Shown: in pieces, positions 1 through 64,000 of the stretch
How positions within the stretch are numbered: the first letter of the stretch is position 1
Layout: every line of letters begins with the position of its first letter
Position numbers and translations under genes: made by a program
Notes under the pieces: generated by a model
Told to the model about the DNA's origin: nothing
The model's database searches: none
The model's input: only the letters and a program-made list of their open reading frames with translations
From: Macrostomum lignano
Lineage: Eukaryota
NCBI GenBank assembly: GCA_002269645.1
Contig: NIVC01001493.1
Coordinates: forward strand, 215,053-279,052
Direction of reading: 5' to 3'
DNA length: 64,000 nucleotides

Positions 1-1878
1 CAGCCTGCTGCTTCTGCTGCTAGGAAAGACAAGAAGGCTGCGAAAAAAGCTGCTGCTGCCACTGATGCTGCTCAGCGAGGCGTGATTGTTAACACGTCAT
101 CTCTGTCTGCGTTTGATGGACAGGTGAATGTTTATGTTGGGATAGGCTTGCTGTTTGAGTAGGTAATCTGGTGTCTGAAGTAGGTAGGCTCTGGTCTCTG
201 AGTAGGTAGGCTCTGGTCTCTGAGTAGGTAGGCTCTGGTCTCTGAGTAGGTAGGCTTTGTGTCTGAGTAGGTAGGCTTTGTGTCTGAGTAGTAGGCTTTG
301 TGTCTGAGTAGGTAGGCTCTGGTCTTTGAGTAGGTAGGCTTTGTGTCTGAGTAGGTAAGCTCTGGTCTCTGAGTAGGTAGGCTTTGTGTCTGAGTAGGTA
401 GGCTCTGGTCTCTGAGTAGGTAGGCTTTGTGTCTGAGTAGGTAGGCTCTGGTCTCTGAGTAGGCAGGCTTTGTGTCTGAGTAGGTAGGCTTTGTGTCTGA
501 GTAGGTAGGCTTTGTGTCTGAGTAGGTAGTCTTTTGTGCCTGAGTAGTCAGACTTGGTGTCTAGGTAGGCAGTCTTTGTGTCTGAGTAGGTAGGCTTAGT
601 GTTGAGTAGGTAGTCCTGGTGTCTGAGTAGGCAGGCTTTGTGTCTGAGTAAGTAGGCTCTGTGTCTGAGTAGGTAGGCTTTATGTCTGAGTAAGTAGTTT
701 AGTTGTCTAAAGATGTAATAGCTGTGTTTTATGAGTTTTAGGGAGCGCCAATGTGGGCGGTTTAAAGTTGTAAACGGAGGAGACTTATTTCGTTAGAAAA
801 AAACTTCATTTTTTTTTCACTCTCGCGGCAGGCAACCCAGACGATGTACTCGGCCAGCAAGGCGGCGGTGGCCGCAATGACCCTGCCTCTGTCCAGAGAT
901 CTGGCACCGCTGGGTATTCGTGTCTGCTGCATCGCTCCGGGTGAGATCTCAACTGAATAGTCAACTTTAGAGCTTCCTGATAATCACATAGAGACACCCG
1001 GATTATCATCATTAGATCACCTTAAACGCGATCATTAAAATATCATGATAGCAATCCGATACCGCATGATAATTAACCTAATCACCCAAAAAAATCTTTC
1101 TCAAACTAACTCAAATATTAATCATCAAATTGCCTTGATGATCATCATCAACTCGCTCTGAGAATCATAATAAAATCACCCTGATAATCATCATCAAATC
1201 TCCCTGATAATCATCATCAAATCACCCTGATAACCATCACCAAAGCACTCTGATAATCATCATCAAATCGCCCTGATAATCATCACCAAATCACTCTGAT
1301 AATCATCATCATATCGCCCTGATAATCATCACCAAATCACTCTGATAATCATCATCAAATCGCCCTGATAATCATCACCAAATCACTCTGATAATCATCA
1401 TCAAATCGCCCTGATAATCATCATCAAATCACCCTAAAAATCATTAGACGGTCATTAGATTACTGTGATAATCATAAAAAATCTTCTTGATAATCATGAA
1501 GTCACCCTGATAGTCACTGGGCTGTGATTAAATTATTGCAATAATCATCGAATCCCATTCTCCCCCAAACCTCAAACCGCAGGCTACTTCGACTCCCCGA
1601 TGTGCGTACGCGACTCCTACCCGCCCCGGGTATTGAAGTTCCTCGCCGACCACAACCGCGCCATCTACCGGCTGGGTCGGCCGACAGAGTTCGCGGACGC
1701 GGTAGAGATGATCCTGCTCAACCCCATGCTCAACGGAGTCTGCCTCCGGTTGGACTCAGCGTCTAGGGGATTTTTCTATCACCGACGCCAGAAAGCCGTG
1801 CCGCTGGTTGCTAGGGACGCTCCGGCAACTGTTGAGGACTCAGGGGCTGGTGATACTACTGCTGAAGTAGCTCAGTAG
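1..1878 (+). CDS. HSD17B10: 3-hydroxyacyl-CoA dehydrogenase type-2 / 17-beta-HSD10-like short-chain dehydrogenase, 5'-partial; exons <1-123, 832-940, 1583-1878
   Basis: The spliced translation reads [17 protein letters not shown]|[37 protein letters not shown]|YFDSPM...[29 protein letters not shown]. This matches the HSD17B10/scully pattern (QRGVIINTAS..FEGQ.GQAAYSASK...TLP.ARDLAP.GIRV..IAPG...RLG.P.EYA......NP.LNGE.IRLD). The YxxxK motif is intact, introns are GT-AG with phases 0 and 1, and the stop is TAG at 1876-1878. Confidence 0.9.
175..700. repeat. ~21-22 bp minisatellite (GAGTAGGTAGGCTCTGGTCTCT variants) in an HSD17B10 intron
   Basis: More than 20 degenerate tandem copies are directly visible. 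Confidence 0.95.
1010..1500. repeat. ~22 bp minisatellite (TGATAATCATCATCAAATCACCC) in an HSD17B10 intron
   Basis: Tandem copies are visible, most homogeneous at 1180-1440. Confidence 0.9.
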
Positions 1879-2427
1879 TCACATCAGTTTATTTTTCCGC
1901 CAATTTGCATTGCATCATCGGGATCGTATGCATTTCATATGAAAGAAACGAACTAAGCTTTTATAACTGTGTGGCTTAGATTTTATTTTGGCAAAATTGT
2001 CAAACAATAAAATTCAACACATTTTGTATGCATAAAGTAAACTAAAGTTGCTTCGAAAGCGCTGCACGCGTGTTTATTTATTTCTTAATTTGCATAGAAA
2101 GCTAGTGGACCCATTGAATGTCAGCAAATTACACGGAAAAATACTTTATATCCTAGTTGGTTGAGTAGTTGGCAGAGTTTGAATAGTGTCATAACAAAAA
2201 CTGAAGTTCTCTTTTTTACGCGCACATCTAAAAATAGAACTGGGCATACCGAACTTGATTGTACATTTATTTGTACGAGGGCGTACCCGGCTGGTTTACA
2301 GTGCCAGTGTCAGTCTTCTGCCTTAACAGTACGGTGTTTCTTTTATTTTACTTCTCTTTCTTTTATGTTATGTTGCACATAAAATGCGTGTTATTTTTTA
2401 TTTAACAAGATGAGGGAAAACGATGTT

Positions 2428-3447
2428 TCAACTTGACTCATAAGGGACTCGTCCAGGTTGCGACTCGAGCTGGGCCACCCGACGGTTCAGCCTTTCAATC
2501 TCCGCATCCCTCTCTCCCAATGCGGCAGTGTTGTGATCTTGCTCTGCAGCCAGTTGAATGTTCTCCTGCCTCAGCTGCTGGTTCTCTTCGTCCCTCTCGT
2601 GCACCATGCTGTACACCTGCAACACTTGAGTCATAGAGCCAATGAGCTGCTCAGTCAGGTGCATGGGTCCCATGAGGACCTTCTCCTCCAGGAATTGTAA
2701 CTCCCTGTCGTAGGCCTGTAAGGTGGCTTCAACTTGATGGAGAATCTCAGCTTGACGCTCCAGTTTAGGGACGCTCAGCTGTGTCTCTGAGACAGCTCTG
2801 GTCGTCCCGAATGCAACTGCGGCGCCGGCAGCTCCTGCAGCTACGGCCAGCGGAGCCCCTCCACCAAGGGTGGCAATGCCGAGAATGGCAGCTATCCCAG
2901 CTACAGCTGCCATCGCTGCTGCCTTGCCGTAGCCCCATCGCCGCGTGCTTTCTGCTTCTTGGTACAGCTGGGTGAACTTTTGTTCAAATTCTTTGATAGC
3001 TTTTTCGAATAACTCTCGCAGGTTTTCAATTTCCTTTAAAAAGTTCGACAAGTGACTCCCGTAGCGCTTCGACGTGCTGATTGTTTTCTCCAGCCCCTTC
3101 TTCATCTCTGAGACCTCGTCTGCCGTTATCCTGCGACCTTCAATCATCTTGCGAAGGCAGTCTTCAATCTTCTTGTGCTGCTCTTGTAATGGGAGACCAA
3201 ATTCGTTAATTTCATCGATTCTCTTTTTGCAATCGTTCAGTTTAGACATTGCTTCTTGGAACATTGTCGCTTCGAAGTCTTGCAGTCTTTCGCACTTTTC
3301 GTGCAAAGCTTGCAGCCTTTCCTTTGTTACCTTGATCTCCCTTATGGCTTCAGTCATCTTGTGCGCTGCTTTTAACACATCGGCCCAGGCTTGGAAGCTT
3401 TTAGCCATCTCCGAAGTCTGCTCCTGGCTGGACAAGTTGTCAGACAT
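2428..3447 (-). CDS. Intronless coiled-coil protein (~339 aa) with a central Gly/Ala-rich hydrophobic hairpin; ApoL/alpha-pore-former-like architecture, uncharacterised
   Basis: Clean ORF with first ATG at 3447 (MSDNLSSQEQ...). Long E/K/L-rich helical segments flank YGKAAAMAAVAGIAAILGIATLGGGAPLAVAAGAAGAAVAFGTT. There is a minus-strand AATAAA downstream (~2265-2270). The family label is inferred from architecture only. Confidence 0.7.
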   Translation of the reverse strand: MSDNLSSQEQTSEMAKSFQAWADVLKAAHKMTEAIREIKVTKERLQALHEKCERLQDFEATMFQEAMSKLNDCKKRIDEINEFGLPLQEQHKKIEDCLRKMIEGRRITADEVSEMKKGLEKTISTSKRYGSHLSNFLKEIENLRELFEKAIKEFEQKFTQLYQEAESTRRWGYGKAAAMAAVAGIAAILGIATLGGGAPLAVAAGAAGAAVAFGTTRAVSETQLSVPKLERQAEILHQVEATLQAYDRELQFLEEKVLMGPMHLTEQLIGSMTQVLQVYSMVHERDEENQQLRQENIQLAAEQDHNTAALGERDAEIERLNRRVAQLESQPGRVPYESS

Positions 3448-5404
3448 TATTCGTGTTGTAACAGTGTATTCTAGCGTATAACAGGACAATTTTCCGTTTT
3501 GTGGTCTGGAGTGCCTCTCGTGTCCGATTGTATTGTTATATATCTACTGAGAAAATAGGACCAGTTAAAATTCTAGTCTCGGACTAATTCTATTGGCTGC
3601 TCTGAGATCATATAGCATATTCTTTTATGTACAGAACAACTGTATGTATCCAGCAGCACGGCAGTATCTGTCGTGTCGTCCTAATTTCGTGTCTTCTTCA
3701 TGGACAGTCGCCGGTGATGCGTTTCATCTTCAGCAGTCTTTGCTAATGCGCCATGTTTGTCGCGGCTAGCATGCGTCCGCAGCCATCGATCTTGATCTGT
3801 ATTCCTCTCGCCTCCCGGGGCCGTGTCGTCTTCGCCGTGTCGACGAATCACCTGAGCTTTTCCTTGCTACGTTGAGCAACTTTCGCTGACGAAGGATCAT
3901 TGGATGCCGAAAAAATCCAACGATCTGAAACCAAGCTCATCGATGTCTGTCTCGTAATAACCAAGGTTCTTATTGGCCAATGGTTATCTTTGCTATTTAA
4001 TTTTGCAGTTGTCCGATATTTTTACTTTAGTCTCCGCGAGTAGATTATGAAAACAATGACTGCTTCGGGGACAGGGATGCTTTCTACTGAACCGTTTCGT
4101 CTTCATGGTCAGTGTTGCGTCAGACTTTTTATTCTTATTTGAGTAAACTCGATCTATACGCAACATGCATGGTTAGCTTGGTTAGCTACTGACTACTGAC
4201 TAAGTAGCTAGCTGAAGTCTCTTATACACGATATTGCATTTACCGAATCACTGACAGCAGTTCCTGATTGGGATTTTCAAACCAGGTGGCAATTCTGCAA
4301 TTCCGCCTCAGTGCAGCCTTGCCAAGCCTCCAAATTTCATCAGCACGTCGACCGCATGCGTCTGCATGATCAGCTCTGACTTCGTCGGTCACTGGCCTTC
4401 AAGAGCTTCTAGACATTCAACAGGTGGCACCAGGTGACTATGGACACCCTGTTGCGATTGTCTCTGAGTTAGCTGTATCAAGCCTCGACAGGGAGAATAC
4501 CTGAAGTGCTGTGTATCCTCAAACATCCCGTCATCACCCCGACGCCTACCTTTACCGGGTACGGGTGACACCTGGCGATCGACGGGCCGAGGTATTCCAT
4601 CATACCTTTTACATTTCTGACGCTCTTAAAATTATTTTCAAACACAAGAATGGCTACTATAATTGCGAATTCTCTTAAAGGTATTGCTACTCATCGGCTA
4701 TTAATATTTTAATTGGCAAGTTGTTTACCTCTTAAACTGTTAATTGAATCGCACTTTTAAAAAGGGTCTCGCCTTTAAAAAACTACTTTACGCAAAAAGG
4801 CCGAAGGATGAGGGCCGCTACCAGGACACAAACATTCCTGCGTACGCCACTGCATTCGTGTCTGCAGTTGCAAGTAGCTAGCTATATGATAGAAATACTT
4901 GAGTGTAGGGAGCATATTTCTAGTGCAAGAGCTAATCGCTTTGGGCAAGCAGATCAGGAAAGCACGAGCACCCCCGAGGAGAAGAGAAGGTTTGCATCAT
5001 GTACAGCTCTTGCACTGACGAGTTGGCTGCAAGCAGTTGCTGATCTAGTTTGCCTAATACCCGTCTGAAATGCCGCCCAATTTCCTTAGCAGAATCCTAA
5101 GTTGAGGCCCCCCATCCCGCCGCATGTCTGTCTGCTTAGGGCGGCTCCCAGAGGGCAAGCGAGAGATTGGCCGCAAATGCATGCAAATTCAATTGGGAAA
5201 TTGCTGTGACATGTGAATGCATGATTACAAGCACAAGTGAGAATTATGTTGCTTATTTAGTTCCGGGGGCAATGCTCCACGTTTATTCATCAAAAAACGG
5301 TTGTAGTGCTGAATTCTATAAACTTTTGCCTCAATTGTCCCGCTAGGCAGGATCTTAATTTAGGCCTAGTGAAAGTAAAGTTCTACCAAGGTGTATGAGT
5401 AGGG

Positions 5405-5760
5405 GGGGGGCGTAGTGGTTAAGTGCGGCGCCCTGATGTATCAGTGGCGCAGGCTCGATAATTTTGGGACTAAATTGAAATCTCGGCTTGGCTCTGCTCG
5501 TGCAATCAACGCCCTTAAGGGCCAACCCCCAAGGCACAGTGAAGTGTACATGCCTAACGATAAAATAAAGTTAGGGCCGCTGTACACTCCTGTGTGAGTG
5601 TGTGCCTGTACGTATGACTGCGTACGTGTCCACGCGCTTGTGTGCCTGCTCAGGGGAGTCGGTGGAATGGACAGTAATGCCTCTTGGCCGCGGTTGTGCG
5701 ACAATTTCGTTTAAAGTGCGCCAGGGTGCACACAGCCCCCTGCCTCTAATAAATTTTTTA
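5405..5760 (+). mobile_element. Possible tRNA-headed SINE-like element
   Basis: An A-box-like GGCGTAGTGGTTAAG (5409-5423), a GCGCC...GGCGC stem and a degenerate B-box-like GGCTCGATAA (5452-5461) are followed by a GC-richer body and an AATAAA/T-run end. It is not a complete tRNA. Confidence 0.3.
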
Positions 5761-6526
5761 TCAGTGACTTAATTACTGTGTAATTACTATTGAATACCTC
5801 TTGAAACCCTCTTACTCTTACCAAGTTACCAACTATGGGCTCCAGAGCACAAGGCCCTTCTAATACTGTATTGATACTGAATCACCCTGTTATGATGCTC
5901 TGAACCATGGCAGAAATAGTCACAGCTGTCAGTTCAATCAAATGCATGCAATTTACATGCAGTTGGACACCATGAACTTCGATAAGGAAACTGCACACAC
6001 ACTATAGGCCTGCGATTGAGAAAGTTATTAATCAAGAAGTAACAGCTTGTCATGGAATAAATTGATATTGCACCCTAAAACTCTCATAAAGAATCGGAGG
6101 AGTAGGGATATTGCTGTGAGTAGGTTGGAAATTCATTCTAATAAAATGGTGTGCATACATATAGAGTGAACTAATAATATATTTGATGCTTAGCGCACAA
6201 TCATATGCGCCAAATCTGTACGTGACCGCACTGCCGATGGTCACCTCCCAGCCGTATAGTTGGAGAGAGGAAAATACTGGGAGACGGCCGAGAATTTATT
6301 AGACTGCCGGCCAATCCTCGATGAGCGAATGACGGTGGAGAAGAGGGCGAACGATAGAAAAAGGCAAGTGTATAAAATAATAATGCGGTTCAAGTCAAAG
6401 CGCTGCCTTCCAGACCTGATTTCGCGCTCACCAATTTATGCTGAAACTGCCATTGTATGCACGAGTTGGCCATGCGCGCGCGCTGCAGACAGTCCAGCAT
6501 CTGCTGATCCTCACTGCTCCATCGAG

Positions 6527-7371
6527 ATGCCGCTGCAGAATGCAGCCTCCAGGCGGAAGGGCTGGTGCACTCGGCTGAACATTCGCGCCGACAACGCCAG
6601 ATTCCTGCTGCTAGCTGTGCTGATGCTGGTGTACATGCTTGCTGGCGCTGCCGTCTTCATGGCCATCGAAGGCCCCAGAGAGCGGGTGGAGAAAGCCAAG
6701 TACTTCAAATTTGCTCAGGACTTTCGCGCTCGCTACGCCGCGGTGCTCAATCTCAGCGAACTGGACGACTACCTGAGCTTGCATGCTGACGCATTCACAT
6801 CCGGCTACCTGACCGACAGGCGACCCCGGTGGGACTATTCAGGCTCTTTCTACTTTGTTGGCACTGTTGTCTCTACCATTGGTGAGGCCAAAACAGAGTA
6901 CTTTTTAAATTTAAACTGGTGGCAGCTAGGTTCCCAGTCTAGTTCAACAAAGCTGATGTAAAATCTCGCCATTAAATTACTTGGATCACCATTTAAAGTT
7001 TATTAAGACGGGCCAACATCGAATTCTGCCACCGGCATGAGGTAGAACTCAGTTTTGTAGTAAAGAACTGAGAGTGAGAGTGGGAGAGAGAGAGGGGGGA
7101 GAGTGAGAGAGTGTGTGTGGGAGAGAGGGGGAGAGAGAGGGAGAGTGAGTGAGAGAGTGTGTGTGAGAGAGAGTGTGTGTGGGAGAGAGGGGGAGAGAGA
7201 GGGAGAGTGAGTGTGTGCGTGTAAGAGAAAAGGGGGGAGTGCGAGTGAGAGAGAGTGAGAGTGTGAAAGAGAGAGTGACTGAGAGAGAGTGTGTGTGAGA
7301 GAGAGAGTGTGTGTGAGAGAGAGAGAGACTGAGAGAGGAGAGAGAGTGACTGAGAGAGAGAGCGAGAGAGA

Positions 7372-7421
<50 letters not shown>

Positions 7422-7435
7422 CTGAGAGAGAGAGA

Positions 7436-7466
<31 letters not shown>

Positions 7467-7766
7467 TGACTGGGAGAGAGAGAGTGTGTGTGAGAGAGAG
7501 AGAGAGAGAGAGAGTGAGTGAGAGAGTGTGTGTGAGAGAGAGTGTGTGTGGGAGAGAGGGGGAGAGAGAGGGAGAGTGAGTGTGTGCGTGTAAGAGAAAA
7601 GGGGGGAGTGCGAGTGAGAGAGAGTGAGAGTGTGAAAGAGAGAGTGACTGAGAGAGAGTGTGTGTGAGAGAGAGAGTGTGTGTGAGAGAGAGAGAGAGAC
7701 TGAGAGAGGAGAGAGAGTGACTGAGAGAGAGAGCGAGAGAGAGAGAGAGAGTGACTGAGAGAGAGA

Positions 7767-7848
<82 letters not shown>

Positions 7849-7857
7849 CTGAGAGAG

Positions 7858-7917
<60 letters not shown>

Positions 7918-7932
7918 TGACTGAGAGAGAGA

Positions 7933-7968
<36 letters not shown>

Positions 7969-8071
7969 GAGAGAGAGTGACTGAGAGAGAGAGTGTGTGT
8001 CAGAGAGAGAGAGAGAGAGAGTGTGTGTGAGAGAGAGGGGGGAGTGAGAGAGAGGGGGAGTGAGAGTGAGA

Positions 8072-8122
<51 letters not shown>

Positions 8123-8156
8123 TGTGTGTGAGAGAGAGGGGGGAGTGAGAGTGAGA

Positions 8157-8204
<48 letters not shown>

Positions 8205-8271
8205 CTGAGAGAGAGAGTGTGTGTGAGACAGAGAGAGAGAGAGTGTGTGAGAGACAGAGAGAAAGAGAGTG

Positions 8272-8336
<65 letters not shown>

Positions 8337-8397
8337 CTGAGAGAGAGAGAGTGTGTGTGAGAGAGAGTGTGTGTGAGAGAGAGTGACTGAGAGAGAG

Positions 8398-8458
<61 letters not shown>

Positions 8459-8530
8459 CTGAGAGAGAGTGTGTGTGAGAGAGAGTGTGTGTGAGAGAGA
8501 GTGACTGAGAGAGAGAGAGAGAGAGTGACT

Positions 8531-8584
<54 letters not shown>

Positions 8585-8671
8585 CTGAGAGAGAGTGTGT
8601 GTGTGTGTGAGAGAGAGGGGGGAGTGAGAGTGAGAGTGTGTGTGAGAGAGAGAGAGTGACTGAGAGAGAGA

Positions 8672-8725
<54 letters not shown>

Positions 8726-8733
8726 CTGAGAGA

Positions 8734-8807
<74 letters not shown>

Positions 8808-8833
8808 CTGAGAGAGAGTGTGTGTGTGTGAGA

Positions 8834-8891
<58 letters not shown>

Positions 8892-11800
8892 CTGAGAGAG
8901 AGTGTGTGTGTGTGAGAGAGAGGGGGGAGTGAGAGTGAGAGTGTGTGAGAGAGAGAGAGTGACTGAGAGAGAGTGTGTGTGAGTGAGAGAGAGAGAAATG
9001 GAGAAGGCCGGGGTGTCATAAATCTGGTGCGGGAGAAAGCAAGCGCTGCTGATTTCTGTTGGGAAGCCGGCAGGGGATCCAGCAGCAGAATTTACTGTGC
9101 CACATACGCAGTTATGATTTCGCGGCACAACCAGAGATTTGCTGCTTAGCCCCCACCCAGCTGCATTCTATCCACTAGCAAGCATTCTGACCCGGCAGAA
9201 GCACAGGCGCCCAAAGCAGCACAGAGAGGCGTATCAGGTTCGTTGCCAGGAATTCTCCTTGCACCACTGCGACTCTTCTATCGCAGATTTTTCCGCCAAA
9301 GTGATTAAGCGTGTTTCGCCTCGACCTCGCCATTGCCTCCCGCTACCCTCAATCTTTTCTTCTCCTGGTTGGAAAATATTATTAAAAGTCGCTGCCCTGT
9401 GAGTTTGGCGATTCTTGAACCTTTTCGGCTAGTTGGATTATATCTGTGTGTGTGGTCTGTCATTTATAAATGTTCGACTTTATGCCTCTCTGTGTAATCA
9501 CTCCGTTCGTCAATCAAAACTGGTTTTGCGGAACTGGTGCGTACTGATCTGTACCAGCAGCTGCGAATGCCGCTTTCAGATCAGATCGCCAAGGGCCAGA
9601 TAGGTAACCTAAGTGCATTGGTACGGGCCAGAGGAGGGGACAGAAAGGAGAGAGAAGAGGGGAAAGATCAGAGTAAGAGGTGAGGAGAGGGAATAAAGTC
9701 AAAGAGAGGAGACAAGGGGAGAGGAGAGGAAAGGAAAGGAGAGGAGAGGAGAGGAGAGGAGAGGAGAGGAGAGGAGAGGAGAGGAGAGGAGAGGAGAGGA
9801 GAGGAGTGAGGAAAAAAGGAGTGGAGTGGAGAGGAAAGGCGAGAAAAGAGAAGAGAGAGGAGATTCGAGAGAAGGGAGCTGAGAAGAGACAGAAAGCTTG
9901 AGCCCTTCCGGACCTTGAGCCACCTGGTATCAATGCTTTACTGCAGACAGCAACTTATTTTGTATGCTAGGATCTTAGCAAAACTATCAGCGTCCATCCC
10001 AAAGTCTAGACCCACAGTTACTAAGTCGCATACGAGTTGCTGTGTAAGGAATTCCCAGGAGAAATCGATCCAGCAGCGAACTGAGATGTGTGAACCGATT
10101 CACTGGGATCGTGAGGATTCTATTAATTGTTAGCTTTGCCTCGATCGGAAATGCCAATTCCAAGAATTGCACATCTCCGGAAAATTGGCGCCATCCATCC
10201 TAACGAATTGAGTTTTAGTTCCATGGCGACGTCTCTGATGGTAGTCTGAGATTGTAGAATGCTCGCTTCCCGAAGAAAAAATTCCCCAGCATCGAGTCAA
10301 GTGGCCCAGAAACTGGAAACTGAGAGCGCACCCGGGGGTTCTGTTTTCCGTATCTGAATTATTCACAGCTTCTTCAGGTGAAGAAGTGGGTTAAGCTGAA
10401 GTCAGTCAGTAGGTCAGTGCACTGGTACACTCATACTTTTCACTCACCGCTCTTCTTGTTCACCTGCTGCTGGGAAACATGCTGGTGAACCTTTGCCGAG
10501 GGTTCGTGGAAGAAAGAGAACAAGGGACACCTGCAGTTTTTCTCAAGCCTCTTTCGACTTTGGGAAAAAAAACAGTTTAAAAATCCTAATTTTTTCCCTA
10601 TAGCTACTCTCGAACTTGCATTTCGCTTCGTAGGTATGACCGAAAGCGTTTTTATTTACAAAATATCCAAAAAAATTGTCAATTAGATATCGGAAAGCTA
10701 AAAATAGCGAAATCTTTGTAAAGAAAACAAAAACCTTTCCGGTCCAGGGCTTTAGAGAAGCGACTCGATCTGTATTCCCAACAGGCAGAAACGAAATCAA
10801 GTGATTTATTTTCATCAACTCTCCTATAAGCATACAGACACACTGAGAGAGAGACGGGGAACTGTCAACACACACCCAGAGCATCGTCACGAGGCTATTG
10901 CGTGCGTCTGTCAGTCTGCCAGTCAGGAATTCAATATCTGTTTATTTGATGCATTACACACAGACAGTTCTACCAGCTAATAATGTCAGCGGCTTATTGC
11001 CGGCAGTGTCAGGCTCGTGTCTCCAGCTTTGATAAGACAAATAAATGTGTAGGTCGACAAGGGACGTGAGACTGGATACTTGGATGGATAAATTAAAATG
11101 GCTTAGAGTCTGTACTGTATCGTAAAGGATTCAGCAACCGACTTAGAAGTGAAATGGACTGCTCCAATTCCACAAACCACTTGTAGCCTAAATGTGCTTG
11201 GACCAGCTTATAGTCTTCGTTATCTTAATCTTCGTTAACTGTCGATCTTACCTCTTGATTAGGTTCGCCATGCAGAAATTAAAGTGACCCGAACTAAGGT
11301 TTTAAAGGGCCTCAGGAAAAAAAATGGAGTGAAGTCACGCAGCTCCACTTTTGAGCAGGTTTTAACCAATTCAAGGAGCACGAAGTCGGGCTCACTTTTT
11401 GTTGCGCACCTTCTCAAACAAGAATCCAGTCTCCAACCCTCCCCATAAGCGCCATCTATGCGCCAATCAGCACTACGCCTCTGTGCTGCCTTTGCCAAGC
11501 CTAGAAGACATTGACTTGTTGATTCTTAACAGATCTTGTCTATCTTCTTGGGTTGCTGCGCAAGTACTTTCAAGAACGTGCAAGATCTTCGTTATGATAA
11601 TACTTAGGTAAACTTACCAGATCTGGGCCACTTGCTACATCGTACAAGATCTTAACTTTTAAAATCTTTTTATAACTTCGAATCGCATATTTTATTAAAT
11701 TTATTGTCCCATTTTGCCATAAAATAAAAAAATAATAAAGCTAGAACACTTAAGCCAAATGAATGACAAAACAAATTTACCTCCCTTCTTAGAAGTCCTG

Positions 11801-14800
11801 CAAGAACCGAGCAGATTGAGAAGATCTGCCAAGAATGGCACAGAGACAAGATCTGCTAAGTTTGAGAAACAGAATATCCTCTAGGGAAGTCTCCAAATTT
11901 CATCAGCAAGTGGACCACGTGTGCCTGCATCAGCTCCGACTTCGTTGGTTACTGGCCTTCACCCAGGCGGAGCTTCTGGACCTTCATTCAACAGATGGCA
12001 CCAGGTGACTGGTGTGGATACCAGCTGTTGCAAATTTGATCTCTGGTCAAGCCTCGACAGTGGACAAGCCTCAACTGCTAGACATCCCTAGCTAGTCTCT
12101 CAAGCATTCGATCGTCATGCAAACGGATTCGCCTCCTTCAACGATTGACACCAGGCAACTATTTATAGAAACCGGAAGCTATAGTCTATGGCCAAGCCTG
12201 CAAATTTAAAGCGTCCTCTTGTTCGCACTACGGCTCTCTTCGGTCGCAATGTTGACACAATGTTGAGCAATCTAGGTGTCTTAAGACCGAACAAACCATG
12301 CACTCAGAGGCCATTTTCTCTGCCACCAAAATTGTCCCGAAACCACCTCATTTGGCTAAAGAAGGGTGGCGCGCCAAAACTCGATTTGTTTTCCTATGTG
12401 AGCGTTCGCTTATCCATCTTATTTTGCCGGATCAATTGTGAACTGAGAGTTGGCTAGAGCTGGTGCAGCCGCAGTCTTAGTGGAGTCTGATTGCCTTGTT
12501 GTGAAATTAGGAGTGGCAGGCGTGGCCAACAAGGATGCTGCAGTGATCGTGCCGTGCAGAGAAATTATCGAGCAGCTCGCCAAGTAATGTTATAGTAAGC
12601 AGATCGATGAGTTGAAAAGCTGAACAGTTGTGTCGGCTTTTTGTGCGGCGTGCTCATCGAGCTGAGAGAGGGAGTGTGCGGGGAGGGTGAGAGAGGGAGT
12701 GTGCGGGGAGGGTGAGAGAGGGAGTGTGCGGGGAGGGTGAGAGAGGGAGTGTGCGGGGAGGGTGAGAGAGGGAGTGTGCGGGAGGGTGAGAGAGGGAGTG
12801 TGCGGGGAGGGTGAGAGAGGGAGTGTGCGGGGAGGGTGAGAGAGGAGTGTGCGGGGAGGGTGAGAGAGGGAGTGTGCGGGGAGGGTGAGAGAGGGAGTGT
12901 GCGGGGAGGGTGAGAGAGGGAGTGTGCGGGGAGGGTGAGAGAGGGAGTGTGCGGGGAGGGTGAGAGAGGGAGTGTGCGGGGAGGGTGAGAGAGGGAGTGT
13001 GCGGGAGGGTGAGAGAGGGAGTGTGCGGGGAGGGTGAGAGAGGGAGTGTGCGGGAGGGTGAGAGAGGGAGTGTGCGGGGAGGGTGAGAGAGGGAGTGTGC
13101 GGGAGGGTGAGAGAGGGAGTGTGCGGGGAGGGTGAGAGAGGGAGTGTGCGGGGAGGGTGAGAGAGGGAGTGTGCGGGGAGGGTGAGAGAGGGAGTGTGCG
13201 GGGAGGGTGAGAGAGGGAGGGAGAGGGAAAGTGGGAGGGGAGAGTAAGAGAGGGAGTGTGGTAGAGGTAGAGGGAGCGAAGGAAATTAAAAGTGAGTGAG
13301 GGGGAGAGTGGGAGATGGAGGTTGAGATTGAGAGTGAGAGAGGGAGAAAGAGAGAGAGGGAGAGAGAGAGTGAAAGAGGGAGAGTGAGAGAGGGAGAGTG
13401 AGATAGGGAGAGGGAGAGGGAGAGGGAGAGAGGGCGAGGTAGAGTGAGAGAGGGAGTAGAGTGAGATAGAGTGAGATAGATAGGGAGAGTAGAGTAGAGT
13501 GAGATAGGGAGAGGAAGAGGGAGAGGGAGAGAGGGAGAGGGAGAGTGAAAGGAAGAGGGATCAGAGTAAGAGAGGGAGAGGGAGAAACGAAGGTTGAGAT
13601 TGAGAGGGGAAAGTGAGATTGAGAGGGAGAGTGGGAAAGGGAGAGGGCAAGGGTGAGAAATTGAAAGAAGGATACACATCATTAAGGGAATAAATGCTGA
13701 GATCTGCAGCTCTGTTAAGACCATGACCAGATCGAGTTAGGCAAAAGATCGCAGCCAATGAGACAGGAAAAGACAAATTTACTTTCCAAGAACGGATCGA
13801 TTCCTCCAGTCGCGTGCCGCGCACAACGCAACGCTCAAAAATCTCAGTGAAAGTGCAATTCAATTAGATGGCTGCGTCATAATTGCATTAGCAAGTCAAA
13901 TTCACCAGATTGATGGCTGTTTCGCTTTTTGGGAGCTGCCGTCTCCTGGAGGGCAGACGATATCTCGTAAGATGCCTAATTTGAAAGAAACTTCTTCGCA
14001 AAGAAAAAAAAACTTGAGAGTAAACAGCGAAAGTTCGTTTAGATGATTTCATGAAAACGTTTGTTCAATTCAAGATGAAGAATACCAGATTCAGAATCCT
14101 TTCAGGCTATCAGGGAAATGAAAGGTTAAATGAATTGCATAGCACAATGGCTTGAAAATAAAATATTGTAACTCCAGTCAGACACCCACACTCCAGTCAG
14201 ACACCCACACTCCAGTCAGACACCCACCCACTCCAGTCAGACAGCAACCCCACTCCAGTCAGACACCAACCTCACTCCAGTCAGACACCAACCCCACTCC
14301 AATCAGACACCAACCTTACTCCAGTCAGACACCAACCCCACTCCACTCAGACACCAACCCCACTCCAATCAGACACCAACCCCACTCCACTCAGACACCA
14401 ACCTCACACCAGTCAGACAGCAACCCCACTCCACTCAGACACCAACCCCACTCCACTCAGACACCAACCCCACTCCATCCCCAGGGTTCGGCATGACCAC
14501 GCCACGCACCATCGCCGGAAAGGCCCTGGTGATCTGGTACGGCTTCCTTGGCTGCTCAGGAGCCATCCTGTTCTTCAACCTGTTCCTGGAGAGGATCATC
14601 ACCTTCTGGGCGCTGATCCTCCGCCAGCTGCACCAGCTGTCCAGCCGGCTCAAGGCGGCTCGCAAGCGTCGGCGAGCACGGCAGTCAGGTGAGCTGCAGT
14701 ACGAAACGGCCACCGTGACAGCGGCGGCTACCGCCCAGTCGTCAGCAGCCTCACCGTCGGGACCGTCAACAGACAAGACCGTCGGAGAAGGCTCAGCCGA

Positions 14801-16167
14801 CTCGCTAGACAGCTGGAAGCCTTCAGTGTACAAGGTGCAATTCCTGCTGCTGTGCACCGCCTGTGGCATCGCATGTACAGCCTCGGCCGTGTACCAACCC
14901 GTTGAGTCGTGGACCTACTTCGACTCGGTGTACTTCTGCTTTGTCGCCTTCTCGACCATTGGATTCGGCGATCTGGTGGTCAGCCAGCGGTCGGATTACG
15001 CATTTAGCACGCTGTACCGTGTGGGCAACTTCTGCTTTCTGATGCTGGGCTGCTGCTGCATCTATTCCTTCTTCAACGTGACCTCCCTGGTGCTGAGAAC
15101 CATGCTGGACAGGATGATCCGGAGGCTGGACTGTCGGTGCACCAACTGCCTGCGGCCCAAGGCCAAGATGAGGACGCTGCCGCCGCCGCCAAGGTTCAGG
15201 AGGAATGCCATCACGGAGAGAGACGTGGAGGAGCAAGTGAGCCCCAATAACCACTCTATCATCGCCCCAAAATCCACTCTATCATCGCCCCAATACCCAC
15301 TCTATCATCGCCCCAATACCCACTCTATCATCGCCCCAATACCAACTCTATCATTCCAATCACTCCAATACCCAATCAAGAATCGCCCCAACACCCAGTC
15401 AAGAATCACTCCAATACCCAGTCAAGAATCACTCCAATACCCAGTCAAAAATCAGTTCAATACCCAGTCAAGAATCAGTTCAATACCCAGTCAAGAATCA
15501 GTTCAATACCCAGTCATGAATCACTCCAATACCCAGTCAAGAATCGCCTCAATACAGTCAAGAATCGCCCCAACACCCAGTCAAGAATCACTCCAATACC
15601 CAGTCAAGAATCACCCCAACACCCAGTCAAGAATCACTCCAATACCCAGTCAAGAATCACCCCAACACCCAGTCAAGAATCGCCCCAATACCCACTCTAT
15701 CGCCCCAATACCCAGTCAAGAATCGCCTCAATACCCAGTCAAGAATCGCCCCAACACCCAGTCAAGAATCGCCCCAACACCCAGTCAAGAGTCGCCCCAA
15801 CACCCAGTCAAGAATCGCCCCAACACCCAGTCAAGAATCGCCCCAATACCCAGTCAAGAATCGCCCCAATACCCAGTCAAGAATCGCCCCGATACCCATC
15901 GCGCAGGCCAAAGACGCGGTTCACGAGGCCCGGAGGCTCAAGCGCCAGTCGTTCGACTCGAATTACGACTCGGACCGGTCGGACTTATCCGACGAGCTCA
16001 TCTGCATGCAGGACTTCCTGCGACCCAACAAGGTGCACCTCATCCAGCTGCAGAAACAGCTGTTCGAGACCGCCCAGCGGGCGCGAGAACCCGACGACGG
16101 TTTCAAAGGCGGCGTTGGTCCGCTGGCTGTGGTCAGTCAGAAGTTCGACGCTGAACCGGCGTACTGA
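6527..16167 (+). CDS. KCNK13: Two-pore-domain potassium channel, THIK subfamily (KCNK12/KCNK13-like), 455 aa; exons 6527-6881, 14485-15236, 15907-16167
   Basis: THIK-diagnostic DNARFLLLA in M1. P1 is WDYSGSFYFVGTVVSTIG|FGMTTP, split by a phase-1 intron. P2 is WTYFDSVYFCFVAFSTIGFGDLV. The C-tail ELICMQDFLRPNKVHLIQLQKQL...FKGGVGPLAVV matches the KCNK13 tail. All splice sites are GT-AG and in phase. KCNK12 versus KCNK13 orthology cannot be resolved from this. Confidence 0.93.
7066..8997. repeat. 1.9 kb compound (GA)n/(GT)n microsatellite in KCNK intron 1
   Basis: Directly visible. It is the source of the spurious SL/ER-repeat ORFs. Confidence 0.97.
9642..9890. repeat. (GAGAG)n purine-rich microsatellite
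   Basis: Directly visible. Confidence 0.9.
12663..13660. repeat. 25-bp G-rich minisatellite (GAGAGAGGGAGTGTGCGGGGAGGGT, ~22 copies to 13215) followed by a GA-rich tract
   Basis: Period 25 is visible from 12664, with occasional 24-bp variants. Confidence 0.95.
14170..14480. repeat. 22-bp minisatellite (CACTCCAGTCAGACACCAACCC) abutting the KCNK exon 2 acceptor
   Basis: About 14 tandem copies end at the CAG acceptor (14482-14484). Confidence 0.9.
15243..15900. repeat. Minisatellite filling KCNK intron 2 (CCCAGTCAAGAATCGCCCCAATA / CCACTCTATCATCGCCCCAATAC units)
   Basis: Tandem 23-bp-type units are visible between the donor at 15237 and the acceptor at 15906. Confidence 0.9.
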
Positions 16168-16267
16168 CTGTTTGTGAATGACCAATTCGTGTACTTTTAA
16201 ATTATCGACATACATGTATTAAACATTAATCTTATGCGTCATTAAGTGGCCATGGCGATAGTAGTAT

Positions 16268-16509
16268 ACACTGTATGTCCATGTAGGTTAACAGGTTGGC
16301 GCCGTTCTTCCTGTGTGTAACAGGTTGGCGCCACTCTCCCTGTGTGTGACAGGTTGGCGCCACTCTTAGTGTGTAACAGGTTGGCGCCATTCTTCCTGTG
16401 TATAACAGGTTGGCGCCACTCTCCCTGTGTGTAACAGGTTGGCGCCACTCTTCCTGTGTGTATAACAGGTTGGCGCCATTCTCCCTGTGTGTAACAGGTT
16501 GGCGCCGTT
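16268..16509. repeat. ~29-bp minisatellite (TAACAGGTTGGCGCCACTCTCCCTGTGTG) just 3' of the KCNK stop
   Basis: About 8 copies are visible. Confidence 0.9.
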
Positions 16510-17242
16510 CCGTAAGTTGATGATTTTGCGCTTCAGAAATTGTTGTTCGAAGTTACTTTTGTCTGACCTTTGCTAGTTACAATTTCATGGTTTGTATTCG
16601 CTAACTTATCAAAATGATTACATAAGTGGTCAAAGCTGTACACTTTCAAAGAATGCATACAATAATTATTAGTGCAATATGTATTGACAAAGTAAAACAG
16701 TATACAATGTCATAAATATGAAAATCTTTCTTTCCGTGCGAGTTTCTCAGACACTTGCTTTCTAATTGCTTAGAGTTTTCCAATGCGTTTAAAATTATCC
16801 GCCAGCAATGCTACTAAATTTTCATTATTAAGTAGACAAGTAGCGCATTTTACGGTCGAAAAATGAAATACTCGTAAAACATCAAAATATGTAGACTAAA
16901 ATATTGAAACGTGCACTCATCAACAAGAACCACAGTTGGGACAATGCGAGAAGCAATTAATATAATTTACCTCATCAAATAAACAAAAGCAATCAGATGG
17001 GGGCTGACAGTATTTCACTGCAGAGCAAAGCTTTCACAATGAAATCAGAACAAGCAGTATAAGGTAGAGAATGGCATCAAGGACTGCAAAATTTTACAGA
17101 CTTGCTTGCTTCAATACAGTATCATGATCTCCAGACTTTGCTTCAAGGGGTCATCAAGAAATTGCAACGCTAATATAAAGTGGCCTGCGTACAGGATTAC
17201 AGAATAAAGCTGTCCCTAAATATTGCGTCATTTAACTGAACT

Positions 17243-17895
17243 TTATCATCGCGCCAATACCCACTCTACAAGCGTATCATTACCCCAATACCCAGTCTAT
17301 CATCGCCCCAATACCCACTCTATCATTACCCCAATACCCACTCTATCATCGCCCCAATACCCACTCTATCATCGCCCCAATACCCACTCTATCATCGCCC
17401 CAATACCCACTCTATCATCGCCCCAATACGCACTCTATCATCGCCCCAATACCCACTCTATCATCGCCCCAATACCCACTCTATCATTACCCCAATACCC
17501 ACTCTATCATCGCCCTAATATCCACTCTATCATCGCCCCAATACCCTCTCTATCATTACCCCAATACCCACTCTATCATCGCCCTAATACCCACTCTATC
17601 ATCGCCCTAATACCCACTCTATCATCGCCCTAATATTCACTCTATCATCGCCCTAATACCCACTCTATCATCGCCCTAATACCCACTCTATCATCGCCCC
17701 AATACCCACATTATCATCGCCCTAATATCCACTCTATCATCGCCCCAATACCCACATTATCATCGCCATATACCCACTCTAGCATCGCTCCAATACCCAT
17801 TCAAGCATCGCCCCAATACCCAGTCCAGAGTCGCCCCAATACCCACTCTATCATCGCCTCAATACCCACTATCATTACCCCAATACCCACTCTAA
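17243..17895. repeat. 23-bp minisatellite (CCACTCTATCATCGCCCCAATAC)
   Basis: About 28 copies, with the same unit as the start of KCNK intron 2. Confidence 0.93.
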
Positions 17896-18146
17896 AGTGG
17901 CTCAATAGCCACTAAAAAAGCTGAGATACCAGCTGAAATATTTTCAAGCAAATAATTTCCTAACGTCCCAGCCATGTTACTTACAGTAGCAATGTAGCAT
18001 TATAGATATAACATGTCTTCAAAAAAATTTAACTTCTATTCTAAATTTATACATCAAAAGACACACAGAACAAAATCAGAAACGAACAGAAGAGGCCAGA
18101 GTATTATTCATAGGTAAAGTGTGAATCAATCAGCTCTCAGGTCTCG

Positions 18147-18878
18147 GGATTCTGAATGGGAGCACGAGAAATGCCCGCAGACGAATTGCCCGCCGAGATC
18201 TGCCCGCAGGAGATTTGCCCGTGGAGATTTGCCCGCCGAGCTTTTCCCGCGGAGATTTGCCCGCAGTGCATTTTGCCCGTGAGCGAATTGCCCGTGGAGA
18301 TTTGCCCGCCGAGAATTGCCCGCCGAGATTTGCCCGCAGTGCAATTTTCCCGCGAGTGAATTGCCCGCGAGCGAATTGCCCGCCGAGTTTTTTCCCGCCG
18401 AGGTTTGCCCGCAATCCTTTTTTTGCAGCGCATTTGGCAGCTAGATTCTGTCCATACATTGCTCCCCCCAAAATATGCATTTGATATGCAGTTACTATCA
18501 AATCGTTTTGATCGTGTAAATCTCTTTATTAAGATTAACACGTACTAAGCATTGGGAAGGCAATGCAGACAAAATCTGCCGCGTGGCCAAATGCGCTGCA
18601 GGAAAAAGGATTGCGGGCAAATCTCGGCGGGAAAAAACTCGGCGGGCAATTCGCTCGCGGGCAATTCACTCGCGGGAAAATTGCACTGCGGGCAAATCTC
18701 GGCGGGCAATTCTCGGCGGGCAAATCTCCACGGGCAATTCGCTCACGGGCAAAATGCACTGCGGGCAAATCTCCGCGGGAAAAGCTCGGCGGGCAAATCT
18801 CCACGGGCAAATCTCCCGCGGGCAAATCCCGGCGGGCAATTCGTCCGCGGGCAATTCTCATGGACCCATTCTGAATCC
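18147..18878. mobile_element. Foldback/MITE-like element; ~320-bp inverted arms built from ~15-bp GCGGGCAAAT modules, with a ~85-bp spacer
   Basis: 18147-~18470 is the near-exact reverse complement of ~18553-18878. Termini are GGATTCTGAATGGG / CCCATTCTGAATCC (1 mismatch). No TSD was recognised. Confidence 0.8.
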
Positions 18879-19139
18879 AACAGAAAATTACAAACTTGGT
18901 GAGCGACGCTTTTTGAGGGGACAAAAAGACACAAAAAATGACAGAATGAAGTTGAAGAAGCAACAAGTAAATAACTAGTATCAGAGTTTCACGAACCCGT
19001 AACCTACAGAAACTGTTTAGACAAACGCGTTGTGTGCTCCGGTTTATTATATTGTTACTAAACTGAAACACAAGTTATCACTGGATGTGTAAAGGGCACG
19101 ATGGATTAGGAATGACAGAAACATCAACAGATTAGAGCG

Positions 19140-19395
19140 TTTCGAGACAGACAGACGGACACAGAAGAGGCAGACAGACACCAAGGCAGGCAAAGAGACA
19201 CAGACATCTAGACAGATACAGACAGACAGATGGACAGACAGACAGGCACTAAGACAGACAGACAGACGGACGGACAGAAAGACAGACAGACACCAAGGCA
19301 GGCAAACAGACAGATGGACAGGCGGACAGACAGACAGACGACAGAAAGACATACAGACACAGAGGAGGCAGACAGACACTAAGGCAGGCAGACAG

Positions 19396-19429
<34 letters not shown>

Positions 19430-19502
19430 AGACAGACAGACAGGCAGACGGACAGACAGACAGGCAGACGGACAGACAGACAGGCAGACGGACAGACGGA
19501 CA
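19140..19502. repeat. (CAGA)n degenerate tetranucleotide microsatellite
   Basis: Directly visible. Confidence 0.9.
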
Positions 19503-19692
19503 CACTCACACAGACGCATGCAGTGAACGGTTCCATAGCCTACAGTAAGCATAGCGCAGACTTGAACAGCTAAATCAATTCAATCCAAGCCGTCAAAGCG
19601 TATAATTGGAAAACTATTAATAACTGAAGCAATCAATATAGAGAAATAGTTATAATCAAAGTTCAGTTTGGTACAAAGGCAAACTCCAGCCC

Positions 19693-21285
19693 TCACCGGA
19701 ACACGTACACAATGAGCAGCACCAGACACAGAGCCGTGACCCCGGCCACCACAATAGCATCGCGCCGCTTCCTCAGGTTGATCTTGTGAATCAGATTGTT
19801 CATAGTCGGGAACCTGGTCGCTACGGCGTTCAAACGATTCTGCACGCCTCGAACGACTCGATTCTGACCGAGCAGATTCTCTTTAACAGACATGGCCAAG
19901 TCGATCTGCTGGTCGGCCAGTCTCTCGCTAGACTTCAGCGACTCATTCTCGGACAGAATCAGGCCGGTCCGACCTTGAGCTCGGAAAGCGTTGATGTCGG
20001 TTCGAACCGAGCCGAGAAGTTCCTCTCGCTCCCTGGCAGCTTCAATGTTGTGCCGGGTGCGTTGGAACTCTTTCTGATAGTCGGTCAGGATGTCCCGGTG
20101 CCGCTGCAGGGTGTGCAGAGAGCCGGCGCCGCTTTCCACGCACTCGGTCATGGCTGAGTGGCAGGAGGACAGCTCGCCTGTGGGGGGGCAGGTAACTTTG
20201 AAGGTCATTCATTTCAAAATCAATGGATTAGTAGATTGTTTTCCGATAACGAGACTCTCGTGAGCCTGGAATTCCTGCGTTTTAGAGGTTGATCCAGGTC
20301 TTAGGTATTCTCTTTTTTAGGGTTAAGGAGAATTTCGGAACCTCAAAAATCGAGAGAAATTTCCGAACCTCAAGGATCAACGGCAATTTCTGATCGTCAA
20401 GGATCAAGGGGAATTCCCAAACCTTAACTTATCAAGTATTAAGGATCAAGTAGTCAAGGATCAAGGGGAATTTCTGATTATTAAAGATCAACGGCAATTC
20501 CTGATCGTAAAGGATCAAGGGGAATTCCGAAAGTTTAAGGATCAATGGGAATTCCCGAACCGCACAGATCATGGGGATTTTCCGAACCGCAAAGATCAAG
20601 AGGAATTCCTGATCGTCGAGGTCCTAGGGGAATTCCTAAACCTCAAATATCAAGGGGAATTCCCGAACCTCAAAGATAAAGGGAAATTCCCGATTATCAA
20701 ATATCAAGGGGAATTCCCGAACCTCAAAGATTAAGGGGAATTCCCGATCATAAAAAAAATCAAAGGGAATTCCCGAACCTCAAAAGATTAATGGGAATTC
20801 CCAAACCTCAAAGATCAAGGGAATTCCCGAACCTCAAAGATCAAGGGGAATTCCTGATCATAAAAAATCAAAGGGAATTCCCGAACCTCAAAACCTCAAA
20901 AGATTAATGGGAATTCCCAAACCTCAAAGATCAAGGGAATTCCCGAACCTCAAAAATCAAGGGGAATTCCTGATCGTAAAGTTCCCGGGGGAATATCTGA
21001 TTTTCAAATACAAAGACAAATGCTTGCTAGTTTCCTATGCTACTAAAATTCCAATTTCTCACACCCGCAACTCTCACTTAACAGACGCTCCACCTCCGCG
21101 CTCATAGAGGCCAGCATGTGACCGCCAGTTTCGCTGCCGCCGCCGCCGCCGCCGCGACCCGAACTGGCGCCCAGCTTGGACAGGCTGACCAGCTTCTGGT
21201 CTAGCGAGTTCTCCAGCTGACGCGCCCGCCGTCGAACTTCTTCCCAACGCCTCGCCTGCTGCGCCGGGCCGCTGGTGGCTTCCAT
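19693..21285 (-). CDS. GOSR1: Golgi SNAP receptor complex member 1 (GOS-28), ~230 aa; exons 21285-21078 and 20177-19693
   Basis: The translation includes WEEVRRRARQLENSLDQKLVSLSKL, HTLQRHRDILTDYQKEF, REREELLGSVRTDI and RFPTMNNLIHKINLRKRRDAIVVAGVTALCLVLLIVYVFR (C-terminal TM anchor), all matching GOSR1. The intron is phase-1 GT-AG. An alternative in-frame ATG lies at 21291. Confidence 0.95.
20330..20995. repeat. Intronic minisatellite built on the palindrome GGGAATTCCC (TCAAGGGGAATTCCCGAACCTCAAAGA)
   Basis: About 16 GGG(A/G)AATTCC cores are visible in the GOSR1 intron. Confidence 0.9.
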
Positions 21286-21527
21286 AAACATTTATTTATT
21301 AAATAAGTAATTATTTTTTAATCAGTTCAGGCGCCAATAATATTAATACTTGTGCAGCGCATGAAAGTGTTTGATATTGGAGCAATAGTTTGAATTCATA
21401 TTTTATAATTTTCACCATACATGGGATGGAATATATGGTGCTGATATTAATTTTATTCAAATGAAAGACATAACTTTAAAAAGCATATTTGCATAACAAA
21501 ATTAATATGACTTTAGTTACTTTACTA

Positions 21528-22431
21528 TGTAGTGAGCCGCTAGTTTATTGTTAGGCGTCGCCCTTGTCAGCTGTTCCCTCGCCTCCGCCCTGGGTTGCTG
21601 TCTGCCGCTGGTCAGCTTCCCGCCCCTCCCTTTCGCGTGTCTGCTGCTGCCTGTGGCCTGTTCTGGCCTTCTGCGTCTCCGTTCTCAGCCCCCAGCCTCT
21701 TGGCTGTGGGCTGTCTCTGTTTCGCTCCCGTCCCGTTTTCCCTGTCTTGTGAGCAAGTCACATGACAGTTCTTGCGTTCTTTGAGTCTTAAAGTGCAGTA
21801 AACATGTTTACTGCACTTGTTGGCCCTGTTTACCGGGTGAGTCACGTGCTTTCGGACCCCTCCCTTCTCTAAGGAGAGGAGTGACTCATGTTGCTAAAAA
21901 TAGCAACTGAGTCACAGCCGCGTGTACTCTGGCCGGGGACCTCAAGTGACGTCAGTTCTAAAAATAGAACAAGTCACGAGGTCTTCCGCACGCTTGTACC
22001 CTGCCCAAGACTCTCGAGTGACGTCAGTTCTAAAAATAGAACAAGTCACAAGGTCTGGAGCGTGGGAATTTCCCGGCTATAAATAGGAGCCCTCTCCCCC
22101 TTGTTTCCGTCAAGGAGTCTTCCTTTAGTTCTTGATTCCAGAGTTTTAAGACCCATGTGCATTAGCATCTGAACTGAGTGCCCGACTGCATACATTGAGT
22201 CTGTTCGTATTGGTCTGACTGAGACCCGACCAAAGCGCCCCAAGCCTACGAGAGACTAACTCAGCCCTCCCTCTGCCATCCAAGCCCGGCAGGTACTGCT
22301 GACGAGACGCCTTATACGTTGAGCTGCAAATCTGCACGTTGTGCTGTGTTCGTTGACTTCATTATTTCGTTCTAACGGGAAGCTCACCTCACCGAAGGCC
22401 GAGACCTGAAGGAACTGGTGGCAGCACTACC
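21528..22431 (+). mobile_element. Solo LTR-like element (~900 bp) immediately upstream of GOSR1
   Basis: Inverted termini TGTAGTGAGCCGC / GTGGCAGCACTAC, TATA-like TATAAATAGG at ~22077, and a duplicated enhancer-like block with TGACGTCA at 21947 and 22019. A related partial copy lies at ~27015-27037 + 30150-30466. No clear TSD. Confidence 0.6.
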
Positions 22432-22684
22432 TACGCTACTAAAGTTAAGAAGGCTTTTAAGTAAGAGGACGGAGCCCAAGTCACTGCGCTGTACAGCAGG
22501 ACAACCACAGGTACAACAACTAAAGCAGACTAAATTTGGCATATAATTTTTTCCTTGCACTATGCACTAATATTTAAAGTTGTTATAGCCCAAAACTAAG
22601 TTATGTTTGCTTTTTATAATATGCAATTGCATTGCAAAGGTTTTTATTTGCAAAAACCTACTATGAATTCAAATCTGCTTTTTG

Positions 22685-22946
22685 CATACACATTGGCCAA
22701 TCCGGCCAACCAAGGTAAGTTGCAAAAATGCCCACCCCAAAGAATACAGATGTAGTACTAATTAGATGATGAGGCATTTAGCCCTTATAAGACAGTTATA
22801 GTTACTTTTGCCATTTACCCAAAATTGCATTAATTTTGCTTTAGGGTTTTTTCACATGTAAGTTGCATTTTTGGATAAAAACTGTCACATTTTTTGTTAA
22901 AACTAAGTTGCATGGCCAAGCAAATTTTGGAGGTTGCGCATATATG
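22685..22946 (-). mobile_element. hAT-type MITE with a 28S rRNA-derived core, decayed copy
   Basis: Colinear with the 31841-32137 copy. Right TIR GTTGCGCATATATG (22933-22946); left TIR degenerate. The 28S-like segment is at 22757-22820 on the minus strand. Confidence 0.85.
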
Positions 22947-24389
22947 GACAAGTCATTGGACATTCATAGAATTTCCTACTTCTAGTTTGTCCAAGCCTTT
23001 ATTTAAGTATGAATTTGAACTTTTGATATTCATGTTTGTAAGAAAATTAATAATAATCATATCATAACAATTTTTATAAAATTGTATTCAAATTAAATTA
23101 AATACAAAAATAATATAGATTCACAAAAGATATTACAAAAAACAATTAATAATTACTAATCAATGGAATCTATGAATGGTACTAAGCTGCATACTTTCAT
23201 TTCTTTCTTTTGTGCTGATTGCATTAAGTGCATTGGAGAAATGGCCAATTTGTACTAGAAAAGTTAATGAAACCTACTACTTTTCTGACTATAAGGGATG
23301 ATCAAAAAGTTCTGCAACCTACTCTTCTATAGTCATTTTGGCTATACCAAATGAATAAAATTCTATACATAGCTGGCTAATTTTGTTATTAATTTAAGTG
23401 TGGAAATTTGTTAAAATTAAATATTAGTTATATGGCTGGATTCCAACCATTTATATTTTTTGCTTCTGCATAGAACCTTTCAAAGACCATATTTGCTTCT
23501 TTATCTATATGTATATACAGCTAAGTCAAAGAGCTATAGACATCCACCAATTAATTTGGCTTTAGTTTTTCTTGAATTTGTACCATATTTTGATACTAAA
23601 GCATGTTGGTTTGATAGTCAATTGAGTATCTGAGATAAACCCAGCCTAGGCAACCTTGGATATCTATGACTAAGGGGTTAGTAACCTATGCAGAAGCCAT
23701 TGTGCATGAGGATTAAAGAATTATACTGAGATTCATCGCTTATAAGCTTAGAATGAGCTATGGTAGCACTCACAACATTAAATATGCATAAAAAGCTAAT
23801 GCACTATAGTAAGACTTATGCATATTGGTTGTTACATTTGCTTATAGTAGAGCAATGAGCTAAGCATATAGGCCTAAGCATATGCTGACTATGGCAATAG
23901 ATATTTAAACCTAATAGCCCTAGAAGGTTGTCTGATATTGTAATAGACAACAAATAATAGATTCCTTTTTTAGAATAAAGAAAAGCAGTCCAACATAGTC
24001 TAGTTGACCAAAAAAGGCTAGGCTTAAAGTTTTAAAGAGCCAATGAACTGTGAAGGGCTAATGCACACTAGAAAAATCTGGCATATAGGATACCTTCTAG
24101 ACCCAAGAAGATAGAAAATAGAAAGAAAAATACTTTGTCAAAGAGAAAAAAGAACTTTTTTTAAATATTCATTTGGCTTTTCTTGAGATGATAACAAACT
24201 AAATAATCTTTCATAGAAATGCACATTTAAAAAACTATAATGTGCTATCTATAAAACTAGGTGTTTTTATATTTTAAAATTTAAAATAAGTTATAATATA
24301 AGTCATTATAAAATAGAAAGCCAATATAATAAACTATTTGTTTCAATTCTTAAAAAGGCATAACTAATCTTTTATTTTAGATATAGTCC

Positions 24390-24662
24390 CATACATGCAC
24401 AACCTCCAAAATTTGGTCGGCCGTGTGACTTAGTTTTAACAAAAATGCGACATAGTTTTTGGCCGAAAATGTGACTTACATGTAAAATGCAATGAATGCA
24501 ACTTTGGGTAAACGGCAGGAGTAACTATGACTGTCTTATAAAGCCAAAATGCCTCGTCAGCTACTTAGTACTACTACTTGGTGTTTTTCTGGTGGGCATT
24601 TTGTGACTTCCATAGTTGGCTGCCAAATTGGCCAGCCAGATCAGCCGACTTGGTGACTGTTG
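24390..24662 (+). mobile_element. hAT-type MITE with a 28S rRNA-derived core, right end decayed
   Basis: TIR CATACATGCACAAC at 24390. The 28S-like segment GGGTAAACGGCAGGAGTAACTATGACTGTCTTATAAAGCCAAAATGCCTCGTCAGCTACTTAGT is at 24506-24569. Confidence 0.85.
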
Positions 24663-24899
24663 GCCCTGGTCTAGTTTCAAGATGTGATTTTTGAACCTAA
24701 GATACCATAGTTTGGAAGTAGTGGATTTTGGGTTGGCTTTGGCAGACATATAGACATAAATAATTGAATACACTTATATATTAATACGAGGCCAACTCCT
24801 CTTTTGGAGAAGAAAGGGGAAGAACTCCCATCACCGGAATTCCATTCCCTGAACTCCATCAGCCTAATCCCATTTTCCAACAGCTCTCCGCGCAATAGA

Positions 24900-25075
24900 A
24901 ATCATCTCTGTGAAACTGAACACCATCAAAATTGTCTCCGTGAAACTGAACACCATCAAAATTGTCTTAGTAAAACTGAACACCATTGAAATCGTCTCTG
25001 TGAAACCAAACACCATCAAAATCCTCTCTGCAAAATAGAAATCCTCTCCATGAAACTGGACTCAATCAAAATTTC
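24900..25075. repeat. ~30-bp minisatellite (GTGAAACTGAACACCATCAAAATTGTCTCC)
   Basis: About 5 degenerate copies. Confidence 0.75.
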
Positions 25076-26373
25076 TCCGTCAAACAGAACTCAGCTCTTA
25101 GAATTCATTCTATACACAGCTGCGTGTTGAAAGGGGCTAGTAAAAAAAGCATTTTTTTCTCATTCAGTCAATATCATGGTCTCAGTTAGAGTTAACAAAA
25201 AGATTGTGCAATCTAATTCAACCCTCCAATACACAGCGACTGATCCCCTTCCAATATGCAGTGGCAATTAAAGAGAAATATTTATTTATTTTTAGCTCAT
25301 AGCATCCAAGCTACAATAAGTTGAAGTTTAGTCTATGGCCATAGACATATTGAGCTCTCACTGCGGAAAAATACACTAATTAGATAGGGAAAATACAGTT
25401 TTTTGAATATTTAATCCCTTTAGCAATGAGCTAGAGCTCATTAAAATAGCCTAAAGCCTGCTCTGGAAAATTTGCAGTTTTCCCATATAAGTTTCGACGC
25501 TGACTTGGCAGTATTGTAGGAGTTCACTTGCTACATATATACAGACAGACAAACAAACATCGCACCACTTTTAGTATTAGGAGAGAAGAGATAAGGATAA
25601 GGATCAATCAACATTGCTATGCTAATAATATATATTTATGTAATGTTAGGCCTAGGAATTTATTCTTTTGTTTGTTAGAAAGTTGTTAGGGCCTATTATT
25701 GTTAAAACACTTGCTAAAATAAAAATATTGAATAAGGCCTTACTTATTATAATAAAACATGGAATATTTGATAATATATAAGCCTAAAACATCATTCTTA
25801 TGTTTTTATCCTGATTTTTTGCAACCTTTCTACTTGTCTCTATTTTCAAAACATAGGCCTACTTTATCTTCATTCCACTGTCTAATTTTAAATGTCAACT
25901 TTATTTTGTTGCATTTATGAATTCTTTGGCATTAGCCTCTAAAACATGATAGCACTTTTATAAGGTGTTGTGCTGCCACAATGCAAAGGCCTAATCAAAA
26001 GGAATTAAGGAAACTCTTTGTAAAGAGGACAGTTCAAGCATAGGAACATCAATATATCAAGAGTCTTGATCCATAGTCAATAGTTCTTAGGAGACTTTAG
26101 TCCAGTAAAAAGCAAAAAGCCTTGCTTCACAGTGGCATTCTCTGCAGTGAATGTCAGCACTACCTTAGCTAAACAGGATAGAAGTGGCCAGTGACTGGAT
26201 CAGCATGCAGCCATGATCAGAAGTTTCCACCAGCCAGCTTGATGTCTCTGGCTTGCAGTTGACCACTCAGAGCCACTTCTGGCTCTACAGGATCTCTATA
26301 TGCTGCTTGAGAAAATATCTTGGGCCTGGGCGTAAGCTCACAGTTTAGCTTTAGAATGGTCGCTACCATAGGG

Positions 26374-26556
26374 CCTACATGCGCAACCCCCTGATTTGTG
26401 ATTTACAGTGGGTAGGTACACCGTGCGATCCATGCGACTCACTTTTTGATAGGTAGGGGCCTACGGTTTCCCTACCTATATAAAAAAGCAAAAATTAACG
26501 TAATTGTGGGTAAACGGCGGGAGTAACTATGACTGTATTGTAAAGGCTAAATGCCT
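26374..26556 (+). mobile_element. Truncated divergent member of the rRNA-core MITE family
   Basis: TIR-like CCTACATGCGCAAC at 26374, then an exact 27-nt 28S match GGGTAAACGGCGGGAGTAACTATGACT at 26508-26534, then AAATGCCT. The right end was not found. Confidence 0.75.
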
Positions 26557-27037
26557 TTACACTCAGCAGATCTCGGTTTATCTTAAGTTCTCCGTAGCGG
26601 CTACATTTCTGCATTCGGCATTCCGAATCTGAAATACGGCATTTAACTAGACCGCTCAGCCACGATCACATCACAGCTACCCTCCCCTGAGCCTGAGGAA
26701 CTCAGCAGACGGAGCTCCCCCTTATTTCGCACCCCGAGTTCGTTCGAGTTTGTTTAAATCGCAAAACCGAACAGCCAAACCCGAAGTCTCCGAGCCGCCA
26801 CCCCAAGAAATTTTATCTCAAACCACCCCGGTCGTTCTCAAAATCATCGAATCATTCCACTTTTGAATTGTTTTTTAGGTCTTAGAATATTTTAACAAAA
26901 AAGTGCAACAAATTTTATAGTTTTAAGCGTTTTAAGCAGAAAATACAGATATCATTTAAATCATAAAAAAATTTGTATTATTTAGACTGTTTAGTATGGG
27001 GTTGATCCGGTAAGATTAAATAGGATTACCCCTCAGC

Positions 27038-30000
27038 GGGTGATTCTCATCGAGAGGTTTCGGAGGTTTTGAGGTTTTTCAGAGGTTTCATTTCGAACAA
27101 ATATTTTTGCACAAAATTTTTAATACCGTACAAAAATTGAAATCTTACTGAAATTTACTAATGAATACAAATTTTCTTTAGAAAATAGCTCGGAGGTTTT
27201 GGATTCTTTTTAATTTTGCTTCTGATAGGCACGCGCGGAAATTATTTAACTGTTTTTATGCGAAGTGGTAGGGTCCTTCTGACACATTTTATGCCATGCC
27301 ATTTTCATTGCTTCCTTTTCATTTCACAAGCGCAAAGTTGCGAATAGTCACAAGTGTGTGTTGTTCTATTTCAATGCATATTCGTAACTATCCTAATTTC
27401 TACTTGACCTGTCCATGTAATTAAAAACAGACACTATTTACCAATACGAATTTTAGATTGTTTTTGACTTGGTCAAAAAAGCTATCATTTTTTAAGCCAG
27501 ACTAACTAAATTAAGACTAACAAGACCAAGTCAGTATTTTTTTCATCAAGTCAGTATCAGTCGCTATTTAATATAGATTGTTAGTCTAACTAACTAAAGG
27601 CCCTAAGTATTTTACTAGGCATCTATAATGTAAAATATAATTATTTTTTCACTTATTTGATATTCTTTTTTATTTTACATCCATTATACTAAAACTTTTA
27701 TTTTTCTATTTTCTATTATTTACTATTTTTACATCATCATCCTAAATCCTAACACACAATGCACATAAGATAAAAATTTATTACCTAAGCCAAGCCTCTA
27801 ATACTAGTGAATAATTCTCTTCACAAAGCTTTAAAAATGGCAATTTTTTATTTTACTGCTTTACCTCTACCTATAAAATTGAAAGCTCTAATGATCTGAA
27901 ATTTTTATACTTTTAATTTTAAATAGGCCTATAATTTGTTAATAGCTTTATATTCAGTCATAATTTAAGCTGATATAGTCGAGTACAATTTCTATTCCCT
28001 GAAGATGACTGCTTGTGTCGAAACGCGTTGGCTATTATAATAATTTATTATATGTTGGTGTTGGCCTTCATTTCTCTATTATTTTTTAAACGAGCATCAC
28101 TACCAGCCCATTTCTATTACTCTTTTACATTAGTAACTTGCTTTAGTTTTTGTCTTTTTATGCAAATATTCAAAGTAAATAGTAGCTTGTACTTATGTAT
28201 GCCTAGTCATCACATTTTTATTCAATTTTTAATTTACTTTATAAGTAAATTGTTTTAATATTAAACAAATATACTCTCTTATCATCCACAGTAGTTATCA
28301 TGCCAATGAAATGCATGGTGCCAACCATGTTGGGGAGAAGGCTCTAAATCTTTAGATTTTCTTATGATGTTAAGTACTTACACTAGACCCATATACTAAA
28401 ATAATATCATTAGTCTAAAATCTTCTAGTCTAAAGTCTAAAATCAAATATCTTAGTCTAAAATAAGACTAACATTGTATTTCTCAATCATGCCATCTTTC
28501 CTGAACCCATCAAACTATGGAAATTTGTACAAAGCAATGGCCTACTAAAATACCATTGCTCATGATGATATGCTTCTAGAAGTCGCAGCGCAGTTGGCGC
28601 GATATGCTTTCGGCACGGCTCGACTTCAGCGTTTTTGCTCATCATTGCATCACTCGAGTCCCATTGTCCCATTTTTGGGCTTCCAGCATAAAAAATCAAC
28701 TGTTTCGATAGTCTCAATTGGAGGCCATGAAAGGCAATGTCAGACATGCTGGTGCCAATCTTGGAGAGGAATTTGCAGCCCACCTGATTGCCCTGTGGGA
28801 ATTGTGCCAAGGGAACTCACACCAATCATTTTTGTCCAGCAGCAGCAGCCGAGTGTTACTGATCCAAATGGAACTCACTACAACTGACATAATGCGACTG
28901 CCCGATTGCACTTTGCTGGCAGTAGCGGAAACCACGCACTGGAGAAGCATCGCCTATGTTCCTCACCCTACAATATTGAGGTCTCGATCACGTCGGTGGT
29001 CTTGACGATGTAGGATACAGGCTCAGAATGCAGGCAGGAGACCAGGCAAGCGGTAGTTCAGGCATGGTATTGGCAGCTGAAACAAAGCATGTTGAAATAA
29101 AAGGTATTGATTACTTTCATCTATAACTTTTTATAAACAATCAATTTTAAAAGTCAATATGATTTGACATAATGATTTTCCTATACATTTATTCTTGCAA
29201 TCTTTAAAGATGCCAATACATTTATATTGAAGAAATTATATTATTTTAAAATAAACAATGCCAAAAATGTGTCCAATGACTTTTTAGTTTTAACTCTAGT
29301 AAATATATTGGTATCAGCTATCTAGTTTATTGCTCAACATAGATTTTTAGCATCAAACAAAGGTGGTGCAATACATGTGCAAAGTCTTACTGTAAGCATT
29401 TTGTTTGTATAAGAACTAACTCAAACATGTTAGAGCTTTTGTCAGCAGTAACAGTTGTGCAACTAGTGTTATTTATGAGAGAAAAGCTAATAGCTTTCAG
29501 TGATTGAAATTAATTTTATGATTAAAAGTAAAATGTTCGGCTTTAAGTAATTAAAAGTAAAATGCATACTTGTAATTCCAGGCCCTTAGATATTTATAAA
29601 AAAAAACATTGAGACAACAATAATTCTGCTATTTACTTCTGTGAGGTAGTATGTCTTAACATAACATAACATCACATCAATGTCATAACATAATTCGAAT
29701 GCAAAATGGTATGCAGCAGCAGCAGCACTCAAAAGTAAAAACGGGAAACGGATGAAACAGCTGTCTATATGTTTTCAGTATATTTCAAGCAGCGCCTTCA
29801 AGTCGAATATTTTTTATTTTATTTATGCACCTTGAATGTAAATGCCAATGGCAACGATGACATTACCAGTGTGTTGTGTTGCGTAGTGTTTAAAAAACCA
29901 CTTTCAAGCATGAAAATAGTTGCCTAAGTTAAATAATTTCCGCGCGTGCCTATTAAAAGCAAAACTAAAAAGAATCCAAAACCTCCAAGCTATTTTCTAA

Positions 30001-30140
30001 AGAAAATTTGTATTCATTAGTAAATTTCAGTAAGATTTCAATTTTTTTACAGTATTAAAGTTTTTGTGCAAAAATATTTGTTCGAAATGAAACCTCTGAA
30101 AAACCTCAAAACCTCCGAAACCTCTCGATGAGAATCACCC
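27038..30140. mobile_element. 3.1 kb non-autonomous long-TIR DNA transposon (Mutator/MULE-like)
   Basis: ~214-bp TIRs at 27038-27251 and 29927-30140 (GGGTGATTCTCATCGAGAGGTTTCGGAGG...), with a perfect 9-bp TSD CCCCTCAGC at 27029-27037 and 30141-30149. No transposase was recognised inside. Confidence 0.85.
27997..28031 (+). ncRNA. Minimal (Penelope-type) hammerhead ribozyme-like motif
   Basis: CC-CTGAAGA-T-GAC-TGCTTGT-GTC-GAAAC-GC-GTT-GG shows the conserved core, a 3-bp stem II and a palindromic short stem III (AACGCGTT). Stem I has only 2 bp. Confidence 0.5.
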
Positions 30141-30149
30141 CCCCTCAGC

Positions 30150-30466
30150 CTTGTTTCCGTCAAGGATTTTCTCATTTATAAGATCAGCAATCGGCATCAC
30201 TTAATTCAGTCCAAGTTCTTTTTCCGACTTATTGTGTGCTTAATCAGTTCCCGTCCGAAACCCATCAGACCCCTGAGTCTGATCTGAGACTACTGCACCA
30301 CCCTCTCAGCCATTCCTCATTGAGCCCAGAAGGATCTGCTGACAAGTTATTTTTTGGAATCTTAATCAAATCTGCACGGAGTCACTCGACCTGTTTAATT
30401 TCGTTCGAACGCGGACCCTAGCTCACCTCACCGAAGACGTCCCCAAGGGCCAGTGGCAGCACTATA
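30150..30466 (+). mobile_element. 3' half of a second LTR-like copy related to 21528-22431, interrupted by the long-TIR element
   Basis: It shares CTTGTTTCCGTCAAGGA, GCTCACCTCACCGAAG and GTGGCAGCACTA with the first copy. Removing the 27038-30140 insertion restores AAATAGGATTACCCCTCAGCCTTGTTTCCGTCAAGGA, versus AAATAGGAGCCCTCTCCCCCTTGTTTCCGTCAAGGA in the first copy. Confidence 0.65.
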
Positions 30467-31840
30467 TCGAGCTACATTACTATTGAAAGCTACTATTAAA
30501 GAGCTTTAATTAATTAATAATTGTATGACGTGCTTAGCCGTGCTAGGACCTAGGCTGCTCGCCACACGATCAAGCTAGATCATGGGGATGACCATCTGAC
30601 AGGAGTGGGGGGCCGGCCAAGACTCACTGATTTATTTGTTAGACCTGAGGCCCGAAGGCTTCCCCACAAGGGGGTCGAAACCCATCAATATGGACTACCT
30701 AAAGAGAGTCATTTCGTCATCCACCAATCATATTACTCGTAGTTCCAACTTCAAGTGAATTAATGTGACAATCAAACATATTTATTACTTGGAATCCTAT
30801 GATCCCAGTCATTTTGTCATCTCGATTGATAAAACCTGTCGATCGATCGGTTCTGCTCAGCTTGCCGCAGCTTATAGAGTTTACACTAACTTGAATCCCA
30901 TCCCATACAGATTGATTGGTTGATGACGAAGTATCCAGCATAACTAAATATTTGGTCACTTTGCCATATTATTTTTCAAGCTACTTTGCTTCTAGTCACT
31001 TTGTGCGGACAGCAAATGGGGCTGCTTTACTTGCCATTGAAACTGCAACTGTCAGAAGCAAGTGTATTTTTAAGTCATTAAACTTAGGTAGTCAAATTAG
31101 CATTTAGGTGTATTACAAGCTACAATATTAATTTGTTTTTATGTATATTTTCTGTGAAATCGATTACCAAAATTTAAATGTGTTGAAATCAATAACTTAA
31201 AATATAGTCGTCTGCTTCTTCTTATAAAAAACTTCTAAAAAGGACTAAAATCTATATATAGCTATATATTAATTATTGTCGATCATTATACTCTTTTATG
31301 TAGCTAGTTATTAAAAATCTAAAAAAAACTTGACATTCAATAAATTTTTATCTGTCAAAAAATGTCATTAGCCATAGCCAATAGCCATGTACACATATGT
31401 AAAGATTTCTTCTGCTACATTTGAGTTTGTAACTTTTGTTTCCATTGATTTTAAATATATTAAAGTTAATATGAAAGAGAGTTGACACTTAATTGGTGCA
31501 AAATAATGTTATCTGGATCATTAGAATAAGAGATAGGGCCTAACTATATTTATTCACTTATATTGTGCTAGGGGTAACTTCTGTCCTTACAAATGATTCC
31601 CTAGCTGTCACTAAAGTTGTCAAAGGGCTAAACTCCTGTTTTTATAAATGTTGGTAGCTGCCACCAGGATTATCCTATTAATAAATTATTAGTTTATCAA
31701 TCTTAGAATAATCCGAGAAATGTTTCTTAGAATTGATCTGAGTATATATCTTAGTATTTAGTCTGAGTATTATCTGATTCCGGTAGCATTTACTGTATTT
31801 TTGGCCTGAGTGGTCTATTGGCTATACTGGTATATGTATT

Positions 31841-32137
31841 CATACATGCGCAACAGTCGGCCGAGTCGGCCGATCCGGCCGACCGATTTGGCGACCAACC
31901 AAGGAAGTCGCAAAAATGCCCACTCAAAAAACACCCTAGTAGTAGTACTAAGTAGCTGACGAAGCATTTTGGCTTAATAAGAGAGTCATAGTTACTCCTG
32001 CCGTTTACCCAAACTTGCGTTAATTTTGCTTTACGGTTTTTTTACATGCAAGTCGCATTTTTGGCCAAAAACTACGTCGCATTTTTGTTAAAACTAAGTC
32101 GCACGGCCGACCGAATTTTGGAGGTTGCGCATGTATG
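31841..32137 (-). mobile_element. Intact 297-bp hAT-type MITE with a 28S rRNA-derived core
   Basis: Perfect 14-bp TIRs CATACATGCGCAAC / GTTGCGCATGTATG and an 8-bp TSD TATGTATT (31833-31840, 32138-32145). The 28S-like segment is at 31947-32010 on the minus strand. Confidence 0.92.
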
Positions 32138-32620
32138 TATGTATTCCATGTACTTTGCAAGTCCTTGGGTGTTACCGAGATCAGAGGGTCATAGCCTCCA
32201 CTTATTCTTACATATATCACTTCAGATCTGCTTTGTATTCTCTCACTACTTAATACTGCTGCTTCTCAATAGTATGTACTGTATACACTTTAGTCTATTT
32301 CACTCTTATTTTGTAAAAGGAATTAACACAGAAAACACTTCTTCAATTCTTATTTTCTTGGAACTCTTACTATTCGCTATCAATTACTTATTGCGGAACT
32401 GCAATGCGCGAGGTTGTCTTCTCATTTGCTGAAATTGCTTCTATTTATACTAAAATTTGCTACAGTTTTAAATAAAAATTCATTAGTGCAAAATATTATA
32501 GAAAATATGAGTATTAAAACAAAATACATTTCTTAGTTTTGGCATGAATTCAAATTGACTAAATGGTGACTATTTTATAAAGAAATTGGCAGGGGCCCTG
32601 CACAATATTTATAGTAACTA

Positions 32621-33223
32621 GTTGTTTCGCCCATAAACCGTTTTGGCCATGGACATTTTGCCCCCAGATCATTTCGCCCATAGACCATTTTGGTCATGGA
32701 CTGTTTCGCCTCCAATTCGGACCAGGGTTGAAATGAACAAAGTCATGAGCTGAGAGTATGCGAGATGAGACAAAAGTACCAAAGAGCACTGACAACCAAC
32801 AATACAATTTATTATTGCTTCTTCCTTGCTTCTGTTGCATAACCAAAGCCAAAGATTGAAATGACTTACATGTACAGCAGTTTTTTACTTTACTTTACCC
32901 TTTCTCACCCTCTGTACAAATTGGCTATAATTATCACACTTTTAAAAGGAATGATTTTAAAAAACTCGTAATAATTCATAATCGTAATAAACAAAATTAC
33001 GATAATGCAATAACACAATTGTTGTGGCAACAATTCAGATCATATTTTATTACAAATTAAAACTAAAAATAAGCTTTGAAAAAAAATAACAATGTATGTA
33101 TGGCTACCATTGTGGCCAAAATGCCAATTGTCGAACTGGTCTATGTATATGCAAAACTGACAATGGGCAAAATGGTCTGGGGGCAAAATGTCCATGACCA
33201 AAACGGTTTGGGGGTGAAACAAC
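32621..33223. mobile_element. MITE-like element with ~60-bp modular TIRs (GTTGTTTCGCCC...CATTTTGCCCC)
   Basis: 32621-32680 is an imperfect reverse complement of 33163-33223. No TSD was seen. Confidence 0.6.
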
Positions 33224-34574
33224 CGGAATTCATATTTATTCCTTAGGCTTAAAGGTCTAAAACATACATTTTACATACATTGGTTAGGGAAAATAGACAA
33301 GGGGGATTTGATTTGAATACTTGCAATACACTTAACCAAGATAGTCACAACTGTTTATTGCAGCTTTTTGGTTTGACAATTGTATACTTTTTTTATTGTT
33401 TGATATTTTTATATTTATATAAACATATTATTTTTATAAATAAATTTATATTATTTTTAGTTTTATATTTATTTGATAAGTATATTATATTTTTGATATT
33501 GTTTCTTGTTGTTGACAATAGAATTAATATAATATAAATCATATATACACAAAACCCAGCTAATCTGGTTAGGTAAAAAGGCTTCTAAGGCAAGTACATT
33601 TCAAAACAACTTATTATGCTACTTATGCTATTGCTATTTTTTTCTATTAGATTTTCATCTTGTTTAAAACCAAAGCTATCATTTTAATAATAAGTTATAT
33701 TTAAAGCTAAGTACTATAGGCATAGTCCAGGTCATGTTGAGTGCATGCCAGAATGCTCTGAGCGAATGCACGCCAGTGCCAAGCAACTGCGCATCAAACT
33801 AATATATTATACTTATACATAACTTTTTACATTTAAAAATGCATTTCAAAAAATAGTCTTCAATGCGTTTTAAAACTTTTGTAGCATGCAAATATACACT
33901 GTTTATTTTTGGTACATTAAAATTTGCTTGTCATTTTGTAATAAAAAATAAATATAAATTCTTGCCTTTACAAGACCATGTCTTTTTATGAATTTTTGTC
34001 TCAACAAAACATACCCCAGTATTACTCCAGGCCATATTCTAGGCTAGCTATTCCATGTCATAGTATGCTAGCATGTCACTTTTGGTATACAATACCTAAA
34101 TACATGCCAATATATGCCACAATTTTTAGGCCAAACAAAATACATGCCAGAATTTTCTAGTATGATATATGCTTTCTAGAATATAGGCTGAATGGATCAA
34201 TTGATTGATTGACTAGCTAGGTTAATACATATTTTATCCTAGATGGCTGGCAACTCAAATGCAAGACTTATATCAATATATATATAAATCACAGATACTA
34301 TAAACACTAGATAGGCCACTCCAGCTAATTTTCACAACACGACAGTTTACTCTACTTTCTGCTTAGTAGTAGTAAAAACATTTTAGCGTTATTTATATTT
34401 TTTTAAAATAAAAAAAACAGATGAATGCAATGCAGCAATTGTATTGATTTTTTGCAAAAAGAAACTTATAATTATACTTTCCACAATTCAAAGCAACATT
34501 GTGAATGCTTTAGATTGCATAGAAGGCTATATTATTGCAGTCTACTATTGTATATTTAGCAAATACGAGCTATA

Positions 34575-35704
34575 TCATATACTCCATAATCCATATTCGT
34601 GTAGCAAAATAGAAAGATTTCTCATCTTAATCAGCTCATCTGTTTGTGAAACTCGCAGCGTGCTGTCGAAGAACAGGGTCGCCAGTCGCCCTTGTTCAGA
34701 GGCAGCATTCAGAACGGCCCAACAGATGAAAAAAACTGGCGAATGCGCCACTTCAAGGTCCAGGGATGTATCCGATGGAGAGCCAATCCTCAGTGGTTTC
34801 GTAACAGGCAGCCGATAAGCAGCAGGACCTTTGTGGTGCAGCTGCAATGAGCTGCTGATGAGATGACATCCTTTGACCAGAGCACCCCTGACTGCGAGCG
34901 CCCTGCCGCCCAGTCGACCGCTGGAAGCTGCGCTAGCCACGCCTCCACAGTCCATGGATGCACGACTGCGCTGCACTTGCCTTGACCATCGAGAGTTGCC
35001 GCTGCAGCCGCTTGATTTGCCTGTCGCTTTCGGGATTGCCGCTGCAGCCGCTTGATTCGCCTGTCACTTTCGGGATTGCCGCTGCAGCCGCTTGATTCGC
35101 CTGTCGCTTTCGGGATTGCCGCTGCAGCCGCTTGATTCGCCTGTCACTTTCGGGATTGCCGCTGCAGCCGCTTGATTCGCCTGTCACTTTCGGGATTGCC
35201 GCTGCAGCCGCTTGATTCGCCTGTCACTTTCGGGATCGTTGCTGCAGCCGCTTGATCTTTGCCTCTAGCGCTTGGAACCCGCGAATCGGCTGCAGAGGTG
35301 AGAGCTTTCAGCCGCAACAGCTGTTCTCGGCGCAGAATCTGGTAGCCGAAGGTTGCTCTGCCACAGCACTGGCAGCAGGCAAGTCGCAGGCTCGGCTGCA
35401 GATAGATTGCTAATTGGCCCCAGCACTGGAGGGTACATGTCGTCTGCCTCTTCATCGTTTATCAGTCCTTTGCACAGAGGGTAGCTGGTCTATTTGAACG
35501 AGCCGAGGCAGCATCAACTCTTGGTGTGGGATTGCGTCCCAGCGAAAACAGATGTCTTGCACATCCGTGGCACTTTGTAAGGCAGCAGTAGGCCTCGTCC
35601 ATAAAGTGCAAGCTGAACACACGGAGGCCCCGTGATTTAATTGTTTATAAAGATCAATATCCACGCTCCTGCAGTAGCTGCTGCCAGCGCTTCGCCAGTG
35701 TCAT
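34575..35704 (-). pseudogene. Degenerate coding remnant, tentatively TRAF-like (Cys-rich, then coiled coil, then MATH-like), disrupted by a 40-bp tandem expansion
   Basis: GC-rich island in AT-rich DNA. Frameshifted pieces read CSAC/KCHGC, ALEAKIKRLQQR, HPWTVEAW...SGVLWSKDV and VFFICWAVLNAASEQ. There are multiple stops. The domain call is by eye only. Confidence 0.3.
34995..35256. repeat. 40-bp minisatellite (CGCTTGATTCGCCTGTCACTTTCGGGATTGCCGCTGCAGC), ~6.5 copies
   Basis: Period 40 is visible (35041 versus 35081). Confidence 0.95.
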
Positions 35705-37084
35705 CTTTTGGTAATTTATGCATTCGCAACGGATTTTTCTTTCTCGGATGTTAATAGCACTAGTACAAAGCTCGTGCAAGTGGGAGCACAGCAGTGGTTC
35801 GAATCAAAACATTTCTCGAGTACAAGATTAGATAGAAAAGCTAGTATGCACTCGAACTTTCTTTAACTCTGACTCTTGTCCTGTTCATCTATATAAGCTT
35901 GTATTTAAGCACGATTCGCCACCCCCAAATTTTCTAACCCACAACCTCTCAACCCCCACCCCACCCCTAACCCAGGCTAGCTATGTGCAGTCCTTTATTT
36001 TCTATCCCACCACCAGTAGGCCTAAATTATCGATCCACTCACCCTGCCTTATACGAAACTGATATTAACCCTATTCCAGACTACCCCCCTTCCTTCACTT
36101 TGAAAGATAGCGGCATTGCACACTGTCTGTCGCGTCTTAATGTACACCAGTACTGCACAAAACAAGTTAGTTGTTTATGGCGTTAGCAAAACGATGTCTT
36201 AAAAACAGTCACTCGATTTGTCTAATTTAGCAAATAATACTGTTGCTTCCTTTCATTGCTACTAAGCAGAAAGTAGAATAAAAAACTTGCCCAGAAAATT
36301 AGCCTGAGTGGCCTATCTAGTGTTTATAGTATCTGTGATATAAATATATCAATTTAGAATTTTCTTAGACAACAACCTTATTTGGCTACTTTGCTTTTCT
36401 AGTAAAGGGATAATAGCACATTTGTAAAACAATTATCACAACCTTAGCTTATAGGTTGCTATGTATTAGAAGGGGTAGGTAACACATGTTCTAGGTTCAA
36501 TGCGAATACTTTTCCCATATTATGTTGGGGCCGCAATAATTAAATTTGAATAATTCCCTTAGAACAAAGGAGGATAGTTAGGCTAAGTATACAAAGCAAT
36601 GTACAGTATAAACCAAAACCATAGGCTAAGGATGGCTAAGACTATGTTGAGATTCAATTGGTTTTATTAGCTCATATTGGCACCTTTTAATAGACAGACC
36701 TGTGTATTAGCTAGATAGTGAAATTCAATGAATAAGCTTGCAAGCCTCTTATTATAGCAGGCAGTGAATATATACTCAATATTTTAATGCTTTAAATCAG
36801 AAATTTTGAATGCTAATTGTTCTTGAGTTTTAAGTTTTGAAAGAAAATAATTATATTGCTAGAAAGATCTCGCAACACTAAGTTAGGGAATATAAGTTGT
36901 TTGCTTTAAATATGAAAACAAAAAGCATAGCATTAAAGAAACAATTCCTATACTTTTAAGCTTTCTGCAAATATTGTAGTTAGGGAGGGGGTTGTGTACA
37001 CAAATTCAAGCCAGCTATCATTTCAGTAATTTCAGTTATGGAGGAGGTAAGTGACAAATTTCAGTTGGTTTTATTATTGGTGCT

Positions 37085-37700
37085 TCTGGTCAGTCAGATA
37101 AGAGAAAAAAAATAAAGAGATTTCAAGAAGAGAAGAGAGATAATAGAAAAGACGTAAATATGATAGAGGAGAGATTAAAGATGACAGAGAGGAGAGATAA
37201 GGGAAGTGAAGTGGGAATGAAGAGGGATAGAAAAGAGAAGAAAATGTAGAAGGAAGAAGGGAGAGGAGAGAGGAAGGATGTGAGAGCAGAGGAGAGAAGA
37301 AAGATGAGAGATGAAAAAGTAAAGGGTAAAGAGATATGAGACATGAGGGCAGAAAGGAGAGGGAAAAGAAAAGAGAGAGAGACATGGTAGAGGAGAGAAT
37401 AGATAAGAGATAAGAGATGAAAGAAAGAGACAAAAGAAGAGAGGTGAGGCAACGAGAAAGAAGCAAAATCAGAAGAGAGGCAAGAAAAGGGGAGAGAGAA
37501 GAGAAGAGAAGGAGGAAAGAGAAAAGAGGAGAGATGAGATAGGGGAGAGGAGAGTAGAGATAAGAGAGGAGAGAGGTAAGAAGAAAGAGGGAGTAGAGCC
37601 AAAATATGAGAGAGAAGAGATAAGAGAGTAGATATGAGGGGGGAGAGAGAAGAGAGAAGCGAGATAAGAGGGCAGAGAAGAGAGAAGATGAGAGAAGAAA
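37085..37700. repeat. GA-rich low-complexity tract
   Basis: Directly visible. Confidence 0.85.
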
Positions 37701-38378
37701 AGTTTGTTATATAACTTATTTTATTTATCCATTCCTAGGTCTGCCATTGTAAGTATTATAGTTGAATATCTAAAATGTAATAGTTTTGGAAAAACAGATA
37801 AAAGCCTATAGAAATGGAAGTTTTATATGGAATGGAAATAAGTTGCCAAATAAAATTTTAAGTCGATTTGTAAGAGATAAAAGAGGTTAGATGGGATACT
37901 GTAAATTTTGGATTCTAACCTCTAAAATTCTCTAAAATCTTTAAAATTTTGGAGAATAGACATACATTATATAGAAAGTTTTTTCTATTTTCACTACTAA
38001 TTAAGTAGCAAAGTTTGTTCACTTCAATCCACATATACTAAATGTCTTACATAAAAATATTTGCTTTCATTATGTGTTTTAGCTGTAATAATTTGCACTA
38101 ACTGATTATGTATGACCAATAGGATGTACTGTATGCATTGAGTAATTGTAGGTATCTAATTGCATATTATTAAATGAATATAGCCATCTATATTCTATTA
38201 AGGACGTGGCCTATATATAAAATATAGAATTTTATCCATGCATGCAATTTGCTTTGATTACAACAATGATGCTAATCGCCATTAATCGCATGTGCAATAG
38301 AGAGAGAGAGTCTCAAGCCACCTGGAAACTGGACCAAATAGAGACTCATAAATATCGATACTAATAAACGTTAAAATC

Positions 38379-41300
38379 ATGGCCGATGACACAGCTGACG
38401 GAGCTGTGGGTAGCAAAGATGGCAGACGGAACAGTTCTGATTGGCCAGCACCAGCCGGAGGGGTTGAGCTTGTCCGTATTGGCCAGCGCGATTCCCTGAC
38501 AGTATTTGATGGCAGCAGTGCTTTAAGCAGTGGCTCAGTAGCTGCCGCTAATGATAGTCCACTGCGTAGGAATCAGTACTTGGCTCAGACTAGTTCGAAT
38601 GGTCGAATGAAGAAAATTGATTTTGTGCTCACTTATCATCAGAAGCATGACGACTCTGTAGTCGCCAGCGCTGGCATGGAGTCCAGCGAGCAGCGCGAAA
38701 ATGAATTAAGAAATGCTCTCATTGATGCTCTACGCGTTGAAGGTGTCGATATTGAAGCGCCTAGTAGTAGTGGTAGCAAAGATCTAACCAATGGCGACGA
38801 TAGTAACTATGGAAATTATAACGGCGGAGATGATATTGTTGAGAATGAGAATGGTGGAGACTCAAGTGAAACTAAAATTAAATATCTATTGTTGCACGCC
38901 ACTTTTCCTCTGCTTGCTAGGTGAGTCAGATATAATTAGCATTCATACGGTTATTTTTGAGTTATTTTTAGTTGGATCTATGACTTATTGGCTTTATTCT
39001 TTCTGACAAAATGAATTGTCTTACCGAATCTCCTTTAGCTTCTTTCTAAGGAAATGTTCCATTCTTCAAGAATAATGATAAACCTTTTAATAACAATACC
39101 AAATCCTTTAAGTAAAATCTCAAATCCATAAAAAATAGCGTAAATCCATCAAGAGCAATGCCAGATCTATCAAGAATAATGTCAAATCCTTAAAGAATAT
39201 TGTAAAATCCTTAAGGAAGAATGTCAAATCCATCAAGTATAATGTCGAATCCATCAAGTATAATGTCGAATCCATCAAGTGTAATGTCGAATCCATCAAG
39301 AATGTAAAATCCATCAGGAATGTCAAATCCATCAAAAATGTCAAATCCATCAAGAATGTGAAATCCTTCAAGAAGAAAGTCAAATCCATCAAGAATGTCA
39401 AATCAGTTAAGAATAATGTTAAATCCATCAAATATAGTGGCCGATCCTAACCGGAGAAGCAGTGTAAAAATAATTTGAAATAGTTTCCAATTCACAGTGT
39501 CGTTTCTAAGTAGAGCGCAAATTCCTAGCTAAACAAGCTTATAAAAAAGTCAACCACAATAACGCAGATACGCCGAAGCCATCAAACTACAGATGCCGTT
39601 GCGCGATCAGAGCCTTGTCGATGATGCCAACGCGGCTGAAGGCACCCCAATAGATGTTGAGCAGGCTCAATTTGACTGCGCCCTGTGGCGCCTATTCCGA
39701 CACTCCAGCGACAATGCCGGCGACAGGAACGACCTGTTTACGGCGCCGTTTCAAAAAGATCGACCGGAAATGTTTGCCATAGGCGATCGCCCAGAGGATA
39801 GGGAAGATTTTTTTACTAGCGCTCAAAGATCATTACTGTTGCACACGGCTCTGGTGTCTCTGCCGGAGTTCAACCGGTGCGTCTCTACCGGAGCTATTAA
39901 AGAGGCCTATCCTCTGCACGACGGCAGTCACAAGCTGTCTGCGTCAGTGTCAAGCGCTCAGGTCACTGGCTGCGACAATGACAGGCAGGAGCTGAATTTG
40001 CTGTGGGTTTCGGCTAGGAATTGGTATCGATTCCAGCCGTTGATGCTCATTAGGCGGTACTTTGGCGAAAAGGTATGCTGTTGATATTATCGAATATTCA
40101 TCACTGGTTCACCTGTTTAATCACTAGTTCACCTATTTTATCACTGATTTACCTATTCAGTCACTAGTTCACCTATTTTATCACTGATTCGCCTATTCAG
40201 TCACTAGTTCACCTATTTTATCACTGATTCGCCTATTCAGTCACTAGTTCACCTATTTTATTACTGATTTACCTATTCAGTCACTAGTTCACCTATTTTA
40301 TTACAGATTCACCTATTCAGTCACTAGTTCACCTTTTTTATTACTGATTCACCTCATGTTCAGTCACATGTTCATTCATTTTGTCACTGATTCATCCATT
40401 CTCTCTGATTTAGCCATAAGTTTTCGCTCTCATCAAACATCTTGGAGGTTGGTCGCTAAAGGTCCTGAACCCTTGACCAATTCACTCATTCATTTGCTTT
40501 CAATTCACTTTTCGCCTAACTGTACTTTAGGTGAAGCTCAAATCCTCGTTGAATTCCACTATCATTATTTAGGTCGCCATGTACTTTGCTTGGCTAGGCG
40601 CCTACAATATGTGGCTGCTGCCAATCTCGGTGCTAGGCCTGGTGGCATTCATATACGGCATAGCAAGCGTCTGGTCAGATCAAACTGTCAATCAAATTTG
40701 TGACGATAAAACTGGAGCCGGAAATTTGTTAATGTGCCCTGTGTGCGATCAGGCCTGCGACTATTGGAGGCTGAATGAGAGCTGCATGTACTCCAGAATT
40801 GTGCACGTGTTTGACAATAGCGCCTCTGTGCTGTATGCCGGCCTGGTTTCACTGTGGGCCACCTGCTTTCTGGAGTTCTGGAAACGGCGTCAGTTTGTGC
40901 TGCAGTACCAGTGGGACGTGGCCACCTGCGAATTGGATGAGGTTGGGCTCTTTCGCTTGACTTTGTTGTACGCTTTTTGTCGCGCCATTCTTAGAAGTCC
41001 AAATTTTTGGCGCCAATTCTTAAGACCCCATTTGTTTTTGGCGCCATTCTTAGTAGGCCATGTGGTTTGTGGCGCCATTTTTAGGAGACCATGTTGTTTG
41101 TGGCGCCATCCTTAGTATACCATGTTGTTTGTGGCGCCATCCTTAGTATACCATGTTGTTTGTGGCGCCATCCTTAGTAGGCCATGTGGTTTGTGGCGCC
41201 ATTTTTAGGAGACCATGTGGTTTGTGGCGCCATCCTTAGTAGGCGATGTTTTTTGCGGCGCTATTCTTATTAACCAATCACACCCCAACAGCAACTGAGA

Positions 41301-44300
41301 CGAACAGCAAGCAGGCAAAGGTCTATGGCCCGAAGCAGCGCGAGAGGTGGGGAAAGCGACCCCAACCCCGAAAAAAGGAGGAGAAAAGGAGAGAACAGGA
41401 AAATAAAAGCAAGGAGGCAGCAAAAGTAAGCGAAGCCAGGCCACAAACGCCAAGGTAAAACGCCAAAGGGTCAAAAAAACGAGCGAGTAAGCAGTCAAGA
41501 GTCCAGGCAGGCAGCAACCCGCCTAGCTGCTGCCCGACGGCAGGCAAAGGACGCCTCACCAAAGAAATACCGAAAGACGCAGTCTGAACGCCAGTCGCCC
41601 ATGCCTAGGACAGAAAACAGGGACTGTTGCGACGCGTAGATTTGATTCTCGCGCAGATGTGTTGCTAGTGCGGAAGCGGGACAGATAAGCAGGCATTCGG
41701 AGGCCTGCGGCAGAAAAACTTCTAGTTGCCGCTCCTTGAATTGGTTTGTCTTTGACCTGTTGAGCATCAGCCGCAGACCACCGGGGCACGCTGATAGGCA
41801 GCTCCCGGGAAGAGCGTCCGCAGCGGTGGATGGTAAGAGCTCGCCGAGCCTAAGGACTTCCCACCAGGCCACCAGCAATGCTGCCTTGAAGGCGGCCAGC
41901 AGACGGGGCGGCAGCGAATGACGTAGCTCGGTGGAGCTGCAGAGCAGGCGGAGGTGGCTGGGCTTCAGCGGCGTCGCACGCCGAGGCAGCCGGCTCAGAA
42001 GACGCCGAGCCCTGCGACACACGAGAGCCAGGCGAGCGCTGCCCTTGGTCAGGTCTGGCGACGCGGAAGCCCTATGTAGGAAAGACACCGCGCTGAGGCT
42101 TGACTGCACACTGGAGTAGGACGCCGGTCCACGTTGTAACAGAAACGAGACAAATTGGCAGACATCAGACTCGGAGGCGGCGGTCGCGGGAATTCGACGC
42201 TGCCGGCAGAATTCGTTTAAGACTTGTAAGTGGCTCGCATAGGACTTCCTGGAACTAGGCGCTAGTGACAGGCGGCACAGAGCAGACACAGACACGGTGG
42301 AGCGGAGCGGAGCGCGGCTGCGACCTGTGAATGAAGAGCGGTGCGAGACACGGCAGAAATGGTGTGGGAAGCAAATTCGATAGGGCAAATGCATAAAGAG
42401 CCGTGAAGACGGCAGCAAAAATTAATGAGCTCTCTGCTCGAGCCCCCCATTCTAGAAGCGGAGTCGCTCAGCAGCTGCATCTGGCCAGGAAGGTGGAACG
42501 CCTGGAGCTGAATTCCCGACGTGAGGCACACGAGAGCAACGGTCTGATAAATGCGAATGAGCAGAGGATGCCGACAGGACAGCTTATTGACCATGCCGAC
42601 GGCAGCAGTGCTATCCGAGTAAATCACCACGCGGCTGTTCCTAAGCTGCTCGCGGAGGTGCAGGATGGTAAGCAGCTGAGCCAGCGCCTCCTTGTGGTTG
42701 ATGTGAAGGTCGCGGAACTTGCTCTCGAAGTCCTTCTCCCAGTTGAAGTACGTCCAGTCATTGAATTCGCTGCCAAAGACGATGCCAGCAGCACCCTCGC
42801 AACTGCTATCAGATTCGATGGCCACAAGTTGACGAAAACCAGGGCGAATGACCGTCGGCGGCAGAGAACTCACGACGCGCAGCCACCAGAAGAAGAGGTT
42901 GCGAAGCTCAGATGGCAGCCGGGTGTCCATTCTGTAGCTGAGGATGTCGAGGAGTGGGCGCAGGAAAGGATGCAAAAGCCTGTTGATCTGGCTGAGCCAG
43001 CACAACTTGCCGGCCAGTTTTTCGAGCTGCTTCAGCTTAACAACGTCACGTGACAGGCAATCGTTCAGCAGTTTCCGAATGTCGTCTTTCTTGTTCATTC
43101 GAAGTGACAGAGTGCCGTTCACAGTGCCAAAAAGGACGCCAAGAAACACAACGTGTTGAGCTGGAGCCACGGTCTTCTGCCAGTTGATGTCGAAGCCTAA
43201 GTTCTGCAGCAGATCAACGAGATAATTGAAGGCCTCCTGGGCCGCTTCTTCAGTATCAGCGGCTACTGCCCAGTCGTCCAAGTAGTTGACGGTAGCTGTG
43301 AAGCCAATGCTGAGCATGTGGCGCTTGATGCAGGCCGATAAGCGATGGAAAATTTCACATGACGCTCGAGCACCAAAGGGCAACCGAATGTCAACGAGCA
43401 CCGAGTCATCGCTGTCGGCAGCAAACCGCCAGCTGAGGCCCGTGAGCACCTGGTCGTCTGGGTGAATACCGACAGAACGATAGGCCTGTTTGAGGTCGAT
43501 TTTGCCGATAAACGAGCTTGGGCGAAGATAGCGGGTCAGGTCTTGGACAGAGGCGAAGCGCAGCCCCTTTCCCTGCTCATAGCTGTCGTTGACGGAGGAC
43601 CCCGAAGGTCTAGAAAGGTCATGAATGACCCAGACACTGCCGTCAGATTTTGAAATCGCCCCGATGGCGTTCACCATGACAGGACCATTGGCAAGCTGCA
43701 GGCGGCCGAGACGGAGCTCCTCGGCGAGCTGTTCATCAACCTGCTTGGCTTGGTCCAAGGCTGAGCGGTAGTTGGCGGAGCAGGCAAGAGAAGGCGGCGA
43801 CCTATTGACGAGCCGAAAGCCGTAACTAAGGCCACTGCGAAGAAAATTTTCGTCTTGGTCACCCAGAAGCAGCGGCTCCCAGGCGGCAAGGTTCATGTCG
43901 GACGACAGAGAGCGGCGCGGAGGAGAGAGCAGGGTTGGAGCTGGGCAATGAGCAGAGGGAGGCAAGATAAAAGGCGATGGCGAACGGGGGTTAAAAGCAG
44001 GGCGGCTATAAAAGATCTAGTTTTTGCTCCCTCCACAGCGTCGCCGCCGACGCTGGCCGGACGGTGCTGGTGCGCGGGTTGCGGCGGGCCGCAGTCGCGC
44101 AGCTTGCAGACGTGACGGTACCTACAGGAGGACCGCTGGCAGCCGGCAGGGGAGTTGTAGCTTAGGCAGATGGGAGCTTGCAACTGGTTGGATGCTGGCC
44201 TGCTCAGGGTGACTTTTAAGTTTCTTGGTGCGTTAAGGTGTCGGTGGTACAGCTGTGGAGGCTCGCGGCCCCATCGATGCGAATCCGAGTCTGCGATCAA

Positions 44301-47300
44301 CTTTCTGTAATCCTCATCGAATCCCACACGACACTTGGACTGTAGTTGGCGTCTAAGAGCTCGCCGATCTTCTGTGAGTACTCCAGATAGCCTTTTAGTT
44401 CGTCAACATTGACAGATCCATCCTCATTCATGTGAATTAGCGACCCATCATCAACTAGTCAAAGCAAAATCTTAGAGTTCCCTGCAATCCACTGGCCGAC
44501 AGAGATTTTCCCCAAGCTGGGTGGCTGCTTCTTAAAGACCAGGTTGCCGTTCTCCATGCAGGCTGTGAGGCTCTCATTAGGTTGATTTGAACTGGGCTTG
44601 ACAAAATCGCGAATCAGATAAGCCCTGCGAGGCTTTTTGTCACACTGGCTTCTGCCGGGATCTGTAAGAGCGCCGCCTAACAAAAACGCCTCATGCAAGC
44701 CAGCATTTTCTCTCCGCTCACCTTGTTGTGGAGGTTCCTGAGACCGGTGATTCTGCGACTGATTGAGCTCGCTTTGCAGTTGTGCGCGGCGCCGAGTCAG
44801 GGCTTCAATCTCCAGCTGCTCGACCTCATTCCTCAGAGCCGCCAGGTCGCTCGTCGCGCTCCCTGAAGCTCCGTGTCCACCCGTCAAATGTCCGCCGTCG
44901 ATGGTGTCTGAGTTGAGGCTTGCGTCGTGACTTTTTGCTGCAGCTGGATACTCAGACATAGCACGCAGGTGTCTGTGTAGACGCTCATAGAGTTGTTGTT
45001 TACGACCAGCTTGTGAGAGGCCTCGCTGAGCTAGCTCTTGTTTGAGCTGTTTAGTTGTAAAATTGCGTGCACTTTTCAAGATGTTAAAAATTTTGAGTTG
45101 CAAAGCCAAAGCGAGCGACGGGGCACAGAGGGCGGCTTGCATATAAATAAGCGGATGAGCAAACCCCTCCCCCACCCCACGGGGGGGGGGTAGAGAGGAC
45201 TGCGCACAAAGGCGGCACAATGTACAGCGCGAGAGGTGGATAGCTAACACTCCAGGCTAACATTTCACCCCAGGCTCACAAAAGAGCCTAAGAGAAATAG
45301 TGGCAATAGGCCATGTTGTTTGTGGCGCCTTTCTTAATAGTCCATTGTGTTAATGTTAATTGTGGCGCTATTCTTATGAGGTTATGTGGTTTTTGGCGCC
45401 ATTCTTATAGGAGGCCATGTTGTTTGTGGCTCCATTATAAAACCATGTTGTTTGTGGCGCCATTATTAGTAGGCTATGTTGTATGTGGCGCCATTCTTAG
45501 TATTATGTGTATTGTAGCGCCATTCTTAGTAGACCGTGTGATTTGTGACGCCATTTTTAGTAGGCCTTGGTTTGTGGCGCCATCCTTAGTAGGCCATGTT
45601 GTTTGTGGCGCCATCCTTAGTAGGCCATGTGGTTTGTGGCGCCATTCTTATAGGAGGCCATATCGTTTGTAGCGCTATTTTTAGGAGGCCATATCGTTTG
45701 TGGCGCTATTTTTAGGAGGCCATGGGGTTTGTGCCGCCATTCTTATAAAATCATGTGGTTTGTGGCGCCATTCTTATAAAATCATGTGGTTTGTGGCGCC
45801 ATTCTTATAAAATCATGTGGTTTGTGGCGCCATTCTTATAAATCATGTTTTGATGCCTGTTTCTAAGAATTGTCTGCTTCTCTTTCTAAGAAACTCTGAC
45901 GTACATATTTCGCTCTCGCCAGGTGCCTCGGCCTGAGTACACCAAATTGCACGCGCTGTTACGCGGGTCACGCTACTGCTTCAGCATGGTCACCGTCGTG
46001 TTCATGGTGGCCCTTGTGCTAGCCGTATTAGTCGGGGTGATCACCTATCGCGTTGCTATGCTAGTGGTGTTCTCCTCAATCTCCGGCCTTGGCGTGTTCA
46101 TGAGTAACCTGCGGCTAATCACTACTGGCACTGCAGCTTGTATCAACTTTGTCTGCATTCTGCTGCTCAACCAGCTGTACAAGCGTCTGGCCATGTGGCT
46201 GACTAAACTGGAGCGACCTCGTACGGAGACTGACTTTGAGGATTCCTATACTATCAAGATGTACTGCTTTCAGTTTGTTAACTATTATTCGTCACTGTTT
46301 TATATCGCTTTTCTCAAAGGCTCGTTTGCTGGTAGGCCCGGAGATTATGCCAGGTAAGACTTGAATGTGAGATTTTCATGATTTCTGGGTGAGATTTTCT
46401 TGAGATTCTCATGATTTCTAGGTGTGAGATTTTTTTGAGATTCTCATGAGTTCTGGTGTGAGATTTTCTTTGAGATTCTCATGAGTTCTCGGTGTGAGAT
46501 TTTATTGAGATTCTCATGAGTTCTGAGTGTGAGATTTTCTTGAGATTCTCAATTTCTGGGTGTGAGATTTTCATGAGTTTTGGCGTGAGATTTTCTTGAG
46601 ATTCTCATGAGTTCTGGAAATGAGATTTCTTGAGATAATGGAAAAAATTTAACGGGAAATTTTCACTGAAGATTTTGTGGGATTTTTGTGCTATTTTTTG
46701 ATACTTCGCATATCAGATATGATTGTAAGAACCCCTACGTACCTCATTAACCATGGCAACCACTTCAATCACCCAAAGGTTCCCAATGCTTGACGGTGTC
46801 CGTCTGGAAGAGTGCGACCCAGCTGGCTGCCAAGTGGAGCTGGTGGTCCAAATGCTCATCGTGTTCGTTGCTAAGCAACTGCTCAACTCCGCCACCGAGG
46901 TTGGTCCGCCTCTAATCCGTAGAATACTGGGCAGCCGCCGGCAGAAGCAGTGTGCAGCAGCCAATGCTGCGGACTCTAACAAGCCGCCCTGGCTGAAAGA
47001 CCACTGCCTGACACCTGTTGATCACCTGCAACTATTCGACGAATACCTGGAAATGGTGCTACAGTTCGGTTTTGTTGTGCTGTTTGTTGCCGCAATGCCG
47101 CTGGCCCCGCTGTTTGCCATGCTAAATAATGTCATTGAAATCCGGCTGGACGCTTGGAAAATGGTCGCCCTGATGCGTAGGCCGGTTGCTAGGCGGGCCA
47201 GAGACATTGGAGCCTGGTTCGGCATCCTTACCAGCATCAGCGCTCTGTCTGTAGTGACCAATGCTGTCATTGTTGGCTTCACATCCGAGCAGATACCCAA

Positions 47301-47685
47301 GCTGGTGTATCAGTTCACTGATGGCAGAGGCAGTCTGGATGGCTACATGAGCTGGCGTCTGTCTCTGTTTAATGTGTCCGATTTCGAGACCCAGTCTGTG
47401 CCTAGAATAGCTGACAGTGCAGCTGAGGTAAACGTGACTCAATGCCGCTATCGGGACTTCCGTTATCCGCCTGACAGCGCTAACAGGTACGAGTACAGCA
47501 CCGCTTACTGGCACGTGCTTGCCGCTAGGATGGCTTTTGTGCTGGTGTTTGAGCACTTTGTACTGGTGCTGAAGGCTCTGATTGATCTAGCTGTGCCAGA
47601 CAAGCCTGGCGTGGTTAAAGAGGAGATGAAGCGAGAACGGGAGCTGCTGAGGAAGGCGCTGTTTACGCATGCTAAAACTAATTGA
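38379..47685 (+). CDS. Anoctamin/TMEM16 family protein, 917 aa; exons 38379-38920, 39568-40072, 40573-40941, 45923-46353, 46779-47685
   Basis: Motifs include KKIDFVL, LLHATFPLLAR|YAEAIKLQMPL, IRRYFGEK|VAMYFAWLG, MCPVCDQACDYWRL, FLEFWKRRQ, PRPEY, FQFVNYYSSLFYIAF, RLEECDPAGC, FDEYLEMVLQFGF, NNVIEIRLDAWK and RDIGAW. The Ca2+-binding acidic residues are present. Exon lengths sum to 2754 nt (918 codons). The paralogue was not assigned. Confidence 0.95.
39150..39432. repeat. ~18-21 bp minisatellite (AATGTCAAATCCATCAAG) in anoctamin intron 1
   Basis: Directly visible. Confidence 0.85.
40098..40362. repeat. 40-bp higher-order minisatellite of alternating 20-mers (TCACTAGTTCACCTATTTTA / TCACTGATTCGCCTATTCAG)
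   Basis: Alternating units are visible in anoctamin intron 2. Confidence 0.9.
41495..42418 (-). pseudogene. Tyrosine recombinase ORF of the YR element, internally deleted
   Basis: SYASHLQVLNEFC, LLVAWWEVLRLGELL (catalytic R), LNRSKTNQ (K), ICPASAL and GDWRSDCVFRY (W...Y) are present. The H-x-x-R box is absent. Confidence 0.85.
42262..43965 (-). CDS. Reverse transcriptase/RNase H ORF (567 aa) of the Ngaro/DIRS element
   Basis: Motifs FLRSGLSYGFRL, VIHDLSRP, GKIDLKQAYRSVGI, LPFGARASCEIF, YLDDW and VFLGV, then RNase H IESDSS, INHKEALA, YSDSTAAV, HLPGQMQLLSDSASR. The frame is uninterrupted. Confidence 0.93.
   Translation of the reverse strand: MPPSAHCPAPTLLSPPRRSLSSDMNLAAWEPLLLGDQDENFLRSGLSYGFRLVNRSPPSLACSANYRSALDQAKQVDEQLAEELRLGRLQLANGPVMVNAIGAISKSDGSVWVIHDLSRPSGSSVNDSYEQGKGLRFASVQDLTRYLRPSSFIGKIDLKQAYRSVGIHPDDQVLTGLSWRFAADSDDSVLVDIRLPFGARASCEIFHRLSACIKRHMLSIGFTATVNYLDDWAVAADTEEAAQEAFNYLVDLLQNLGFDINWQKTVAPAQHVVFLGVLFGTVNGTLSLRMNKKDDIRKLLNDCLSRDVVKLKQLEKLAGKLCWLSQINRLLHPFLRPLLDILSYRMDTRLPSELRNLFFWWLRVVSSLPPTVIRPGFRQLVAIESDSSCEGAAGIVFGSEFNDWTYFNWEKDFESKFRDLHINHKEALAQLLTILHLREQLRNSRVVIYSDSTAAVGMVNKLSCRHPLLIRIYQTVALVCLTSGIQLQAFHLPGQMQLLSDSASRMGGSSRELINFCCRLHGSLCICPIEFASHTISAVSRTALHSQVAAALRSAPPCLCLLCAACH
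43893..45250 (-). pseudogene. Gag-like ORF1 with an N-terminal SAP-like domain and a C-terminal CCCH/CCHC-type zinc finger; one premature stop (44459-44461) and one frameshift (~44322)
   Basis: FTTKQLKQELAQRGLSQAGRKQQLYERL is SAP-like. The frame continues through the TGA into LVDDGSLIHMNEDG...LKGYLEYSQKIGELL, then shifts to FDEDYRKL...RWG and CLSYNSPAGCQRSSCRYRHVCKLRDCGPPQPAHQH. Confidence 0.8.
46366..46635. repeat. ~33-bp degenerate minisatellite (GAGATTCTCATGAGTTCTGGTGTGAGATTTTCTT) in anoctamin intron 4
   Basis: Directly visible. Confidence 0.85.
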
Positions 47686-47811
47686 CCATTTTTTGTGATA
47701 ATTTGAGCAAATTTTTAACCTTTTTTTCACCTGGTATCAATCTATTATCTATCTCAGAGTTCTTAACTCTCACATAAATCTGCAACTAATTTCAAATCCC
47801 TAAATCAGTTA

Positions 47812-48153
47812 CCTAAACTGATCCCAAATCCCATAATTATTTAGTCTCTAAACTGATCCCAAATCCCATAATTATTCAGTCCCTAAACTGATCCCAAATC
47901 CCATAATTATTCAATCCCTAAACTGATCCCAAATCCCATAATTATTTAGTCCCTAAACTGATCCCAAATCCCATAATTATTCAGTCCCTAAACTGATCCC
48001 AAATCCCATAATTATTTAGTCTCTAAACTGATCCCAAATCCCATAATTATTTAGTCTCTAAACTGATCCCAAATCCCATAATTATTTAGTCTCTAAACTG
48101 ATCCCAAATCCCATAATTATTTAGTCTCTAAACTGATCCCAAATCCCATAATT
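47812..48153. repeat. ~35-bp minisatellite (CTAAACTGATCCCAAATCCCATAATTATTTAGTCT), ~9.5 copies, 3' of anoctamin
   Basis: Near-identical head-to-tail units with no spacers. Confidence 0.95.
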
Positions 48154-48772
48154 GCCTTAATCTAATACCTGAGGTTTGCACGCTGTATTGCCACAATTTT
48201 AAACGGTATTTTCGTCTGTAATCGATAGTATTTAGATGTGTTTTAACATTATTTTACTAATTATTTGGTTGAAACTGTTTTACAATTTTTTTGTTTATCT
48301 TTACATGATGACGCAACATTCCTGAGCATCAGCTTCCGAACAAACTATATACATTTTTACCTGATATTTATTTGACATATTTATAACTTCTAAAATAACC
48401 AGAAATCTCAATTGTTATTATTTCTGTCTTGCGGTTTCCACAATCAATGAAATTTTCTTATAAATTATTGTTGTGGCCTAACTGTTAGCCGACTTTATTA
48501 TTTTCATATCGACCAAACTAAATATTATATTATACTATAATCTGTTGTGTGCACAAAACCAAATTGTTTATTCACTGTTTTGCCAGACTTTTAAACACAA
48601 TTTTTGTGTCATATTTAAATTATTGAGCCTTTTGTGTCTCAAATATATATAACGGTATACATTCACCAAACAGTTTTCTACTGCTACCTGTCGGCTTGTA
48701 TCTCTCTGTTGCTTCTTTCATAAAAATTGATAAATGTTGAAAAAATGAACAGTTAACTTTTAATGTTGCTGA

Positions 48773-49925
48773 GCCACTGCCGGCCTCCCAGATCCCCAGT
48801 TGCTGGGCCAGCCTCCCAGATCCTCAGTTGCTGGGCCAGCTTTCCAGATCCTCAGTTGCTGGGCCAGCCTTCCAGATCCCCAGTTGCTGGGCCAGCCTCC
48901 CAGATCCTCAGTTGCTGGGCCAGCTTCTCAGATCCTCAGTTGCTGGGCCAGCTTCCCAGATCCCCAGTTTCTGGGCCAGCTTCCCAGATCCCCAGTTGCT
49001 GGGCCAGCCTCCCAGATCCTCAGTTGCTGGGCCAGCTTCCCAGATCCTCAGTTGCTGGGCCAGCCTCCCAGATCCCCAGTTGCTGGGCCAGGCCAGCCTC
49101 CCAGATCCTCAGTTTCTGGGCCAGCTTCCCAGATCCCCAGTTGCTGGGCCAGCCTCCCAGATCCCCAGTTGCTGGGGCAGCCTCCCGGATCCTCAGTTGC
49201 TGGGCCAGCCTCCCAGATCCTCAGTTGCTGGGCCAGCTTCCCAGATCCCCAGTTGCTGGGCCAGGCCAGCCTCCCAGATCCCCAGTTTCTGGGCCAGCTT
49301 CCCAGATCCCCAGTTGCTGGGCCAGCCTCCCAGATCCCCAGTTGCTGGGGCAGCCTCCCGGATCCTCAGTTGCTGGGCCAGCCTCCCAGATCCCCAGTTT
49401 CTGGGCCAGCCTCCCAGATCCCCAGTTTCTGGGCCAGCCTCCCAGATCCCCAGTTGCTGGGCCAGCTTCCCAGATCCCCAGTTGCTGGGCCATCCTCCCA
49501 GATCCCCAGTTGCTGGGCCAGCTTCCCAGATCCCCAGTTGCTGGGCCAGCTTCCCAGATCCCCAGTTGCTGGGCCAGCCTCCCAGATCCCCAGTTTCTGG
49601 GCCAGCCTCCCAGATCCTCAGTTGCTGGGCCAGCCTCCCAGATCCTCAGTTGCTGGGCCAGCTTCCCAGATCCTCAGTTGCCAGGCCAGCCTCCCAGATC
49701 CCCAGTTGCTGGGCCAGGCCAGCCTCCCAGATCCCCAGTTTCTGGGCCAGCTTCCCAGATCCTCAGTTGCTGGGCCAGCCTCCCAGATCCCCAGTTGCTG
49801 GGGCAGCCTCCCGGATCCTCAGTTGCTGGGCCAGCCTCCCAGATCCCCAGTTTCTGTGCCAGTTTCCCAGATCCCCAGTTTCTGGGCCAGTTTCCCAGAT
49901 CCCCATTTGCTTTTCCAGCCTCCCA
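48773..49925. repeat. 28-bp minisatellite (GGGCCAGCCTCCCAGATCCCCAGTTGCT), ~40 copies, directly upstream of the RBM5/10 ATG
   Basis: Directly visible. It is the source of three spurious overlapping ORFs. Confidence 0.95.
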
Positions 49926-49976
49926 AAGTGTCAGCTGCTCAGTTAATTTTAATTGCATTGCATGCAACACCGCAGT

Positions 49977-52900
49977 ATGGCAGAAGCATCTTCACAGCAT
50001 ACTACTTACAATAGTAAATCTCCATCGCGAGAGGACGAGTTATCCAGCAATGCCAACGCGAATAACGGCGGTGAAGAAGCTGCCGCTGTCGCAGATCCCG
50101 ACGCTCGGCCGTCTAGCAGCAGTCGACGAACTCGAACCCGAAGCGGCAGTCGCAGCCGCAGCCGATCAAGAGGTCGGGATCGTCGCCGACGGCGTCGCAG
50201 TCGTTCCCGCAGTCGGACTAGAAGTCGCAGCCGAAGTCGTAGCCGCAGCCGACGTAGGAAATATCGATCGCATAGGCACGATAGAGACCGGGATAGAGAT
50301 CGAGATACAGATAGAGACCGGGATAGAGAACGAAGAAGAGATCGCGACCGGTCCAGATCGCGTGACCGGGATCGGAATCGGGACCGTGACTGGGATCGGG
50401 ACTTGGGTGGCAGCTTGTCCTGGGGCGAGCCGACTACTACCGTGATGGTTCGCGGCCTGCCAGACGCTGTGACCGAGGATATGGTGAGCGCTGATGGCTT
50501 TTTGAGTTATCGATGTTGGATTCTTGAAGGATGGGATCTCCTTTGGGAGTTGGATTCTCAAGGATGGGATCCTGTCTGTGAGCTGGGTTCTCAAGGATAT
50601 GGCATCCTGTCTGTGAGTTGGGTTCTCAAGGATATGGCATCCTGTCTGTGAGTTGGGTTCTCAAGGATATGGCATCCTGTCTGTGAGTTGGGTTCTCAAG
50701 GATATGGCATCCTGTTTGTGAGTTGGGTTCATACATGCGCAACTTCTGAAATTACGCTGGCCGTGCGACTTAGTTTTCGATAAAAAATGCGACTTACCTA
50801 TGAAAGAGCCAAGCAAAAACTTTAGGTAAACGGCAGGAGTAACTATGACCATATTTTTAAAGCTAAATGCCTCGCCAGCTAATTAGTGCTGCGTGCAGAT
50901 TCCGCGTTTTTATAACAGCTAATCAGTGTCATCTAGTGGCGGCATGAAGCAATTAGTAAATTGTCAGTACAGTGTAGTGAGCATACTACAAAAGTCATGA
51001 TTCATGAATGTCCAGAAGTAAGTGAAGTGAATACAGTGTGACCTATAGCTCAAGAACGATTTGCTAGACGATTTGGCATGGAAGATGAGAGCCCTGATTC
51101 AGATGGCTCATCAGATGCAGAATACGAATCCAGTAGAGATACAAGCTGTGAAAACCCACAGATTTTTAAACCACTGAATTCTAATTCCCGGAACTATTTT
51201 TGCATAGATTCTAAATTTGAAGTCATGCTCAAACAAAAACTTGTTAACAGTTAGGAAAAAGGCAAAGATGGGAGTAATGCATGTTAAACTAAGATTTGAG
51301 GCCTTTGCAAATTCTCTCCATTCCTCAATCTTCTCATCCTCTTTTTCTTTTCTCTCTCATCCCTTATCCCTTCTCTCTTTCCTCTCCTCTCCTATCTCTT
51401 CTGTCTCCTCTCTACATTCTTATCTCTCCTCTCGTCTCTCTCCATTCCACTCTACTCTACTCTCTCATCTTATCTTCCCTCTCGTCTCTCTCCACTCTAC
51501 TCTCTCATTATCTCTCCTCTCTTTTCTACTCTCTCATCTCTCCTCTCTTCACTCTCCTCTCATCTCCTCTTTATCCTCTCTTCTCTCATCTACTCTCTCC
51601 TCTTTCCTCTTTCCTCTCTTCTGATCTTATCCATCATCTTTTCTTTCCTCTTTCCTCTAATCTCCTCTTCTCTCTCATCTCTTTCCTCCCTCAGCTTTTC
51701 TCTCCTCTTCTATCTTTTCTCCCATCGCATCGCTCGCCTCTCCTCTGTTTGCTTATCTCTAATCTTCTATTCCCTCTACTTTGAAGTAAGAAAATATGCA
51801 CATATTTTTGCTGAAGATAAGAGGAGAGAAGAGGGCATTGAGGAGAAAGGGTAGAGAGAAAGGGGGAGAAGAGAGGAGAGTAAAAATGAGAGGAGAGAGA
51901 AGAGGGAAAAGGGGGAGAGAGAGAAGAGGGGAGGCAAGGTAGAGAAGAAGAGAGAGATGAGAGTTGAAGAGACACCAACCTTGCTACTCGTAGTTAGGAA
52001 GTTTCAAAGAACCCGAGGGGCGAGGGCCAGATAGAGGGGCTTCGCGAGCCGGAGTTTGCCAACCCCTGCTCCAGAGTTTAAGAAATGACGCGGGCTTCTG
52101 ATTTCAAAGATCTTGTCTGTGGTTGAAGGCTTCTATTCTGTTTTTGCTCTCCTGCCACACTTGCACCTACTACCCCCTGATTGCCTCTGATTGTGACTTA
52201 CTTCCCTCTTATTGCGACTTAGTTGCTTCTTTTTGCGACTTACCTAATCCTTTTTGCGAATTACTTAATCCTTTTTGCGACTTACCTAATCCTTTTGCGA
52301 CTTACCTAACCCTTTTGCGACTTACCTAATCCTTTTTGCGACTTACTTAATCCTTTTTGCGACTTACTTAATCCTTTTGCGACTTACCTAACCCTTTGCG
52401 ACTTACCTAACCCTTTGTGACTTACCTAATCCTTTTTGCGACTTACTTAATCCTTTTTGCGACTTACTTAATCCTTTTGCGACTTACCTGATCCTTTTTG
52501 CGACTTACCTGATTATTTTTACAACTTAGTTTGCTTCTTTTGCGAATCGTTTTTCTTTTGCTTCATTATTTTCCCTGAACTGCTCTTTCTTTCGCTTTCC
52601 TCTTGCCTTTCTTGGTTCTTGTGTTTTTCTGTTTTTGGTTGACTCAATTTTGCGACTTACCCCTGGTCAGCCACGATTTACGGTGGCCGGATCGGCCAGG
52701 TCGGCCAGCAGTTGCGCATGTATGGTTGGGTTCTCAAGGCTGGGATCTATATGCTGGAATGTGATGCACTAATGAGTGGCTTACCTTATGCGAGCGTAAA
52801 GCAGCAACTCTGTGACAAACAATTGCAGATCTGCGCCCGTCTGGCCCAAGACAGCATCCTGTCCAAGGAGATTCGGCTGGTTCGAGATAAAAAGACAGGT

Positions 52901-53268
52901 TAGGTCCACTTCTGTAACTGAGGGATTAACAATATCAGTATTACCTGTATAAGTTTTCTGCACCAGGTGTTTCGATATACTTTTGCAAAACTAATCACGC
53001 TATCGCTGGTAAGTAGTATAGGGAGCTATCTCGGATCCCGGATCTACCTGCCTGTTGGAGCGACGCAAAAATGGCAAAAATCAGTCAATCAGTCAGTCAA
53101 TCAATCAATCAATGAATCAACGAATCACTGAGCAATTTAACCGACCCGGTCGCCGCTCCCCCGACCACCAACCCTTTCTCCTTAATTAATTCAGGACAAT
53201 CGCGCGGATTCGCCTTTGTGGAGTTTGACACAGTGCCGCAGGCCCAGGCTTGGATGGAGTCGCAACAA
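49977..53268 (+). CDS. RBM5/RBM10: RBM5/RBM10-like splicing regulator, 3'-partial; exons 49977-50483, 52829-52898, 53195-53268; continues beyond the window
   Basis: An RS/RD-rich N-terminus is followed by RRM1: TTTVMVRGLPDAVTEDM|ICARLAQDSILSKEIRLVRDKKTG|QSRGFAFVEFDTVPQAQAWMESQQ. This matches RBM5/10 (TIMLRGLP...VRLMKRKTG.SRGFAFVEF...A..WME.NQ). Intron phases are 0, 1, 0. Confidence 0.88.
50520..50729. repeat. 35-bp minisatellite (GAGTTGGGTTCTCAAGGATATGGCATCCTGTCTGT) in RBM5/10 intron 1; target of the hAT insertion
   Basis: About 6 copies. The unit resumes after 52724 (GTTGGGTTCTCAAGG). Confidence 0.9.
50730..52724 (+). mobile_element. 1995-bp member of the rRNA-core hAT-type family in RBM5/10 intron 1
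   Basis: Perfect TIRs CATACATGCGCAAC (50730) and GTTGCGCATGTATG (52711-52724), with an 8-bp TSD GTTGGGTT (50722-50729, 52725-52732). It contains the 28S-like core at 50825-50888, a CT-rich tract (51340-51965) and a TTTTGCGACTTACCTAATCC array (52195-52520). No transposase was seen. Confidence 0.92.
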
Positions 53269-54142
53269 GTAATTCGAATTTTTAAAGAGGCCGAAGTTTC
53301 GCCATTCAAATTAATTTATGCTATCTTTACCCAGTGGTTAGAAAAATTGGGGCGTACCCTCTAGGCCGGCGCCCCGGCGGCCCTCAAGGGTACGCCCCAT
53401 CCCGCAAGATAAAAGTTTGTAGGTTTTCTTCTTTGTACGTATGAAATATTTTTGTGAGGAAATTATGTAAAGAGCAGAATTTTTAAAGTTGATTTTTTTA
53501 GTTTCGGGTGTTTTTGTGCTCGAACCTGACAGTACGCCTTTCAGTACGTGCAGTGGACAGTGGGGCGAACTATTGATATCCTTATTAATTATTTTCTTGT
53601 ATAATGAGCTCATTATTTATTTGCATTGACCAATCCTCATACTACAGCTAACTTGAACTTTTAACCCTTTGAGCAGCCATCTCTTTGAAAAATTGCTGCA
53701 AGCTCCAAAGTGGGGTATAGGCGACTCGTGCAAATTTTTCTGAGTTTCATACACTTCAGAAATTGGATGTGAACGCAAAAGTGTGCGTTTTAGCCTACCT
53801 ACTTATAAGTAATACCTTTTGATCTTCGAAATCAACGCAACAAAAAATATATTTTTTAATACTCCACTACTTAAGCACTAGCGCATGTACAATGTTGCTT
53901 GTATTCTTAAGTTTTCATTTAGATGAGTCCGATTTGGTGGTCAATTCAGGATTTTTAAAGTAGTGGGGGCAGATTTGCCCAAATTTTTGTTTTGGTCTAA
54001 AAAGCCAAAGTAAGCTCAAAATTTACCCCCCTTATATGCAAGTCCAGCCATGGCAAAGGGGGCGGCCGCCGGGTCTACTACATCTACGAGTACATTTGAC
54101 CGCCACAATTTGATCGCCGTTCTATTCAAGGTGAAATAGGGC

Positions 54143-55036
54143 GGCGGGCAAATTGTCTGGCGGGCAAATTGTCTGGCGGGCAAATTGTCTGGCGGGCAAA
54201 TTGTCTGGCGGGCAAATTGTCTGGCGGGCAAATTGTCTGGCGGGCAAATTGTCTGGCGGGCAAATTGTCTGGCGGGCAAATTGTCTGGCGGGCAAATTGT
54301 CTGGCGGGCAAATTGTCTGGCGGGCAAATTGTCTGGCGGGCAAATTGTCTGGCGGGCAAATTGTCTGGCGGGCAAATTGTCTGGCGGGCAAATTGTCTGG
54401 CGGGCAAATTGTCTGGCGGGCAAATTGTCTGGCGGGCAAATTGTCTGGCGGGCAAATTGTCTGGCGGGCAAATTGTCTGGCGGGCAAATTGTCTGGCGGG
54501 CAAATTGTCTGGCGGGCAAATTGTCTGGCGGGCAAATTGTCTGGCGGGCAAATTGTCTGGCGGGCAAATTGTCTGGCGGGCAAATTGTCTGGCGGGCAAA
54601 TTGTCTGGCGGGCAAATTGTCTGGCGGGCAAATTGTCTGGCGGGCAAATTGTCTGGCGGGCAAATTGTCTGGCGGGCAAATTGTCTGGCGGGCAAATTGT
54701 CTGGCGGGCAAATTGTCTGGCGGGCAAATTGTCTGGCGGGCAAATTGTCTGGCGGGCAAATTGTCTGGCGGGCAAATTGTCTGGCGGGCAAATTGTCTGG
54801 CGGGCAAATTGTCTGGCGGGCAAATTGTCTGGCGGGCAAATTGTCTGGCGGGCAAATTGTCTGGCGGGCAAATTGTCTGGCGGGCAAATTGTCTGGCGGG
54901 CAAATTGTCTGGCGGGCAAATTGTCTGGCGGGCAAATTGTCTGGCGGGCAAATTGTCTGGCGGGCAAATTGTCTGGCGGGCAAATTGTCTGGCGGGCAAA
55001 TTGTCTGGCGGGCAAATTGTCTGGCGGGCAAATTGT
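54143..55036. repeat. Homogeneous 16-bp tandem array (GGCGGGCAAATTGTCT) x55 plus a partial unit
   Basis: 880 bp equals 55 units, and all six frames translate with exact 16-aa periodicity. The flanks are inverted copies containing GACCGCCACAATTTG. Confidence 0.97.
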
Positions 55037-55918
55037 GGCGGTCTCCGCTGTCGGTCTCCCGCGGCCGCGCCCCCCCCCCTTGGATAGTGGCGTAAATAAA
55101 TACTCATTTCAAAGTTTTACATGTAAGTAGGCGGCATACCCTTGCACAAGGTTGCATAATTATTTGAAAGCCGTATGCTTGTATGGGGTGGACAGTTGAC
55201 AGTCAAAATGCCTATATCTACATGTACCTCCATACAGTAATAATTTACCTATTAAACAACAGGTAAGGTCAAAGATAACATATGCGTATGCCAGCAAAGG
55301 TTTAAAATTTTCAATAATTAATTGTACGGTACAATGCGATAGCAAAACAAACTAATCTTAGATGCAGCTATTATCTAGAATCTCGATTTATCTTCCAGAA
55401 TTTTAGAGAAATACAACTAGGACAGGGGAAATCCCGGAAAATCAATCAGGTTTGCCAAGCTGTATTAAAGGGGGACCAAGCGCATTTTTGCCAAAATACA
55501 GAGCCACCCCTCCGCCCCCCTTGGGTCTTTACCCTTCAGAATCCGCCCCCCCCCACATAAGAAATTCTGCTTGCGCCACTGCTAACAGTTCAAGTAATTC
55601 TGGAGAGCACAGAGTGCTGTCTAGAGAAGCTGTTCAGGCTTGGCACAACGCGCCCGCCAAAATTTTGTTAATGTCAACTTTTGCTCATTGTAATGATCGA
55701 AATTCCTTGCGAGGGATTGGCTAACTATTTTACTTTAAGTGCCAGATAGAGAATCTAGCTCAAGACTGCGGGCCAGAAGGAGGAGAGTGGAGGGGAGAGG
55801 GGAGAGATGTGAGATGTGAGAGGAGGGAAGAGAGGAGAGAGGCGAGATGAGAGAAAGAAGGGAGATAAAGGGAGAGAGGAGAGAGGCGAAAGGAGAGATG
55901 TCAGAGGAAGGGAGCAAG

Positions 55919-56111
55919 CAGTAGGGCAACCAGAAATTTTTTGAGGGGGGGGGGCGGATTCTGGAAGGTAAAGTCCCGTGAGGGAGGGGGCGGAGGGGAG
56001 GCTCTGTTTTTGGCGAAAATTCGCTTGGTCCCCCTTCAATTTTTTCTGGGTCTCCGCCTAAGGGGGGGGCCCGCCCCCCCCCCCCCGCCCCCCCCCCTGG
56101 TTGCGCCACTG
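55919..56111. mobile_element. 193-bp hAT-type MITE (CAGTGGCGCAACCAG TIR family)
   Basis: TIRs CAGTAGGGCAACCAG / CTGGTTGCGCCACTG with an 8-bp TSD GGAGCAAG (55911-55918, 56112-56119). A related partial copy in inverted orientation lies at ~55460-55581. Confidence 0.85.
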
Positions 56112-56244
56112 GGAGCAAGGAAAGAGGGGAAAGGAGGAGAGAGGGGAGATTTTGATGAGAAAAGGAGAAGAAATTAGCAAAAAAGCTGAGAAGAGATGCA
56201 AACCTTGAGCGGGCTGGATTGTTATTGGCATGGGAAGTTAGAAA

Positions 56245-56322
56245 GGACCCGAGGGCTGGATAGAGAGACTGCGGGCCGCATGTGGCCCGTGGGCTGGAGT
56301 TTGCTGACCCCTGCAGCCTGCA
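56245..56322 (-). mobile_element. hAT terminal fragment (CAGGGGTCAGCAAACT...GGGCCACATGCGGCCCGC); related fragments at ~52010-52075 and ~55740-55775
   Basis: Resembles the common animal hAT terminal motif CAGGGGT..GCAAAC...GGCCCGC. Partial only. Confidence 0.5.
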
Positions 56323-57208
56323 GTAGGCTATGCATGACGGGCCCAGTTAACTGCATAATGGCAAATAAGAGACATGGGAGATTGGAGATAGGAGACTGTC
56401 TCCCCTGTCTCCCCTTCATTTATCTCCCCGATTACGAGTAGGGCACAGTCACTCAGTCACATTTTGATAAGGAGGGATACATAGACATAGATATTTTCTC
56501 AGTTTTCATATTCAGAGGCGGTCAGAGCTCAAATGGGACAGGTCATGAATAAATAACAATCTAACCCCCGCCTTGTCATTTTTCCGGATGAATAAATCCA
56601 CTGAATCATAAAGGTTTCAAAGTGCCTTTGCGTTCTCATGACAGTTTTTGCCACTCAATTATTCTAGTCTTACTGAATCCCCGAGTTAACAGAAAATTAT
56701 AGCTCGGCGCACGTCCGCCAGCTTGAATATTCTCGCTATATTGTTCTCTATTTGCGATCGTCTTTTACAACCCGACATCAATAAAACCCGTGTGGGCTTT
56801 ATCTCTCATTAACAGAAATCTCTCATCAATTATAGCCTGTATAAAGCTTACTCATTTTGAGTTGCTCTTAGAAAAATGTTTTGAATTTCCTGGCCAGTGG
56901 CAATAACCCGTAATGACAGGGCAATGCAAGGAATTATTTTAACCTAGAGGTGACAGCTAATTTTGGCCAATTCATTTCAGTTGGGTGGGGGGGTTAGAAG
57001 AAAGGCTAGAGAAGTGATATGGGAATTTCTACGTTGTACCGTTCTTGCCTGCTTAAGCGAACCTATGCGAAACAAACAAACTGTCCTGACTCCTTATCAG
57101 TGCAGGTCATCAAGTTTTTTCTATTCCCATATTGCACCAAAGATAAAGGAAGAACAAAGACGAATTTCGTGCGAGGCTTGACAAGGTCTGAACTATTGAC
57201 TATATATA

Positions 57209-57251
<43 letters not shown>

Positions 57252-58025
57252 ATAAGTTACAACCTAGCATAAACACATAAATACTTTGATACGGAAAGTA
57301 TTGATTCGATCTGACCTAAAATAGGTGCCAGCAAAAGAAAGAAAATATTCATAGCATTTTATATGTGCTTAAAAGTAAAACCAGATGGTAACAGATGGAA
57401 ATTACAGTTGTGCAGCTAGTTGATTATTATCAATGGGATAAGTAAAATATTACAAAAATTCTGTTGGCTTGAATTGGAGGTAGGAATACTGTATACAATA
57501 CCATTAGTATTTCATACTCGTATACTGGGGTTTAAGAAAATAAATCCCCCATTTCAGCCACATACAGCGGCATCACCTCCCACTAAGTTTCCGGCCCCTC
57601 CACCCCTCCTACACAGTTTTGAGCTAAATTACCCCTCCGGCCTCTATAACACCGAATTTTAAGCTGTACCTAATTCTAGGGTTCAAGAATGTAAACAATA
57701 AAGATAGAATCAATATAATCAGTCTCTAAAATAACTCCAGTTCATGAATGACCGATCGCCAGGCTTGTAGTAAACTCGTGAAACTGCGGATCCTAAAAGT
57801 AAAGATAAAATGGCAGTTGCGATCGAGTATGCATCGTAATATACTAATATTTAACTCACAATCTACAATCATGTCTGCGTGTTGAAGCTGAGAACATATA
57901 CAGGAAGAAATTGCAGAATTGCAGAATACAGGGAATACGAGAATCGAGATAGAAGGAAATCGGATTGATATAAAAAACCAGAGAAAGATATTTTTAGTAC
58001 TCACTTGCGACTCACGCGTCCTACA

Positions 58026-60053
58026 TCAGGCCTCCTCGGAGTCACCTGTCAGAGGAATGACAAAAAAATGGCTTGCTGGATCCCTGTCCGCTCCAGCAAG
58101 ATTGGCAAGCAGATTCGCAGGCAAAATCCAGCACTTTCGCTCAGGTGTGCCAGTTAGAACACCAGATGTCATCCTGTACAAGCCGATTCCCAGACGCAAA
58201 GATGGATATGGGTTGGCGTAGATGTTGTCAACTGGGTGTAAAATCCTGCCAGTGACTTGATTAGCTTCACTTACAGCTTCGATTAGGACGCATACTTTGT
58301 CGATTATGCAACAATTATCACCTCGCTTTGTGCTGAATTTCAACGGTGGAATTCGCTGCTCATTCAACAGAAGATCGCGAACTCTGAGCACCTGCTTAAC
58401 TGAATGCGCTGCCATGTGCCTTGTCACCTTTACGCGGCGCTTTACAGATCCAAGAAAGTTTTCGAAAGGGAAAGTCGAAAAGTTGTTTAAACTGCCTAGC
58501 TTTCGGACAAACTCATCCAAATGAAGAATAGTGTGAAGATTGAAACTTATAAACTTCTGGCCGTAAAGGTGGGCAGCCCGTTCAACAAAAACTTCAATGC
58601 AAGTTTTTGCCTGCGTCCACCACTTGGAGTACCTTTCGTTGGAGTATGCGTAAATGGCGAAATGGAGGTAAAGAAAGTGGTTATACCTTTCTTCATTTAA
58701 AATGCCTTTGAAGAGGACAGGTCCTAGGTACAGCAAGTACTGTCTGAATTCAGTAGCCTTCATGTGCTTCAGTTCCAAGTCGATTTTCCGGGGTCTTCGT
58801 TGAAAGTTTGAAGGTGTCCAACCGGCAGCCATAGTAATTCGGTCGCCCAATAGGCTCATCGGACCGGGATAGACGAGACACTTCTTGCCATTAGATTTGT
58901 CGAAAAATAGGTAAAATAGCTTCCTTGTGACTCCAAGGCATACGGCATGCTGGTAGTCAGGGGGAAAAGCATCGACAAAACTAATGTTAGGCAAATTTAG
59001 AAGGGGCGATAGAGCGATTTTTTTATTTTCCTGGTTAGACTCCTTTCCCTCTCGGTATTGTTGGCTGCTACGAGACTCCCCGACGCTCGTTGAAAATGTT
59101 ACTCTGTTGTCGGTATAAGGTCCAGTAGCCCTGCAGTACATGCAACCGACGTACGACATGTGCCCTTGAGTTACTGAGACCCAGGCTCGAGCAGGCGCAT
59201 CGCAAACAAATCGGATAGTCGAGAAGCTGATGCTTAAATTTTCGATAATTTTTATTGGACCCGTAAGAAAACGTTTAGCCTCGTCGCAAAATTGTCGAAG
59301 ATAATCATTCAGAGGTGGCTTGCCACAACCAGCCCATACGGCTACTGGAAAAGGTCTGCTGAATATGCTGGGAATAGACATAAGTATGGGCCAAAGACCG
59401 AAGTGGCTTGCTCGGTACAAAGGCAAGCCGTCAAAATTAACGATGGCTTCAATTTTGTAAACCTTCTCAGTTTCACTATCGTGTTGTAGATATTCTGGCT
59501 TCATGTGCAGCTGGTTTTTGCGAAACATTAGTTCTAGATTTTTCAGAATCGAAATGTAGCGAAAATGGCCTTTTCCCATGGGCTCCAATTTTTCCGTTGG
59601 ATCGCCAGCATTGATGACGGCCTCAATAGAGTTGACAGACTTCGGCGCAGGCAAGCCTATGTCTCTTAGACCATCAACAAGGAATTTTTTAGATCCACGA
59701 CTTAGGTTGAAACAAGAAAAGTAGACTACCAGCAAGGCGAATATTTTATCTTCTAAAGAGCGGTCATCCTCTTTCTTGTCAATCTCCTCATCTTCATCGC
59801 TGCAAACTCGCGCGAACTCGTCAAAATCAGGATAGCTGCCATTGTCGTTGTCAAGATCTGGATCCGTACCTTCATTGACTTCTGCTACAGAGGACTCCGA
59901 AGCGATGAAACCGGCGACTCTCCCAGAATCATCTGCTTCGAATACTTTTCTTTTTTTCTCTTGCAGTGCGATGTCTTCCAAAGCTTCTTGTTCTCCTTCC
60001 ATGAACAAGCCCAGCAAATCCTTATTTGCTTGTCGCCTCAATTGCCTTGTCAT
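58026..60053 (-). CDS. CACTA/EnSpm-type DDE transposase, intact single-exon ORF, 675 aa
   Basis: Motifs VNFDGLPLY (D1), LWPIL, FVCDAPARA (D2), GHMSYVGCMYC, FPPDYQHAVCLGV, MKATEFRQYLLYLGP, YGQKFISFNLHTILHL and FSTFPFENFLG (E) follow the motif order of animal EnSpm-like transposases. Confidence 0.9.
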   Translation of the reverse strand: MTRQLRRQANKDLLGLFMEGEQEALEDIALQEKKRKVFEADDSGRVAGFIASESSVAEVNEGTDPDLDNDNGSYPDFDEFARVCSDEDEEIDKKEDDRSLEDKIFALLVVYFSCFNLSRGSKKFLVDGLRDIGLPAPKSVNSIEAVINAGDPTEKLEPMGKGHFRYISILKNLELMFRKNQLHMKPEYLQHDSETEKVYKIEAIVNFDGLPLYRASHFGLWPILMSIPSIFSRPFPVAVWAGCGKPPLNDYLRQFCDEAKRFLTGPIKIIENLSISFSTIRFVCDAPARAWVSVTQGHMSYVGCMYCRATGPYTDNRVTFSTSVGESRSSQQYREGKESNQENKKIALSPLLNLPNISFVDAFPPDYQHAVCLGVTRKLFYLFFDKSNGKKCLVYPGPMSLLGDRITMAAGWTPSNFQRRPRKIDLELKHMKATEFRQYLLYLGPVLFKGILNEERYNHFLYLHFAIYAYSNERYSKWWTQAKTCIEVFVERAAHLYGQKFISFNLHTILHLDEFVRKLGSLNNFSTFPFENFLGSVKRRVKVTRHMAAHSVKQVLRVRDLLLNEQRIPPLKFSTKRGDNCCIIDKVCVLIEAVSEANQVTGRILHPVDNIYANPYPSLRLGIGLYRMTSGVLTGTPERKCWILPANLLANLAGADRDPASHFFVIPLTGDSEEA

Positions 60054-60417
60054 TGTTTTCGTCCGAATCAGACTTTGATGATAGTTGACTGTTGTAATAA
60101 TAATAAAGTAATTACTACGATTGCTTATTTCGTATTAAAGAAAGGATATGAACAAAAGCTGGGAAGAATTGAAAACTATTCCTTTGGGGGTTTGTGCGCG
60201 CTGATTGGACAGGTATGGATGCGGGGACGGTAGGGCCAATGAAATTGGAAAAGCCAGGGCGGCCTTTTTCATTCGAAGAACTATAGAAGACAATTGCTTC
60301 TAGAAGCAACCTAAACCACTGAATCATTAAATAAGCATAAACTATAGTGTGAGCTCCAAACTCTTGCTTTATTTGGTACTCAGTTTTGCACTAGCATAGT
60401 CTAGTCTGCATGCTACA

Positions 60418-63374
60418 ATGAAGTTTTTAGTGATCTTTAAAGACGACCGTCAAATTGTTGAGGTCTCGGAAAGCGAAGTGAAGCTTCCTGAAGGCTTTCA
60501 AAACCTTAAGGAAGAGGAATGGTTAGAAAAGAGGGACTCCACTGAGAAGTGGAAGTGTGAAGCCTTGTATGAAGGCTGTTTTTACTCTGCTCTAATTATT
60601 CAGGTAAGCAACCGATCCCAACGATTGAAATGTTAAAATTCTTGAATCGATCTAATATTTGTACGCTCATATTTTCTCATTAATTTAAAGGTAATACTAA
60701 GCAACAACCTAGAGCCTGGGAGCTTCCGCTTTGTGCGTGAATTGGTGGCCAAAAAGACCCGACTGAACCGAATTCTCGAGTTGGTTCAACCCAGAGTCTT
60801 TCAGGAGCGTGACATGAAGAAAGCACGAAGGCATTACCAGACTAAGGTAAAATTAAGCACAGCCCATATAATTTTTATCGAGAACTTTGTTTTCTCCGTT
60901 TTACCTTTTAAACTATTTTTAAGAAAAGGGAAGAAATTAAATGTGAAAATAATCTTTAAAACTGACATTAACTTGATAATTTCTCATGCCGTAACCATCC
61001 CAAACAGAATCTGTCAGACGGCTCAGCCACCGATTCCGAGGCAATCTTCGAAGATAAGAGCAGCCGCTGTTTGCAACCTCCAGCTTTGCTGCCTAAACAA
61101 CATCCGCCTACGATTGCACAGTTAGCGCCAATGCCTCCTATTAGTGATGATGAAGCAGAAGCTGGCGTAGACGCCGATATGGAAGCTGAGGCGGAAGCTG
61201 AGGCGGAAGCTGAAGTGGAAGCTGAGGCGGAAGCTGAAGTGGAAGCTGAGGCGGAAGCTGAAGCGGAAGATGAGGTGGAAGCTGAGATCGGAGCTGAGGT
61301 GGAAGCTGAGATGGGAGCTGAGGCGGAAGCTGAGGCGGAAGCTGAGGTGGAAGCTGAGATGGGAGCTGAGGTGGAAGCTGAGGCGGAAGCTGAAATAGAA
61401 GCTGAGTTCGTAGCAGATGATCGATCGACGATTCCTAAGTCGCCTCCCACCATTTCATCTTTTAATTTTGGTTCTGGCTTTCTTAGAAAACTAGAAGAGC
61501 AGATCCAAGCCGGTGTTAGCTTTGAGCTGGAAAGTCCAAGAGGCATCAAGTTTCTGTCCTTATATGCCCTACGCGAACTTACTATGCGCAAGAATGAATT
61601 GAAAGCATTAGAAAATAGTTTGACCAAACAAATCACCGCAATGCGCACTGAAGTGCAGAGCGTGCTACGCTTTTTGGAACCTGTTGGCGCTGACATTCCA
61701 ACTGATAATTCTGAGCCTTCATTCTGGCCGATCAACTCCTGGGAAAAATATGTGCAATTCGCTTCCAGTCCAAATGAACATATTTCTACTTTGGTAAGTT
61801 CATGACAGAGTTTTTTATTTTCTTTTCATTAGAAGAAATGCTCTAACTACTACTCAAAGCGCACTAGTACTATCACTGAAATAATAATCTATAAGTATTC
61901 TCACCTGTAAAAATCTAAACAGAAGAGCCTGCTACGTTCATGCAAGCGAGACAAGTGGTCCGATGCTTTAATGGCAATGCTTAACGAGAGCTTGTCGAAA
62001 GAGATGCAGGCGGTTATTAATTTAATCGGGTCAGACATGCGAAGCCGAGCTGTTGCTGCTGGAGTTGCGACCAACCTTACTGATGCGCAGCTTGGATTTC
62101 AGAGCACTCTGCTCAGCCATTTCCAAAGTAAGTCTACTTAATCAACGTTCAATGAGACTTTTAGAGCTAAATATCAAGAAATTAGTCGAGCACAGTGCAT
62201 GCTATTCATAGTAACTTTCAACTTTTTTCCTAACAGAAGCAATCACATTCATCTATGGCGCGACCGCTGAAGCCGGCAGGCCCTCTGAACAATCTGTAAG
62301 AAATACTTGCAGACAGCAGCTAAAGCATGGCGGTGACCGATTAAAGGGGCGGTCGCATCGCACAGGAAGCCAGCTGCTTTCCGGAGTCCAGACTCAAAGC
62401 CCCGCTTCTGACAGCGCCGTACAAAGACAGTCTCTGGTGGCAGCGACTCCAAGCCCGCTTCTGGCAGCGCCGTACAAAGACAGTCTCTGGTGGCAGCGAC
62501 TCAAAGTCCCGCTTCTGGCAGCGCCGTACAAAGACAGTCTCTGGTGGCAGCGACTCCAAGCCCCGCTTCTGGCAGCCGTACAAAGACAGTCTCTGGTGGC
62601 AGCGACTCAAAGTCCCGCTTCTGGCAGCGCCGTACAAAGACAGTCTCTGGTGGCAGCGACTCCAAGCCCCGCTTCTGGCAGCGCCGTACAAAGACAGTCT
62701 CTGGTGGCAGCGACTCCAAGCCCCGCTTCTGGCAGCGCGCGTAAAAGACAGTCTCTGGTGGCAGCGACTCCAAGCCCCGCTTCTGGCAGCGCCGTGCAAA
62801 GACAGTCTTGGTGGCAGCGACTCAAAGTCCCGCTTCTGGCAGCGCTGTGCAAAGACGATCTCTGGTGGCAGCGACTCAAAGTCCCGCTTCTGGCAGCGCC
62901 GTGCAAAGACGGTCTTTGGTGGCAGCGACTCAAAGTCCCGCTTCTGGCAGCGCCGTGCAAAGACACAGCCATTCATCTTCTTTTTCCCTAGTGAGTAAAA
63001 ACGTATCTAAACTGAATAATGAACGATGAATACTATGATTGCTAAGCATTAAATACTACTATCAGTAAGATAAAATGTGCATGCAGTAATTTTTTGTTTT
63101 CTTTCCAATGTCACAGACACCATCGCGACTATCAGCGGGAGAAGTGCCGCCAGCGGCGACAGCAAAGCCGAGCTCCCAATCCAGAAAGCGAGCGAGTATT
63201 CAGTTGGATTCTCAGCCTCGAAAGCGGAACAACCATCGCCCCCGTTCAGCAAAGTCAAAAACCAACTACCGCACTGACTGCTCTCTCGAATCTGATGACG
63301 AAACCGAATCAAGTGGATCAAACTGGTCCGAAGATCAGCGAGAGCTGGATGATGGACAATTTAAAATCTTCTAA
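60418..63374 (+). CDS. Transposon accessory gene (ORF2), spliced, with a DUF4806/BEN-like domain; exons 60418-60603, 60691-60846, 61008-61793, 61923-62127, 62237-62990, 63117-63374; frameshifts in the exon 5 repeat
   Basis: The first four introns are canonical GT-AG and in phase; the fifth is GT-AG but its phase is obscured by repeat indels. The protein contains an EA-repeat tract, a short coiled coil ([21 protein letters not shown]), [21 protein letters not shown]...LGFQSTLL and [21 protein letters not shown]. The domain assignment is by eye. Confidence 0.7.
61183..61402 (+). repeat. Coding (GAAGCTGAGGCG)n repeat giving an (EA)n acidic tract in ORF2
   Basis: Directly visible and in frame. 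Confidence 0.9.
62409..62963 (+). repeat. 54-bp (18-aa, [18 protein letters not shown]) tandem repeat, ~10 copies, in ORF2 exon 5
   Basis: Directly visible. Some copies carry 1-3 nt indels. Confidence 0.92.
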
Positions 63375-64000
63375 TTATGAGAGCACGTATTTTACGAGTA
63401 AATGCTGTCAAAATGATTTTAAAACTGACATTCTTTCAACACCTTTGTTGCCAAAAACTTAACTATTTTTCGTTCTAATATTGTGTTTTAATATCAGTTC
63501 CATTTAACTTCGCTAAATAAATTCAAATTTCATTACATTTAAGTTTCTTATTCGATTTCATTCATAGACTCAAACTAATTTTCTAAAGAACTGCAAAAAA
63601 ATTTACAAAAGGCAAACTTCGTAAGCAGGTAGCAGCAAGGTTGTTTAAATTTATAATGGAAGAGACAATTGCTTAAAAAAATCAGATAGCTCTGAAAATT
63701 ATTTGGAAATAAATTCAATTTTGAAACAACCAGAAAGCTAGGCTGCTGCCAGAGCAAAATATATCAGTAAAAGCCCTGCATACTACTGTTAGTAGAGTAA
63801 ACCAATTCTTGCCTTAATTTATTGGGCAGTCCACCGGGCGCCGGGTATAAGGCCGGCGCCCCGACTGGACAAAGAGTGCGCCCCGCTACCGGCCACAGGC
63901 CACCGGGCGCCGCGGTCTGCGCACCCTTGGGCGTACCAGAATTTCCCACTGGGTATAAACAAAAAGTCGTCACTCCGGCGGCGCGTCGGTTCTGCTGGCG

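Follow-up and report, generated by a model that had tools for sequence, protein, structure and literature searches.

The closest DNA-transposon precedent for the elements described here is Pokey (Pokey/mPok; piggyBac, Daphnia), a cut-and-paste family with MITE derivatives that carries rDNA-derived sequence near its 5' end and is also found outside the rDNA (PMC4912750; PMC10946416). Its cargo, however, consists of IGS/ITS repeats and not 28S coding sequence, and it makes TTAA duplications at a specific 28S site; the family reported here carries a piece of 28S coding sequence and lies between 8-bp TSDs at unrelated sites (TATGTATT and GTTGGGTT). Mammalian SINE28 is likewise a dispersed repeat family with a 28S rRNA-derived segment (PMC4994717, PMC5786205) but, as a retroposon, lacks TIRs, whereas TIRs and TSDs delimit the family here, which has therefore moved at the DNA level. 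Table 2 of a 2024 review (PMC10946416), which also describes the modular reshuffling of transposable elements, has entries for SINE3-type SINEs and the Cassandra and Ajax TRIMs (5S promoters), for mammalian SINE28 (28S), and for Pokey and mPok (rDNA IGS repeats); elsewhere, some R2 elements have acquired a 28S-derived 3' UTR (PMC5035012), and Dada transposons target small RNA genes (PMC3706591). An earlier, sequence-only reading of the present DNA knew of no TIR/TSD family with 28S cargo, which appears roughly right, the 2024 review (PMC10946416) containing none. Our searches of the literature for TIR elements with 28S cargo led only to Pokey, SINE28, R2 with its 28S-derived 3' UTR and the 2024 review; none described a family that has both TIRs and TSDs and carries a piece of 28S coding sequence, and the TIR string CATACATGCGCAAC gave no relevant paper.

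A host gene fragment inside a non-autonomous TIR element is likewise seen in transduplicating DNA transposons such as Pack-MULEs and in the filler DNA of internally deleted Ac/Ds and P elements, where the mechanism of capture is thought to be template switching during gap repair. Such captures usually involve protein-coding genes, often in one copy only; here, in contrast, the cargo is rRNA coding sequence, common to at least three subfamilies and fixed in its subterminal position.

The window (the whole 64-kb stretch of DNA analysed) contains five elements, labelled E1 to E5 with the rRNA-like segment set as sense, which constitute a single family of cut-and-paste DNA transposons, non-autonomous and delimited by TIRs and TSDs:

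22685-22946, minus strand: E1, an older, decayed copy of the same subfamily as E2 and E4; left TIR (canonical orientation) at 22933-22946, one mismatch
24390-24662, plus strand: E2, same subfamily as E1 and E4; TIR at 24390-24403, one mismatch
26374-26556, plus strand: E3, a truncated copy from a diverged subfamily; one TIR, at 26374-26387, one mismatch
31841-32137, minus strand: E4, complete, 297 bp, non-autonomous; TIRs at 31841-31854 and 32124-32137
31833-31840 and 32138-32145: TSD of E4, TATGTATT, by direct reading
50730-52724, plus strand: E5, complete, 1995 bp, non-autonomous; TIRs at 50730-50743 and 52711-52724
50722-50729 and 52725-52732: TSD of E5, GTTGGGTT
52208-52528, plus strand: tandem array of E5, 15.7 copies of a 21-bp unit, CTTTTTGCGACTTACCTAATC, before the right arm

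That five elements share a TIR, and that two of them are complete with 8-bp TSDs, had both been claimed from the letters alone, and both claims stand. The TIR 14-mer CATACATGCGCAAC has seven matches in the window at up to two mismatches, against 0.29 expected and with 0 of 100 shuffles reaching seven, and these coincide exactly with the ends of E1-E5; E4 and E5, read directly, have perfect 14-bp TIRs at both ends, with TSDs of 8 bp in each (2/2 complete copies). The other three retain a single recognisable TIR each: the far end of E1 and the right end of E2 are decayed, with no TSD identifiable by direct reading of either copy, and E3 is truncated just past its 28S-like core and is without a right end. 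Relaxing the TIR search of the window to three mismatches brought in background-level extras only and no right end for E3, and BLAST of the elements against the window found no sixth copy, which leaves five in 64 kb.

Three subfamilies are represented: the MITEs E1, E2 and E4 (262-297 bp), the 2-kb E5, and the diverged, truncated E3. At 1995 bp, E5 contains short ORFs only. One of these, of 58 aa, was considered as what might be left of a transposase, but a set of 1.84 billion representative proteins includes no homologue of it. A 35-bp tandem array (50547-50730; 5.3 copies, 95% matches) runs up to E5, its last unit being the insertion point of the element; excising E5 together with one copy of the TSD restores the 35-bp repeat unit, which resumes past E5's TSD.

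Multiple alignment gives a common internal order of left TIR, short spacer with GGTCGGCCG, two or three direct units of ~24 nt, each with (A/G)TGCGAC(T/G)TA, and then the 28S-like module; in the MITEs a junction then leads to a right arm with another TTTTTGCGACTTCC and three CGGCCG palindromes. The right TIR comes last. The motif TGCGACTTA has 18 matches in the window against 0.4 expected by chance, 17 of them within elements. We regard the family's direct subterminal TGCGACTT repeats and palindromic CGGCCG motifs as candidate transposase-binding sites; the 21-bp array of E5, an element that also has a CT-rich/GA-rich low-complexity inverted region, is an expansion of the subterminal TGCGACTTA motif, a candidate site of the same kind. 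The arms of the MITEs (~260-300 bp) align to the left ~190 bp and right ~100 bp of an E5-like element, indicating that the MITEs are internal-deletion derivatives of something like E5.

When folded, E4 pairs its two ends with each other (z = -5.2), a common trait of MITEs. The copies differ in age: CpG observed/expected is 1.42 in E4, 0.57 in E2 and 0.24 in E1, with 0.71 for the whole window. The low value for E1 agrees with its CG-to-TG/CA changes, several G-to-A and C-to-T changes lie inside its core, and decay in old copies, as exemplified by E1, is the same in the 28S segment as elsewhere in the element. E3 also has a near-perfect hairpin (GATAGGTAGGGGCCTACGGTTTCCCTACCTAT; 26444-26484) that is absent from the other copies; its Rfam matches are miRNA-like but weak (E 1.6-2.6), and we treated them as chance.

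Judged by its sequence, the internal module is derived from 28S. When 15 real 28S genes, taken from metagenome contigs as references, were compared with the window by BLAST, they matched five places only, all within E1-E5 (64-82 nt, 77-87% identity, E 6e-16 to 3e-7):

22757-22836: 28S-like segment of E1, from BLAST to real 28S
24506-24569: 28S-like segment of E2, from BLAST to real 28S
26492-26556: 28S-like segment of E3, with an exact 27-nt match at 26508-26534
31947-32026, minus strand: 28S-derived segment of E4; BLAST match of 81 nt, 82.7% identity, E 5.8e-16
50825-50893, plus strand: 28S-derived segment of E5; BLAST match of 66 nt, 84.8% identity, E 8.7e-14

The segment had been described beforehand as 28S-like, placed at a common internal position and identical to 28S over 27 nt in one copy; each of these points is upheld. 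BLAST and alignment agree in placing the 28S-like core 80-121 nt inside the left TIR in all five copies, always sense relative to that TIR, with both orientations relative to the plus strand represented; the 27-nt match in E3 is correct in a position-by-position comparison; and for the five copies in the window the E-values reach 6e-16. In addition, the core 25-mer GGTAAACGGCGGGAGTAACTATGAC has four matches in the window at up to three mismatches, against 0 expected, and the segments of E4 and E5 are enclosed by perfect TIRs and TSDs. Rfam LSU_rRNA_eukarya (RF02543) matches 50780-50893 in E5 at model positions 2214-2313 (model consensus at the matched region, GGGUAAACGGCGGGAGUAACUAUGACUCUCUUAAGGUAGCCAAAUGCCUCGUCAUCUAAUUAGUGACGCG) with 20 bits and E 0.0038 for a 161-nt search, a score that falls under gathering because the fragment is short. 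In an Rfam scan of the whole window (E up to 1) the LSU fragments went unreported, and a local scan of E3 gave no LSU match, only a weak one to UnaL2 (E 1.7), which we treated as chance. The extent of the module corresponds approximately to model positions 2230-2313, the H69-H71 region, which is the identity that had been proposed for it. The BLAST match to 28S runs 16 nt upstream of GGGTAAACGG in E1, E3 and E4, and the block common to E3 and the other copies starts in this upstream extension (AAATT..CAAG, ~16-20 nt); considered alone, the extension of 28S homology upstream of GGGTAAACGG is not significant (p 0.03-0.96, by shuffling).

Comparing each copy with 28S position by position shows the module to be unevenly conserved. 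Identity to 28S is 93% over the 27 nt of its 5' block, where the family consensus agrees at 26/27, and 75-82% over the 26 nt of its 3' block. It is lowest, at 48%, over the central 13 nt, which comprise the 3' strand of H69 and CTTAAGGTAGC, the sequence in which the sites of R2, I-PpoI and Pokey lie. The AGGTA of 28S is matched in 0/5 copies, the family consensus there being TAAAG, and the intact cleavage region CTCTCTTAAGGTAGC was found in none of the five. Hence, of the proposal that the family had captured the rDNA region targeted by R2, I-PpoI and Pokey, the origin from 28S H69-H71 holds and the preservation of the cleavage site itself does not. No compensatory changes keeping the H69 stem were seen across copies, and since the stem is not maintained there is no sign of selection on RNA structure. 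The derived differences from 28S that the copies share argue that the module was captured once and then inherited, neither captured repeatedly nor renewed from rDNA by conversion. As the cause of the conserved 5' block, too, gene conversion from rDNA was rejected, given that the adjacent central region keeps its shared non-28S changes. We likewise find no rDNA-specific targeting: the TSDs of E4 and E5 differ, their flanks are not rDNA, the window is without a 28S gene, 28S similarity is confined to element interiors, and 0/5 copies lie in rDNA.

The superfamily had been given as hAT, and membership is plausible on the strength of the 8-bp TSD and short TIR. hAT elements typically combine an 8-bp TSD with a short TIR whose first bases are CA, and hAT MITEs resemble the family here in these two features and also in their subterminal short repeats and size of ~260-300 bp; TSDs of ~8 bp are, however, also made by P, Zisupton, Novosib and some Mutator and Merlin elements. 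The hAT consensus is a TIR of 5'-YARNG with a weak TSD consensus of nTnnnnAn. Against it, the TIR here starts CATAC, its third base being T and not a purine; the TSDs TATGTATT and GTTGGGTT do not fit nTnnnnAn either, a weak test at n=2; and no hAT transposase is linked to the family. No transposase ORF with the family's TIRs was found in the window. The only transposase-like ORF there (58026-60053, minus strand) is intact, encodes 675 aa without a Pfam hit, and has its best homologues (39-52% identity) in Macrostomum lignano and Hydra under the names DUF4218 or transposase-domain proteins. This ORF, which has no relation to the MITE family, probably encodes a CACTA/tnp2-like transposase that was active recently.

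Besides these elements, the window, which is of animal origin, holds other repeats and several genes. An inverted-repeat pair between E3 and E4 (27038-27251 and 29927-30140; 214 nt, 96% complementary, 2.7 kb apart) resembles an independent element that ends in long TIRs, and has no ORF of at least 150 aa inside it; just downstream of E4 lies a small inverted-repeat element (32621-32692 and 33152-33223) with 72-nt arms, 86% complementary, and internal TTTCGCCCATAGACC repeats. Anoctamin exons occupy 40579-41115 and 46753-47685 (best named match for the anoctamin exon in Macrostomum lignano, 58% identity), and a DIRS-like retroelement (41495-43965, minus strand), lies between the two and so has probably inserted into an intron; it consists of an RVT_1 ORF (E 2e-11) and, after it, one with a phage-integrase N-terminal SAM-like domain. 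Long low-complexity or tandem-repeat tracts (6993-9128, 12654-13724, 48763-50445, 54016-55130 and 60968-61805) give rise, in more than one frame, to long ORFs that are spurious (SL/TH-rich, PxxSLS-rich, or of 16-aa units, PARQFARQTICPPDNL), some of them falling between two-pore potassium channel exons at 6260-6961 and 14493-16154; a tandem array with a 27-bp period (20300-21010, ~14 or more copies) lies just downstream of a V-SNARE gene (19693-20208).

Searches beyond the window returned no further members of the family. The 60 kb of Macrostomum lignano sampled gave low-complexity matches only, with no TIR and no core, and viral and prokaryotic genome contigs scanned for the core, or for the TIR plus 10 nt, gave no matches. 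A scan of JGI metagenomes with the family's variant core GGTAAACGGCAGGAGTAACTATGAC returned 42 loci, all of them real 28S genes or rDNA junctions and none a copy of the family; the 15 28S references used above come from among them. GGCAGG is therefore a natural 28S variant and not a family marker. Four metagenome loci (L034, L013, L025 and L031) hold a fragment of the same 28S region in a non-rDNA context, so that pieces of this region occur outside rDNA in other eukaryotes too: the fragment in L034 (VSKX01070129.1, 2919-3050) is ~130 nt long, starts at GCGGGTAAACGG, shows CpG decay and adjoins an inverted repeat with 38-nt arms, without the TIR CATACATGCGCAAC, and those of L013 and L025 end at or near rDNA-element insertion sites. 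Other metagenome 28S genes are interrupted just past CTCT(C/T)TTAAG(G) (L001, L003, L005, L011, L016 and L038) or have a short duplication, TCTCTTATGACTCTCTTAAGGG (L026 and L041), presumably in all cases through insertions of R2-like or other rDNA-specific elements.

The explanation we favour, and hold with moderate confidence, is that a 28S fragment was captured a single time and has since been carried as passive cargo in the cis-required subterminal region of a cut-and-paste family. The ancestor of the family would have picked up, once, a ~65-80-nt piece of a 28S rRNA gene spanning GGGTAAACGG to TAATTAGTG(AC), possibly with ~20 nt more upstream; the likely route would be template switching or filler-DNA synthesis in gap repair after excision, or transduplication, with rDNA or rRNA offering an abundant template, and the piece would have landed at a distance of ~100 nt from the left end. 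The corresponding subterminal region of hAT and P elements is needed in cis, and a 28S piece lying there would therefore be kept by every deletion derivative that could still be mobilised. The route of capture, like the superfamily and the passive status of the segment, is something that we infer, the first two because no autonomous element or transposase was found. Acquisition of rDNA modules by transposable elements has precedent, mostly without benefit, as in the IGS/ITS repeats of Pokey (PMC4912750) and the cases reviewed in 2024 (PMC10946416).

Two rival readings concern the origin and the role of the 28S segment. That its resemblance to 28S is chance, or that ordinary dispersed rDNA pseudogene fragments merely happen to lie near TIR-like sequences, might be argued from the shortness of the fragment, from an Rfam score under gathering and from the silence of the whole-window Rfam scan; yet the BLAST E-value against real 28S genes reaches 6e-16, the five matches all fall inside elements, distance from the TIR and orientation are the same in 5/5 copies, and perfect TIRs and TSDs enclose the segment in two. 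The counts of TIR and core together with the 28S BLAST and the alignment rule this origin out, and we give it practically no credence. Scarcely more probable is a role that had been suggested for the copies, that of decoys or landing pads, scattered through the DNA, for elements or nucleases specific to rDNA (R2, Pokey-like elements, I-PpoI-like homing endonucleases). The segment does derive from the 28S region containing those sites, and metagenome 28S genes do show insertions at the same site, but conservation within the module is poorest precisely in the 13 nt that surround the cleavage sites (48% identity to 28S), with AGGTA in 0/5 copies and CTCTCTTAAGGTAGC in none, and no insertion is present at the homologous position in any of the five. 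The absence of an intact cleavage site from every copy makes this suggestion very hard to sustain.

A more substantial challenge to passive cargo is that the 28S block, especially GGGTAAACGGC(A/G)GGAGTAACTATGACT, has been co-opted as a cis-acting element and is kept by selection on mobility, in which case it could serve as a transposase- or host-factor-binding site, or as part of the promoter or 5' UTR of an autonomous element. Between subfamilies the TIR is 93-100% identical and the 27-nt 5' block 89-96% (13-14/14 and 24-26/27 positions, respectively, across the three), and the subterminal DNA in between is much more diverged, at 48-61% identity with gaps counted; E3 has only the TIR and the module in common with the other copies, the module alone being detectable by BLAST, for which the TIR is too short. 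Conservation of the block to the same degree as the TIR is the pattern that a selected cis element would show, and the module lies within ~200 bp of the end, the zone in which the cis requirements of Ac and P elements are usually found. The comparison, however, covers three lineages and five copies, with a block chosen post hoc and subterminal DNA that is rich in repeats and hard to align. When gaps are left out, the identity of this DNA is ~68% for E4 vs E3 and ~86% for E4 vs E5, the latter not much lower than the block's 93%; and it is TGCGACTT, not the 28S block, that recurs subterminally in the way expected of a transposase-binding site. On so thin a basis we keep passive cargo as the main explanation and the cis module, which we think unlikely but worth taking seriously, as its main rival. 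A bolder version, that the lineage has domesticated a 27-nt piece of 28S H69 as an essential cis module, would explain conservation like that of a TIR despite the lost R2/I-PpoI site, and might work by recruiting a host rRNA- or rDNA-binding factor or by making small-RNA silencing costly; we consider it improbable. More doubtful again is that the rRNA-like segment matters at the RNA level, where read-through or hairpin transcripts of the element could yield 28S-matching small RNAs, or the segment could shield the element from small-RNA silencing, as a host could not safely target its own rRNA. The long end-paired fold (z = -5.2) and the occurrence of both orientations relative to the plus strand are in keeping with this, but such folds are found in MITEs generally, the hairpin here is built by the TIR and subterminal repeats and not by the 28S segment, and that segment makes up ~25% of the MITE and has no antisense pairing partner inside the element.

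A TIR/TSD-bounded family with 28S coding sequence would add a DNA-transposon example to the transposable elements that borrow from rDNA. Such copies will be mis-annotated as rRNA fragments and can contaminate repeat libraries, and when RNA-seq or small-RNA data are mapped they will draw reads that stem from rRNA. One feature deserves pursuit across the whole genome, namely that the 27-nt block is conserved to the same degree as the TIR: were the block required for mobility, it would be a rare co-option of rRNA sequence by a class II element; were it not, the family would represent a tidy case of a single capture that became fixed because it lay in the subterminal region required in cis.
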